A stretch of 64,000 nt of DNA, taken from the NCBI GenBank assembly GCA_002269645.1, contig NIVC01000099.1, positions 434,001 to 498,000 of the forward strand. Reading direction: 5' to 3'. Numbering within the stretch: the first letter of the stretch is position 1; every line of letters begins with the position of its first letter. The position numbers and the translations under genes were made by a program. A model generated the notes under the pieces. It was given only the letters and a program-made list of their open reading frames with translations, had not been told where the DNA came from and made no database searches. Shown here one piece after another: positions 1 to 64,000 of this stretch. Source of the DNA: Macrostomum lignano (Eukaryota).

Positions 1-103
1 TACTCAGAACCGGCTTACACAACCCAAGACAGCCCTTTGCATCTCGCACATGTACATACACATGACGCACTGAAGTCCCTTGACTCTTCGAGCATCTCTG
101 CAT

Positions 104-312
104 TCAAGCACAAAAATTATTCTTTTTCTTCTTTACCACCCATTCATGCACCAGCTTCCTCCACCACTGATTGTCCTTCGCTGCTCTTTTTAACCTCTCC
201 ATCGTCCATCCGGTCCATTCCTTCAGGTCATCTTCCTCCTGATGTCCGTAATATTTGAGCTTTCTCCGCTTGATGATCTCATCCATTGATTCTGGTTCCT
301 TTCCCATATGCC
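104..312 (-). mobile_element. RTE-like non-LTR retrotransposon 3' remnant
   Basis: Translation EIIKRRKLKYYGH...DDLKEWTGWTMERLKRAAKDNQWWRKLV resembles the C-terminal region of RTE-clade ORFs. It is interrupted by the insertion at 321-451. Confidence 0.6.
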
Positions 313-320
313 TCCTTAAC

Positions 321-451
321 AACAAAATACGCGGTCAGCGTCACAGGCCACGATTCAGGGCCAGGGCGCGAACGAACGCCACGCCACCGGCCGAATCCGT
401 GGCGCTGGCGTCAGCCAGCAGGCAGTCGACGGAACGCTGAGTGCGGGCCTG
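321..451 (-). mobile_element. 5'-truncated LINE tail, same family as 57404-58467
   Basis: The reverse complement aligns by eye to 58297-58410 (..DCLLADA..DSAGG.AFVRA.AL..*) and ends in a short GTT tail. It is flanked by an 8-bp TSD TCCTTAAC (313-320 and 452-459). Confidence 0.75.
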
Positions 452-1076
452 TCCTTAACTTTTCTCCAAACCCGGGAATTTGACTCTTTTCTTTTCCCAT
501 GTAATCCTTAGCATTCATCTGTAATATTTCATTTCAAACGCTTTGAAATGGATAATTAGCCGGCAGCAATCAACGGAACAGCTCGAGACGTCACGGAGCG
601 CAGATGACCAGCGAGCTGCATTTGAATTCCCAGAGCTCCCCGCCCTAAAGCAAGCTCAGGTGTTTTCCCGAGCACAGATTAGCTTCACATAATTGTGGTT
701 GCTGTGCTTCTGCCTGGTCAATTTGGTACACAGAGCAGCTCTCCAGCTGGCTTCCTGAGCAACAGAACCTCTCGCACTCGCACCAACCCAGTAATTATTC
801 GCCAGCGTGGCCGGCACAACTAACAGCCAGGCCTTCATTTCCTGCGTCAGCGAATGACTGAGCGAGTTGCGAACCAAACCGGACTTGGCAACGCTCAACT
901 GGCTCGCAATGTCCTGCCTAGTTTAGTTGTCAATCCTAAGCAAATTCCCCAAAGGGACAGATGACAAAGCTTTCTGCTTGCTTTTTTTCGTTTCACAAAA
1001 TGTTTTCAGGTCACACGATTAGTTTTCTGGTAATAGAAATGAAATAATAATACTTAAACAAACTTTACAAGAAGGA

Positions 1077-2226
1077 CTGTAGGCTTGGTTGCAGTGAGTG
1101 TAGGCTTGGTTGCAATGAGTGTAGGTTTGGTTGCAGTGAGTGTAGGTTTGGTTGCAATGAGTGTAGGTTTGGTTGCAGTGAGTGTAGGTTTGGTTGCAAT
1201 GAGTGTAGGTTTGGTTGCAGTGAGTGTAGGTTTGGTTGCAGTGAGTGTAGGTTTGGTTGCAGTGAGTGTAGGTTTGGTTGCAGTGAGTGTAGGCTTGGTT
1301 GCAGTGAGTGTAGGTTTGGTTGCAGTGAGTGTAGGTTTGGTTGCAGTGAGTGTAGGCTTGGTTGCAGTGAGTGTAGGTTTGGTTGCAGTGAGTGTAGGTT
1401 TGGTTGCAGTGAGTGTAGGTTTGGTTGCAGTGAGTGTAGGCTTGGTTGCAGTGAGTGTAGGTTTGGTTGCAATGAGTGTAGGTTTGGTTGCAGTGAGTGT
1501 AGGTTTGGTTGCAATGAGTGTAGGTTTGGTTGCAGTGAGTGTAGGTTTGGTTGCAGTGAGTGTAGGTTTGGTTGCAGTGAGTGTAGGTTTGGTTGCAGTG
1601 AGTGTAGGCTTGGTTGCAGTGAGTGTAGGTTTGGTTGCAGTGAGTGTAGGTTTGGTTGCAGTGAGTGTAGGCTTGGTTGCAGTGAGTGTAGGTTTGGTTG
1701 CAGTGAGTGTAGGTTTGGTTGCAGTGAGTGTAGGTTTGGTTGCAGTGAGTGTAGGCTTGGTTGCAGTGAGTGTAGGTTTGGTTGCAGTGAGTGTAGGTTT
1801 GGTTGCAGTGAGTGTAGGTTTGGTTGCAGTGAGTGTAGGTTTGGTTGCAGTGAGTGTAGGCTTGGTTGCAGTGAGTGTAGGCTTGGTTGCAGTGACTGTA
1901 GGTTTGGTTGCAGTGAGTGTAGGTTTGGTTGCAGTGAGTGTAGGCTTGGTTGCAGTGAGTGTAGGTTTGGTTGCAGTGAGTGTAGGTTTGGTTGCAGTGA
2001 GTGTAGGTTTGGTTGCAGTGACTGTAGGTTTGGTTGCAGTGAGTGTAGGTTTGGTTGCAGTGAGTGTAGGTTTGGTTGCAGTGAGTGTAGGTTTGGTTGC
2101 AGTGAGTGTAGGTTTGGTTGCAGTGAGTGTAGGTTTGGTTGCAGTGAGTGTAGGCTTGGTTGCAGTGACTGTAGGTTTGGTTGCAATGAGTGTAGGTTTG
2201 GTTGCAGTGAGTGTAGGTTTGGTTGC
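1077..2226. repeat. 21-bp minisatellite (GTGAGTGTAGGTTTGGTTGCA)n
   Basis: About 55 near-identical tandem units. Explains the long low-complexity ORFs at 1019-2464. Confidence 0.97.
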
Positions 2227-2373
2227 CAGAAGCAGGGGTTGCAAGAGGCGGCAGTTGCAAGGAGCAGGGGTTGCAAGGGGCGGGGGTTGCCAGGAGCAGG
2301 GGTTGCAAGGGGCGGGGGTTGCCAGGAGCAGGGGTTGCAAGGGGCGGGGGTTGCCAGGAGCAGGGGTTGCAAG
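2227..2373. repeat. GC-rich minisatellite (GCAGGGGTTGCAAGGGGCGGGGGTTGCCAGGA)n
   Basis: Tandem 16/32-bp units directly abutting the GPCR exon donor. Confidence 0.85.
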
Positions 2374-2383
2374 GCCTACTTAC

Positions 2384-2615
2384 AGGTGGACAGCGCCAAC
2401 AGCAGGACGCTCATTGAGGACTTTCCGATGTCCCGCTTCAGCACCAGAACGGAGAGCGAGTTGAGCACCAGGCCCATCACAAAGATCAGGGAGGACAGGA
2501 TGACGTCAGTCAGGAGAATGAACCGCTTCTCGAAGGCGTTGAAGTGGTCAGCCAGACAGGACCCGTTCACCTCGCTGTCATTCAGCGCCAGCAGAGAAAT
2601 GTTGCTCGAATTCAT
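2384..2615 (-). CDS. Rhodopsin-family (peptide-type, FMRFamide-receptor-like) GPCR, first coding exon (N-terminus, TM1, start of TM2)
   Basis: MNSSNISLLALNDSEVNGSC... has 4 N-glycosylation sequons, then TM1 ILSSLIFVMGLVLNSLSVLVL and SSMSVLLLALST. It ends at a phase-1 GTAAGT donor (2383). Downstream exons were not found in the window. Confidence 0.75.
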
Positions 2616-3061
2616 TATGCAGTTTGGCTTCCACTGCAATGTCAGGCGGAGCTTCTTGCCGGGCCAAGGCCGGCGGGTATTTCTAGTGGGAAGCCGAGAG
2701 CGGCAGGCTGGCCAGGGAAGGGGAGTCCAGCCAATGGGAAATGAGAGAAACAGAACAGGGAATGAGAGGCCAGGGCACGCCTGCTTGGAATATGTCTAAA
2801 AAGTCTATCTATCTATGTTGACGAAAACCGAAACTGATGGGAGCGCTAGAGAGAGAGGGAGGGAGAGAGACGCTGAAATGCATTGTCCTTTGCCCGCCCT
2901 TCTTATTTTACCTGTGCGCTGCATTCAGCATCTGGATTGAGGATGGAAGATTCGCTGTCTGAAAATCAATAGTTACTCTCCCTTTATATAAATATTCCAT
3001 AGCAGATATGCAGCTGGATTGCAGGATACTCAACCAGAAATACAGCGAGAGGAAGGAAAGG

Positions 3062-4810
<1,749 letters not shown>

Positions 4811-5283
4811 TGATTCTATTCGCAGACTCGCCGCTGCAAATCGCAAATTTTATTTACCAAAAGTGCACAGCCAGGCAGAGGAGATTCGCTCCCAGTGGAA
4901 CTTTCTCGGGCGCAGATTTGCGCGCCAAATCTCCGGAAGCGACTCTCGCATTTGCATAATCAAATCGCGGGCAACAGTCAGCCTGGCCCGTCACCCCTAG
5001 CAACAATTCATCGCGTTAATGCAGTTTTGAAAGCATTGCCCGTGCGTGGCCTTGCAATCCAGACTGGGGGTTTCTGCTTCCAGATCTGCTTCAAAACCCG
5101 ATTGTTTCTCTCCTCCTCATTGTGTTCGTGCGCCTAAAAATGGACTCAGAGTTTAGGGCTGCATCGATCCCAACTCATCTGAGAGGTTCGCCCTAATGCT
5201 CATATAACTCGCAGGCTCTCTCCGATGCTTGGATGCAAAGCAGCTCAGCGTCCTAACACTCGCGCGCACATCCCTTTGATCCC

Positions 5284-5548
5284 GTTGTAGCCTAGTGGTC
5301 AGAGCGTCGGACTCACGACTTGAAGGTCGGGGGTTCGATTCCCGATCCCACTGGAACAATTTGCGTCCTTGAGCAAGACACTTGAGCTGGGGTAATTGAG
5401 GGTGTGTGTGACGACCCCCCAGTCTTTGGACTGCTGAACAGCCGTACACAACCTTCAGATGAGCCGCGCAATAGCTGCGGCTGAGCTGTCGGCTGCACAT
5501 CTGGCCCAATTGAGGCAGGTGTAATTGGTTATTAGAATTATTTATTAA
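5284..5548 (+). mobile_element. tRNA-derived SINE (copy 1)
   Basis: Head GTTGTAGCCTAGTGGTCAGAGCG...GGTTCGATTCCC has Pol III A and B boxes. Body contains GTCCTTGAGCAAGACAC, followed by an ATT-rich tail. Homologous to 18305-18623 and 41636-41924. Confidence 0.85.
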
Positions 5549-6084
5549 TTTGTCTGTGTACATTGACGATGACGATGTGGTCAACGAAGGCGTTGCGCCA
5601 GGGTGCCTGCAGCCCTCAGATAGGGTTTCCCCCACCCTCACTTGTCTTAGTTCTCAGGTCTCACCCAGCTGCCGAATCCCCAGTCATTATCCCAAATGCC
5701 AGGAATGGCACGAAGCGATCCAGCGCCAATCCTTGTTTTTATATTTCGATAAACAAGCCTCCGGCGCGCACCTGCCGCATGGCCTGCAGAGGCACTCAAG
5801 CGTAAAAAATTAGTTTCCAATTGCAAATTATTGCAATACTCGATCGAAATACAGCCGCCCACAAGCGGAAAAAACATCTGTGACACAAGCCTGAGTGGGA
5901 GGGGCGCCGAGCCTCCCCGATGCCCAATTATGGCTCATTTGAGGCGAGGTCTGACTGCATTTTTCTGTTTATATGATTTTCTATGCATAACATTTGTCAG
6001 ATAAACCGACAGACAGACCAACAAGTTCGTACTTGCCTGTAGGGAGTGCTGACGCATTGCTAACACTTCCTGAGGAGTCTCAAC

Positions 6085-7499
6085 CTACACCCACCTGCAT
6101 CATCTGAGCTACACCCATCTGCATCATCTGAGCTACACCCACCTGCATCATCTGAGCTACACCCACCTGCATCATCTGAGCTACACCCACCTGCATCATC
6201 TGAGCTACACCCACCTGCATCATCTGAGCTACACCCACCTGCATCATCTGAGCTACATTCACCTGCATCATCTGAGCTACACCCACCTGCATCATCTGAG
6301 CTACACCCACCTGCATCATCTGAGCTACACCCACCTGCATCATCTGAGCTACACCCATCTGCATCATCTGAGCTACACCCACCTGCATCACTGCATCATC
6401 TGAGCTACATTCACCTGCATCATCTGAGCTACACCCACCTGCATCATCTGAGCTACACCCACCTGCATCATCTGAGCTACACCCACCTGCATCATCTGAG
6501 CTACACCTACCTGCATCATCTGAGCTACACCCACCTGCATTATCTGAGCTACACCCACCTGCATCATCTGAGCTACACCCACCTGCATCATCTGAGCTAC
6601 ACCCACCTGCATCATCTGAGCTACACCCACCTGCTGCATCATTTGAGCTACACCCATCTGCATCATCTGAGCTACACCCATCTGCATCACTGCATCATCT
6701 GAGCTACACCCACCTGCATCATTTGAGCTACACTCACCTGCATCATCTGAGCTACACCCACCTGCATCATCTGAGCTACACCCACCTGCATCATCTGAGC
6801 TACACCCACCTGCATCATCTGGGCTACACCCACCTGCATCATCTGAGCTACACCCACCTGCATCATCTGAGCTACACCCACCTGCATCATCTGAGCTACA
6901 CCCACCTGCATCATCTGAGCTACACCCATCTGCATCATCTGAGCTACACCCACCTGCATCACTGCATCATCTGAGCTACATTCACCTGCATCATCTGAGC
7001 TACACCCACCTGCATCATCTGAGCTACACCCACCTGCATCATCTGAGCTACACCCACCTGCATCATCTGAGCTACACCTACCTGCATCATCTGAGCTACA
7101 CCCACCTGCATTATCTGAGCTACACCCACCTGCATCATCTGAGCTACACCCACCTGCATCATCTGAGCTACACCCACCTGCATCATCTGAGCTACACCCA
7201 CCTGCTGCATCATTTGAGCTACACCCATCTGCATCATCTGAGCTACACCCATCTGCATCACTGCATCATCTGAGCTACACCCACCTGCATCATTTGAGCT
7301 ACACTCACCTGCATCATCTGAGCTACACCCACCTGCATCATCTGAGCTACACCCACCTGCATCATCTGAGCTACACCCACCTGCATCATCTGGGCTACAC
7401 CCACCTGCATCATCTGAGCTACACCCATCTGCATCACTGCATCATCTGAGCTACACCCAGCTGCATCATCTGAGCTACACCCAGCTGCATCATCTGAGG
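6085..7499. repeat. 24-bp minisatellite (CTGCATCATCTGAGCTACACCCAC)n
   Basis: Tandem units with a higher-order duplication of about 571 bp. Confidence 0.97.
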
Positions 7500-8989
7500 C
7501 TCATAAAATTGTTTACCTGTCAGCTGGAACAGGTGGGGAAATTGGATTTCGAACCGCTCCTAGGACAGGATATTGATTAGAAATTCTTTGTGATTTCTGG
7601 CGACTGGCCTGAGATCACAGAATTATGGCGGAAAGCGGAGGTGCCCAGACAGATGGAGCACAAAGGCAGGGATAAAAGAGGAACGAAGCAGGAATCTGAA
7701 GGCTTTGATTAGAGGAGGTGGAAGCGGTGCGGGGAAGGCAAAGACAAAGGGGGGGGCGAACACGGATCCCGTTTGAGCGCCGCATTCACCGTGAGAGTTC
7801 TTTTGTGGTGAAATTTTCAATAATTTCAGCTAATTATAACTGGCTAAGGTGTCTCAGAGGAAAAAGTTTTAATACGCAAAATTTTAATAATAAGATCTCA
7901 TAAAAACCTACGGGTTGGAGAGCGTAATGAAGAGTTTGTTAATTGTTAAAACAGGCAGTTCCGATCGTCATCTGGAAGCTTAATTTCAACAGGAAAAAAT
8001 TAGTGGTTGGAATTGAAAATGAATAAATTTAAAAAATCCAATTTTTTTTGAAAAATGGTTAAATAAAGATAAGACCCCTGCTACCCTTGCCGCTGGGCCA
8101 CCCATAAAGGGCTTCTGATAATGGCGTAAAGCATAGGAATCCAGTCCTTGAGAATCTCAACCCTTGGAGTCTCACCAGCCCGTCAGAATCACCCTTCCAG
8201 TAGCGTCGATCCTCTTGAGCTCCCCCCTCCAAGAGTTCCGAGCTCTCACCCATCGAAGCTATCGTATGCTCTGAGACCCGCACCCTGTGAGGATCGAATA
8301 CCCTTGAAAACCTTGAGCTACGATATCAAAGTTGAGAGCCCACAGCTATATATAGCTAGAATTAATGCAGACCCCTCAGAGTCTGCAAGCCCACGCCAGC
8401 ACCCCCAGCTCTCCGACACGCTCTCTCTGAGATTCAATTTTACCCCGTCTTGAGCTCGAAAACATCTGCGGTTTTCAACCGGGGCCGGCCGCACGAGCAG
8501 CAATCTAAAGCCGAGACCAGGAGCCGCTCTCTCGGGCGGCCACGCCACGCCATGCACTTTATTAAACCGAGACAACCCAGGTTCAACTCTGCTCGAAGCT
8601 CTTCTCTGCTCTGCAAAGCTCTATTCAATACTAGAAGCAATACTCGCGGCTGAGCGGAGGTGCGCGGCCGCTGCCGGGCCTGGCCATCAATCACCCAATC
8701 ACGCCACTGCACTGGAAATCAGAAGAACAAAAATACAAGGCAAACAGGGACAGCCGCGTAGCCAACTGTGAGTAATGTGGAGAATCCAAGAATTTATCAC
8801 CCCAATATAACATTGCTGCAGAGGGCAGGAGAAGCACTGTGTGTGGCTGCAAAACAACTTCTACAGTCATGTGACTGCATGGCGAGTGTATAAGCGCTTG
8901 CCTGACTGTGTGCAGACGTGATTTACAGAATTGAGGATCTTCTAATGATTATTTAGATAGCCTTGAGAGCTCCATATTTGAGACTTGAA

Positions 8990-9410
8990 ATCTTACCTTC
9001 GAGGTCTGGATATCTCACATTTGATATCTAAAAATCTCACCTTTAGGATCTGGAAATCCCACTTTTGAGGTCTGGATATTTCACCCTTAAGTCAAGAAAT
9101 CCCACCTTCGAGGTCTGGAAATCTCACCTTTGAGATCAGGAAAAAATCTCACCTTGAGGTCTGGAAATCTCACTTTGAGGTCTGGAAATCTCACATTGAG
9201 GTCTGGAAATCTTACTTTTGAAGTCTGGAAATCTCACATTGAGGTCTGGAAATCTTACTTTTGAAGTCTGGAAATCTCACATTGAGGTGTGGAAATCTCA
9301 CATTGAGGTCTGGAAATCTCACTTTTGAGGTCTGGAAATCTCACATTGAGGTCTGGAAATTTCATCTTGAGATCTGAAAGCCTCACCTTTGAGGACTGAA
9401 AATCTCACCA
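8990..9410. repeat. Degenerate ~21-22-bp minisatellite (TGAGGTCTGGAAATCTCACATT)n
   Basis: Directly visible. Confidence 0.9.
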
Positions 9411-10599
9411 ACGTGGTCCCGAGACCCCGTATTAAACGTTAAAAGACTCTATTACCGAAATTAACCTTCGAACTTCAACCAAAATTTTACAAGCTTGACA
9501 AACGTAAAAAGATGGAGCAAAAACGTTCTGCCGCACACGCCAATCTTGTACACCAGTCGCAAGCAGACAGCGGAGCGAAGCCCGTTCATTACAAGAGAAA
9601 AGAACAACAAACCGTGGCTGCCATAAATTAGCAGACAGCGGCTCCACTCTCTCCCAGCCGCCCTTCCTCATATTTCACTGCACCAGCTGACCAGCCGAGT
9701 AATTATATTACGAAGTAGCACCAGGGTAGTGGCCTGCTCTTTCAACTTGATTGAGCTGGCCCCAGATATTAACTTGACAACAAAAAGATCAGATTGAATT
9801 GAGTATTTTAGAGCGCTGGTCCTCGGCTTAACTAAAAGTAAGCGCCGTAACTTTCCAAGAAAGCAGGCAGGCACCAAGAACTATTAAGTTCCTACACTCC
9901 CGACCGGTTTCCTCTCCAGAACACTGTAACAAGAACTCCATGACCAGGCCGTTATGTACACGCAAGCTGGCATTCCACACACTGCAGCCGCAGAGGCTCC
10001 GATCTCCCTGCCAGATTCTCCAGCAGGCCAAAGCAGAAAAGTTCCCCAGGCCAAGCAAATCGTCAATTGGCGGGGACCGCAGCAGCAGCAGTGGCGCGGA
10101 CGGGGCAGATCGAAATGTCGTTCGCTCTCCACCATCCATTCGAAATCCCATCCGGCCTTTAGTCTCCCTTCCTCCCTGCTTGCCCGGCGGTTCTGCAATT
10201 GTTCCTCTTTGCGCACAGCAGCGCGAAAACAGCCTTCAGTCTGGAACTGCACTTTTCCCTCTTGGTGGGGCGGGGGGACTCTTTGCTTTAGCTGACTGTG
10301 GAGCGCCATGCGTGGCGCATCCTAGCTGGTTCAGCTGCGCAATGGAGTGAGCACGCAGTTTAAGTTTCAAATGTTCCGATGGGTTGTTGAAATTTTTTAG
10401 AGCTCATCATGGTCCTTTCAATGGTTTTTATACCCCATGCCTCATTATTCACCAGCAAAACGGGTACTTTATCACGAAGTCGAATAGAGAACTTCAAGCA
10501 AGACGCCACCATATTCATCGGGAATTTTTGTACATCTCGGCAGTGCAAAACTTCCAGCGAAATGCCAAGCGATTGGGCCGGATCAGAAGGCAGTCCCGG

Positions 10600-11240
10600 T
10601 GTGATTGAACCGGATCAAATTTCATTTCCGGTGTGATTGAACCGGATCAAATTTCATTTCCGGTGTGATTGAATCGGATCATAAGGCATTTCCGGTGCGA
10701 TTGAATCGGATCATAAGGCAGTTCCGGTGTGATTGAATCTGATCAAAAGGCATTTCCGGTGTGATTGAACCAGATCATAGGGCAGTTCCGGTGTGATTGA
10801 ATCGGATCATAAGGCAGTTCCGGTGTGATTGAACCGGATCATAAGGCAGTTCCGGTGTGATTGAACCCGATCAAAAGGCAGTTCCGGTGTGATTGAATCG
10901 GATCATATGGCAGTTCCGGTGTGATTGAACCGGATCATAAGGCAGTTCTGGTGTGATTGAACCGGATCATAAGGCAGTTCCGGTGTGATTGAATCTGATC
11001 AAAAGGCATTTCCGGTGTGATTGAACCAGATCATAGGGCAGTTCCGGTGTGATTGAATCGGATCATATGGCAGTTCCGGTGTGATTGAACCGGATCATAA
11101 GGCAGTTCCGGTGTGATTGAACCCGATCAAAAGGCAGTTCCGGTGTGATTGAATCGGATCATATGGCAGTTCCGGTGTGATTGAACCGGATCATAAGGCA
11201 GTTCCGGTGATGTTGAATCGGATCATAAGGCGTTTCCGGT
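10600..11240. repeat. ~30-bp minisatellite (TTCCGGTGTGATTGAATCGGATCATAAGGCAG)n
   Basis: Directly visible. Confidence 0.95.
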
Positions 11241-11509
11241 GACTGGACCTGGACCAGAAGACAGGTCTCATGATGAGTCATCATGGGTAAGACATGGGTA
11301 AGACATAAAAAGCTTTAAAATAAATAATTAATTGAGCAGACAGCAAAGCTGGCGGCATCGGATAATGATCAAGGGATGCGATAAAACCGATTATATTATA
11401 GCCAAACTAGCAATGCAACGGGTACGGTAAATGCACGCACAGAATGGGCCAGAGGGACTATCATATACTACTCATATTAACATAGTTCTTATGCACTGCT
11501 ATCAGCCCG

Positions 11510-11776
11510 TCAGTCCTGCTCCGCATCCTCCTTCTGGCCGATGGCCCGGTCGGCGAAGCGCAGCCGCAGCACGAAGTTGCCGCCGCGCTCCTGCTGGCCG
11601 AGGCCGACCAGCTCGCGGTTGTTGGCCAGCACCAGCGCCTCTGTGGACAGCATCGCGTTCGGCCACTGCGCCATGCCGCCCGAGGACTTGTCGGTCGCTC
11701 TGGCGTTGCTGAACCGCAGCGTTGAAGTTGGCAGCGGGCATTTGGCCTCGTCGAACACTCGGCGAAGCTGATGCTC
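11510..11776 (-). CDS. HNRNPL: hnRNP L-like protein, exon 4 (RRM4 C-terminal part, stop)
   Basis: CAG acceptor at 11777. EHQLRRVFDEAKCPLP...KSSGGMAQW...TEALVLANN...FVLRLRF matches hnRNP L RRM4. TGA at 11510-11512. Confidence 0.85.
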   Translation of the reverse strand, partial: EHQLRRVFDEAKCPLPTSTLRFSNARATDKSSGGMAQWPNAMLSTEALVLANNRELVGLGQQERGGNFVLRLRFADRAIGQKEDAEQD

Positions 11777-12006
11777 CTGGTAATGAAAGTGCGCGAAAAA
11801 TACTGTTAGTAGGCTGAATTGCGTTTTCTTTCGATAAATGAAAAAATACAAAAAAACGGATTCGAAGTAATTACTATCAGATTGGAGACAACATGTATGA
11901 TGAATGGATGCGTCATTTTTAAATAGCCATAGTTAGTTTGCGTCATGCATTTTGAGTCATAAGCAGTCTGGGTGAGTCATAAAGTCACCTGAATCTGAAA
12001 ACTCAC

Positions 12007-12584
12007 CTGAATCCCGGGCGGGCAGTTCCAATAGTAGAGGGTGCGGAACGGCGGCGCCGGCTTGTTGCTGGCCGCCTGCCTCGGAGTGGTGAACCGATTG
12101 TTGGCGCAGTCCGAGTAGTCAACGAACCCGGGACTCTTGTCTGGCAGGGCCCGGTCCAGCGCCACTCCGTGCGGCGCCGAGTCCTTGGTCAGCCTGGCCA
12201 GCGGCGTCGGTGACACCCGAAGGCAGCTACCGAACATCCTGGCGCCGTCCAGGCAGCTGCCGACCCGGCAGGCCGAGGCAACGTCGCCAACTTCAACGTA
12301 GGCGCCGATCAGGGGACCGGGGGAGGCGGCGGCTGTCCGGGTGGCAGCTGCTGGCCCGGCGGCCGGCTCAGCAGGCAGATGCCGATCACGTTGCCGTACA
12401 GGCAGATGAGGTTGAACAGTCGGTCGCAGGTGAACACGCCGGAGTCCAGGCCGGAGAGCAGCAGCACGGGAGTGACGCGGTGGGGCGGCCCGGGCTCCTG
12501 CTGAATGCTCGGGTCGCGGGTGAAGTCGAAGGCGTCCGGGGTGTTGCGGACTATCGTGAGCTCGGGGGGCAGCGCGAAGTCCAC
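12007..12584 (-). CDS. HNRNPL: hnRNP L-like protein, exon 3 (RRM3 and start of RRM4), 1-nt frameshift near 12310-12325
   Basis: VDFALPPELTIVRNTPDAFDFT and PVLLLSGLD..FTCDRLFNLICLYGNV are hallmark hnRNP L RRM3 sequence. After a C-run the similarity continues in the -1 frame (GAYVEV...NNRFTTPRQAASNK...PFRTLYYWNCPP). Donor CAG|GTGAGT at 12006. Confidence 0.85.
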
Positions 12585-12639
12585 CTGGTGTTGCGGGGGT
12601 CGGGATGGTTTTACTTCAGCAGTAATTAATCTGGACGGG

Positions 12640-12945
12640 TGAGAATGGATATCTTAGGTGAGAAAAGACATCCTAGATAGGTGAGAATTGACATCCTAGA
12701 CAGGGGAGAATAGACATTCTATACAGGTGAGAATAGACATCATAAACGCGGGTGAGAATATATAACATAGACAGGTGAGAATCGAAATTCTATACAGGTG
12801 AGAAGACACCCTAAACAGGTGAGAATAGACATCCCAGACAGGTGAGAATAGACACTCTATACAGGTAAGAATAGGCATCCAAGACAGGTGAGAATAGACA
12901 TCCTAGACAGTTTAGAATGGGCATTTAAGACAGGTGAGAATAGAC
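12640..12945. repeat. ~23-bp intronic minisatellite (ACAGGTGAGAATAGACATCCTAG)n
   Basis: Directly visible in hnRNP L intron 2. Confidence 0.9.
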
Positions 12946-13009
12946 ATTAAAAATAAGTGGGAAGGAATCCCAAAATGCCAAGACCCAGGGGCTGAAATAA
13001 CTGCCTCAC

Positions 13010-13325
13010 CTTAACAGTACAGCAGCCGTCAAAGAAGTCCAGCCCATTTAGCCTGGCCTTGGCGGTCACCGCCTGTTCAATGTGAGCGAATTCAACCATA
13101 GCATGCAGCTGGCAACTCGGGCCCTTGCGAAACATCACAGCCCGGCACACCTGGCCAAACCGTGAGCAGGCGGCGTGCAGCATCTCCATGCTGACTGGCA
13201 GGCTGGGCTCGGCCCTGTAGAACACCAGCAGCAGCACCCGGTTGGGAGCCGGGAAGCCGTCGCCGCGGTGCATGATGCGGATAATGGACGACTCGACTAC
13301 GTGGATGCCGCCAAGAGCGCCCGAC
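13010..13325 (-). CDS. HNRNPL: hnRNP L-like protein, exon 2 (RRM2)
   Basis: CAG acceptor at 13326, in phase with exon 1. PNRVLLLVF...VSMEMLHAACSRFGQVCRAVMFRK...HAMVEF...AKARLNGLDFFDGCCTVK. Donor AAG|GTGAGG. Confidence 0.9.
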
Positions 13326-13379
13326 CTGCGGGCGGGACGAGAGGGAAATATTGATGAGGGAAGGGGAAGAAATCACTTC

Positions 13380-13945
13380 CATGGGAAGACTGGGAGAGGA
13401 AGACGGGAAGAGGGAGACGGGAAAAGGGAGACTGGAAGAGGGAGATGGGAAGAGGGAGAGGGAAACGGGGAGAGGGAGACGGGGAGAGGGAGACTGGAAG
13501 AGGGAGATGGGAGACGGGGAGAGGGAGACTGGAAGAGGGAGATGGGAGACGGGGAGAGGGAGACTGGAAGAGGGAGATGGGAGACGGGAAGAGGGAGACT
13601 GGAAGAGGGAGATGGGAGACGGGGAGAGGAAGACTGGAAGAGGGAGATGGGAGACGGGAAGAGGGAGACTGGAAGAGGGAGATGGGAAGAGGGAGATGGG
13701 AGACGGTAAAAGGGAGACGGGGAGAGGGAAACGGGGAGAGGGAGACTGGAAGAGGGAGATGGGAGACGGGAAGAGGGAGACTGGAAGAGGGAGATGGGAG
13801 ACGGGAAGAGGGAGACTGGAAGAGGGAGATGGGAGACGGGGAGAGGAAGACGGGAACAAGGAAGATTTGAAGAGGGAGACGGGAAGAGGGAGATGGGAGA
13901 CGGAGAGAGGGAGACTGGAAGAGGGAGATGGGAGACGGGGAGGAA
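13380..13945. repeat. Purine-rich ~35-bp minisatellite (GGGAGACTGGAAGAGGGAGATGGGAGACGGGGAGA)n
   Basis: Fills hnRNP L intron 1 and reads as a long polypyrimidine tract on the sense strand. Confidence 0.92.
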
Positions 13946-14028
13946 GAGGGAGAAAAGGACGAGATGGAGCCCAAACACACAAAGGTAAGCACCGCAGGCC
14001 CTCCAAAGCACCCGGTGCTAGAGCTCAC

Positions 14029-14396
14029 TTTGCCAGCTCGAAAGTCCTAGCAACGTATCTCTGCTCCTGGAATTCGACGAGGGCCCGCCGTTTATGCGGC
14101 ATCGTCCAGATTCGGCTGATCCGGCCGATGCGGCCGAACGCCTCGGACAGGTCGGCCTCGGAGACGTTCGCGGGAAGGTCGCGGGCCATCACCACCAAGG
14201 AGGACCGCTCTGAGCCCGGCCGCTGGTGCTGGGCCCGGAACTCCTCAGAGCGGCCCGCCGGGTCCGGCCGGTAGTGGTCACCGTACGGCACTCGGGCAGC
14301 GGGCCGGCCTCCGCGGCCGCCGCGACCTCTTGGGCCGCCTCTGGGCGGGCCGCCGCGAGACCCGCCGCCTCTGAAAGGAGCGCCGCGACTTGCCAT
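14029..14396 (-). CDS. HNRNPL: hnRNP L-like protein, exon 1 (RGG-rich N-terminus and RRM1)
   Basis: MASRGAPFRGGGSRGG... then SLVVMARDLPANVSEADLSEAFGRIGRI...KRRALVEF. Phase-2 donor AA|GTGAGC at 14028. Confidence 0.88.
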
Positions 14397-14444
14397 GGTT
14401 GAAGGCGAGTGCGCGGGGGCGGGCTAGTTAGACAATGGCAACTC

Positions 14445-16215
14445 TGTCATGGCTAAGGTGGCTGCAAACCCTCCCTGATGCTTCAGGTGGCTGCTAATCC
14501 TCTCTGATGCTTCAGGTGGCTGCTAATCCCTCTCGGATGCTTCAGGTGGCTGCTAATCCTCTCTGATGCTTCAGGTGGCTGCTAATCCCTCTCTGATGCT
14601 TCAGGTGGCTGCTAATCCCTCTCTGATGCTTCAGGTGGCTGCTAATCCCTCTCTGATGCTTCAGGTGGCTGCTAATCCCTCCCTGATGCTTCAGGTGGCT
14701 GCTAATCCCTCTCTGATGCTTCAGGTGGCTGCTAATCCTCTCTGATGCTTCAGGTGGCTGCTAATCCCTCTCTGATGCTTCAGGTGGCTGCTAATCCCTC
14801 TCTGATGCTTCAGGTGTCTGCTAATCCCTCTCTGATGCTTCAGGTGGCTGCTAATCCCTCTCGGATGCTTCAGGTGGCTGCTAATCTCTCTCTGATGCTT
14901 CAGGTGGCTGCTAATCCCTCTCTGATGCTTCAGGTGGCTGCTAATCTCTCTCTGATGCTTCAGGTGGCTGCTAATCCCTCTCCGATGCTTCAGGTGGCTG
15001 CTAATCCTCTCTGATGCTTCAGGTGGCTGCTAACCCTCTCTGATACTTCCTGTGGCTGCAAACCCTCCCTGATGCTTCAGGTGGCTGCTAATCCCTCTCT
15101 GATACTTCAGATGACTGCTAACCCCTCTCTGATGCTTCAGGTGGCTGCTAATCCCTCTCTGATGCTTCAGATGGCTGCTAATCCCTCTCTGATTCTTCAG
15201 GTGGCTGCTAATCCCTCTCTGATTCTTCAGGTGGCTGCTAATCCCTCTCTGATGCTTCAGGTGGCTGCTAATCCCTCTCTGATGCTTCAGGTGGCTGCTA
15301 ATCCCTCTCTGATGCTTCAGGTGGCTGCTAATCCCTCTCTGATGCTTCAGGTGGCTGCTAATCCCTCTCGGATGCTTCAGGTGGCTGCTAATCTCTCTCT
15401 GATGCTTCAGGTGGCTGCTAATCCTCTCTGATGCTTCAGGTGGCTGCTAACCCTCTCTGATACTTCCTGTGGCTGCAAACCCTCCCTGATGCTTCAGGTG
15501 GCTGCTAATCCCTCTCTGATACTTCAGATGACTGCTAACCCCTCTCTGATGCTTCAGGTGGCTGCTAATCCCTCTCTGATGCTTCAGATGGCTGCTAATC
15601 CCTCTCTGATTCTTCAGGTGGCTGCTAATCCCTCTCTGATTCTTCAGGTGGCTGCTAATCCCTCTCTGATGCTTCAGGTGGCTGCTAATCCCTCTCTGAT
15701 GCTTCAGGTGGCTGCTAATCCCTCTCTGATGCTTCAGGTGGCTGCTAATCCCTCTCTGATGCTTCAGGTGGCTGCTAATCCCTCTCGGATGCTTCAGGTG
15801 GCTGCTAATCTCTCTCTGATGCTTCAGGTGGCTGCTAATCCTCTCTGATGCTTCAGGTGGCTGCTAACCCTCTCTGATACTTCCTGTGGCTGCAAACCCT
15901 CCCTGATGCTTCAGGTGGCTGCTAATCCCTCTCTGATGCTTCAGATGGCTGCTAACCCCTCTCTGATTCTTCAGGTGGCTGCTAATCCCTCTCTGATTCT
16001 TCAGGTGGCTGCTAATCCCTCTCTGATGCTTCAGGTGGCTGCTAACCCTCTCTGATGCTTCAGGTGGCTGCTAATCCCTCTCTGATGCTTCAGGTGGCTG
16101 CTAATCCCTCTCTGATGCTTCAGGTGGCTGCTAACCCTCTCTGATACTTCCTGTGGCTGCAAACCCTCTCCGATGCTTCAGATGGCTGCTAACCCCTTTC
16201 TGATGCTTCAGATAG
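14445..16215. repeat. 30-bp minisatellite (GATGCTTCAGGTGGCTGCTAATCCCTCTCT)n
   Basis: Tandem units with a 417-bp higher-order duplication. Confidence 0.97.
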
Positions 16216-16825
16216 CTGGTGACTTCTCAGAAGTTACTAATAAGACTTCTTAATAAGCTTCAAAAAATAAAAGAAGCACGAACAAAATAACCATTAAAAT
16301 TGTTCATTAGAATACTTTATCTTAGTCCGCATTGCAATCAGAGGCAAATGTACCTCCAGTCTACTAAAATAGTAGTAGTTGAGTAGGGTCCGCATACACA
16401 CGAATGAACCATATCAAGGGTTTTGGCAGCGAGAGCATAACGCAGTGAGCAACAACTGTCATTCTGTTAATTACGGCACCAAAATAATTAATTAAAGGCC
16501 ACGAACATGATTAATTAAAAGCCTCAGTTAATGACAACCGGAAAACAAATACAGATAGCAATAGATTATTTCTATTGATACTAATATGACCTTCAAACGT
16601 TATTCTCGACTAGATCCCGTGTTGTATTGATCTTGAATCTATAAAGGACCATTAAAAAGCAATGCTATAACAATTAATTCTACTTTAACTTTTTTGTTTC
16701 TAATGAACTCTTTCATTTTTTTTAGACTATAAAACTGGAAATCAACGGCATCTTTGGCAGCAAAACAAAAAGTACAAAGTCCCTGTAGAATGAGCAGGTT
16801 TAAAAAGGGTTCTATGAATTGACAT

Positions 16826-16981
16826 TCAACTGTCCTTCTTGGCCATCGGCCGCTTTGCCTTGCGACCGCCGCTAGCCGCGGTGGTGGCGGCAGGCGCAGC
16901 GGCCGCAGGGTAGGCGGTGCGAATGTAGAACCGGACAATCAGGCAGGCCACGGCCGAGCTGACGCCCATCAGGTTCGGCAG
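16826..16981 (-). CDS. SLC50A1: SWEET (MtN3/SLC50) sugar transporter, last exon (TM7)
   Basis: CAG acceptor. LPNLMGVSSAVACLIVRFY contains the SWEET PN motif. TGA at 16826-16828. Confidence 0.8.
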   Translation of the reverse strand: MPNLMGVSSAVACLIVRFYIRTAYPAAAAPAATTAASGGRKAKRPMAKKDS

Positions 16982-17084
16982 CTGCAAACGGAAGGATGGG
17001 GCTGCTGGTTTATAATTTAGAAAATTTAACTAACCTGGCTACCAATCTGCCTGTGGTAAAAAGTTGTCAAAAAGTCTGTTCGAG

Positions 17085-17893
17085 CAGGCAAACAGACAGA
17101 CAGGGAAATAGACAGACAGAAGACAGACAGAAAAACAACAGGACAGACAGACAGACAGACGGACAGAGAGACAGACAGACAGACAGAGAAGCAGACAGAC
17201 AAAAAGACAAGCAGACAAGCAGACAGACAAAAAGACAAGCAGACAAGCAGACAGACAAAAAGACAAGCAGACAAGCAGACAGACAAAAGACAAGCAGACA
17301 AGCAGACAGACAAAAGACAAGCAGACAAGCAAAAGACAAGCAGACAAGCAGACAAGCAGACAGACAAAAAGACAAGCAGACAAGCAGACAGACAAAAAGA
17401 CAAGCAGACAAGCAGACAGACAAAAGACAAGCAGACAAGCAGACAGACAAAAGACAAGCAGACAAGCAGACAAGCAGACAAGCAGACAGACAAAAAGACA
17501 AGCAGACAAGCAGACAGACAAAAGACAAGCAGACAAGCAGACAGACAAAAGACAAGCAGACAAGCAGACAGACAAAAGACAAGCAGACAAGCAGACAGAC
17601 AGACAGACAAGAAGACAAGCAGACAGACAAAAGACAAGCTGACAGACAGACAGGCAAACAGACAAGCAGACAGACAAAAGACAAGCAGACAAGCAGACAG
17701 ACAGACAGACAGGCAAACAGACAAGCAGACAGACAAAAGACAAGCAGACAAGCAGACAGACAAAAGACAAGCAGACAGACAAAAGACAAGCAGACAGACA
17801 AAAGACAAGCAGACAGACAGACAGACAGGCAAACAGACAAGCAGACAGACAGACAGACAGACAGGCAAACAGACAAGCAGACAGACAGACAGG
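17085..17893. repeat. (ACAG/ACAA)n compound microsatellite, SWEET intron
   Basis: Directly visible. Confidence 0.97.
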
Positions 17894-17901
17894 AAACTCA
17901 C

Positions 17902-18152
17902 CACCACATTGAAGTCGCCAATGGCCTGTCCATAGAGACTCCACAGGCCGCTGCAGAGGGCGCCCGCCAGCAGGATCGGCAAATGGGTGCCGCCGGCGTC
18001 GCGGCTGGCCAGCATGCGGCCGATGTCCAGCAGCGGCAGCAGCTGGCACCGAGATGGCGCACAAACTCATCGTCGTTAGACAGCCAGTACAGGTGATAAT
18101 ACAGGGCTGAGAAATAGGCCAGCAGGGCCGTGAACTTGTAGCTGAAGCTGGT
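17902..18152 (-). CDS. SLC50A1: SWEET transporter exon (TM4-TM6) with frameshifting deletion in TM5
   Basis: TSFSYKFTALLAYFSALYYHLYWL...RHLGASCC, then a frame change, then PLLDIGRMLASRDA..THLPILLAGALCSGLWSLYGQAIGDFNVV. The exon is 251 nt but lies between two phase-0 introns. Confidence 0.8.
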
Positions 18153-18304
18153 CTGCGGAAAATTATTCAGTTAAATATTGACCACTATACTTGAAGTAGG
18201 CATGGCGGACTGTATGGCGAAATTACAGTATCGAAGTTCAGTGCGCAGGTGGCTCCTCAGGTTGGGGCAACAGCGGGAACTCAGCCAGCCAAGTGTTGAC
18301 GGCA

Positions 18305-18440
18305 AGTAATAATAATAATTGATTACACCTGCCCGAATGGCCAGATGTGCAGCCGACAGCTCAGCCGCAGCTATTGCGCGGCACATCTGAAGGCTGCGTA
18401 CGGCTGTTCAGTCCAAGGACTGGGGGGGGGTCGGGGGTCG

Positions 18441-18472
<32 letters not shown>

Positions 18473-18623
18473 CCAATGCTGGCACCCATTTTACAGCTGG
18501 GTGAACTGAAGCAACGCAGAGTCAAGCGTCTTGCTCAAGGCCACAAATTGTTCCGAGTGGGGCGAGATTCGAACCCCCGACCTATCAGCCGTGAGTCCGA
18601 CACTCTAATCACTAGACTACAAC
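18305..18623 (-). mobile_element. tRNA-derived SINE (copy 2)
   Basis: Reverse complement starts GTTGTAGTCTAGTGATTAGAG...GGTTCGAATC. Body has CAGTTCACCCAGCTGTAAAATGGGTGCCAG, then an (ATT)n tail. Confidence 0.85.
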
Positions 18624-18792
18624 CCCTGCCAGACAACAAGGCATGGCCAGTGAATATCCTACAAGACCCAAGCTTTTATGCCTGGTATGCCTGGCTGAGA
18701 ACCCAGAATCTGAGAAAGGCAAGCTGAATTGATGAAGGAATAAATAGCCAGTTAACCTATGCATCAAAACGAAGCGCAGAGTGGAAACTCAC

Positions 18793-18916
18793 CCAATCAG
18801 GGCTGTAAATCAGGTACAGAATCACATAAGCCGAATTCAATGCCAAACCAATTCCATTTAAAGTTATGAGATTGAAGTTCCCAATTAAAGAGCCATAATG
18901 CAGCCAGCCAAGGCCA
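18793..18916 (-). CDS. SLC50A1: SWEET transporter exon (TM2-TM3)
   Basis: CAG|T GGC...: GLGWLHYGSLIGNFNLITLNGIGLALNSAYVILYLIYSPDW, then GTGAGT donor. Confidence 0.85.
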
Positions 18917-19020
18917 CTGAAAGTGAAACCATATATATATTTATATTACCTTCATGTTAATAGTAATTTTTTATTAAGTAGATTATTAATACAGAGCCAT
19001 AACTATGAGTAGCAACTCAC

Positions 19021-19098
19021 TTGGCAATTGAAAACAGAAAGAAAAGCACTGGAGCATTTGATGCGTCTTTAGTCTTGTAAACATGGTAGCTGGATGGC
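19021..19098 (-). CDS. SLC50A1: SWEET transporter exon (loop after TM1 to TM2)
   Basis: TAG|G CCA...: PSSYHVYKTKDASNAPVLFFLFSIAN, with phase-2 donor AA|GTGAGT matching the next exon. The first exon (TM1) was not identified. Confidence 0.75.
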
Positions 19099-20381
19099 CT
19101 AAAAGGATTTAGGATTTTTGCCAGAAGTTTTAGTTTCAATTCAATAGAATGACTCACATATGCCAATAATTTTAGCTAAACCTCCCTTGAACAAAGTATA
19201 ATAGTTTGACTTTAAATGAACTCTCTATTAAAAAATAATACGAGTAATAAAAATCAAATTGTTTTATTTTGGGGCATCCTTACCTTTGAAGCCCATTTTA
19301 TATGCCAAGTTTATTCTAAGATGAATCTCTCAATAACTTTAGCTTGCACAATACAATATTTTAAGTCTTTTATAGCCATGATATACATATGATGTTTGAA
19401 ACCCAAAAGGTTTGACAGCATTTTTTAAAAGACACAAGTAGTTAAGGATAGAAGCTAATTATTCTCAAGGGCCTAAGATTTAGCGGCTAGCCTGCTAATA
19501 ATTTTAAACAATGGCTGTGAAATAATACTAGGAATAGCCTTTAAGTACCCATTTAGCTCTCATTGACTTAAACTCACTTAAAATATGACCTTGTAATTAG
19601 TAATATGTGTTTTTTCAGTAGATACTAAAACATTTCATGTCAATTTTCAGCCTACTGACTAAAATGCAACGATGTAGTGGTAAAAAAAGTGATACAACCT
19701 TAGACCATGTCCTGCAATTGACAGAGTGTGACAGACAAGTCGCAATTCTTGTTTTAACTTTGACTTGGCCAATCTGCCTCTGAGTGCTTGCAGATGCTTC
19801 AAAAAGCCTTGGGTGATGAGGCCCTATCCCAGACGATGGTGTCTAGGACACCAGTTTGTCCAGACAAACTTAACTAAATGCACTGGGTGCTGGCTGGTAG
19901 ACTCGTCAACTTTTTATTCGTCAACTGTTAATGTGCTAACATGTATATAAACAAGTATTCAATTAACTAAGCTCCTTTGTGCCACTGATCTGAGCACCCA
20001 CAAAGTCCACTATTAAAAAGTTTGGAATTTAGTTTTCGAATATATTCAATATAATTTAATAAACTATACAAATTTAACAAGTTTCCACTAAAAGAGAACG
20101 CATAGATTTCGTACGTCATACGTTTCATAAAGGTGAATCAAAAAAGCACAGCAGTTCCATAAGAAAAATTTAGGTCAACAAATCCGTAACAAATTGTAAA
20201 TAGTTAAAGCAAAAATATTGGGCAACAAATCAAAGGCCATAAACACTGAATGCTCAGCAAAATGCATAAAAAAGTTGCAAGAAGATGTACATGCTAAACA
20301 AACTACATGTAAAACTACATGCTTACATGTAAAAATCATTCTCTCAAAAGTCATTGAAAGCGTCAATGCGGCAGAGGCCAT

Positions 20382-21271
20382 CTACTGATTATGCTGCTTA
20401 GGTTTGCCAAACTTAGGCACATGACCAAGGCGCGAGAACTCCAGCAGAAATTCGCTGATTCGCTGAGTACCAGACTGCGTGGCATTCTGGTACTGCTGCC
20501 ACAGATCGTCGGTTTGCACATGGAGACGCCTGTATTTAGGTCTGTGCTGGCGCTGCACACATCCCTGTAGAACAAGCGAAATGTGCACTGGCACCAGAAG
20601 GGCCTCGTCGTTCAAGCGCTCCAGCAGGCGGTACAGACACAGCATGCATTTTTCTGCCCTTCTCTTTAGACGGTTATGCCAGCCTTCAATCTCGTTATTC
20701 GGTTATTCGTCCGAATAGCCTGGTTGAAGATGCTGATCTCCTCCCTGCGGTGCAGTGGGCTGTTCAGCCAGGTGCTGTCAACGTTCATTTTCCGCTTGGC
20801 ACATTCACGCACTCTGGGCTCACAGCTGTGCTGGCTTCTGCCCATCGAGAATGTCCCAGGCGGCTTTTCAATAAGTGTAGCAGGACATTTGGCACCTGCA
20901 TTTCTTTTAGTGCACCGCCAGTAGCGTGAGCCATGCACATGACGTGGATTCAAGCCAAAAACATACTCCGATGAACCAACTGCATGAATCACAATATCTT
21001 TGCCTCGTTCACTTCCCTTTGGCACAATAGTAAATGCTTCCAGACACTCTGCCTCTGCACCAATTTCCTCTATGATGGGCTCCGGTGTAGGTAATGAGTC
21101 TTCCAGAAGTAGAGGTGGCAATGGAGCTGGTGTCAGTGCCAGTGCATTCAGAGCAGTAGATGATGGTGGCTCCCGCACTTCTAGCTCTGGTAGTGAGTCC
21201 CCTAACAGTTGCGGCTCTTGCACTTCTGGCTCTGGCGGTGAGTACTCCAGCAGTTGAGGTTGAGGTGACAA
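20382..21271 (-). mobile_element. MULE (Mutator-like) transposase remnant with FLYWCH domain, DDE core deleted
   Basis: YWRCTKRNAGAKCPATL...HSC is FLYWCH-like, and TWLNS...FNQAIRTNN/EIEGWHNRL is the MULE C-terminal motif. An 8-bp tandem duplication (GTTATTCG, about 20693-20708) shifts the frame. Confidence 0.65.
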
Positions 21272-23069
21272 TGGTGCAGTGTAAAGATCCTGTATAAGTA
21301 TTGGATAGGGTAGGCCTATATCAGTGTATGTTTATGTAACAGTGGTGATTCCTATACACTGAAAATCCCACCGCTGAGACACTAAGTTGTAACAGGGGGT
21401 TTGCTTCCCTCTTTAGTTATCCCACTGCTGGTACCAAAGTTGTTACAGGCCTTTTGGCTCTCTATAAGAATCCACCAAAAGCTGTCCCAGGGCTCTTATT
21501 TATTCCTTTGTCTAGCCTTACTTGCTGCCACCAAGCTGTTGCAGGGGTTATCCCTTCTTGTTAGTATTGCTGGTTCTTACCCTTTACTCGTAGCGCATGT
21601 ACTTCTATTGGTAGCGTCTGTACTTCTATTGTACTTTCTGGCCTGAGCGGTCTAATAGCACTGTCTATTCTATTCCTATGCTTCCCCTAATATTATTCTC
21701 TCAGTCCTGGGCGTTCCCTGGATCAGAGGGTCACAGCTTATGCTCTTTCTCTGCCCTGAGGCAATCTTTCCCTCGCTCTGAGGCAGTTCTCCTGCCCTGA
21801 GGCGAATTTACTATTACTGCCCTGAGGCGATCTCTCGCTGTTAGCGATCTTCTCCCAATTTGGGGGTAATCCTTATAGAAATGAACAATCCAAATAAGAA
21901 TGCTTTAAAGACTTCTTATTGAGTGAACTTATTGCTTCAATATTATTCGAACAAGCGAATGAAGCGAGCAAGTTGCTCTTCTTGGCCCCATCTGGGCTCC
22001 TATTTATACCATTTCATATATATATTTAAAACAAACTTTGATTTTCTACAATATTATTTGCGCACACAACGTTAAAACAAAAATATTACTATTTGGCGGA
22101 AATTTGAATATGGTAATTTCTAAGAAAGCAATTGTTCGCGTAGACTAAAAATAAAGCCATATTTCATACTGTAAAGCAGATATATTACACTGCCTCATTT
22201 ATTGTAATATAAATATAAATATAATATAAATATATTAAAAAATAAAAATAAAATAAAATAGTAATAGTAATAATAGTAATAGGTTGATGATGCTTTACCC
22301 TAGCAATAAAATTAAAAATCAAAACATTCTTCTTACCTGCAGTAGGCCAAGTATAGCATAGCAAATGTATACCAGAGAAATCTGTTGTGCAGGCCACTTT
22401 TTTACTATGCCTTAGCTATACTATACAAGAAAGTTTGAACATTCCTAAATATAAAACTAGTGATATCTTGATACCCAAGTCTAACATTGCCTAAAGCTTA
22501 GTAACTGTATATATTTATCTAACTATATGTTTTCTACAATTTAAAACCATTCAAGCCAGTTTAGAAGCAGTATAAGCTGAGATATAAAGCATCTAAAAAT
22601 GATACCAAACTCAACAGTTAATATTATAATTAAAAAAGTTATTCATATAAAAATGAAAAAATCTTCAACTTTTGCAAAAAGGTCACATTCTGTAGGTCTA
22701 ATATATTTTGGCCATTTTTTTACAAATATATTAATAGGCCTAATTTTTTTATTACTGAACCAATTAACTAGAGTGAGCACTTTTTATGTTTATAATAACA
22801 TATTTAGCTTATCTATTTTTGTTATGAACAAAATAGAATTTAAAATTTTCAAAATCTTACTGAAGTCTCTATTATTGGAGTTCAAAATTTTAACTTAATT
22901 AGACCTATCTAAACAATCTTAGAGTCAAGTCTTAAATTGAATAAATTCAGTAACATTAATTGTTTCTAATGGAGAAATTATAGTTACAACTTAAAGGACA
23001 TATACAATGGTCTTCTCTACACCCTAGGAGCTAGAAATAGAAACAGCCAATTAAGAGAAATTGAAAGCT

Positions 23070-23645
23070 AGTGCATAGTCATTTTGTCTGCCACCCTTTT
23101 GTCTACTGGCAGACAAAATGACTTTTTAATAATAAGTAGCAAAACAGGTTTTATAAATGGCTAGAAGTAATCTATAGTTTATTTTTAGTAATTAGAATTT
23201 GCAAGCAATTTTTCAGATTAAGAATTATATATAATTGTTGTATTTTTTATTTTGTTTATCGTAATGTTTCTGGAATTACATTTATTCTTATATAGGCTTT
23301 AAATCTACATAGGAGTGAGATTTATAATTTGTGCCATGCGTGTAACCAGAAATCAGTCTTTTAAGCATTTTTTCAATCATATTTTTATGGACAACTACAT
23401 TGTCATTATTTGCCATCATGTTGTTAGACCTAATATTTAGAAATTACTTGTTTAAGTCATTATTACTAAGAAATGATCTTGATATCTTCATCACTGTTAT
23501 CTTATAATCACTATCTCAAATAATGACAACATACTTACACTTAATTAAAACTTTATTATTTGTGGCAGATGAAATGACTATTTCGTATTCTTGCAGACAA
23601 AAAGGTGGCAGACAAACTGGCAGCAGACAAAATTACTGTCAACCT
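23070..23645. mobile_element. Degenerate inverted-repeat element
   Basis: Left AGTCATTTTGTCTGCCACC..TTTTGTCT is mirrored by right AGACAAAAAGGTGGCAGACAAA...GCAGACAAAATTACTGTC. Confidence 0.5.
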
Positions 23646-23750
23646 GAAAGCTTCATAAGCCAATTAGAGCTGTGGCCACCTTAAACATGCACCTAAGGCT
23701 AAGGCCTAGCCCTAGCTTTATACATGTACATATATGTGATATATATTAAC

Positions 23751-25008
23751 CAGTGTTGGGCACTTCCGTTACCGAGTAACTTGTAAATGGTAACGCAAGT
23801 TACTTTTTCGTAAAGCGTTCCTTACGCAAGTTACTTTCCTATTTTGGTAACGGAGTAACGGTAAGTTACTCAAATTTCGGAAGTCCGTTACAGTTACTTT
23901 GCAACAATCGCAATATTTAAATTTAAAACTGATATGCTTAGCTATTACGCCAGTTGTCACATTTTTAGCATTTTTCATTCCTAAATTCAAAACTAAGTGA
24001 ATAATATCATACGGTATTACGCTGTAATTAATAAAGAAATACTTGAAACATGTTTTTACTTTGTTATTTTCGGTAAAATATTTTTGCTTTTCGTTTTTAA
24101 GTTAATAAAAATATTTTGTTTAGTTCTTAGAAACAAACAACCAAAGAAAGAAATTCATCTGTAGTCTCCACAAATCCACTCAGTGATCGACGTAGCCAGG
24201 AATTTTAATTGGGGGGGGGGGGCGGGTTGGCCTGGCTGGCCATGCCTCATGTTATTGCCACTTTTAGCGCCGCAGGCACTCATTTTAGCGCCGCAAGCAC
24301 TTATTTAAGCGCCGCAGGCACTCATTTAAGCGCCGCAGGCACTCAAATCGCCTCATGGTTTTTGGTACCCGCCACGCCCAACCCCACCCCCCAGGTGGGG
24401 TGTCTTGCAGGTGGGGTGAAGTTGCCGCCCCAACGATTGTTAAGGCGGCCTCCCTGGCTACACCACTAAAGTCCACTGGCACTGCACTGCACTGCACAAT
24501 AATTTAATATTAATGATAATAATTGAAAATAAATAAAAATACTAGTAAAGCAGACTGTAGAGTGGAGTAAAGCCAGATACTTATTACGAGCGATGTATTA
24601 TCAAGGACAACTGAAGTTACGTTAAGTTGTCCTTGTGTATTATAACTTATAATGTTATTAAAAATTAAATTGCGTTTTGCCTTTAACGTTTCTGACCTTC
24701 AGCTTCTCTTCTTTTTACGGAAAGGGCCTAAAGTGATTAAAATTTAATACAGTTACTGAAATTAATGTTGTTGTATTCTTCCTCCTGGCTTTCGCGATCA
24801 TTTGTGCTGTTCCATCACATTTGCAATGTTAAAAAAAGCAGAAAATTTTGTTAATAACATAGGTAACGGAAGTAAGTAACGGAAGTAACTTAAAAGTTAC
24901 CGGGTTTTTGTTCAAAGTTACTAGGCTAACGTAAGTTACTTTTTAAAAAGTGGTAACTTAAGTTACAGTAACGCAAGTTACTTTTTTTGAGTAACTTGCC
25001 CAACACTG
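23751..25008. mobile_element. Non-autonomous hAT DNA transposon
   Basis: 12-bp TIR CAGTGTTGGGCA/TGCCCAACACTG, perfect 8-bp TSD ATATTAAC (23743-23750 and 25009-25016), and many subterminal AGTAAC/GTTAC motifs. Confidence 0.9.
24181..24469. mobile_element. Small MITE nested in the hAT element
   Basis: Imperfect TIRs CAGTG..CGTAGCCAGG / CCTGGCTACACCACT, and a 7/8 TSD match AATCCACT/AGTCCACT. Confidence 0.5.
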
Positions 25009-25940
25009 ATATTAACACATATGATACAATATTAAAAATGAAATAAAAACTAATAAGTCTAATATACCTAGAGAGCTCAATAAATTATATTCTTATAGTT
25101 ACAGTACAGGAAATTGAAGAATATAAGCCTATATAGACCTAGTTTTAACTATGCCTAGACTAAGCAATAGGCATACAAACAAAACTAAAACTTACACTCC
25201 AGAAAGTATCATAAATATTGTTGCAAAAAATGTAGCCCATTGTAGAAAGGTTAGAAGAAAGTAGTCCATAGCTGAATACTGAAACTGATGTCTGATTTAG
25301 ACTAGGCTTAGTCCAACGAAGATGGACAAACTAGAAATTATTCAAATGGCCAAATTATTGGATAAACTAGAAAACTAATTATCCACGCTAAAAACTCAAG
25401 CCACGGCACACCTGATCCTTGACTATTATACAACTGTCGAAAAATATATAGTATGCTTAAATTTATAACTGAAATGGTTAATAAAGTGGTATGAATTAGA
25501 TATGCTCCCAACTAAAATTTAGAAAATCCGTATTCATCTTTTAAAATTTTGGGCACTGGTAAAGTGTAAAGTATTTTATGTGTAATAGTGCTCAATTTGC
25601 GTGCGCGTGCACTTCTAGTGTTTTCTCCGTATTTCTTTCTGCGTCACCCCACCCCTGCGTATAGCCTTTTCTAGAAATTTCTTTTTGTTTCTGATTGGCT
25701 GAAAACGCGTGAATAACGAGCCCCAACCAATAGAGTGCTTAGTGCCTACCCTATCGACGAAATCCGATTGGTTAGGATTTTCTAAGCTGCGTTTTTCACC
25801 CTGCCCTCCCCATCGCGGTCAGTCTATTTAATCAAGCAAGCTGGAACGCAAATAAATCAAGTTTTTCTCTGACTAAAGAAGTCCCGGCAGTTCAAACTCA
25901 AGAATACGCGGCTACATTGGCGACCACGCCAGTTTTCCAC

Positions 25941-27065
25941 ATGTGGAATAACGACGACTACCTGGAACTACGTGGACGTCTCGTCGGACGACGGCGCAAC
26001 GCAGGCGACGAGGCAGCTTCCGTTTCTACAGAGTCTACGAACGCGTCCAACCCCTTCGTGTCGATGACCACAGTCAGCGAAGCCACAAATCCCTTCCTCG
26101 TTGCCAACGACCTTCAGAGGGCACACTCGGCGGAAGTCTCAACCAACCCGTTCCTTGAAGACATCGACCAAGCGTCAGGGCAGGCCTCAGCAATGCAGCA
26201 GTACGCCTATCCTCCAGCTCACGGATACGCAGCGCTGCCAGACTACAATCCAGTACCGGCTCTTCCGCCAGTACCTAAGCCTGCACCGTACAACGGTCGG
26301 GAGGATTTCGACGACTTTCTCATCAGGATCAGCGCCTATATTAGCCGGTTCCCAGGCCTTTGAGACGCCGACAAGATCAACACCCTGACTGCGTTCCTCG
26401 GACCGGCTTTTGCAACGTACACCACCTGGCTGGCGATCCAGTGTGCCTACGTCGGACTGCCACCGGGGACAACCCTGGACCAGCTACCTGGTGTCCGCTA
26501 TGAGGGCCTCGTTGAACACCTCCGGTCTCGTCACGGCGGGGCCAAGAGTGCAGCGTTACTTCGCCGCGAGTTCCGTGCTCGGCAGCGTCGACCAGAGGAG
26601 AGCTTCGAAACGTACCTGACGGAGCTTCAACGGCTAGCTGCAAGGGCATACCCGGACCCAAGAGCTCAGGCTTACGTCCAACAGACAGTTAGCGAGCAGT
26701 TCATGCATGGTCTCAATGACGGCTACGTCACCGAGCGACTACTGAATCAACCAACACCACCAAGCACTGTGGAGCAGGTTCTACGAATAGCCCAGCAGCT
26801 TCGAGAAACCCGGGCCTACATGGATGCTGGCCGTGGCGAAATCCAGCCCCAGCAACCGAGACCACCACAGAGCCAACTTTCAGCGCCACCGAAACCACTA
26901 ATGCCTCAGCAGCCTGCCTCATCTGGCGGTCGAGGACAGCAACGACAGCAATCACCGGCTAGTTCCAACTGTTTCGGCTGCGGTCAGCCGGGCCACATCC
27001 GACGCAATTGCCCAAACGCCGAGGGGGCTGGTTCACGAGGCCAGCACCGGCCCTCTCAGCACTAA
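25941..27065 (+). pseudogene. gag: gag of element A with in-frame TGA at 26361-26363
   Basis: Similarity to B gag continues in frame across the stop (FPGL*DADKINTLTAFLG vs FSNLTEAIKIQTLSAFLG). CCHC knuckle CFGCGQPGHIRRNC. Confidence 0.88.
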
Positions 27066-30000
27066 CGCATTCGGCCTCAACACCACGCCTCAGCAGCTGC
27101 CAGCCTGGCCAGGTGCGCTTCGTCACAGCGCGCATCCTTAGACGACGGCGCCACTGTCTGATCGACACCGGGGCAGAGGTGTCCTGCATCAGCGATGACA
27201 TATGTAAGAAAGCTAGGCGGCGGCTGCAGCCCAGCAGCATCATCATAAGAGGCGTGGATGGCAACCTACAGTCTGTGCTGGGCGAGACTACTTTGGCAGT
27301 GACTCTGGGAACCGTACAAGTCCATCATCGTTTCGTCGTACTCGAGAAGCTTCACCCGACGTCCGTCATCCTGGGCTGTGACTTCCTCAGTGAACACGAC
27401 GTCTCGGTCCATCTCCAAGCCGGTTGCATCACTTTCAACAGCCTAGGCGTGTCGATTCCAGCTCGAAAAAGTAAAGAGGCAGCACAGACCTGCAAGCTCG
27501 TATCAGCGGCCTCCGTGCAGCTGCAGCCAGGGGAGCGCTGGATAATCCCCGTTAAACCAGCAAAGTCGGCCTCGTGGACGCGATCGGAGTGTCCAGGAGT
27601 CGTCACCGGCACAAGATCACAGGGGCTCCTGGTGGGTCGTTGTGTTGCCAAGCTGGTCGAGAGAGGCATGGGCCTAGCAGTCATCAACGTCGACGACCAC
27701 ACGGTCAACATCAGCGACGGCGACATTGTTGGCATCTTTTCCCCGTTAGGAAGTCAGCCATTCGTTCAGCAATCGGGTGCCGCTGGCAGCACGGCGGCGA
27801 CGGCCGCTGGCAGCACGGCGGCGACGGCCACTGGCAGCACGGCGGCGACGGCCACTGGCAGCACGGCGGCGACGGCCGCTGGCAGCACGGCGGCGACGGC
27901 CGCTGGCAGCACGGCGGCGACGGCCGCTGGCAGCACGGCGGCGACGGCCGCTGGCAGCACGGCGGCGACGGTCGCGGTCAGCACGGCTACATCAACAACA
28001 GCTTTAGCGACGGACTTACCTCGCACCAACTGGCTGAACGACGTGCACATCGAAAGCTCTATCTCCGTCGAAGAGCAACAGTCGGTCAAGGATTTGCTGT
28101 TAGAGTTCAGCACCGTTTTTGCATCCCCTGGCAATGCTGGTCGAACTGCAGTCCTGCAGCATCGCATCGACACCGGCGGGGCAAGGCCGATCCGGCAGGG
28201 TTTGCGGCGTGCAGCGCGTCCAGTCATCGACAAGCAGGCCGAATTGATCGACGACATGCTGACCAAAGGAGTAATCCGGCCGTCTTCATCGCCTTGGGCT
28301 TCGCCAATCGTGCTTGTTCGTAAGAAGGACGGGACAGCGCGCTTTTGCTTAGACTATCGACTGCTCAATGAGGTCACCAAGCCGGACGCTTTTCCAATTC
28401 CGAGGATCGACGACACACTCGATGCGCTGCAAGGCAACGCCTACTTCTCGGCACTCGATCTGGAGAGTGGCTACTGGCAGGTTGAGGTCGAGGAGCGCGA
28501 CAAAGAGAAAACTGCTTTCATCTGCCATCAAGGCCTCTTCGAGTTCAACGTCATGCCGTTTGGTCTGCGCAATGCCCCGGCAACCTTTCAACGCCTCATG
28601 CAGCTGGTGCTCCAAGGCCTGACCTGGCAAGCGTGCCTGGTCTTCATCGACGACGTTATTGTCATGGGCCGGACTATCGAGGAGCACAACTATCGGCTGC
28701 GGGCGGTGTTCGAGCGGCTGCGGGACGCGAACCTACGCTTGAAGCCATCTAAATGCCATTTCGCCAACACCACGATGATCGTCTTGGGCCATCGAGTTTC
28801 CAAGTCGGGTATCACCGTCGACGAGTCAAAGACTGCTGCGATCCGAGACTGGCCTACACCCCGAACTTCCAAGGAGGTCAAGAGCTTCCTAGGTCTCGCA
28901 GCCTACTATAGACGGTTCATTCGGGATTATTCAAAGATCGCCGAGCCGCTACGACGCCTGACGGTTCCGACAGAAAGGTTTCAGTGGACGTCCAAGGCCC
29001 AAGAAGCATTCGACCAACTGAAGGCAACACTGACCTCTGCTCCAATCCTCGCCTTCCCGGATACTAGTGCGACCAGCTCGGAGTTCATTCTGGACACTGA
29101 CGCCAGCGACTGCGCCATTGGTGCGGTACTCTTTCAACTGCAGGCGGGCGAAGAACGAGTCATCGCGTACTCCAGCAGAGCACTAACGAAAGCCGAGCGC
29201 AACTACTGTGTAACGAGGCGGGAGCTGCTGTCCGTCGTTGAGCATGTCAGGAAGTTCCGGAATTACCTGCTGCCTCGGAAGTTCACCGTGCGGGTCGATC
29301 ATCAGTCTCTAACGCACCTGCTGACATTCAAGGAGCCCGAAGGTCAACTCGCGCGGTGGCTGCAGACGCTAGACGAGTTCGACTTCAGAGTACTCTATCG
29401 GCCGGGCCGTCAACACAACAACGCCGATGCGCTGTCCCGTCAGCAGCAGCGCTGTACCAACCAGTGTCGGGTGTGTCGACCAACAAATGAGACCACCAGC
29501 AGGACGACATCCTCGGTTGCCTGCCAGACCGACGCCAACAGTGATGCCGCCGCTGCCGCCCAGATCAACGCAGCGACCATCAAGCTAGTGTCGACGGCTA
29601 CCGACGAAGCTGTTCAGACCGACAATGTGCATGTCTGCGTCGGCACCGTGCCATCAAGGCGCAAGCAAATCCATCAGCCCCGGTCGGACGACAGCGAAGA
29701 AAGCAGCAGCAGCGAGGACGACACCAACGAAGATGAATCCGCAGCGCCAGCGGCAGACAACAGGCCACCGACGCTACGTATGCTTCAGCTGCAGGATCCG
29801 GTTATCAGTCCGGTGTTCCGACTGCTGGCCGACGGCAAGACTAGGTTTACCGACCGACAACGCGACCGAGTACCGCCGGAGAGCCTGGTGCTGGCGCAGA
29901 AGGTGCATGACTTGTGTTTCGTGAACGGTACACTGCACAGGCTGGTCAACACAAAGCCAGTACCCGTCATTCCCCGCTGCCGACAACGCGAATTTGTCGA

Positions 30001-31123
30001 CGAGATTCACAACGTCGGCCACCTGGGCGAAATCAAGACGCTGGCCAGCCTAAAGACGCGTTGCTACTGGCCAAAAATGTCGGAGAGCGTCCGGTTGGCC
30101 GTTCGGTCATGCCAGGTTTGCCAGCGGGCAAAGACTCCGGTTATCAAGCGGGCGCCGCTACAGTCCATCACTGCAGGGTTTCCAATGCAGCGTGTCGGGT
30201 TCGACATTGTCAAGGTCGGCGCTTCCAGAAACGGCAACGATCGGATCCTGAGCATCGTCGACTACTTCAGCAAGTGGACGGAGCTGGTGCCGATTCCGGA
30301 CGAGAAGGCGACGACAATTGCCAAGGCCCTCTTCAACAACTGGATCTCCAGGTGGGGTGCTCCGCATATTCTCCACTCCGACCGCGGCAAGAGCATCGAT
30401 GGCCACATCATTCGCAGTCTCTGTACACTATTGGAGGTCGACAAGACTCGAACGTCGGGCTATCATCCTCAATGTGACGGCCTCGTGGAGAGATTTCATC
30501 GGACACTCCATCAGATGTTGCGCTGCCACCTTCAAACTGTCGATCCGCTGGACTGGGAGGACGCCCTGCCGTACTGTCTCCTAGCCTATCGAAGCAGCAT
30601 CAGCGCGACGACCGGATTTTCCCCACATTTCCTGATGACGGGCCGGGAGGTGGTTCTGCCATTGGACGTTGTCTATCGGTCCCCAGAGCCTCCATCCGTC
30701 GTCGGCCAGTACGCAGTAGAGACCATTCAACGACTGCAGGACGCCTTTGACGCTGTGCGGAGGTCAACTGGCGCGGCTCAACGACGGCAGAAGCGGTACT
30801 ACGATCTGAAAGCCCAGAAGCGCAAGTTTCGCACCGGCGATCTAGTGTGGCTGTTCGTTCCGCCTGCTGTGCTGTCCAGGACCAACTGTCTGCCTCCGAA
30901 GCATCAATCACCGTGGACAGGCCCATTTAAAGTCATGCGCAAGACATCACCTGTCAACTACTTGGTGCGGCCGATCAATTACACGGACGGGGAGATCAAG
31001 GGGCGCGTCGTGCATGTCAACAAGTTGAAGCGAGCGTGTCTGCAACGGACCCAGTCTGCTCAGCGTGCTGATCAGGACGCCAGTAGTGACGATGAAGGGC
31101 AACTTGTTGACGCTGAGGACTGA
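27008..31123 (+). CDS. pol: pol of element A (protease, RT, RNase H, integrase), intact, -1 frame relative to gag
   Basis: LIDTGA, LDLESGYWQ, MPFGLRNAPATFQR, FIDD, DTDASD, NADALSR, HHCC, D-D-E (FDI/SDRG/VER) and GPF motifs in one 1371-aa ORF. Confidence 0.95.
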   Translation: MPKRRGGWFTRPAPALSALTHSASTPRLSSCQPGQVRFVTARILRRRRHCLIDTGAEVSCISDDICKKARRRLQPSSIIIRGVDGNLQSVLGETTLAVTLGTVQVHHRFVVLEKLHPTSVILGCDFLSEHDVSVHLQAGCITFNSLGVSIPARKSKEAAQTCKLVSAASVQLQPGERWIIPVKPAKSASWTRSECPGVVTGTRSQGLLVGRCVAKLVERGMGLAVINVDDHTVNISDGDIVGIFSPLGSQPFVQQSGAAGSTAATAAGSTAATATGSTAATATGSTAATAAGSTAATAAGSTAATAAGSTAATAAGSTAATVAVSTATSTTALATDLPRTNWLNDVHIESSISVEEQQSVKDLLLEFSTVFASPGNAGRTAVLQHRIDTGGARPIRQGLRRAARPVIDKQAELIDDMLTKGVIRPSSSPWASPIVLVRKKDGTARFCLDYRLLNEVTKPDAFPIPRIDDTLDALQGNAYFSALDLESGYWQVEVEERDKEKTAFICHQGLFEFNVMPFGLRNAPATFQRLMQLVLQGLTWQACLVFIDDVIVMGRTIEEHNYRLRAVFERLRDANLRLKPSKCHFANTTMIVLGHRVSKSGITVDESKTAAIRDWPTPRTSKEVKSFLGLAAYYRRFIRDYSKIAEPLRRLTVPTERFQWTSKAQEAFDQLKATLTSAPILAFPDTSATSSEFILDTDASDCAIGAVLFQLQAGEERVIAYSSRALTKAERNYCVTRRELLSVVEHVRKFRNYLLPRKFTVRVDHQSLTHLLTFKEPEGQLARWLQTLDEFDFRVLYRPGRQHNNADALSRQQQRCTNQCRVCRPTNETTSRTTSSVACQTDANSDAAAAAQINAATIKLVSTATDEAVQTDNVHVCVGTVPSRRKQIHQPRSDDSEESSSSEDDTNEDESAAPAADNRPPTLRMLQLQDPVISPVFRLLADGKTRFTDRQRDRVPPESLVLAQKVHDLCFVNGTLHRLVNTKPVPVIPRCRQREFVDEIHNVGHLGEIKTLASLKTRCYWPKMSESVRLAVRSCQVCQRAKTPVIKRAPLQSITAGFPMQRVGFDIVKVGASRNGNDRILSIVDYFSKWTELVPIPDEKATTIAKALFNNWISRWGAPHILHSDRGKSIDGHIIRSLCTLLEVDKTRTSGYHPQCDGLVERFHRTLHQMLRCHLQTVDPLDWEDALPYCLLAYRSSISATTGFSPHFLMTGREVVLPLDVVYRSPEPPSVVGQYAVETIQRLQDAFDAVRRSTGAAQRRQKRYYDLKAQKRKFRTGDLVWLFVPPAVLSRTNCLPPKHQSPWTGPFKVMRKTSPVNYLVRPINYTDGEIKGRVVHVNKLKRACLQRTQSAQRADQDASSDDEGQLVDAED

Positions 31124-32597
31124 CTAACGCACGTTGAGGACTGACTGACTGGTTGTAGCCAGCAATTTTGCTTTATAGGTCGTAGGTCTAGAACTTTTTA
31201 ATAGCGTCTATCTATTAGCTTAGTAATCCTGATATAGATTTAATTGTTCGAAACCCGGTTATCTCGAATTGTTCTATTTGCTACAGCTGGTTCTGTTCTT
31301 CCCTATTGGAGTAGCTTTCATCTGTCGTTTCCACCCCTTGGGTTTAATGAGGACATTAAACTGTTGAAAGGGGAGCTTTTGTAATAGTGCTCAATTTGCG
31401 TGCGCGTGCACTTCTAGTGTTTTCTCCGTATTTCTTTCTGCGTCACCCCACCCCTGCGTATAGCCTTTTCTAGAAATTTCTTTTTGTTTCTGATTGGCTG
31501 AAAACGCGTGAATAACGAGCCCCAACCAATAGAGTGCTTAGTGCCTACCCTATCGACGAAATCCGATTGGTTAGGATTTTCTAAGCTGCGTTTTTCACCC
31601 TGCCCTCCCCCATCGCGGTCAGTCTATTTAATCAAGCAAGCTGGAACGCAAATAAATCAAGTTTTTCTCTGACTAAAGAAGTCCCGGCAGTTCAAACTCA
31701 AGAATACGCGGCTACATATGTATCAATTAAATATCCGCACTTTTTATGATGTGTCCGGCATTCTTAAATATTATTGTGTTGTTGTTTAGTTAGTAGTTAT
31801 TCAGTAGTGAGTTCTATTTCCGCGATTCTTACTGTACGTACTTTACTACTATTGTTTTACTGTATGCTAATTCCTATCGTATTTCAAACGCGAATGCGCT
31901 GTGTTTTGGTGTTGTGCTTCTGTGCGCCGTAGTAGTTGTAGTCGTAGGGTTGCATAGCCGTTCCAAAGTTCCAGTCGATCCAGTTTTAATTCAATAATAG
32001 ATATAGACATTATTTAGAATATATATTAATTACTTTGACTACATAGATTGTTCAGATACGAATACAAATATATAAATGAAAATGATTTAAGGCGCATTGC
32101 ACCCACAAGCCAAGAACGCATTCGTTCATTCATCTGTCATCACAACAAAAATAAGGCGATTCTTTGAATTATTGGACTTCAAGAAACTTATTTTACATTG
32201 GCGACCACGCCAGCAAAGAAACGCTGGATCTGCACATTTACGGCCAAGTCAAGTATATTCATTATTGCCTATTCTGCTCTGCCTACTGACTACTGTCTAT
32301 GCCTAATGGATCATAAAGACAATTGACAATATTATTTTTTGGTCAGCTATTTTCAATAATATCAACCTGCTTATTGAAGAACTGATATTCATTTGGACCT
32401 AATTGCTATTATAAATTAATTATCTTGCTTGACTAGTTCTCATTGAAATTTAGTCTTATCAACATATTATTAAATGTCAACAAATAAGACCTTTGGCATT
32501 AGCATCAAAGAATTATATTATTAACTTTTCAAAGACTTCTTGAGACCAATAAGGACCTATCAGTATCATCATCATCAATTGATTAATTGCTGCCAAA

Positions 32598-33827
32598 ATG
32601 CCACCAAAGAAAGTAGTGCCTACAGGCAAATTAACAAAGACAAAAAGTGCTTCAAATACTAGCAAACCAAAGACAAGGTCTACTACTAAAAACAAGGCAA
32701 ATAGTCAGCAAGTGCCATTATCATCAGTTGCTACTAAACACTTGTGTCCATCTAAAAGTGCTAATAACAGTGCTCAGCCAATCAAATCCGAGGTTGAAGC
32801 TCCTAAAATAGTAACTCAAACAAACCAAGAATGTGATTCAATTTCTGTTACAAATCCAGTAGACTATTCAAGGCCTAATCAATATCCAATTAACTCTTTA
32901 CCAGTTGCTAGTCATCTTTTGCAACCTATTGAATCTAAGTATCAAGCTATGCAAATTCAATTGCCGCCAATTCCAAAGCCAATGCCATTTAATGGAAAAG
33001 AAAATTTTGCGGATTTCCTATGCCGGATTGAAAGCTACATCAGTAGGTTTTCAAATTTAACTGAAGCAATTAAAATTCAAACTTTATCAGCATTCTTAGG
33101 ATCAGCATTTAGTACTTATCGCTCGTGGCTCTCAACTATTTATGTAACGCATGGTGTGCCTGTCAACACTCCATTAGAAAATATTCCAAATGTCACTTTC
33201 TTGGAATGCACAGAATTTCTCCGAGGCCGCCATGGTGAGAAAAGCAATGTTGTTCTACGCCGTGAACTTAGAAATCTATCTAGGAAACCAACAGAGACAT
33301 TTGAGCAATTTCTTACTGCTTTACAAAACCTGGCTATCCAGGCCTACCCAGATGCAATTGCTACTGAAGTTGTGCAAACCATGATCTTAGATCAGTTCAT
33401 AACTGGCATCAATGACCTCAAGGTCATGGAGCATCTATCAAATCTCACCAACTTGGAGACAGCAGAACAGGCCTTGCAGATTGCACAGCAAGTCCGTGAG
33501 ACACAGCAACTCTTAGCAAAAGCACCAGCGAGTAGTCAGCAAGTCTCTTTAGTACAGCCTGAAAGCCATCAAAACAAGCAATCGTTACCACCAAAAAGTA
33601 ACCAGCCACAACCAAAGTATCATCAGCAGCAAAAATTTACGCAGAACCAACCAAAGTCAAATCAGCCAGCAAATAACAACTTTCAGCAACAACAGAAATA
33701 TCCTAATCAGCAAGCAAGGTACCAACAGGTCACTTGCTTTAGATGTGGCCAACTTGGACATGTGCAAAGAGTGTGCCCAAACTTGATGCAGGCTGGATCA
33801 GGGGCCAGACCCCAGCCTTATCATTGA
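32598..33827 (+). CDS. gag: gag of element B, intact
   Basis: 409-aa ORF after the PBS, capsid-like region homologous to A gag, and CCHC knuckle CFRCGQLGHVQRVC. Confidence 0.9.
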   Translation: MPPKKVVPTGKLTKTKSASNTSKPKTRSTTKNKANSQQVPLSSVATKHLCPSKSANNSAQPIKSEVEAPKIVTQTNQECDSISVTNPVDYSRPNQYPINSLPVASHLLQPIESKYQAMQIQLPPIPKPMPFNGKENFADFLCRIESYISRFSNLTEAIKIQTLSAFLGSAFSTYRSWLSTIYVTHGVPVNTPLENIPNVTFLECTEFLRGRHGEKSNVVLRRELRNLSRKPTETFEQFLTALQNLAIQAYPDAIATEVVQTMILDQFITGINDLKVMEHLSNLTNLETAEQALQIAQQVRETQQLLAKAPASSQQVSLVQPESHQNKQSLPPKSNQPQPKYHQQQKFTQNQPKSNQPANNNFQQQQKYPNQQARYQQVTCFRCGQLGHVQRVCPNLMQAGSGARPQPYH

Positions 33828-36800
33828 GTGGCCCAAATTCTGAGGAGAAAGACCAAGTGCTAGAACCAGTAACTGTAAATGTAAACTGTATGTCAACTAA
33901 TGTTATGTATGTTTCTACTAAATTCTTTGGCAAAAATATTCCATGTCTAATAGATACTGGTGCTTCAGCTACAATCATAAATTCAAGTTTAATTAACAAG
34001 TCAAAGTACCAAGTAAGAGCTTCTAATGTCAAATTACAAGCTGCAAATGGTAAACAGCTTTCTGTATTAGGAGAAACGACAATCAAATTTAATTTTGGAG
34101 ATATTGTCTGTCAGCAAGAAGTCATCATCTGCAAAGACATTCAGCATTCAGTAATCCTAGGATGTGATTTCTTTACTAATTTCAATGTATCTATTCATCC
34201 AGCAGAAGGCATGATCACATTTAATAATCAGAACAGAAGTTTCCCAACTAGAAAAACAACAGAAGTTCAGAGAAGCTGCAAGATCATCGCAACTGAAACT
34301 GTCCAGCTAAAACCAGGACAAGCAGCAACTATTTCCATTGCACCAAAGATGTCAACTCAGTCAATGGCACCAGGACTAGTCCAGTCGAACAAAAGAATCC
34401 CAGGACTCTTGGCTGCTAGAACTGTTGATTTAATAAAGAATGAAGGCATGTACATCAATATTATCAACTCGAACTCGAACAGAGACCTGACCATCAAGAA
34501 AGGTTCGTTAGTTGGTTCCTTCACCCCTCTAGATTGCAGAGGAGAGACCTGCATTGTCGTCGAAGAAGTAGCAGATAAATCCGAGTCTGGTAGCAAAGAA
34601 GAGACTGAAGATGCAGAGAAAACATTCAAAATTTCTCCAGATCTCACAGAAGCTGAAAGGAAATCTGTTAGTGACATCCTAGATGAGTACAGCGACATAT
34701 TTTCAAGAGATGGCAAGCTTGGTCGAACTGCTTTACTGAAACACTCGATAAATACTGGCACAGCAATGCCTGTCAGAGAGACATTAAGGAGAGCAGCACT
34801 GCCAACCATCGAGGAGCAGGAGAAGTTGATTCAACAAATGCTTGATGATAAAGTCATTCAGCCGTCAACATCACCGTGGGCTGCACCTGTCATTCTGGTG
34901 AAAAAGAAGGACGGAAGCTCTCGTTTTTGCATTGATTTTAGAAAACTGAATGCTGCAACTAAACCTGATGCATTCCCTGTGCCAAGAATCGACGACATGC
35001 TAGATGCTTTAGCAGATAACGTTTACTTTTCTGCATTAGACTTGCAAGCAGGCTACTGGCAAGTAGAAATGGAAGAAAAAGATCGCGAGAAAACCGCATT
35101 TGTCTGTCACCATGGACTCTTTGAATTTAATGTTATGCCCTTTGGCTTACGCAATGCACCATCAACTTTTCAAAGACTCATCCAGATGGTTCTTCAAGGC
35201 TTAAATTGGGAAGCATGTCTAGCTTACATCGATGATGTTATTGTTATGGGTAAAACGTTAGATATTCACAACGAGAGACTCAAACAAGTTTTTGGACGAT
35301 TAAGAGCAGCAAATCTTCGTCTTAAACCTAGTAAGTGCAATTTTGCTGCCAAGTCGCTGAAGATTTTAGGTCATGTGATAACGCCTCAAGGAATAGCAGT
35401 AGACGATGAGAAGATTGATTCTATTAAGAGATGGCCAACACCAACGAATCAGAAAGATGTCAGAAGTTTCCTAGGCCTGTCATCATATTACAGACGATTC
35501 ATTAAAGACTATTCAAAGATTTCCGAGCCCTTAAGAGTGCTGACAACTGATAAGAAATTCATCTGGACCGACGAGGCAGAGCAAAGTTTCATTCGCCTTA
35601 AGTCCGCCTTAACATCGGCACCTATCTTAGCATTGCCAATAATGACAGGCGAAGACTCCGAATTTGTGCTAGATACTGATGCTAGCGACATTGCCATAGG
35701 ATGCGTTTTATCACAGCAACAGAATGGCGAAGAAAAAGTGATTGCCTATGGAAGTCGAGTGCTCAGCACCGCCGAAAAGAATTACTGCGTGACTCGCCGA
35801 GAACTACTAGCAGTAGTCTAGTTTGTTAAAAAGTTTAGGTCATATCTAGCGCCAAAGAAGTTTACAATCAGGGTAGATCACCAGGCGTTGACCTGCTTAC
35901 TACAGTTCAAAGAACCTAATGGCCAATTAGCTCGATGGATCGAATCTCCTCAGGAGTTCAACTTCGAGATACTCTACCGGCCAGGTAAACTGCATTCCAA
36001 CGCAGACGCTTTATCACGCAGGTGTACAAGACCGTGCGAATCTTGTCGACCTAGCAAAGCAATTTCAGATGCAGAATGTCAAACTGACGAAGATCAGACT
36101 GTCGCAGCTGTTTTGTCTAGAAGGAAACAAACGCTGGTTCCAAGGAAGTCCGAAAGTGAGGACGAAAGTGAGTTAATAGACGAAGCTGAGCAGAGTGAGA
36201 CTGAAGAGGAGCCGAGTATGCGTGCACTGCAGTTACAGGATCCAGGAATTGGACCAGTATTTCGGAAGCTAGCCAATGGAAAAACAGCGTTTGAAACTGG
36301 AGAACGAGATAGAATGTCACCAGAAAGTTTGAGCCTTATGTCCAAAGCCGACGAATTGTGCTTCGTTAACGGCGTAATGCATTATTTATTCAAGACTAAG
36401 CCTGTTCTAGTACTGCCGCAGTGTAAACGAGAAAGCTTCATTAAAGAAATTCATGAGTTAGGTCACTTTAGTGTCGAAAAGACAAGAACATCTGTCAGGA
36501 AGCGTGCCTACTGGCCAAAATTAGCCCTGGATGTTGAACTATTTGTCAGGTCATGCATTCCGTGTCAAAGATCTAGGCCAACATCAATCACTCGAGGCCC
36601 TCTGCAGCCGATAGCTACAGGATTTCCTATGCATCGCATTGGAATCGACATAGTAAAAGTGGCTACCTCGAGGCAAGGCAATAATCGATTGCTTACGATA
36701 GTCGACTACTTCACTAAGTGGGCCGAATTAATACCAATTCCTGACGAAAGGGCGAACACCGTTGCGAAGGCAATATTCGACGTGTGGATATCGAGATGGG

Positions 36801-37576
36801 GAGCACCGCATATCATTCACTCCGATCGGGGTAGCAACGTAGACGGCAAAGTCATCAAGAGTCTCTGCAAAATATTTGACATTCAAAAAACTCGCACTAC
36901 CTATTTCCATCCTCAGTGTGACGGTCTTGTGGAAAGATTCCATAGAACATTGCACAGCGTGCTACGATGCTACCTGCAAACGGTGGAACCCGAAGACTGG
37001 CAAGATGTTATTCCTTATTGCCTTCTGGCCTATCGAAGCACCGTCCACAGCAGTACCGGCTTTACGCCTCATTTCCTGATGACTGGGCGAGAAGTTACGC
37101 TTCCTCTTGATATTGTATATCGACTGGCTGAGCCGGCCAGCACTGCTGTAACTTTCGCCAGCTCCACGAAAGAGTCTCTATTGAAAGCATTTGAAGCTGT
37201 GAGAGAGTCTGTTGATTTAGCACAGCGCCGCCAGAAGAGATATTATGATGGAAAGTCCAAGAAAAAAGGGTTCAAGGTTGGATCATTGGTCTGGATTTTT
37301 ATCCCACCATCTGTCCTACGGCAGCGTGAACCTCGCTGGTCTGTCAAACACCACGCTCCGTGGACTGGACCTTTCCGCGTCACCCGGAAGTTGACCAGCC
37401 TGACCTATGAAGTGAAGTCGATTGACGAACATCAGAAAGTAAAGATCGTAAATGTAGAGAAGATGAAACGCTACATTGAGCCGCGTAGACAAGAAGGGTT
37501 GTGGCAAGACGAAGAGGCTGACGAAAGAGAACAAGAACCAGAAGAAAGCGTCGAAGAGGAATGGGTCATTGTGTAG
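33743..37576 (+). pseudogene. pol: pol of element B with in-frame TAG at 35819-35821 (RNase H)
   Basis: LIDTGA, YIDD, DTDASD, then ELLAVV*FVKKFRSYL continuing in frame into RNase H and integrase (HHCC, DDE, GPF). Confidence 0.92.
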
Positions 37577-40500
37577 AACCGACTGTCATTAAGAAACAGA
37601 TCTCGCGCGTAATTGCACCAATCACGACTTTGTGGCCACTTCATGGTAAATTCCTGGAACTAATCATGGTTAATCTACTAATAATTATTGGATTTGATCC
37701 ATTGGACTAACTAGAACTATCATCTGATTATGATGGAATACTGGTAACTGGACTTACTAATTACTGTCTGATGGACTACTGGTAACTGGACTGACTAATT
37801 ACTGCTTGATGGACTGACGGATAACTACCTAAGGGACTGATGGACTACTACACTTAACTACCGTGCAATAATTGTCCTGGAGACAGACTGTGAGCATTTT
37901 AACACTGATATTAATGAAGCCATGTTAAACGCTATTAGATTCGCAACTTGATTCAAATACTGACTGGTTGTTTCCTAATAATGCAATTTTCGTATTTGGT
38001 AAATAGTAAATTTTGCGTGTTATTACACTGTTCCTATTGTTCAATTGCAGGGTGCTCGATTGCTTGAATTTTTGCTTCGCGCATTTGTGAAATCGTTTTA
38101 TCCGTCGAACTTTTAGTCGTACATATTTTTTAAAAAAAAAATACAAATATTTTTTTCAAAAAAAATACAAATATTTTTTTTGTTATTGGATTTTCAATTT
38201 TCCCCAATATTGTGACAAAACATTAAAAAAAATATCTGTTGCATATGCTTTCGCTATCGAATTGTTGTCGCAGAGGTGTACTGTAATTTTCGATCGTTCA
38301 CGTCTTTCTGCAACTGTAATGGTCTGAAACTGTTATTTCGTTCGAAACATTCATCATTTTATCGTTCGTAATTTAGGCATAATTTAACTCGTTGACAAGT
38401 ACCGTAATAATTTGCTTCTCTTAAACATTTCATCTGTCAGTGTTAGAATTTTGTCGTCTGTGCATTCGTTTCGGCGTTCTGTTGCATACGTTCGAATTGA
38501 TGTTCTCGTGACAGTTTCGATTTGTTGTGCTATCATGCATAATCATCAGCTTTAATACATTTTTTGAAGTGGTTTAAAGTTTTTCCTGCTCTTTTTGCCG
38601 GCATTCTTGTTGTGCAAATCGATGTCAGAATCAACGCTCGCGCCGTGTCCAATGTACCTCTGCCTTCCGTGCGGTCGTGCTGGTGGCTCTGTCAGTAAGA
38701 TTATAACTGTATTAGTATTGCAAGCATGACGACCTTGCGTCTCTAGGAATTTTTTTCTTCCTTCAGGGTACACTCGGTATGCATGTTTCCTCAACTTTTA
38801 ATGTAAAATTATCACTGTTTTTCTGTACCCACTTTCATACCGTACGAGTATTAGCAACAAAGCACATCGAAATTTTCAATGTTCTACTGACGCAGATTTC
38901 TGAAGTAGTATGTATCGAGTTTTCTTAACGGTAACAATGAGGGCATTGTTTTTCTGGAGGGGGGGTAATGTAAAGTATTTTATGTATCAATTAAATATCC
39001 GCACTTTTTATGATGTGTCCGGCATTCTTAAATATTATTGTGTTGTTGTTTAGTTAGTAGTTATTCAGTAGTGAGTTCTATTTCCGCGATTCTTACTGTA
39101 CGTACTTTACTACTATTGTTTTACTGTATGCTAATTCCTATCGTATTTCAAACGCGAATGCGCTGTGTTTTGGTGTTGTGCTTCTGTGCGCCGTAGTAGT
39201 TGTAGTCGTAGGGTTGCATAGCCGTTCCAAAGTTCCAGTCGATCCAGTTTTAATTCAATAATAGATATAGACATTATTTAGAATATATATTAATTACTTT
39301 GACTACATAGATTGTTCAGATACGAATACAAATATATAAATGAAAATGATTTAAGGCGCATTGCACCCACAAGCCAAGAACGCATTCGTTCATTCATCTG
39401 TCATCACAACAAAAATAAGGCGATTCTTTGAATTATTGGACTTCAAGAAACTTAGTTTACAAAAGCTGAAATTAAAAAGACCGCCAAAACGTGACAAAAC
39501 ATATTAACGAGGATTTACGATTAGGTATAGTAGATGACAGTAGACCAAGCCTTAAAACTTCATGAGTTCGTCAACCAAATGTTTTCTGCATCAGCTCTGA
39601 CTTCGTTCGTTACTGGCCTTCAGTGAGATGAAGCTTTTGGACATTCAACAGGTGACTATGGACAAACGCTGTTGCAGGGGACATCAAATTTAGTTCCAAA
39701 GTGGCAGTGATGTATTAGAGCGGTGCTTTCGCTGTCGGATCCCTCTATTGGACCGGCAATTAGTCGAAAATGCCATCTCTCTATGTCTCACTTGACCACA
39801 AGGGGTTAATATGGGATAAATAGGGATCTTATTTCAACTTACGAGTAAGGCTCCAGCTGGAAGTGCGAATTGTACCACGCAGATGCACCAGATGTACGTA
39901 AACTGTTCGAGAGCTGCGCTTTCGCTTTTAGGTTAATAAGTTGAACTTAAGGCACCTAAAATTCACTTAAAATTACTGTTGCAATCTGCGTGTAGGTAGT
40001 ATTTTCTGTCTAGTGCACAGTAGTAGCTATATCATGTTTTTTGCGCAAATTTTACTTGGTTTTAAAAAGTTATTTTTTATCTCAAGTTTTTTTGCATGGC
40101 AGTGAATTCAATGTACTTTTTTTAAAGAAAGACCATTTCTGTGTAAAAGTTCGGTTTAGTTCAAAGTTTCATAAACTAAACAACTTGTCCAATAAAACTT
40201 TTATGCATTGCTTGTATAGGTAGCAGGCAGCAGCGATCGAGTTGGAAAAACCTTACGCTCGTAGAGAGTATTTTAAGACAGAGAGAGTCTATTGTAGCGC
40301 TTAAAGGAAAACTCGACCTTCTGGCAAAATTGTTAACTATACATGTATCTCGACGGTCAAGGAAGGCTGACGACTCGGTTCTTTGTTTGAGATGGTTTGC
40401 AACAAAAAGTTAACCTGTATTCTCAACTCTCATGGGCCTTTCGATCGTTGCTCCATATTTTGCGCAGCAGAAGAAATTGCCAGGGGTTGTCAGAAATTGT

Positions 40501-41635
40501 CGTAATTGTGACTAATTGGTATGCGGTATTCCGACTGTTAATAAAAACCTGCACCCTGTGACGCACGTTAAATATATTTGTCTTCATCTCTTCACTCCTG
40601 AATTTTGATATTTAGTACAGGAAAGCAATTAAAAACTTTGAATCATCGGTCTGATCATCTTATCTTTCATGAGCAGCTTCTATTAAGGATCTAAGGATTA
40701 AAAGCACTCCGCCCCAGCTCAACATTCAGACAGCCGATGAAGAAGCCATTTGTGCATAGCTACTGTACTCGTAGCTGCATTATAAATGCATACATTAGCT
40801 ACTGCAGACGCGAGATCTGAGTCAAAGTAAATAATGCAACGCTGCATGCCCAGCTTTGATTCTTGGCACTGTCTTTAATGCTTTTATTGTGATTTTTTAG
40901 CGAAAGCAGCTTGGCTCAACACTGCAAAGATCGGGAATGGAAATGATCACAACTCAGCTTTGGATTTTTTGCATCTTCTGGCGTCTTTGAAGTGCCACCG
41001 GGATTGAAGCCAGTTCAGTTCTAGAAGCCTCAGAAAAAGATTACTAATTAATCTGGAGTCATTCGCCTCCAACCATTTGCATCCATTCTATCTCAAGCAG
41101 CACGGCTTCTCTAGTCAAAGAGTTTGATTTCAAACAGCTCGTCTTACTCTTAGGCAATCATGTTATTAAGTGGGACCAATTTGATCACAGGGCCTTAGCA
41201 TATTTTTCGTCGCTTGTACGACTTGATGGCTTGATTGGTGGCGGTATAAATGAGTCTTTTGCTGAAGGTAATAGGATAAACTACTTGTATTAGATTATGT
41301 ACTTTTAAAGAAACTAACTAATACGCTCGCAGATACAATGTTGAGCTGGGAGGGATGGGCAGCTCATTCAGGCAGTCATGGGAATTTGCTGCCCAGACTG
41401 CACTGCTGAGTTGGAAAAATTGACAGACATGTTAGAAAGATTAACGGTTGCCGGAAACAACAGACTGCAGAAGTTTCATTGTGTTTACCTTTACTCAAGT
41501 CATGGCTTTTATATTTTAGTAAAAGCAGACAAACACCGTGTGGGACTAAACAAGACAATGATATAGGTAGAATTAAATATGCTCACAGTTGAAAAGGGCC
41601 AAATGAAGAAACTCCGGGATAATTTAAGCGGCTGA

Positions 41636-41924
41636 TAATAATAATAATTGATTACACCTGCCTTAATCAGCAGATGTGCAGCAGAATGAAGGCTGCGTAA
41701 GGCGCTGTTCTGTCCAAGGACTGGGGTGGGGGGGGGGTCGCCACACACCCTCAATTACCCCAGTCCCCAGCTAATGCTGGCACCCATTTTTACAGCTGGG
41801 TGAACTGAAGCAATGCAGAGTTAAGTGTCTTGCTCAAGGACACAAATAGTTCCAGTAGGATCGGGAATCGAACCCCCGACCTTCAAGTCGTAAGTTCGAC
41901 GCTTTATCTACTGTAGGCTACAAC
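41636..41924 (-). mobile_element. tRNA-derived SINE (copy 3)
   Basis: Homologous to the copies at 5284 and 18305: B box GGTTCGATTCCC, GTGTCCTTGAGCAAGACACTT, (ATT)n tail. Confidence 0.85.
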
Positions 41925-42734
41925 CCCTTTAAAAGCGGATGAGCAAAATCACCAAGTAAGCTTGAAACCTCTTGACAAAAATTCAATAGCTAGCAGCAGA
42001 CAGTTACATCCTAGAAATAATGGCAGCTACGTTCATCACCGTGAAATCCAACTTTCATTCGAAGTTGTAGTCACAGTCTTAGAAAGAAAATATCAAATAT
42101 TTCCTTGAAAGGAAATGGCTTATTAAAAGTTTCTTTATCCCATTCTACTATTGGACCGGTAATTATCGTAGTACGACTAATTAAAAATCCCATTTTTCCA
42201 TGTTATCCCAACCAGGACTGAGTGAGATGTAGCTTGATACTGACGACTGAAGTGAGTGAGACGCTAATATGTTAGGATCCAATTGACAACCCATTTTGGG
42301 TCTTTAATTTTTTTGACGAGCTGATCCCAATAGTAAAAACTGTATAACGGTATTTAAGATATGCATGCGCACAAAATATCAGGTAGTAGAAATGGTTGCA
42401 TTGATACGGGTATACCATGTAATGCACGCTTGTAACATTATGAACATTTATTGTGCTAAGCTGTATTTTATAAGTTAAAGAGAACCGACTTTCATCTGCT
42501 TGAAAGCGACCTCATATGTTCGATTGAAATTATACAGGCTGAACAATGTCATTTTATTATTATAAAGGAACGCCACATCTGTAGACAGAATTCCTGCCTA
42601 GCAAAGACACCATCGTTTAGAAAAAGACGTCAGTTCATGTAGTTGATAATGACGTCACATGATAGATAAGAATGCTTACTGTCATATTTTGTAGTTGTAA
42701 CCAAATGTTAACCAATGGTGCCATCTGATAGATC

Positions 42735-43135
42735 TCACCTATCACCGTTTCCTTTGATACAACGTGAGTTCAGCGGAATCGATTCTTTGACGTCTTCGTC
42801 GGCTCCGTCGAGGCGTCGCTGTGCATCGAACTGATCAGCGGTCTGCATCGTCTGCAGAGCCATGGAGCTGCCATCGTTGCGGCCCCGTCGGGAGCCAGCA
42901 GCGGAGCAGCACAGCAGCTTCTGCAGCCGGTTGCCCAGCGGCGTGACTCTGAAGGCGCTCCGGAATTCGCTGTTGATGGCGAAGTAGGCCAGTGCGGAGG
43001 CCGCCATGCCACTCTTGGCCATCAGCAGCGCTAGGGTGGACAGCACCCGGTACAGTCGGCCTTCGAGATGCAACAAACCGGCGAAGCTGCTGACTGCCAT
43101 AGCAGAATAGGGCGTCCAGCACAGTAAGAAGGCGC
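42735..43135 (-). CDS. Divergent opsin, exon 4 (TM6, TM7 with retinal Lys, C-tail)
   Basis: CAG|GC acceptor completes the Gly begun in exon 3. AFLLCWTPYS...LALLMAKSGMAASALAYFAINSEFR contains the K296 equivalent. TGA at 42735-42737. Confidence 0.9.
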
Positions 43136-45069
43136 CTGGAGTGATGTAGGGATTGGCGAATACTGGAGTTGGTGCAGTGCAACTTCTGAGGTGCTGGATG
43201 AATCCTTGTACATATGCATTAAAGCTTCCGAGATGGGAAATGGCCAACCCCCAACAGAGAGCCCAGTGGTCAAGACTTAGCATTGCTCATTTTCTTAAAC
43301 TTAAGGTGCAGTCAGTCAGCGCTCTCGGCTAACTTTGAAATCTACTCCAACGCCCGTCGCCGAGAGGCTTTCGAGCTTTTCCAATTGCTTTTCCAGGCGC
43401 AATAAGTGCAGGGATCTGCAGTTTTTGCACCTGCTGAACTTTGCCCTGACTCTGATTGACTGTTATTCGGACCAGACTCTCTCATCTTCGACCACACACG
43501 CCTCCTGAGCGGCGGAAACCCTACGTTCTGAGCGGTCCGTCGGTTGTCCAGGGCCAGCGGAATGGGTGCTGGCCGCTTTCAGCTGCGTCTTTTGGCATCG
43601 ACACGGACTCACCTGGGCCGTCTCTCAGAGCGCCCTGCAGAAGGCCAAACAGAGCCCCAGCTTCAGAGTGTCTGCATGAGTGTCTCTTCCAATAGCGTCT
43701 TCCAGAGTACACCGCAGAAGCCTCAGAGTCACCAGCCACCCCCTCAGCCTCAGCTATGGAGAATTCTGTTAAATATTCCCTCTCGTGACACCGCTCTAAA
43801 ATATAGAAAAGTAAGCCCGATTTTCTCATAGACAGCGTACTTAAATTAGCAATTTTTTTCACTACAGCTGGCTTCACGGCTCTCACGAAGAAACTCGCAG
43901 CGCGATCGAAGCAAGCACGCCACGGAAACCATAAGACGGCGTTGCTTTATAACTCGCCTGCACTTGAAAAACACGTTATGAATTCAAACCTTTTTTGGTA
44001 CGCCTTATTTTGCCAGCCATATTGATCGATTGAAGCTCGAAAGCTGCAAGCGTTCCGTTGTTCATGCCACGACAGAGCTTGGAATTCGACCCATGAGAGA
44101 GGGTGTGGAAGAGGGAACGATAATTTAAGGAACACCACTAAGCTATAAGACGGGGTTCTAAGGCATAAATTCTGCCAAGTTTAGCATCAACTAGAGCGAA
44201 GGTTTTACTTTGGCTTAGGTTTTACCCATGGGGATCGATATGTCTACCCAACCTATTCCAATGCTCAGCATCGACAACCTAAGAATTTGAATGCTACAAA
44301 CAATCTCTCTGACTGTTTTAGCTCTCTTAGAGCGCCAAAATTTAGTTTTTAAATTAAGTCTACTTCGTGCACAGACTCTCTGTATGCAAGTCTTAACTTA
44401 TCAAGAAGCAACTTGGTTTTAATAGGGGATTAAGACCATCATCGTTTGCAGCTTTAGTGCAATCCTGAAGCGAGACTGAGGCATATGGCGCATAGGCCTC
44501 TCGAAGCCATTATTTCAAATTCAAATTGTCCAACAGAATTGAGCAGAAAGGTACGTCGTATAAACGTAGCCTTTAAAGTAGCTTTTAAAAGAAAAATAAC
44601 TTCTTTTTCTTGTTTCATGACAACAATAGCGGCCTCTTCCAGTCTTTAAAAAGTTCCAGCCCAATCCTCCTGGCAGCACTATCCTGCTCAGTTTGAGGAG
44701 CATTGCTACCCCCTCTTCCAGTCAGACAGTCAGAAGTTGCAGCAAGTCAAGCAAAACGTAGCTACCTGCAGTCCTTGATCACTGCCAATAATTACAGGCA
44801 CTAACTGCCGTGGATGCGCGCTCATTGTCTTGTCAATGTCATCGACACGGCGCCTTGCGTTACTTTTTAAGCGCGAAAGAGGATTCAAGAGCGCTCATCT
44901 GTTCATCTGCCTGGAATACCAAGCATTGTAATAACTGCTCCAAGTCTCCGTGTCCGTATCCGACATTACACGAGCTATTTTACTGTTTCAGTCAGGTATG
45001 TCCGCTATTAAGAAACAATGGAAAAGGCAGGCGCTACATTAGATGGAGAACTAACCGGTATTTTAGGTA

Positions 45070-45850
45070 CTGTTGGGTGCTGTTAGTGTTGTTGGGTGCT
45101 GTTGGGTGCTGTTGGGTGGTGTTGGGTGCTGTTGGTGTTGTTGGGTGCTGTTGGGTGCTGTTGGGTGGTGTTGGGTGCTGTTGGTGTTGTTGGGTGCTGT
45201 TGGGTGCTGTTGGTGTTGTTGGGTGCTGTTGGGTGCTGTTGGGTGCTGTTGGGTGCTGTTGGTGTTGTTGGGTGCTGTTGGGTGCTGTTGGTGTTGTTGG
45301 GTGCTGTTGGGTGCTGTTGGGTGCTGTTGGGTGCTGTTGTGTGCTGTTGGTGTTGTTGGGTGCTGTTGGGTGTTGTTGGGTGCTGTTGGGTGCTGTTGGG
45401 TGCTGTTGGGTGCTGTTGTGCTGTTGGGTGCTGTTGTGTGCTGTTGGTGTTGTTGGGTGCTGTTGTGCTGTTGGGTGCTGTTGTTGGTGTTGTTGGGCGC
45501 TGTTGGTGTTGTTGGGTGCTGTTGGGTGGTGTTGGGTGCTGTTGGTTCTGTTGAGTGATGTGGTGCTTTTGGGTGCTGCTATGTGCTGTTGGGTGCTGTT
45601 ATGTGCTGTTGGGTGCTGTTATGTGCTGTTGGGTGCTGTTATGTGCTGTTGGGTGCTGTTGGGTGCTGTTGGGTGCTGTTGGGTGCTGTTGGTTCTGTTG
45701 AGTGATTTGGTGCTTTTGGGTGCTGTTATGTGCTGTTGGGTGCTGTTATGTGCTGTTGGGTGCTGTTATGTGCTGTTGGGTGCTGTTATGTGCTGTTGGG
45801 TGCTGTTGGGTGCTGTTGGGTGCTGTTATGTGCTGTTGGGTGCTGTTATG
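45070..45850. repeat. 10-bp repeat (GGTGCTGTTG)n with variants
   Basis: Directly visible, opsin intron 3. Confidence 0.95.
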
Positions 45851-46468
45851 TGCTTCTAGGGTGCTTTTGGATGCTAATTGATTCAATAAGCCAAGTTTAC
45901 ATAGCATTGAAACGAGTATATTCGCCCAATAGATGTACTAGAAGGACTTTTAAAGCACGATTGAGATACCAAGTAAAGAAGCTCCTGTCTGCTGGTTGGT
46001 GCTCTATTATTTATGTAAGAAGTCCCCGTTAATGGTTGCTCTGTAAATTGGGCTGGAAATTGTCCGTCAATCTGCACAGATATGTGGTGGTAAAACTCTC
46101 AAGAGCTGCCTGAATTTCTCACTAACCAAATTCCCTTTGTTCAACTGCTCTTAGCGTTGGGTTTGCCTACCTTAAACTGAAGTAGGAAGCTGCTCAGGGA
46201 TCTCCATACTTCCAGCAGTATATCCTCAGGGCAGCTCACCCGATTTCCCACTTTGAATGCAAGATATTTTGCTTGATAACATGACTTGTTTCTTGCGCAA
46301 ACGAATCCACAATTATGGGTGTTTTGCTCTTTATTTTAAATAAATTCTTTCTTAATTCTAATTTCAAAATTATATGTATCTAATTTTTTTCCACAATTTT
46401 TGTTATTCACAGTTAATGAATTATTTATTTTAAATTACCATCCACGCAAAATGCCTTACCTTTCATGC

Positions 46469-46710
46469 GAAATGTCCTACCCGCCAAGTGAAATGTCCTA
46501 CCCGCCAGGCGAAATGTCCTACCCGCCAGGCGAAATGTCCTACCCGCCAGGAGAAATGTCCTACCCGCCAGGCGAAATGTCCTACCCGCCAGGCGAAATG
46601 TCCTACCCGCCAGGCGAAATGTCCTACCCGCCAGGCGAAATGTCCTACCCGCCAGGCGAAATGTCCTACCCGCCAGGTAAAATGTCCTACCCGCCAGGCG
46701 AAATGTCCTG
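46469..46710. repeat. 21-bp minisatellite (GAAATGTCCTACCCGCCAGGC)n
   Basis: About 11 units. Confidence 0.95.
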
Positions 46711-47328
46711 TACCCCCCAAAGCACATTTGTTCTAGGGCAAATTATCTTTGGGCAAAATGTCAGTAATTCTGCATAATGAGCTCCGGTTTTCATTACGTC
46801 AAGCAACAAAATTAGGGAAGTTCGGGTAATTTTTTAAATCCGATCGCGTCTGAAAACCGACTTTGCTGAAATTTTGCTGACGAAGTGAAATGCGCGGGCG
46901 ATGCAGCCACCCAAAGTCAGCAGCACGCAAACTAGATAAAGGCATCATGCTGACATTTATAATTTTTTGAGTCTAACATCTCTCTGTCACGGTCGTCAAC
47001 AGAGTTGAGATGAAATTGAAATTTCTGTAGCGATCGCCGTGCAGCAAGCAAGCTGCTGGACAGTCGGCATGCAGCCATCCGGCTTCTGTAATTCTACACT
47101 GACTGGCTGCTCACGCTCCCGAAATTTTGCTTTAATTACACAGAGCTATTTGCTTGCGTTTTTGCTTGAAGGCAGCTCTGCGTTAATAGCTACTCGAATC
47201 GCGTGAGCAATGTTTTGGCCTTGCAGTCTTCTTGGCTGCGACAGGAATAAATAATTTTTTGTGAGACATCTTAGCAGAGAGAAAGTAACTGTGTATACGT
47301 AGTTATAAACAATGATTTCTAAAATAGA

Positions 47329-48475
<1,147 letters not shown>

Positions 48476-48545
48476 TGGGCAAGGGTGACCCCAACACAGC
48501 CGGTCGGGCGGCCAGAGCCAGAGGCTGGCAGACGTCGCAGCTCAC

Positions 48546-48639
48546 CGATGATGGCGAGCACGTGAATGGCGAACTTCCTGTCCCTCCTGGCCTGGCTGGA
48601 GCTCGCGGCCAGCAGCCCGGAGCTGCGGTGCCGTCGGAT
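48546..48639 (-). CDS. Divergent opsin, exon 3 (ICL3 and start of TM6)
   Basis: TTGCAG|ATC...: IRRHRSSGLLAASSSQARRDRKFAIHVLAII-G|GTGAG. 94 nt, phase 0 in and phase 1 out, matching the neighbouring exons. Confidence 0.85.
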
Positions 48640-48994
48640 CTGCAATGAATTTCCGGATTGTCATCTGTTGGCTTCGGCTTGCTGACAGTTTTACGAGTAA
48701 AGTACATCTCTGACAGTCAGCCCAGTGCATCCAAAGCGGATTAGCATTTAACGCAGAATCCATGCTTGTAGCAGCTTTGGCTTCTATCTAGTCCGGAAAT
48801 TAATTGTTTCACCCCACGGAAAGTGACTCGTGCTTTGCCAGTGCAATGCATTTACAGAGGCAATTTTCGTATTCACTAAGTCACTATTTCAAATTATTGC
48901 AAAACTCCGAATAACAAATTTTTGTATGGTGAATCTGGAATCCTAACTTCAACTGACCATCGTTCTCATCCACTCAACGGAATTAAAATTTTAT

Positions 48995-49775
48995 CAGGTC
49001 ATCCTGACACAGCATCCATCATCTAGACCTCACCTGACACAGAATCCATCATCTAGATCTCACCTGACACAGCATCCGGCATCTCGATTTCACCTGACAC
49101 AGCATCCGGCATCTCGATCTCACCTGACACAGCATCCTGCATCAAGATCTCACCTGACACAGCATCCTGCATCAAGATCTCACCTGACACAGCATCCGGC
49201 ATCCAGATCTCACCTGACACAGCATCCTGCATCTCGATCTCACCTGACACAGCATCCGGCATCCAGATCTCACCTGACACAGCATCCGGCATCTCGATTT
49301 CACCTGACACAGCATCCGGCATCTCGATCTCACGATCTCACCTGACACAGCATCCTGCATCTCGATCTCACCTGACACAGCATCCGGCATCCAGATCTCA
49401 CCTGACACAGCATCCGGCATCTCGATTTCACCTGACACAGCATCCGGCATCTCGATCTCACGATCTCACCTGACACAGCATCCTGCATCTCGATCTCACC
49501 TGACACAGCATCCGGCATTCAAATCTCACCTGACACAGCATCCGTCATCCAGATCTCACCTGACACTGCATCCGGCATCCAGATCTCACCTGACACAGCA
49601 TCCGGCATCCAGATCTCACCTGACACTGCATCCGGCATCCAGATCTCACCTGACACTGCATCCGGCATCCAGATCTCACCTGACACAGCATCCGTCATCC
49701 AGATCTCACCTGACACAGCATCCTGCATCCAGATCTCACCTGACACAGCATCCGGCATCTCGATCTCACCTGACA
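48995..49775. repeat. 30-bp minisatellite (GATCTCACCTGACACAGCATCCGGCATC..)n
   Basis: About 26 units in opsin intron 2. Confidence 0.95.
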
Positions 49776-50302
49776 CAGCTGCTGGTCTTTTTCTGAGGCA
49801 ATCTTATCTCTTTTTAAAGAAACTCACCCTAACTGACGCACCGTCTATCCCAGGTTTGCCATCTTGAGTTTAGAACTAACAGATTTAAAAGCGATAAAAA
49901 TCAGTTTTCAGAACTAATTTGAACCCTCCCTAAAAACGCAGCCAAAGCAACTCAGACCAGGCATAGCTAAAAGCAGACAGACAGAAATGAGGTTCCCATG
50001 ATGAATCCTTAGCACTATTAAAGAAAGTATTCTTCCAGGCAGCTAGAATAGGCGGATAGATAAGCCAGAGGCTTATCTGTCACGGACTGTGCCTATATTA
50101 ATGCCATCAATAATATATTTATTCACTAGGTGCGTCTCCGGCAAAAGCCCGACTCAAATTCCGCCTAGTAGAAAAGGAGCTCTGCTAGCTGCGAATGTTC
50201 CTGGTTCGAGCATCAGCTGGTGACTGAAATTATTTAATCATAGGAGTATTAAACTTAGGCGCAAGACATTTGACTCTCTACTAACGTATTGCAATGGGAG
50301 AT

Positions 50303-50427
50303 TATACATACGGTACTAGAGGTAAACAATAAGCAAAATCACGAGTGGCGTAGCCACGATCACTCGTGGCTAAACGATAGCCACGAGTGATCTTTGCTTA
50401 TTGTTTAACGATAGTACCGTATGTATA
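50303..50427. mobile_element. Palindromic MITE-like element
   Basis: Terminal TATACATACGGTACTA..TAAACAATAAGCAAA is mirrored at the right end, with possible TA TSD. Inner perfect 15-bp stem at 50358-50372/50378-50392. Confidence 0.7.
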
Positions 50428-52084
50428 GACTTATTGTCACTATCGTTTAGCATACTCGACTAGAAGCATTGTAATTATACTTTTACCCAGACGCAATGAA
50501 AAAATATTTTGGCCATTATTCCACAGTTTTGATGTGTACCATAGACATTTGGATTGAAAAAATCCATCGCTCAGTATTTTTGTTAATAAATACAGAACAA
50601 CAAGAAGTGAATGAACAAAAAGGAAAAATCATTAAAACTAAAGTACCAGCTACACGAAAAGAGTTAATAATAAATGTCACAGCTAGTGCAGTTTATCAGT
50701 TTGTAGTCGAAATTTGACAATGTAAAAATCAATTTGTCACCCAAAGTGAAACATGCACAGTTCTCAAAGCCGCAGTTTCCAAAGATGCTCGACACTTTAG
50801 CCTGATGATTTGGCACTGCAAAAGGAGTTGGTCTATGTTGAATGTTTTCTATGAAAGAGGAATACTGGTGCTCAAGTATAGTTGCCGAACTTACCATTTG
50901 AAAGATGCACGACTTGGTTAAGTTGGCATGCGACTGATGAGCTTCGTCTGATGAGCTTCTTTGGTACCGCAGTATCCAAGCTGGGATTCTTTGGGACTGT
51001 CGGCTGCTCGACTGAATCGATTCACCGCTTTCAGGCATCGTTTATAGCCGTCGAGGCGTTGAAGACTGCATGGTCGCGTTTTCTTCCTAGGTAGTGCCGC
51101 ACGGTTCGTTCAGTCGTCGACAGGAAGATTTTTTCAATTAATAAGCGCGGCTGTTTGACGAGATGCACTATAGCCATAGTTATGGTCAACTAAGCCACAC
51201 AACTCAGTCGTCTATGGGTAAAACAACTCTTAAAACAGCCAATTGAAGCATGATAAAAAGTGTGGAATAATGACAGCGACAAAAGTGTGGAATAATGGCC
51301 GCAAAAGTGTGGAATAATGACTGAGCGCTGAGTGAAAGTATAAATACAATGCACTTGTATAGTATGCAACTTCGTTGAATAATGGCCATAGACACTCGTG
51401 CGCTACGCGCACTCGAGTTTTGGCCATTATTCAACTCAGTTGCATACTATACAATCTACCATTGTTTAACGCTGAAGCGTTGTTTAACGCCGATTGTTTA
51501 ACGATGTCTCAGCGAATCAGAAACGTCCTAGACTGCGCAGGTTTTGGCCATAGACATCGACAACGACATCGACACTGCCATAGGAAGCGCTATGGAGCGA
51601 TTCCAAGTGTACCATAGACTATCGAGTGAATATAGAGTAGAGAAAAGCAGGGGACTGTGGCTTGATATAAGCTTGCTTGCTTTAACATCAACCACTAAAA
51701 TGCATCTAATAAATTGGAAAAATCTGCCTACTGATTCTCTTAACGGAGTGTCTTCAAGCGAAATGGATTTCCTTTCTCTGCTGAGTGCAACCGACCACGC
51801 TGGCGACGCTGACCTAGCGGAGTTCACCCGTTTCTTAGAAGATCCTACGATGGATGACCATTCGGTTCTGGATACAACCCCTACCGGATATATCAGATGA
51901 CGCTCCTCTCACGGGAGAAGATATGTGATTTGATAAATGGTGATTTGTCATAACAATTAGCTAATTGCTTTTAATGCTTCACTACACACATTTTAAAATG
52001 CATTCTATGTTTTTTATATGCTTGGTTTTGTTAAAGTGTGTGCTTAAATGGGTATTCTGTTTCTCTGTACTCAATTTGGTGACA

Positions 52085-52900
52085 TGTGTATGTAAAAATG
52101 CATATTCTACGTTTTTCTATGCTCTCAATTTGTTTAAATGTATGTAAAAATGCGTGTTCTACGTTTTTCTATGCTCTCAATTTGTTTAAATGTATGTAAA
52201 AATGCGTATTCTACGTTTTTCTATGCTCTCAATTTGTTTAAATGTATGTAAAAATGCGTGTTCTACGTTTTTCTATGCTCTCAATTTGTTTAAATGTATG
52301 TAAAAATGCGTGTTCTACGTTTTTCTATGCTCTCAATTTGTTTAAATGTATGTAAAAATGCATATTCTACGTTTTTCTATGCTCTCAATTTGTTTAAATG
52401 TATGTAAAAATGCATATTCTACGTTTTTCTATGCTCTCAATTTGTTTAAATGTATGTAAAAATGCGTATTCTACGTTTTTCTATGCTCTCAATTTGTTTA
52501 AATGTATGTAAAAATGCGTGTTCTACGTTTTTCTATGCTCTCAATTTGTTTAAATGTATGTAAAAATGCGTGTTCTACGTTTTTCTATGCTCTCAATTTG
52601 TTTAAATGTACGTAAAAATGCATATTCTACGTTTTTCTATGCTCTCAATTTGTTTAAATGTATGTAAAAATGCGTGTTCTACGTTTTTCTATGCTCTCAA
52701 TTTGTTTAAATGTATGTAAAAATGCGTGTTCTACGTTTTTCTATGCTCTCAATTTGTTTAAATGTATGTAAAAATGCGTGTTCTACGTTTTTCTATGCTC
52801 TCAATTTGTTTAAATGTATGTAAAAATGCGTGTTCTACGTTTTTCTATGCTCTCAATTTGTTTAAATGTATGTAAAAATGCGTATTCTACGTTTTTCCAC
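52085..52900. repeat. 52-bp minisatellite (TGTATGTAAAAATGCGTGTTCTACGTTTTTCTATGCTCTCAATTTGTTTAAA)n
   Basis: About 15 units. Confidence 0.96.
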
Positions 52901-53389
52901 GCTCAATTTGTTAACGCACAGTTTGTGTTAAAATGCGTATTTAGTTCATCTATGCTTTTTGTTTTGTTCATCCATGTATTTGTTAGCGCATGTGTTAAAA
53001 TGCGTAGCTTTCCTATGATTTTCTATTCCTAATGTTTTTCATGCATTGAACGTTTAGTACAATACATATAAAATAAATTGTCTATGGCAAAATTTTCAAT
53101 CATCGTTAAACAATCAATCTTTGACTGAAGCGTTGTTAGTGTGGTAAACCATAGTAACAATAAATCCTTGGAAATACTGACTTTGCCTAGCATGGTTTCA
53201 GCTCAAATGCTCAGAGCCAATCTTTTACTAATGAGTAAGTACACCGTCTAGGCATCTTAATCCCATTATGCAATCCTGGACTAGCTATATGCATCACTAG
53301 AATCAAAGCGTCAAGAACTCAAGAACGACTTGAGACTGTCAGTCACACTAACTTTCGCATTTAATCCACAACTGATCTTCACAAAACTC

Positions 53390-53800
53390 CACAGACATGC
53401 TCCACTGACATCCTGCACTGATATCCTCCACTGACATCCTCCACTGGCATCCTCCACTGACATCCTCCACTGACATCCTCGACAGACATCCTTCACTGAC
53501 ATCCTCCACTGACATCCTCCACTGACATCCTCGACAGACATCCTTCACTGACATCCTCCACTGACATCCTCCACTGACATCCTCGACAGACATCCTTCAC
53601 TGACATCCTCCACTGACATCCTCCACTGATATCCTCCACTGATATCCTCCACTGACATCCTTAACTGACATCCTCCATTCTCCACTGACATCCTCCATTC
53701 TCCACTGACATCCTCCATTCTCCACTGACACCCTCCAATGACATTTTCCATTCTCCACTGACATCCTCCAATGACATTTTCCATTCTCCGCTGACATTCT
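53390..53800. repeat. 13-bp minisatellite (ACTGACATCCTCC)n
   Basis: Directly visible, next to the opsin exon 2 donor. Confidence 0.92.
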
Positions 53801-53866
53801 CCACCCTCCACCAACATCGGACAAAGCATAGCAAAACCTGTAAGCTTCACTACCGCCTTCAAGCAC

Positions 53867-54218
53867 CTGCCAGCTACGTACGTGCATGAAAATCGCCGCA
53901 TAGGAAGCCGCGATGACCGCCAGAGGCAGCAGAAACTCCCCAACCAGCAGGCTGACCAGGTAGGCCCGGTCGCCCGGCCGGCCGCTCTCCCAGTCCAGGT
54001 CGCAGGCGGCCACGTGACTGACCCGACGGACCCTGGCGACGCCGAACATCGGTGGCAAACTCCAGGCGGCGCCGATGGTCGCGCAGGCTACGACTAGGGC
54101 GAAGGCGTGCCAGTTGTCGAACGGCCGGTTCCGGGTGACCATTCGGCACCGCAGAGCGGACAGCCCGGCCAGCAGGTTGATGTTAAACAGGCCGATGGCA
54201 CAGGTGCTGAACACGTAC
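53867..54218 (-). CDS. Divergent opsin, exon 2 (TM3-TM5)
   Basis: TTCCAG|G TAC completes Trp. YVFSTCAIGLFNINLLAGLSALRC...AWSLPPMFG...ACDLDW...FLLPLAVIAASY. Phase-0 donor at 53866 (an alternative GTACGT donor at 53881 is also in phase). Confidence 0.9.
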
Positions 54219-55481
54219 CTGGAAATCGAAACTTGTTGATGGCATCTGCAGCCGCCTCTTTACCCCCAGCTTTGATTAAAGCAAGATTAATAACAAGGAC
54301 AAGAAGGAGATTAATAGGATTGCGTTCACGATTGAATGAGGCACGATTAGTTATAAAGCAAAGCTGCTTAAAGTCGGGATTAAGTCGAAGCTGCCTTTGA
54401 TCGCGGGGGTTGCAAGAAAAAATGGATCAGGTCGCTTGCGAGTCTCTGTCTTAATGCGATCCCGCGTGTTCTTCGTTACAAAGAAACGGCTAGCTTAACA
54501 AGAGCGCTTTAACAGTCTGGAAACCACTTACAGGTGGATTACATGGTTGGCTGAAGAATCGTATCATATGTTGCATTTTCCTAGCACCATTAGACTCGAT
54601 GTTTTATGTAGTTCTGCTTTTACGCACTGTAGCTGCTGTTGTGAATTATAGGGCATGACTGACGCACATCAAAAACATACGCAGTCCTTTACTTGTGTTC
54701 AATGGCTGTGTCGAGCTCCACTGCTTCTGCTCTCTACGAGTACTTAGCTTTGATAGCGGTGAATTTAAACTGAAGGATGTTTTGTGTATCAGATTAAACA
54801 TGCCTTTTGAGGGAGTTATTTGTATAAATCACGAGGGTCTGAGTTATTTGTAATCTCGTATAAACCATAGACATAAAGACTTTACGAGATATTATTGAAT
54901 ATTACCAAATAAAATCCCGGAGAACGCAAATATTGTCCCGGAAAGTCTTTATTTCTATGGATTATATCTTGCTAGAGAACATACTTGGCGCAGAATGGGC
55001 CCGAACCGATTGTTTTTTTGTCTAGGGCACAATCTATTATTTTATAATAAAGTAGTTACGACATGCATCCCAAGAGGAGTTACGCAAGCGGAGCAATACG
55101 ATAGCTCAAACCGCTTAAGTTAATTATTTGTCTTCCTAACTTAACCAGTAGACTTAGAGCTACAGGTCGGAGCAGAAGACATAACAGGATGCCATCATGA
55201 GAATCTCATGAGAGCGGGGGTCAGAGAGTAATTCAGTACTTAATGCATCTGACTCTCGCCCATGTGGACCAATCTTGGACTTATTAATATACGAATAAGT
55301 GACCAGCCCCAAGGCACAGAGTGTGTACCTTCCCCACTATGAGAAAGTAAAAAGTGCCCAAGGCTGTTGTTGGCTGTGGGTCGACTATCGATCGCTTTTT
55401 GATTTGTGGCAACCGGCTCCCTCAAACTAACTAATTGTCTGACAGGGAAAGGTCGTGCATGGTTTACCAGCCTCAACTCAC

Positions 55482-55780
55482 CAGTAGCACCAGCCGATGT
55501 GGAAGGCCCATTCGCCAGCCAGCCAGGCGGAGGTGAGATTCAGTGACGCGGCCACCAGCACGCAGATGCAGTTGCCTAGGAAACCGGCGCACAGTACCAG
55601 CATGGATGGATTGCGCAGCGACTGCGAGGCCAAAATGTTGTATGCCGACAGAGCGTTGGAGGCGAAGCTTACGACGAACACGACGGTAAACCAAGTGGCG
55701 TTGGCGCAGTGACCCCAGCTGATGTTGGTTGGAAAGTCAGTGTAGTTACTAGGAGGAGTTGCTCCGTTTGCCGAACTCAT
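55482..55780 (-). CDS. Divergent opsin, exon 1 (N-terminus, TM1, TM2)
   Basis: MSSANGATPPSNYT...VSFASNALS...SLRNPS...GEWAFHIGWCYW, with phase-2 donor TG|GTGAGT. The four exons total 1146 nt (381 aa plus stop). An upstream in-frame ATG at 55822 is possible. Confidence 0.88.
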
Positions 55781-57010
55781 TGCGCCAGCTTCTCTGTGAT
55801 GGGTCTCAAGATGACCCAGCATGACAATAGCTGCAGATCAGGCGATGGCCCAGAAGAAGAGGATAATCAAAGTCAAGCCCAATCCGGCAGTCTTTAGAAA
55901 CACCGCCGTCTGATTGGCTGGCCGATGCGTTAGTAGCATGGACATTTTCCATTAAATGCCTTTCCCTCCGGAGCCTTGAAATTTTTAAAACTCATCCCGA
56001 GGCCCGAGATAGGTCTTTATCGAGATCGGCAAAGGGGAAGTAAGAAATTTGAAGTGGAAGAAAAGAGAAGAAAACTCTGATTTGGGAGATTGGCTTACCT
56101 GTTAAGATATCCTAGCTGCTTGGGGCACTGATACTGGTACCTGGTACCACCAACTTTTCTTCCGTTTTGAGGTAAGGCACCCTTGGGTCCTGCTTTCCCA
56201 GCCTTGCTGCTGTTTCCATGCAGCAAATAGGCAAATCTGATCGAGAATAACTTTTATTTATTCTTGCCATTCCTTCAATCCGACTTATTTCTATGTGTAC
56301 TTTGCAGCCTGAACTTCTCAGTGGTCATTCTGTCCAATATTATAACCCTAAAAATAGCCAAAAACGTGTCGAAGAAAAGTTATATTTCGTCGTTGTGTAA
56401 GTGCAGCTCTGTTGGCTAACAGTAACATGTCCTAATTATGTGTACGTGGGTTGCCTGTAGCCCATCTAATCCACATGCATTTCCTGCTGAAAAAAATTGT
56501 AGTCAGCAGACTGCTTAATTTGATGGCACTTGATTTCGAAGCAATTTCAAGTCCTGGAATATTCGATTTAATAAACTATTTTACATGCAAATATGAGCAC
56601 ACTGTTCAAAAATTTTCGAGTTGTAAAATTTATTTGATGAGTCAATAACTCCAAAAAAGCCTCATGTACAGACAGATAAAGTACATTAAAATATTTTTTT
56701 TAATTGGTTCATCAGAGAATAGGAAATTTGGGTTCGACCCACTATCGTCGAATGAATCTGTATCGTGTAGTTACAAGCAAAGGTCTACTTGGTTACCAAT
56801 TGTATGTATACACTGTGTGTTACGTTCACTGTAAAACAAAATCTTTACCAAACCCTTGCGTGTACAAATGCATGTATGTACATATCCAGGCGCGTCGCCA
56901 CCGGGGGGGGGGATGGACATGTCCCATCCCCAGTAAAAGCTATGGGGGACATGCCAATGCTTCGTCCCCCCACCCCACCTGCATATGTAATTGTGGCCCA
57001 TTATGGTAAT

Positions 57011-60000
57011 TGATGTAGAGACTATTGATTGACTGAGCTGTCTATGGTTTAAGCTTTTATGCTATCGTTCAGTGCGCGGCATCGCTTTATTTCAATAAAA
57101 TATACATATACAATAAAATATAAAACATGGCGTCCCATAGCAGCGATTAACTGCCAAACGCTTTCGTGACAGCTACTTAGCGACCATGATGTCGCCAACT
57201 AAAGCCCTACAGCAGTCACCAACCAAGTCACCACCATCGGCACCAACAAAAGCTCCTCCACCGGAGAGGCTAACGAGCCGAGATGAGTCAGCGCGGAGAA
57301 TTTCACTCCCGGGTCTACAGATCCCTCGCTTAGACCTATCCACAGACACGCTGGATGAGTTCGACGCGTGGCGTGCAACATTTGAGGCCTACTTCGAGGC
57401 TATTAGAGCAGCTGATCTCCGCCATAATGGCGTTGTACTGTGCTACGAGAGCAGCTGTGATGACGCCGGACGGCCTGTCGGACTCTTCGAGACATCCTCC
57501 GGGGTGCACCAGGGGGACACTCTAGCGCCGTTCCTGTTCGTCTTGGTGCTTGACTGGGTGCTACGAACTGCTCTTCCTACCGACGAAGATGGCTTCCTAC
57601 TGCGGCGACGCGTAGGTCAACGTCAACCGGAGAAACGGCTCAGCGTGCTTGGCTACGCCGATGACCTCGCCCTGCTGTCCTCGACCGCAGAGGGCGCCCA
57701 GCGCCAGCTGGACAAGCTGTTTAGCGCTGCAGCGAGCATCGCCCAGGTGGTCAACACGAAGAAGACCGTTGTGCTCTGCGTGCCGGCGACATCGAAGCCG
57801 CAATTTTCTGCCGAGGCGCTGGCGGGCAGGTAACGGAGCTTCCGCGCTGTCAGCAGTTCGTCTACCTCAGCGGTCTGGTACCTGACGTCCGCAAAGATCT
57901 GCGGCGTCGCCGCGGGCTCGTTTGGGCTGCCTTTCGCTCTGTGAGGGCGGTCCTGCAGTCCGAGGCCCTACCTGACCGCCAGAGGGCGGCGCTGTTCCAG
58001 GCGGTGGTCGAGACCGTTCTGTTGTACAACGCCGAGACCTGGACGCTGACGGATTCGCTCGAACAGCAAGTCAACGCGGCGCACGCTGGCCTGCTGCGCG
58101 CCGCCTTTAAGATCAGCGACGAGCAGATCACTATCGCGGCACTCAATCGCCGCGCCGGCCTGGCCCGTCCAAGTGAACTGCTGCGACTTCGGCGACTCCA
58201 GCTGGCAGGCCACATCATCCGCGCCGAGTCCTACTGCCCGCAGCCGGTGCAGGAGGTGCTGCTGCTAACGTTGCAGGCACCCTACCGGCGCGGCCAGGCC
58301 CGAACTCGGCGTTTCATCGACTGCCTGCTGGCCGACGCTGGCGCCCCGGACTCTGCCGGCGGTGCGGCCTTTGTTCGCGCCCAGGCTCTGAAGCGTGCCC
58401 TGTGACGCTGCTTTTTTCCACCTGACAGCGTACTTTGCTGTTGTTGTTGTTGTTGTTTTTGTTGTTGTTCGAGGCTATGGACATTAACAACCTCGCAAGT
58501 GACAGCCGGGCTATTGCAGGTCAGAAAAAAGCCAGTCGCAGAGCTTGCATGCTCAGCGAATTCTCAGCAGCCACGTTCTGCAAATACCAGAACCTTGCCC
58601 TGTCCGAAAAAAGAGCTGAAAGACCCCGAAAAAGTCATCAAAGCGCTTCGAGAGCATTTGACGGGCCAAGTCAATATAATAGTAGAAAGAAACCGCTTCT
58701 GGAGACGACAGCAAAAGGACGGAGAAACATACAACGAATATTTTCTTGAGCTACGAAATTTAATGAGAACATGCCAATCCTGTGAACACTCAGACGACCT
58801 TCTGAGAGATAAAATCTTACTCGGAGTTAACAACTCAGAAACAGTGAAGAAGCTACTGGCTGAGCCGACCCTCACTCTCGCAGGAGCCCTACAAGTATGC
58901 AGAGCCGAGGAGGCGAGGATATTGGATCCTAAGCTTGAAATGGTACGCAACAGCTACAAATCCGCACATGCAAGACTTGATCAGTGTGATAATGGCCGGA
59001 TTTCCTCAAAATAAACAGGATTTACTCGAGCACCTAAGACCATACTGGCAAGTACGTGAAAAGCTTTCAGTGGAAAATGGTGTTATACATTTGTACTATA
59101 TGGATGCAGATGCGTGATACCGAAATCACTGCGCCGAGAAATGCTCTCACTGCTGCACTCCAGTCATCAAGGTACCGCCAAGACAAAGCAAAGAGCTCGC
59201 ATGATCCTTTTCTGGCCGAATATGGATAAAGAAATTGAGGACTACGTCAACAACTGTAAATCATGTCGGAAAGTTTTGCCATCACAAGTTCGAGAACCAA
59301 TTAAGATTAGAGATCTGCCAACGTGATGTTTTCAAGAAGTCCATGGAGATATTTCTGCGAGTATGGTGGAAAAAAGTATCCCGTGATCGTGGATGGTTAC
59401 TCGGGCTGGCTTAGTATCTTAATATCTTAGTATCTTAGAAACAACCATGCACCAACACACAAATTGTTCAACGCTTGCAGGGAACTGTTTAGCCAAACAT
59501 CGGTACCCGAAAAATTTTGGTGTGACTCAGGACCACAATTCAAAGCCGAAGCATTCCTAAACTTTCTGAAACGATGGGGAGTTGAGGCCTGTTTCTCCTC
59601 TCCGCACTATCATCAGAGAAACGGCAAGGCAGAAGCAGCAATCAAAACAGCCAAGAAGATCATACGTGGATCCTGGGACACAAGAACTGGTGACATAGAC
59701 AAGGACGAGTTGGTCGAGGGGATATTGCAATATCGGAACACGCCTATGTACGGACGGGCGAGGCCCCGACATTCTCGTCTTTGGTAATCCAGCACGGGAC
59801 TCGCTGTCTGCTCACCGCAGATATTTTACTCCCGAATTGGCACAAGACTGCAGCCGAGCTGGAAGCCAAAGCAGCGGAAGTGCATGAAAAAGTTGTTCAC
59901 AGCTACAACAAGCGATTCCTGTCAAGGATGCCTAACAACATCGCTTGGCAAGAACAAGCGATTCCTGTCAAGGATTCGGATTGGAACCGAAGTCATGGTG

Positions 60001-60399
60001 CAGAACCCGGCGAATAAGCGTAGGGAACTGAAGGAAAGAGTATTGGAGATCGGAAAGAACAGAGGGACTATCTGATTAAGATGGTCAGCGGTCGGATTCT
60101 GCGGCGTAACCGTATATTTTTAAGAGTCTCATTCCCTGAGTGAGGATTTTCGATGCTCGACTCAGACCAAGACGCAACTTCTACCCAAAGAGAACCACGT
60201 TGAACAACGACCGATTTTAGTCGACCCTGTCAGACGGAGCACAAGGCAGGCCGACCAAAGGAGTTCCCCCACTACGTCTGGAGTACCAGAAACTTGGAGA
60301 GTCGAAGACTGTTCGGTTTCGCAAGAGCTAAAGGGGGGGGGGAGGTGATGTAGAGACTATTGATTGACTGAGCTGCCTATGGTGTAAGCTTTTATGCTA
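57011..60399 (+). mobile_element. Internally deleted, degenerate Gypsy element C (Mag-like gag and integrase)
   Basis: 5' LTR 57011-57127 (TG..CA) and PBS-like TGGCGTCC. gag has ERNRFWRRQQKDGET...LRDKILLG. Integrase has HSSHQG..C..C, CDSGPQF and NGKAEAAIK with frameshifts. No PR/RT/RH. PPT then a 3' LTR matching only 54 bp (60346-60399). Confidence 0.85.
57404..58467 (+). mobile_element. 5'-truncated RTE-like LINE inserted in gag of element C
   Basis: RT motifs GVHQGDTLAPFLF and YADD, a (TTG)n tail, and an 11-bp TSD TTCGAGGCTAT (57393-57403 and 58468-58478). Confidence 0.9.
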
Positions 60400-61484
60400 G
60401 TGAAAAACTATAGTGCTAGTATTTTTTCTATTAGAATAACAACGTAAAAAATTAATATTCATACATATCCTTTAGGTAATTTTTGACTGTCTTAGTTAAA
60501 AAAAATATTTGTTTGTCACGAAGCGTTCATAATTCAAAATTTTCATAATTCAACCTCCAGTCATGCGACGACGACGACGCACGTGCGTGCACACATCACC
60601 CTTGGCGGCCTTGGCCTACCTACCTAGCGCTAGCCGCTAGCATAGCGCACACTCGCGTAAATTAGCCCCTGAGCAAGCCTGGAAGCAAGACTTGCGACTT
60701 GTGTAGCGATTGGATAGCTGTAATTTTGGTTAACTGCATATTATTCTTGAGCTTTTCGCTTGCACTTGCAACAAAAAATCTAAACACAAACAGTTTTTTG
60801 GGAAGCAGTTAGAAGTTTGCGACTAAATTAGAGGCCTTTATTTTCAGTTTTGCCTTTTCACTGAATAGGCCTAGTCAAAATAAAGCATAAGGCTAGGCCT
60901 AATTTTGGTAAGTCTAATTGCAATTTAATTTATAACCATAGGCCTATCTTCAGTTTGTAACAACCAATTTAATTATAGGCCTATTGATTGCAGAATCCCA
61001 ACCTGGAAACCATGTTTCCAAATTTTCAAGCCTGCTGCCTGGTATTTAGGTATTACTATTATTAGGCCTAGTGGAAATTATGCCTGGGCCCTATATGTAG
61101 CAGGGCCTAATTAATAATAAATGTAGGCTTAGTCTGGTATATGCAAATTTTGATTTGATAAAGAGTAAAGTCAAAGATAGTAAAATAATTAGGCCTTTTG
61201 ATTAAGCTAGAGCCTGTAGGAGCCTATTCACCCTACTGTTTGATTATTTCATGATAATGATTAAAACATGTTAGGGTCCAAGCCAATGGCCATGCAATTA
61301 ATAATGGATTCTAATTTAGAGTCAAAGTTAGGCCTAAACTAGGCCTAGGGCCTAATATATATATAAGCTAAAGTTTAAAAAATCAAATGTAATAGGCCTA
61401 ATAAAATAAAGCAAAAGTTTTATACTACTGAATGATTCAAATAAGCCTAGGTAATTTGATATTTATAATTTGTAATATGAATTA

Positions 61485-62779
61485 CAGGGTATGGCATAAA
61501 AATTTGACCCTTCAGAAAAGAAATTTATTAACATGATTTATTATCAGTTATATTGCACTTATATTATAATGATAAAAGTGAATTCATAATAAAGCTTTGA
61601 CTGTCTAATTATTAATTCTTAATGTAGCCTCCCCTAGCTTCAAGCACAGCCTCAACATAGCAGCAAAAAGTATGGCAAGTCTGTCAAACAAAATCTTTAT
61701 CCAAATTGTCCCAGCTTAGCCAAATAGAGTATTTCAAAGCTGCGACACATGCATGGCTGACAGCCTACACCTCCTACATATGCGCCTAGATCCCAAAGTC
61801 CAGCAGGTTCAGATCTGGCAAGGAAGGTGGCCACATGTCCTTTGGCCACATGCAGCTGAGTGCCTCTTGCAGGTGATCCTAAGTGCTAGAGCACCTTCTT
61901 GCTAAAAGATATACCTACCATTAGGGTACTGTTGGTTGATCCAGGGGATGACCACAAAGTGACCAAGAGTCTGATATATGAGTCTGCATTGAGTTCTTGC
62001 TTTCCTCTATGAAGACAATGGGGCACTTCTTCCCATCTGATGTTAGCACCCCAAGCACCATGACCTTGGCTGGATGCTTGGTGGCCAAGTTGAAGCAAAC
62101 TTCTGGCACCATCTGCTTCTTCTTCAGATGCGATAAGTACCTACTGTTGCAGCAATTGAGCTATTGATTCACTATGAATAGATTCTTATCTGAGAAAATG
62201 CACACTATGCCAGCATTTTTGGTATCCTTCAGGAAGGCAAGCAGCTTCTTGCACCTGTCTAGCCTTGTCTGCTGAGTCTCTGGCATCAGTCGGGGCCAAA
62301 TCTCAACAGCGCCGCTGGCCATGCCAAGGTCATTGTGAATGAGCCTTTGTATGCTATGCTCAGACATCTCCATCTTGTCAGCCATCTTCCACATGGATTG
62401 CTAGGGATTCTTGGACACTGACTGTCAGATAGCCTCAACTGTCTCATCTATTCTCTGCAAATAAGGTTGGCCACTTCCCTCTTGTCTCTCAAGACTTAGT
62501 CCAGCACTGAGGTGGCACCTAGTGTCCTTCACCATGGTCCTAGACACTCCTAGAGCTGCCACAATTTCAAATATAGAGTAGTCTGCATGGACCTACTCTG
62601 ACACAAGCTCACATTTGAGTCTCTCCATTGAAGTTGGCAATAGTTATGAACTTTAGCTGGTAGCAAGGGCTTTTTCATACCTTTATGCAACCAAGGATTA
62701 AATATTGTGCACATTGGTTGCATAATCAACAACTAATGGAACATTTTCATAGGGGGTCAGATTTTTATGCCGCACCCTG
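61485..62779 (-). mobile_element. Tc1/mariner (DDD, maT-like) transposon, full length (1295 bp), heavily mutated
   Basis: ~28-bp TIRs CAGGGT..GGCATAAAAAT.TGACCC with TA on the left. Transposase pseudogene at 61612-62628 has HTH, IFSD, KHPAKVMV, PDLNLLDF and GGYI motifs with 9 in-frame stops and several indels. Confidence 0.88.
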
Positions 62780-64000
62780 TGAGGGCTAACAATTTGATAT
62801 TATTGTTAGGGGCTTATATTGTTAATAGGGCCTGTTTATATTTAGTCCCTATTTATAAATTATATTCTATATAAACCAAAGTAATAGTAGGCCTACTAGG
62901 CCTATTAGACCTATTAGTAACTTAGTAGGCTTATTAAAAATATAATTTATAAGGCTAGACCCTAATAATAAACTCAGTATAATTTTAGTAGCACAAAATA
63001 GATTAGTATAACTGAAGATAAGCACTAATTTTAAAGAAAAGGTCCCATTAGGCCCAAGCTATATCTAATAGCTTAGATATTGGTTGGCCCTAGGCCTTCT
63101 AAATATTAGTCCAACCAACAAAAGGAATCTCTTTTTGTCATTTTTGATAAGGCCTTCATATTTACATAGGCTAGGATAGAATTGTATTAGAATAGGCCTA
63201 GTTATTTTTGCTAGGCATAGGCCTAATAGTAATGAAACTTTGATGTATAACTACTTTGAGTATAAGTCAACTTAAGTTAAAATTTGCTTTTATTTATCTA
63301 ATCTTTACAACTTAATGTACTATTATAGATTCAAACTTAGCTAAACTAATAAATTCTATATTATTTTTAGCTAAATAAATGTACTCATTTCCTAGTACAA
63401 ATTTTTAAGTTGTTAGTTTATAAAGATATTGATATATTCCAACATAGTAGGTTTAACTCAATTAGAACAATAATAACTCTATTATTGTTACTTTTATGCT
63501 CTTATGCAATTAGTTATACCACTTAAATTGAGCTAAATGTTCTATTTTTATTTTGCTATGGGCTAAAATGCAGTAATTTCTATAGATCAGCTTTATTGCA
63601 ATGATATAAATTGCAAATTCTACTTTGAAAGTAGCATTCACTACTCAAGTAGAAAATAAATTTTGCCATAGCTAAAGATGTAGTTCAAAGCAAATAAAGT
63701 TTTTATGAAAGTCTTATATAAGGTTCTTCTTTGAAATAGGACAGACAGTGTCATTTAAAATTGACTATATTTCCTAGGTTGATAGCCTCAGAGCTGCATT
63801 CATATGAAACTGAGTTAATGCACATCTTATCTCAATTTTATCTCAACTAACTTAAAAAAACATTTGCCTCGCAAGTAGGTACATTTTTGTCACACTTTTA
63901 TACTTTATCAACTTCAAAATGTAACTTTGTTCATATGATTGGAAACAATATTCTCAAAGATAAGTCTAAACAAAGTATGCTAACAATTACTACACTTAGT

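Follow-up and report, generated by a model that had tools for sequence, protein, structure and literature searches.

In this study we describe an opsin-family gene of Macrostomum lignano that has kept the retinal lysine and lost every known counterion. By its intron positions it is a xenopsin in a macrostomid flatworm, a group in which earlier surveys found none. The best overall explanation, which we consider probable, is an opsin-family GPCR of the xenopsin lineage that may act as a retinal pigment lacking a counterion and couple in an atypical manner.

The gene occupies positions 55822-42735 on the minus strand of the window, i.e. the whole stretch of 64,000 nucleotides analyzed here, and is intact with four exons, 390 codons and GT-AG introns of matching phases throughout; every peptide cited in the first-pass annotation was located on this strand. 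Its coding sequence of 1173 nt yields 390 amino acids from the ATG at 55822 or 376 from the ATG at 55780; the latter had been taken as the start in the first-pass annotation, but the in-frame ATG at 55822 lies 14 codons further 5' and is itself preceded by a TGA five codons before it. Exon 1 (55822-55482; GC3 0.69, flanks about 0.5) aligns to opsin TM1-TM3 and encodes the N-terminus with the glycosylation sequons NYT and NIS, TM1, TM2 and ECL1, including N83 (55573-55571) and C110 (55489-55487), and ends with ..CYW at the phase 2 donor TG|gtgagt. Intron 1 (55481-54219, 1263 nt) splits the W112 codon. Exon 2 (54218-53882; GC3 0.86) covers TM3 to TM5 and contains the codons of Y113 (54217-54215), of LRC in place of E/DRY (54154-54146), of V181 (54022-54020), C187, D188 (54001-53999) and E211 (53938-53936); its donor FMH|gtacgt, in phase 0 after bovine-equivalent residue 229, is confirmed by the protein models P0151 and P0001. 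Intron 2 (53881-48640, 5242 nt) is filled with minisatellites of 13, 30 and 52 nt. The 94-nt exon 3 (48639-48546; GC3 0.94), whose junctions match P0151, codes for ICL3 and the N-terminal half of TM6 (IRRHRSSGLLAASSSQARRDRKFAIHVLAII plus the first base of G259) and ends at the phase 1 donor G|gtgagc. Intron 3 (48545-43136, 5410 nt), inside the G259 codon, carries (AGAGTG)x192, a 21-mer array and a 10-mer array. Exon 4 (43135-42735; GC3 0.72) again matches P0151 and comprises the remainder of TM6 with CWTPY (W265 at 43118-43116), TM7 with K296 (43016-43014) and SALAY (42998-42984), helix 8 with NSEFR, a CC palmitoylation pair, the tail and the stop codon TGA (42737-42735). The first AATAAA after the stop, at 42558-42553 on the same strand (offset 176), is a candidate polyadenylation signal by its motif. 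Thus, the four exons proposed initially proved intact, whereas the part of the open reading frame directly 5' of the exon 4 acceptor (43283-43136, ...VFANPYITPG) is intron, with a GC3 of 0.47 compared to 0.69-0.94 for the exons.

The only GenBank entry for this gene is PAA90994.1 (P0151), a partial "hypothetical protein" of 251 amino acids whose exons 2-4 and exon 2-3-4 junctions are identical to those of our model. All three public models begin at an internal methionine within exon 2, and the junction between exons 1 and 2 is a predicted one, exon 1 being absent from the GenBank model. The window corresponds to NIVC01000099.1 and is identical to it across the compared stretches, namely the gene span of 11.4 kb together with the 2358 nt that lie upstream. 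There is also another copy in the genome, P0152, which differs by two substitutions, one of which is R177G. The nearest relative outside M. lignano in a library of 1.84 billion proteins is only 32% identical, and the protein cluster of the M. lignano opsin holds no transcript-derived members, Logan included. All four exons show a GC3 of 0.69-0.94 compared to 0.37-0.57 in the flanks. Taken together, this is a genuine gene of an opsin-family GPCR with four intact exons, the frame of which has been kept through a very long divergence; such divergence would hardly arise neutrally without introducing stop codons.

The protein matches Pfam 7tm_1 (E = 4e-12). In a HMMER search against PDB sequences the best 30 matches were all opsins and the first non-opsin followed at E = 6.5e-4. 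AlphaFold2 predicted seven TM helices, helix 8 and an ECL2 hairpin (pLDDT 84.9, pTM 0.80), and a Foldseek comparison of this predicted fold with the PDB returned opsins as the top 23 matches. Residue numbering was based on three alignments, namely HMMER against PDB rhodopsins, MAFFT with 150 matches and L-INS-i with curated opsins. All three place the Schiff-base lysine at K296, as the first-pass annotation had claimed; this lysine is present in 96% of the library matches that span TM7. Further retained residues are N55, C110, G121, R135, P171, G174, C187, D190, P215, Y223, F261, W265, P267, Y268, A295, Y306, F313, R314 and the CC pair. With a general opsin HMM, however, the protein scored 203 bits, a value in the low range of non-opsin GPCRs.

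The lineage is best read from the gene structure. The introns at 229 (phase 0) and 259 (phase 1) coincide by codon and phase with those of Owenia xenopsin3, Pinctada P0018 and Mya P0004. Both are absent from the non-xenopsin genes that were mapped, namely those of amphioxus c-opsin, amphioxus neuropsin, a nemertean peropsin-like opsin and a molluscan r-opsin; they are also not known among the intron positions of bovine rhodopsin. Identity to curated xenopsins is 44-74% for P0018 and for P0071, a relative of P0004; for P0004 itself, the best match among curated xenopsins reaches 39%. Vocking et al. (2017) reported two conserved introns that are common to all xenopsins; the first of them lies close to an intron of c-opsins, and the second is unique. 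Intron 1 (W112, phase 2) was found in none of the mapped opsin genes and is lineage-specific. The best pairwise score was obtained with Stylochus xenopsin A (90.9 bits; best library match 82.7 bits), and among per-clade HMMs only the c-opsin and xenopsin groups outscored the non-opsin baseline, with tetraopsin-type groups lowest. When non-opsin GPCRs were included in the trees, the M. lignano opsin fell at their stem (ML and NJ); without them, positions next to an amphioxus c-opsin, on xenopsin branches and next to a peropsin-like opsin of a nemertean divided the likelihood weight, all of them within about 1-3 lnL. Sequence phylogeny alone gives no placement because the branch is very long, and it is by gene structure that this opsin belongs to the xenopsins as a very divergent member. 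The earlier description as tetraopsin-like found no support, since the protein has L292 without the chromopsin P292, shares no introns with the mapped neuropsin and peropsin-like genes and scores lowest against tetraopsin-type HMMs.

No acidic residue was found at positions 94, 113, 181 or 292 of the M. lignano opsin (N94, Y113, V181, L292), and the suggested lack of a canonical counterion at 113 and 181 was thereby borne out under proper alignment. Between P171/G174 and C187 the alignment is free of gaps; therefore, V181 is not an alignment artefact. The three alignments likewise concur on N83, C110, C187, D188, L134-R135-C136 for (D/E)RY, S302-A-L-A-Y306 for NPxxY and N310-S-E312, in agreement with the first reading of N83, D188 and both motifs. 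Among 143 opsin matches, position 181 is E/D in 97% and V in 1%, position 178, which is V in M. lignano, is Y/F in 100%, and D188, L134, S302 and A303 occur in 2% each. Overall, W175V, Y178V, E181V, S186A, P291A, N302S, P303A and E134L are replaced.

Since none of the positions 94, 113, 181 and 292 is acidic, the dark-state Schiff base would be unprotonated or need help. Most likely the protein would be a retinal pigment whose Schiff base is either unprotonated (UV) or assisted by an anion, and it would couple to G proteins in an atypical way; we tentatively suggest, as a serious possibility, that retinal is still bound via K296 and that the Schiff base in the dark is either unprotonated, with absorption in the UV/violet, or protonated with help. 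Such help might come from an anion of the solute that is bound by the ECL2 strand, which is unusually basic (R177, R179, R180, H183), or, alternatively, from the side chain of D188. L134 would remove the acidic lock of E/DRY, and S302 and A303 would take the place of N and P in NPxxY; for these reasons coupling is expected to be atypical, i.e. weak, constitutive-leaning or slow, and not necessarily absent. P303A bovine rhodopsin retained 141% of wild-type activity, and xenopsins form bistable pigments that couple to Gi/Go. A putative ciliary photoreceptor type is known from macrostomids, so far without a reported opsin, and is a plausible site of action.

The same replacements can be read differently. 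Loss of W175 and Y178, which are strongly conserved in ECL2, and of P291 and P303 in helix 7 could equally mean loss of the normal retinal pocket, and the gene might encode a light-independent receptor of xenopsin origin (a chemo- or thermosensor, orphan receptor or scaffold) in which K296 is a leftover. Many retinal-plug and activation-switch positions are affected, the opsin-HMM score and very long branch would fit, and opsin roles without light are discussed in the literature. Nevertheless, we consider this reading rather doubtful, as opsin lineages that left retinal binding, such as gluopsins, usually lost K296, whereas K296, A295, W265, Y268, F261, G121 and the C110-C187 bridge here survive about 70-75% divergence, a pattern that suggests selection still acting at the chromophore site. 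The polyene is contacted by residue 188, for example by Cys188 of Opn5L1. D188, which adjoins C187 on the predicted hairpin strand, might thus itself be the counterion of an ordinary visible-light pigment and stabilise the Schiff-base proton from ECL2 strand beta4; it is rare, and its combination with Y113 and A181 recurs in sea-urchin chaopsins. However, most D188 opsins keep E181 (e.g. Patiria chaopsin, P0011 and P0032); D188 alone is therefore no replacement for E181, and a spectroscopic characterisation of chaopsins was not found in the literature consulted. We judge this reading unlikely.

Given the recent duplication of the M. lignano genome, the gene might also be a decaying or non-functional copy, but this is quite unlikely. 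The degenerate signalling motifs, the partial public models, the cluster without transcripts, the minisatellite-swollen introns and R177G in P0152 would agree with it, but the 390-codon frame is intact over four exons with canonical splice sites, GC3 is strongly raised in the exons only, and extreme divergence with frame and predicted 7TM fold kept implies that purifying selection has acted over a long time; function may nevertheless have been lost very recently. The photoisomerase proposed at first, a tetraopsin/chromopsin of the RGR/retinochrome type that would bind all-trans retinal without signalling, shares the derived NPxxY and E/DRY motifs, and one top ML placement adjoins a nemertean protein automatically named peropsin, which has P292. 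We consider it very unlikely, since the M. lignano opsin has L292 and lacks E181, the counterion of retinochrome and peropsin in the literature. Moreover, it carries both xenopsin introns and none in common with neuropsin or peropsin-like genes, the HMM scores are lowest for these two groups, and flatworm xenopsins degrade both motifs independently. That the gene is no opsin by descent but another class-A GPCR with a chance lysine at 7.43 is highly improbable: the ML and NJ placement at the non-opsin stem and the low HMM score are opposed by the best 30 PDB matches and most top library matches, which are opsins, by the xenopsin-specific introns, by the C110/C187 bridge and by the opsin motifs CWxPY, AK(S/T) and N..FR of helix 8, while the non-opsin sequences of the tree best match aminergic receptors or GPR161.

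Among known opsins, the only other of the 143 matches with V181, Y113 and K296 is the amphioxus c-opsin XP_019648011 (P0046), which has SRY and NTxxY; in other c-opsin genes the mapped intron set is different. A worked precedent for solute chloride as dark-state counterion is given by coral ASO-II opsins such as Acropora tenuis Antho2a, which combine Lys296 with the lack of an acid at 94, 113 and 181 and use Cl- as counterion. The E/DRY motifs of the ASO-II-like matches P0059 and P0121 are likewise unusual (IMC and ISY). In contrast to L292 in M. lignano, ASO-II opsins keep E/D292, which helps Cl- binding and serves as photoproduct counterion; they are cnidarian-specific, unrelated by introns or sequence and have 2 of 32 diagnostic residues in common with the M. 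lignano opsin. Echinoderm chaopsins (Sp-opsin5 W4XTI7, Lytechinus ops5) share Y113, D188, D190 and K296 and have Ala181, so that D188, proposed initially as a possible new counterion, is not unique to M. lignano. They differ in their canonical NPxxY, their FRY/YRY motif and their deuterostome or cnidarian rather than protostome hosts, and 1 of 15 diagnostic residues is common. RGR opsins and retinochromes resemble the M. lignano opsin in the derived NPxxY (NAxxY and V/YPxxY, respectively) and are considered to have little or no signalling activity, but keep P292 and E181, and mapped tetraopsins have an unlike gene structure. The closest comparison is with flatworm xenopsins, which include Maritigrella crozieri xenopsin MK598846 and the polyclad clades A and B (Vocking 2017, Rawlinson 2019). 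Identity to xenopsins is only about 25-30%, diagnostic residues are few (3 of 28 for xenopsin B, 1 of 31 for xenopsin A), the intron at W112 is additional, all xenopsins examined have E or D at 181 instead of V, and flatworm clade A has D94 instead of N94. Nevertheless, both occur in protostome flatworms and share N310 and F313-R314 in helix 8, and clade B further shares E211-F212, E312 and the loss of W175. Curated flatworm xenopsins already show DPxxY, DSxxY or YPxxF for NPxxY and LRH or SYY for DRY; the degenerate motifs previously likened to RGR and retinochrome can thus be accounted for without that analogy.

On the minus strand, the opsin gene was reconstructed as four coding exons, with GT-AG borders at all introns and compatible phases. 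Exon 1 (55822-55482) and its junction to exon 2 are our reconstruction, inferred from opsin homology of TM1-TM3, splice phases and GC3. Exon 2 (54218-53882), exon 3 (48639-48546) and exon 4 (43135-42735) have the same junctions as PAA90994.1, a partial protein of 251 aa named "hypothetical protein BOX15_Mlig015728g1" that starts at an internal Met of exon 2 and is the sole GenBank model of the gene. The reconstructed coding sequence comprises 1173 nt and 390 aa, or 376 aa when started from the ATG at 55780 that the first-pass annotation had used. An in-frame TGA lies five codons 5' of the first ATG, and the first AATAAA follows 176 nt past the stop codon. GC3 was 0.69, 0.86, 0.94 and 0.72 in exons 1 to 4 and 0.37-0.57 in the flanks. 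Immediately 5' of the exon-4 acceptor the frame stays open but GC3 is 0.47, so that this stretch was assigned to the intron. Comparison of the window with contig NIVC01000099.1 of the Macrostomum lignano assembly GCA_002269645.1 covered the gene span (11.4 kb) and the 2358 nt upstream of it and revealed no differences. UniProt holds two fragments of the protein, one of which carries G to S and R177 to G and thus derives from a second genomic copy. A literature search found no published mention of the gene, and neither a further opsin gene nor tRNA genes were found in the 64-kb window.

Minisatellites and retrotransposons abound in the surrounding eukaryotic DNA. Within the opsin gene, introns 2 and 3 are filled with tandem arrays at 45066-45875, 46467-46709, 47326-48477, 49003-49779, 52087-52912 and 53387-53818, whose units are a 10-mer (83 copies), a 21-mer (12), AGAGTG (192), a 30-mer (25), a 52-mer (16) and a 13-mer (22), respectively; the AGAGTG array begins 69 nt past the exon-3 donor. 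The window is also filled with similar arrays at 1-5 kb and 13-18 kb. A young and apparently intact Ty3/gypsy LTR retrotransposon is located at 25581-31717 (+), with 338-bp LTRs (25581-25917 and 31380-31717) that are 99.7% identical and gag-like ORFs followed by one ORF of 1371 aa with protease, RT, RNase H and integrase domains. A second gypsy-like element at 32598-37576 (+) is broken up into three ORFs (gag with zinc knuckle; protease-RT-RNase H; integrase), and megablast found no LTR pair for it. Just upstream of the opsin gene, an RVT_1 reverse transcriptase fragment (57186-58405, +; E = 5e-10) is probably the remnant of a non-LTR element. Moreover, an ORF at 14025-14396 (-) has an N-terminus rich in RGG and part of an RRM domain (E = 5e-6); it is probably an exon belonging to a neighbouring gene for an RNA-binding protein.

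The predicted protein matched Pfam 7tm_1 with E = 4e-12. Its AlphaFold2 model has seven helices plus helix 8 and an ECL2 hairpin (pLDDT 84.9, pTM 0.80), and the top 23 Foldseek matches in the PDB were opsins, although this support for an opsin-like fold is in part circular, given an input alignment composed of opsins. In a HMMER search of the PDB the best 30 matches were all opsins (5e-9 to 2.3e-4), and the first non-opsin followed at 6.5e-4. Searched exhaustively with phmmer, 1.84 billion cluster representatives yielded a single cluster with more than 50% identity, that of the species' own protein. Next came an amphioxus c-opsin (32% identity, 2.7e-18), followed by Owenia xenopsin3 and other lophotrochozoan opsins. 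K296, encoded at 43016-43014, is carried by 96% of the library matches covering TM7, and N55, G121, R135, P171, G174, P215, Y223, F261, W265, P267, Y268, A295 and Y306 are likewise kept at the chromophore site or in the fold. Judged by its 7TM fold, K296 and its nearest relatives, the predicted protein belongs to the opsins.

A word-indexed search with the same protein gave no matches, and with a 60-sequence profile only 10. Since it missed even the gene's own cluster (P0001/P0151), which turned up both in the exhaustive search and in the cluster look-up, its negatives are weak evidence. We also dropped the second-best library match, P0003 (E = 5e-16, with LRY and E113/E181), as a close relative. 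Its opsin ORF, at 10001-10822 of its locus on the eukaryotic ENA metagenome contig ERZ26273219, is truncated and has a segment of ECL2 duplicated, and within 10 kb of it we found no exon for TM6-7. The ORF adjoins a Tc3-type transposase and polinton-like genes, including a double-jelly-roll capsid.

Residues were assigned with three independent alignments: HMMER against PDB rhodopsins, MAFFT with the 150 best library matches and bovine rhodopsin, and L-INS-i with curated opsins. All three placed K296, Y113, V181, N83, LRC (L134-R135-C136), SALAY (S302-A-L-A-Y306) and D188 as the first-pass annotation had read them, and they agreed on C110, C187, D190, N310-S-E312, F313-R314 and a CC pair past helix 8. 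The assignment of V181 is robust, as the alignment is gap-free between P171/G174 and C187. The claim that a canonical counterion is lacking was also borne out: acidic residues are absent at positions 83, 90, 94, 113, 181 and 292, the last of which is L. Among 143 related opsins, 97% have E or D at position 181 and 1% have V, among them an amphioxus c-opsin (XP_019648011); D188, L134, S302 and A303 were found in 2% each. Position 178 is Y or F in 100% of these opsins and position 175 is W in 89%, and the Macrostomum protein has V at both. Around position 181, its ECL2 strand (G-V-A-R-V-R-R-V-S-H-V-A-A-C-D-L-D-W) carries three Arg and a single His. Directly past helix 8 there is a VxPx-type motif, VTPL (42936-42947, -), and the sequence near the C-terminus contains SIPL only and no VxPx. 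In contrast, the VxPx that serves for ciliary targeting in c-opsins and xenopsins is normally C-terminal, as described for xenopsins by Rawlinson et al. (2019).

The first-pass annotation had proposed a tetraopsin-like pigment, and here the gene structure led to a correction. Exon boundaries were mapped exactly for seven annotated genes, and introns are given as bovine-equivalent residue/phase. The Macrostomum gene has introns at W112/2, 229/0 (six residues past Y223) and G259/1 (six residues before W265). Introns 229/0 and 259/1 occupy the same columns in Owenia xenopsin3, a curated name, which has 147/0 in addition, and in a Mya opsin (P0004) with additional introns at 109/1 and 172/1; a Pinctada opsin (P0018) has these two and no others. 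Identity to curated xenopsins is 44-74% for the Pinctada protein and a relative of the Mya protein (P0071); for the Mya protein itself it is 39% with the best curated match. The pair is absent from the two c-opsins, two tetraopsin-type genes and one r-opsin compared, namely amphioxus c-opsin (48/1, 121/1, 184/0, 232/0, 312/0), bovine rhodopsin (with known introns at 121/1, 177/0, 232/0 and 312/0), amphioxus neuropsin (48/1, 117/2, 145/1, 200/1, 252/0), a nemertean peropsin-like gene (48/1, 100/0, 145/1, 184/0, 252/0) and a molluscan r-opsin (11/1, 64/2, 109/1). None of the three conserved c-opsin introns 121/1, 232/0 and 312/0 occurs in the Macrostomum gene, nor do 48/1, 145/1 and 252/0, which neuropsin and the peropsin-like gene, the two tetraopsin-type genes mapped, have in common.

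Vocking et al. (2017) reported that all xenopsins have two introns of conserved phase in common, the first near but never coinciding with a c-opsin intron and the second unique. The Macrostomum gene has this pair, with 229/0 three codons from the c-opsin intron 232/0, as described in that study. It does not have NxQ at positions 310-312, where it reads NSE. However, NxQ characterizes a broadly distributed xenopsin subgroup and other xenopsins differ considerably there (Vocking et al. 2017); in the flatworm clade-B xenopsins that we aligned this site is LPE. With clade B the Macrostomum opsin has L134, E211-F212, E312 and the loss of W175, P291 and P303 in common, but no more than 3 of the 28 residues diagnostic of clade B, and diagnostic-residue counts gave no significant tie to either flatworm clade A or B. 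Tetraopsins and chromopsins such as RGR, retinochrome and peropsin have Pro292 and the counterion Glu181, whereas the Macrostomum opsin has L292 and V181. The gene therefore probably belongs to the xenopsin lineage and not to the tetraopsins, with gene structure as the decisive evidence; on these sequence grounds the earlier observation is right and its family assignment is corrected.

Sequence trees gave no firm placement. The Macrostomum opsin is about equidistant from all sequences (1.8-2.0 substitutions per site). Placement by an NJ tree and by approximate ML (BLOSUM62-derived rate matrix, four gamma categories, NJ backbone) attached it to the stem of the non-opsin GPCRs when these were included, which we read as long-branch attraction. 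Without them the placement was diffuse, with several branches within 1-3 lnL units. For this reason the classification was not based on trees. Among per-clade HMMs only the c-opsin and xenopsin groups scored above the non-opsin baseline, and the r-opsin HMM scored below it; r-opsins also differ in having HPK or HPR at 310-312. The best score of all, 90.9 bits, was obtained with Stylochus xenopsin A from the labelled set of Rawlinson et al. (2019) and exceeded any large-library match.

The retention of K296 and of pocket residues through extreme divergence suggests that retinal binding persists. As no acid is present at the established sites, the simplest expectation would be an unprotonated Schiff base with UV or violet absorbance. 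Another option would be a solute anion held by the basic ECL2 strand (R177, R179, R180, H183); in long-wave cone opsins chloride is bound at 181/184. D188, acting from the ECL2 hairpin, might also serve as the counterion of a visible pigment. Of 15 chaopsin-diagnostic residues it is the sole one that the Macrostomum opsin carries. The loss of the ionic-lock acid (L134) and an altered helix-7 switch (S302/A303) lead us to expect atypical coupling, which might go to Gi/Go as in other xenopsins. A light-independent receptor is a rival reading. Such degenerate motifs had been taken as a possible sign of a photoisomerase of the RGR type. They are no proof of a non-signalling photoisomerase, because the Maritigrella xenopsin drives Gi signalling despite its DPxxY and bovine rhodopsin with the P303A change has 141% of the wild-type activity.

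A non-opsin GPCR would agree with the general opsin HMM score, which at 203 bits lay as low as the scores of non-opsin GPCRs. We dropped this score as a test of descent, as the comparators are well-conserved receptors to which any class-A profile gives high scores; unlike the Macrostomum protein, they match aminergic receptors or GPR161 best. The gene could also be a decaying duplicate. The frame, intact despite the divergence, and GC3 raised in the exons only argue against an old pseudogene; recent functional loss or absent expression is possible. If the gene were unexpressed or its product did not bind retinal, it would merely be a fast-evolving orphan GPCR.

Macrostomids have putative ciliary photoreceptors without an assigned opsin, and published surveys reported neither a xenopsin nor a c-opsin in them. 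The xenopsin-lineage gene is a candidate for their pigment, in a genetically tractable species amenable to transgenesis and RNAi. The more specific proposal that it encodes the missing photopigment of the phaosome-type ciliary photoreceptors, a xenopsin without protein counterion that is either UV-absorbing with an unprotonated Schiff base or chloride-dependent through its Arg/His-rich ECL2, is put forward tentatively and we consider it unlikely. Xenopsins are central to the debate on the evolution of ciliary and rhabdomeric photoreceptors, and the present case indicates that opsins too divergent for sequence trees can be classified by intron positions.

Other flatworm xenopsins also depart from the canonical motifs, with DPxxY in polyclad clade A, YPxxF in triclads and, in clade B, DSxxY and LRH or SYY for DRY. 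Nevertheless, every xenopsin examined has E or D at 181, so that V181 is unique to Macrostomum among them. The clade-A xenopsins of polyclads and triclads all have Asp94 in addition to E/D181; position 94 is presumably the site of the box-jellyfish opsin counterion. A protein that keeps K296 without acids at 94, 113, 181 and 292 offers a natural experiment in Schiff-base tuning without a residue counterion. Among sea-urchin chaopsins, Sp-opsin5 of S. purpuratus (W4XTI7) and Lytechinus ops5 have Y113, A181, D188 and K296 in the source data of Rawlinson et al. (2019) and likewise lack both canonical counterions, whereas a starfish chaopsin retains E181. No remark on Y113/A181/D188 of these chaopsins was found in the literature examined. 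Coral ASO-II opsins, the only ones for which a counterion-free state has so far been shown, have no residue counterion; their counterion is chloride, with E292 assisting. They have no acids at 94, 113 and 181, as in Macrostomum, but E or D at 292 where the Macrostomum opsin has L. The latter would be the first bilaterian case if the counterion-free reading is true, and it complements both the coral chloride-counterion result and the A181/D188 sea-urchin chaopsins.

What the first reader, a model, noticed from the sequence alone, without database searches (positions are those of the whole stretch)
60800..64000. RIP-like CpG plus CAG->TAG hypermutation footprint in an animal transposon domain
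Seen: the mariner transposase carries 7 TAG stops (62593, 62401, 62161, 61902, 61786, 61774, 61765) and 2 TGA stops (62425, 61684), and I saw no internal TAA. One TAG replaces the invariant Trp of LDFxIW (ATC TGG->ATC TAG, which is CCAG->CTAG on the other strand). Another replaces Gln in FQQDGAPA, where Pro also reads CTA. By manual count, 62781-63240 has about 47 TAG+CTA, 3 CAG+CTG and 0 CpG. A similarly AT-rich but young region (37921-38400) has about 8, 11 and 22. TAGGCCTA, the expected product of CAGGCCTG, recurs. Inference: the ancestral codons come from family motifs, and most Arg-like positions read as CpG transitions. Established: CpG decay alone yields TpG/CpA, not a TAG excess. CpA->TpA is the fungal RIP signature, CHG methylation is plant-like, and mCAG is a DNMT3B preference. 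This may record a repeat-targeted non-CpG methylation or mutation system that I do not know of in flatworms.
Basis: partly seen in the sequence, partly recalled or inferred. Interest (0 to 1): 0.82.

Follow-up and report, generated by a model that had tools for sequence, protein, structure and literature searches.

The report
Decayed mariner in AT-rich flatworm DNA
A dead mariner-type jumping gene in AT-rich, CpG-free flatworm DNA lost its CpGs in the ordinary way; the TAG/CTA surplus around it comes mostly from base composition and from an unexplained 8-letter palindrome (TAGGCCTA) shared by Macrostomum genomes, with only a weak hint of extra C-to-T change at CAG.

Summary
61485-62779 (minus strand) is a dead DD37D (maT-type) Tc1/mariner copy with 27-nt inverted ends, three frameshifts and in-frame stops TAG x8, TGA x2, TAA x0. 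It lies in AT-rich, CpG-free DNA of a Macrostomum-like flatworm.

CpG decay is real and strong: 47-67% of inferable CpG sites mutated against about 15% of other C sites. It looks like ordinary 5mC deamination, not RIP.

The flank TAG/CTA excess does not record CAG decay. It reflects AT-richness (T/C 2-3) plus the palindrome TAGGCCTA: 12 copies in 1.13 kb with unrelated flanks. That word is also about 200-fold over-represented in AT-rich DNA of M. lignano. C>T changes cannot make its GGCC core, and CAGGCCTG-type precursors are rare.

Inside the mariner there is a real but unproven TAG surplus. CAG is not depleted and CTG is unaffected.

Nothing shows that repeats are targeted. Verdict: mostly ordinary decay. 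There is a possible CAG bias worth testing on more copies, and an unexplained genus-wide octamer.

The parts
60800..61483 (.). Left flank: AT-rich (33% GC), CpG-poor DNA (1 CpG). It carries 10 AGGCCT sites (8 of them TAGGCCTA) between 60832 and 61394. Its left edge abuts CpG-containing sequence that looks like the 3' LTR of a degenerate LTR retrotransposon (polypurine run near 60330); that reading is inferred.
61483..61484 (.). TA target-site duplicate, left copy. The right copy at 62780-62781 reads TG.
   Evidence: read directly
61484..62780 (-). Dead maT-type (DD37D clade) Tc1/mariner element, about 1.3 kb. GC 44%, CpG o/e 0.11, TpG and CpA o/e 1.40 and 1.43, TpA o/e 0.77.
61484..61510 (.). 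Terminal inverted repeat at the transposase 3' end. It differs from the other arm at 3 positions: GCG>ATG and C>T.
   Evidence: same TIR start (ACAGGGTGCG) in the intact relative L010
62754..62780 (.). Terminal inverted repeat at the transposase 5' end.
61612..62628 (-). Transposase pseudogene. It has three frameshifts (about 61996-61999, 61955-61961 and 61878-61893). In-frame stops: TAG at 62595-62593, 62403-62401, 62163-62161, 61904-61902, 61881-61879, 61788-61786, 61776-61774 and 61767-61765; TGA at 62427-62425 and 61686-61684. The second catalytic Asp reads Glu (GAA).
62781..63245 (.). Right flank, inner part: 31% GC, 0-1 CpG, 6 AGGCCT sites (4 of them TAGGCCTA). It includes a 9-bp x3.3 tandem of TAGGCCTAT at 62888-62917, inside a roughly 100-bp imperfect palindrome at 62853-62952.
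63246..64000 (.). Right flank, outer part: 26% GC, CpG-free, no AGGCCT. TAG/CAG is 42/7 against a T/C ratio of 2.85. It runs off the window.

Best explanation
The domain is AT-rich, CpG-poor non-coding DNA of a Macrostomum-like flatworm. A maT-type mariner inserted into it at a TA long ago, and an LTR retrotransposon inserted later at the left edge.

The mariner died and decayed by ordinary routes:
- Fast CpG>TpG/CpA transitions. Mechanism inferred: deamination of 5-methylcytosine, since the genus keeps DNMT1 and DNMT3.
- Slower AT-biased substitutions in all contexts, including transversions.
- Three small indels.

TAG dominates among the stops partly because the ancestor used G-ending codons (CAG Gln, TGG Trp, few CAA, AAA or GAA).

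The TAG/CTA surplus of the flanks is not a mutational footprint of CAG. It is what 26-33% GC DNA gives (T/C 2-3), plus many copies of one 8-bp palindrome, TAGGCCTA. That word is characteristic of AT-rich DNA across the genus. Its origin is unknown; my best guess is a protein-binding word kept or spread locally.

Shown: the element's identity, the CpG decay, the composition, and the word's enrichment in two species. Inferred: methylation as the cause of CpG loss, and the host-DNA (non-repeat) status of the flanks.
For: Organism. The intact Ty3 pol at 27008-31123 is 61% identical to M. lignano BOX15_Mlig005277g1 and 73% identical to a Logan-assembly protein.

Element.
- TIRs; 35-38% identity over the full length to DDE_3 transposases.
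- DD37D spacing in 11 of 13 relatives.
- Same TIR start as the intact 1321-bp relative L010.

CpG decay.
- CpG o/e 0.11 with TpG/CpA o/e 1.40/1.43.
- At 110 conserved codons, C>T hit 12/18 CpG sites against 10/93 other C sites and 6/110 for T>C.
- With two DNA outgroups the figures are 14/30 against 27/145.
- The literature reports DNMT1 and DNMT3 and low 5mC in M. lignano (PMC9246332, PMC11292947).

Ordinary ageing. Nine transversions among 33 conserved-codon changes, and three frameshifts.

Flanks.
- Other AT-rich CpG-free DNA in the window (22251-23750) has TAG/CAG 2.24, TAA/CAA 2.20, TAT/CAT 2.46 and TAC/CAC 2.14.
- In 16.6 kb of such DNA from 7 M. lignano loci, TAG/CAG is 2.57 against a T/C ratio of 2.51.
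- After removing TAGG/CAGG, the domain's flanks give 81/18 = 4.5, the same as TAC/CAC at 4.5.

The word.
- 16 AGGCCT in 1.13 kb against 0.19/kb in 51.5 kb of young DNA.
- Precursors are too rare.
- Flanks of the copies are no more alike than random windows: 0.329 against 0.326.
- M. lignano has 22 TAGGCCTA against 0.11 expected, and TAGGCC is the top 6-mer.

No CAG effect elsewhere.
- Tandem-array variants: 2/16 against 30/112.
- Seven copies of an M. lignano LTR retrotransposon: 1.37% against 1.2-1.9%.
Against: The element itself holds more TAG/CTA than context-free decay predicts.
- 40 observed, against 20.6±4.2 simulated from L001 and 20.7±4.5 simulated from L010. TAA (14) and TAC (16) are below the simulations.
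- 8 TAG stops, against 2.3-4.3 expected.
- Site-level C>T at CAG is 7/16, as high as at CpG, against 15-18% in every other non-CpG context (p=0.013).

The two negative controls (tandem arrays and the M. lignano LTR copies) also lack CpG hypermutability. They were probably never methylated, so they cannot exclude a CAG effect that is tied to methylation.

The domain's flanks have a higher TAG/CAG (5.4) than other AT-rich DNA (2.2-2.6).

I have no mechanism for the TAGGCCTA enrichment.
Confidence: 0.6

Rival explanations
1. Locus-bound non-CpG methylation. Where the flatworm's DNMT3 methylates CpG, it also methylates CpA with a CAG preference (DNMT3B-like, asymmetric). Deamination then turns CAG into TAG at a rate close to that of CpG. 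This would not be repeat-targeted or RIP-like. It would be a by-product of de novo methylation at this locus.
For: - C>T at CAG is 7/16, against 14/30 at CpG and 20/129 in all other non-CpG contexts.
- At conserved codons it is 4/12 against 6/81 (p=0.02).
- TAG+CTA is 40 against 20.7±4.5 simulated.
- 8 TAG stops, with P=0.0025-0.05.
- CTG is unaffected (0/8 and 2/13), as expected for asymmetric CpA methylation.
- The domain's flanks have the highest TAG/CAG of all AT-rich DNA examined.
Against: - Numbers are small, and the tests reuse the stop codons that prompted the idea. Without them the count is 5/14 (p=0.07), or 4/13 (p=0.23).
- CAG against CAH alone gives p=0.07-0.38.
- At conserved Leu codons, CTG>CTA is 0/6.
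- A 5-fold acceleration is needed to reach TAG=40, and that predicts CAG of about 32. Observed CAG is 48, the value expected with no acceleration.
- The ancestor's composition is known only from relatives 35-38% identical in protein.
- From my own knowledge, appreciable non-CpG methylation has so far been regarded as essentially a vertebrate and plant trait.
Confidence: 0.22
2. One reading: a repeat-targeted, RIP-like hypermutation system that converts CpG and CAG/CTG across a transposon domain, with TAGGCCTA as the end product of CAGGCCTG.
For: - CpG-free domain with high TpA/ApT in the flanks: 1.14-1.27.
- TAG-rich stops.
- Recurrent TAGGCCTA.
Against: - RIP indices are negative in the only identifiable repeat.
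- Transversions and indels are present.
- The flanks are not repeats, and their state differs from the element's.
- GGCC is enriched 5-fold, which C>T changes cannot produce.
- The octamer is genus-wide in AT-rich DNA.
- Young TEs in the window have 100%-identical LTRs and CpG o/e of about 1.
- M. lignano TE copies show neither a CpG nor a CAG excess.
- CTG is unaffected.
Confidence: 0.05
3. The element's TAG surplus is simply inherited. The family's active ancestor was already rich in out-of-frame TAG/CTA and in CAG/CTG, so no context bias is needed.
For: - TAG+CAG in the element (88) exceeds every simulation (68-78), which points to an ancestor with more YAG than L010 or L001.
- Only 10 TA sites could be traced to agreeing outgroup states. 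Four of them are already TA in both outgroups, but only one of those four is of the TAG/CTA class.
Against: - Both available intact relatives have only 9-11 TAG+CTA per kb.
- The 8 in-frame TAGs cannot be ancestral.
- Retained conserved Leu codons include no CTA.
Confidence: 0.13

Closest known systems
maT (DD37D) clade of the Tc1/mariner superfamily
   Same: - About 1.3 kb long, with 27-nt TIRs starting (A)CAGGG and a TA target.
- A single transposase of about 340 aa with N-terminal HTH and a DDE_3 core.
- FQQDGAPAH and PDLNPLD motifs with 37 residues between the second and third catalytic Asp in relatives.
   Different: - This copy is dead: 10 stops, 3 frameshifts, and the second Asp reads Glu.
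- Its nearest protein among 1.8 billion representatives is only 38.5% identical.
- No second copy was available.
CpG decay of methylated transposons in animals (5mC deamination, as in vertebrate Alu/L1)
   Same: - Near-total CpG loss with matching TpG/CpA gain.
- Arg CGN>TGN/CAN scars.
- A CpG site rate 3-6 times that of other C sites.
   Different: - The host is a flatworm in which genome-wide methylation patterns have not been published (PMC9246332).
- Neighbouring young TEs and sampled M. lignano TE copies show no CpG hypermutability. Methylation, if it is the cause, is local or old, not a general TE mark.
Fungal repeat-induced point mutation (RIP)
   Same: - C>T/G>A changes dominate.
- Stop codons are created.
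- The flanks are AT-rich with high TpA/ApT.
   Different: - The preferred target here is CpG, not CpA.
- The element's RIP indices are negative.
- Transversions and indels are present.
- No duplicate partner is seen.
- Neither RID/Masc1-type nor any other DNMT genes could be inventoried here.
DNMT3-type non-CpG methylation (mCAG by DNMT3B, mCAC by DNMT3A in mammals; my own knowledge)
   Same: - Asymmetric CpA bias with CAG highest (7/16).
- CTG partner unaffected.
- Co-occurs with CpG decay.
   Different: This is a sequence footprint only, from 16 sites. There are no methylation data. CAG is not depleted as the model predicts.
Plant CMT3 CHG (CWG) methylation
   Same: CAG is involved.
   Different: CHG methylation is symmetric. 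Here CTG cytosines mutate at the background rate (0/8 and 2/13).
Homotypic clusters of short protein-binding words in AT-rich DNA, e.g. the 12 Su(Hw) sites of the gypsy insulator or the Ruby motif upstream of C. elegans 21U-RNA genes (my own knowledge; analogy for TAGGCCTA only)
   Same: A bare 8-mer repeated every 10-200 bp in AT-rich spacers with no other similarity. It occurs in local clusters and is conserved as a word across species.
   Different: No binding protein, transcript or function is known. The word is a perfect palindrome. The analogy is untested.

Membership tests
Tc1/mariner, maT (DD37D) clade | Short terminal inverted repeats flanked by a TA target duplication | tested here: met
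   27-nt arms, 89% complementary. TA on the left (61483-61484). The right copy reads TG, one substitution away.
Tc1/mariner, maT (DD37D) clade | DDE_3-type transposase homology over the full length | tested here: met
   tblastn 5e-52 to P0001. blastp 38.5% identity, 4e-79, to P0080. P0001 and P0080 hit PF13358. The decayed translation itself does not reach any Pfam threshold.
Tc1/mariner, maT (DD37D) clade | Catalytic D, D, D with 37 residues between the second and third | tested here: inconclusive
   The spacing is 37 in 11 of 13 closest relatives. In the window the first and third Asp are kept and the second reads Glu (GAA). A frameshift lies inside the interval, so the spacing cannot be counted exactly.
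RIP (repeat-induced point mutation) | TpA/ApT above 0.89 and (CpA+TpG)/(ApC+GpT) below 1.03 in the mutated repeat | tested here: not met
   Element: 0.74 and 1.86. Flanks: 1.14/1.52 on the left and 1.27/1.02 on the right. The thresholds are recalled from the Neurospora literature.
RIP (repeat-induced point mutation) | CpA is the preferred target, and changes are almost only C>T/G>A | tested here: not met
   CpG 12/18 against CpA 7/32. Nine transversions among 33 conserved-codon changes, plus three indels.
RIP (repeat-induced point mutation) | Acts on duplicated sequence; needs a RID/Masc-type methyltransferase | not testable with these tools
   There is no second copy in the 64-kb window. The source genome is not in the searchable collections.
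5mC-driven CpG decay | CpG depletion with reciprocal TpG/CpA excess, and a site rate well above that of other C sites | tested here: met
   CpG o/e 0.11 with TpG/CpA o/e 1.40/1.43. Site rates are 67% against 11% and 47% against 19%.
5mC-driven CpG decay | The host has DNMT1/DNMT3 and the locus is methylated | not testable with these tools
   Literature only: DNMT1 and DNMT3 are retained and 5mC is low in M. lignano (PMC9246332, PMC11292947). There are no methylation data for this locus or species.
Symmetric CHG/CWG methylation footprint | Both CAG and CTG cytosines hypermutable | tested here: not met
   CTG 0/8 and 2/13, against CAG 4/12 and 7/16.
DNMT3-type CpA (CAG) methylation footprint | C>T at CAG above CAA/CAC/CAT and above the background of non-CpG sites | tested here: inconclusive
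   7/16 against 4/27 for CAH (p=0.068) and against 20/129 for all other non-CpG sites (p=0.013); 4/12 against 3/20 (p=0.38). Excluding stop-making sites: 5/14 (p=0.07). CAG is not depleted.

The most novel reading that the evidence does not exclude
In macrostomid flatworms, loci that lose CpG through methylation may also suffer DNMT3-type methylation of CAG. This would leave a CAG>TAG footprint about as strong as CpG decay (7/16 against 14/30 sites in this mariner). It would be the first mutational evidence of germline non-CpG methylation in Platyhelminthes.

Separately, the genus-wide palindrome TAGGCCTA may mark a sequence-specific system (a binding protein or a repair bias) that shapes AT-rich DNA and perhaps TE insertion sites.
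Probability: 0.2. Interest if true: 0.65.

Novelty: already known. Interest (0 to 1): 0.35.

Why it matters
If the CAG signal were real, it would show that an invertebrate DNMT3 methylates non-CpG sites in the germline strongly enough to shape TE decay. M. lignano would be a good system for testing this, because RNAi and transgenesis exist there and no methylome is published.

As it stands, the finding mainly shows two things. A striking trinucleotide skew can arise from base composition plus one over-represented word. And comparing AT-rich non-coding DNA with young TE DNA overstates a mutational signature.

The by-product may be more useful than the original claim. TAGGCCTA is an 8-bp palindrome enriched 100-200-fold in AT-rich DNA of two Macrostomum species, and it clusters next to TE insertions.

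Tried and rejected
1. Building a family consensus at DNA level was not possible.
   - The window holds no second copy.
   - A k-mer protein search found only two relatives, at 32-36% identity.
   - A full HMMER search found nothing closer than 38.5%.
   - Exact look-ups of window ORFs found no record, so the source genome is not in the collections.
2. LTR pairs as mutation clocks gave nothing. Both retrotransposons have 100%-identical LTRs.
3. TAGGCCTA as a decayed satellite was rejected. There is no 9-bp or other periodicity, TRF finds only a 3.3-copy tandem, and the flanks of the copies are unrelated.
4. TAGGCCTA as the end of a MITE was rejected. No shared flanks appear among 48 copies from two species.
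5. A context-dependent mutational equilibrium that protects C in GCC/CCT was rejected. Isolated C/G, GC, CC and GCC runs are not enriched relative to controls; only GGCC is.
6. Excision footprints of TA-targeting elements were considered and dropped. The element ends (CAG...CTG) do not give GGCC.
7. The Rfam scan of 59-64 kb gave only a sub-threshold SCARNA8 hit.
8. A literature search for the octamer found only primers.
9. My third protein search added no new M. lignano proteins. Cluster members gave the extra loci instead.
Full report
**What is there**

The window is a mosaic of tandem arrays, young LTR retrotransposons and short stretches of AT-rich, CpG-free DNA. An intact Ty3-type pol at 27008-31123 is 61% identical to Macrostomum lignano BOX15_Mlig005277g1 and 73% identical to a protein from a Logan assembly. 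The source is therefore a macrostomid flatworm, but not M. lignano itself.

The domain 60800-64000 has three parts:
- A left flank at 60800-61483 (33% GC, 1 CpG).
- A 1.3-kb element at 61484-62780 with 27-nt inverted ends.
- A right flank at 62781-64000 (28% GC, 1 CpG).

Left of about 60800 lies CpG-containing sequence that follows integrase remnants and a polypurine run. It looks like the 3' LTR of a degenerate retrotransposon (inferred).

**The element**

On the minus strand the element encodes a transposase that aligns end to end with DDE_3 proteins. A search of 1.84 billion representatives with the relative P0001 gave 150 family members. The closest to the window copy is P0080, at 38.5% identity. 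P0080 sits on a complete 1321-bp element (L010) whose ends begin ACAGGGTGCG, like the window's better-preserved arm.

The window copy needs three frameshifts to follow the family alignment. In that reading it has TAG x8, TGA x2 and no internal TAA. One in-frame TAG (61881-61879) was missed.

The counts for 62781-63240 (47/3/0) and 37921-38400 (8/11/22) are exact. TAG at 61788-61786 replaces a Trp that is invariant in 26 relatives. TAG at 61904-61902 replaces the first Gln of FQQDGAP, and its Pro reads CTA. Arg columns read TGC, TGG, CAA, TAT and TGA.

**CpG decay is real and ordinary**

The element has CpG o/e 0.11 with TpG/CpA o/e 1.40/1.43, and a normal TpA o/e of 0.77. I inferred changes in two ways.
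- At 110 codons conserved in at least 60% of relatives, C>T hit 12/18 CpG sites, 10/93 other C sites, and T>C hit 6/110.
- Using two DNA outgroups (L010 and L001) and only sites where they agree, the rates are CpG 14/30 and other C sites 27/145.

Nine transversions among 33 conserved-codon changes, together with the three frameshifts, show general ageing rather than a transition-only process. Both RIP indices are negative in the element: 0.74 and 1.86. Reviews state that M. lignano keeps DNMT1 and DNMT3 and has low 5mC, and that no free-living flatworm methylome is published (PMC9246332, PMC11292947). Deamination of 5mC is therefore the natural, though inferred, cause.

**The flanks do not record CAG decay**

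Their TAG+CTA:CAG+CTG ratio of 136:25 looks extreme against a young, CpG-rich comparator. But T/C is 2.0-2.9 in this DNA. Three comparisons put the ratio in context:
- Another AT-rich CpG-free stretch of the window (22251-23750) has TAG/CAG 2.24, TAA/CAA 2.20, TAT/CAT 2.46 and TAC/CAC 2.14.
- In 16.6 kb of such DNA from seven M. lignano loci, TAG/CAG is 2.57 against a T/C ratio of 2.51.
- Young DNA is coding TE sequence in which TAG is under-represented and CAG over-represented. It is therefore not a neutral baseline.

What is special in the domain is one word. AGGCCT occurs 16 times, 12 of them as TAGGCCTA, in the 1.13 kb next to the element. That is 14/kb, against 0.19/kb in 51.5 kb of young DNA. 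Removing TAGG/CAGG leaves 81/18 = 4.5, equal to TAC/CAC.

**TAGGCCTA is not a decay product**

- C>T and G>A changes cannot create GGCC. Yet GGCC is at 20/kb in the 32%-GC core against 3.8/kb in young DNA.
- All 16 possible transition precursors (YRGGCCYR) together occur at 0.21/kb, and CAGGCCTG occurs zero times.
- The copies share nothing beyond the octamer: pairwise flank identity is 0.329 against 0.326 for random windows.
- There is no periodicity, and only one 3.3-copy 9-bp tandem.
- Runs of isolated C/G, GC, CC and GCC are not enriched; only GGCC is. A general context-protection model therefore fails.

I then fetched seven M. lignano loci (169 kb, GCA_002269645.1) around copies of one LTR retrotransposon.
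- In their AT-rich CpG-poor parts, TAGGCCTA occurs 22 times against 0.11 expected.
- All other A-SSSS-T words (A, four G/C bases, T) are near zero there (on the first four loci).
- TAGGCC is the top 6-mer against an order-1 model.
- Again the copies are bare octamers in local clusters without shared flanks.

The word is thus a genus-level property of this kind of DNA.

**A residual signal inside the element**

TAG+CTA in the coding region is 40. Context-free decay simulated from either intact relative gives 20.6±4.2 or 20.7±4.5. TAA (14) and TAC (16) fall below the simulations. Eight TAG stops compare with 2.3-4.3 expected (P=0.0025-0.05). C>T rates by context, using the two outgroups, are:

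| Context | C>T sites |
|---|---|
| CpG | 14/30 |
| CAG | 7/16 |
| CAH | 4/27 |
| CTG | 2/13 |
| CTH | 5/28 |
| CC | 9/61 |

CAG against all other non-CpG contexts gives p=0.013, and CAG against CAH gives p=0.068.

Several points weigh against reading this as a CAG-specific process:
- The sites include the stops that prompted the hypothesis. Without them the count is 5/14 (p=0.07), or 4/13 (p=0.23).
- At conserved codons alone, CAG against CAH is 4/12 against 3/20 (p=0.38).
- Conserved Leu CTG>CTA is 0/6.
- A 5-fold CAG acceleration, which is what TAG=40 requires, predicts CAG of about 32. Observed CAG is 48, the unaccelerated value.

An ancestor richer in YAG than the two proxies could explain part of the surplus.

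**Controls and their limits**

Variants within 12 tandem arrays of the window show C>T at CAG in 2/16 sites against 30/112 elsewhere. Singletons among seven copies of the M. lignano retrotransposon give CAG 1.37%, CAH 1.38%, CTG 1.91% and CpG 1.50%. Neither set shows a CAG effect.

Neither shows CpG hypermutability either. These sequences were probably not methylated, so they cannot exclude a methylation-linked CAG effect. They do argue against any general repeat-targeted mutator. The window's two young retrotransposons, with identical LTRs and CpG o/e of about 1, argue the same way.

**Verdict**

- CpG decay is present, and is ordinary rather than RIP-like.
- The flank TAG/CTA excess and TAGGCCTA are not CAG decay.
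- A 2-3-fold CAG bias inside the one decayed element is possible but unproven, at a probability of about 0.2.
- There is no evidence for repeat targeting or for symmetric CHG-type marks.

The most interesting loose end is the octamer itself.

Noticed in passing
window 60832-61394, 62889-63219, 21311, 22735; L002 4839; L004 6968-7229; L005 6773-8065; L006 7353-8091; L007 7493-7653, 15485; L009 9024-9292, 16617-16902, 20717-22285: The 8-bp palindrome TAGGCCTA is 100-200-fold over-represented in AT-rich, CpG-poor DNA of both the window's species and M. lignano (22 against 0.11 expected in 16.6 kb). It occurs as bare copies in local clusters with unrelated flanks. I found no report of it in the held literature.
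   Followed up: partly
L004-L007, L009 (M. lignano); window about 60800: 25 of the 34 M. lignano TAGGCCTA copies lie within 1.5 kb of the ends of the sampled LTR-retrotransposon copies, which is 17% of the flanking DNA. These are independent insertions with different 4-bp target duplications. In the window the cluster also abuts an LTR end and holds the mariner. This could be an insertion preference or a sampling effect, since all loci were drawn around one TE family.
   Followed up: partly
L002, L004-L009 element copies (about 6.57 kb each); window tandem arrays: Seven copies of an M. lignano Ty3-type element (96-99.98% identical) show C>T singletons at CpG (1.50%) no more often than at other C sites (0.8-1.9%). 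The window's tandem arrays behave the same way (7/24 against 32/128). These repeats show no sign of germline CpG methylation, unlike the old mariner.
   Followed up: partly
window 25581-31717 and 31717-39280: Two different LTR retrotransposons sit back to back, each with 100%-identical LTRs. The first carries one 1371-aa pol ORF. The second carries long ORFs interrupted between RNase H and integrase. They are probably very recent insertions.
   Followed up: partly
window 32251-32750: The 5' part of the second, young retrotransposon is itself AT-rich and CpG-free (0 CpG in 500 bp). Low CpG and low GC do not always mean old age in this genome.
   Followed up: no
window 23750-25010: A CpG-rich element with long inverted ends (CAGTGTTGGGCACTTCCGTTAC...) and an internal 21-bp x4 repeat splits a stretch of AT-rich CpG-free DNA. 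It is likely a young non-autonomous DNA transposon.
   Followed up: no
window 62853-62952: A roughly 100-bp imperfect palindrome (74% over 104 nt), centred on the TAGGCCTAC/TAGGCCTAT/TAGACCTAT tandem just right of the mariner.
   Followed up: no
L010 (Logan SRR27492288, 1321 bp) and L001 (JGI 3300042888, 1318 bp): Two complete maT-type elements with intact 342-344-aa transposase ORFs and CpG o/e of about 1, on contigs the size of one element. They may be active copies in unidentified hosts. L010 shares its TIR start with the window copy.
   Followed up: no
window 1078-18000, 45066-53800: Unusual density of unrelated tandem arrays: at least 12 arrays of 0.3-1.8 kb with units of 4-52 bp, for example AGAC x441 at 3064-4810. 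Several are entirely CpG-free because the unit lacks CpG. This produces the window's patchwork of CpG o/e values.
   Followed up: no
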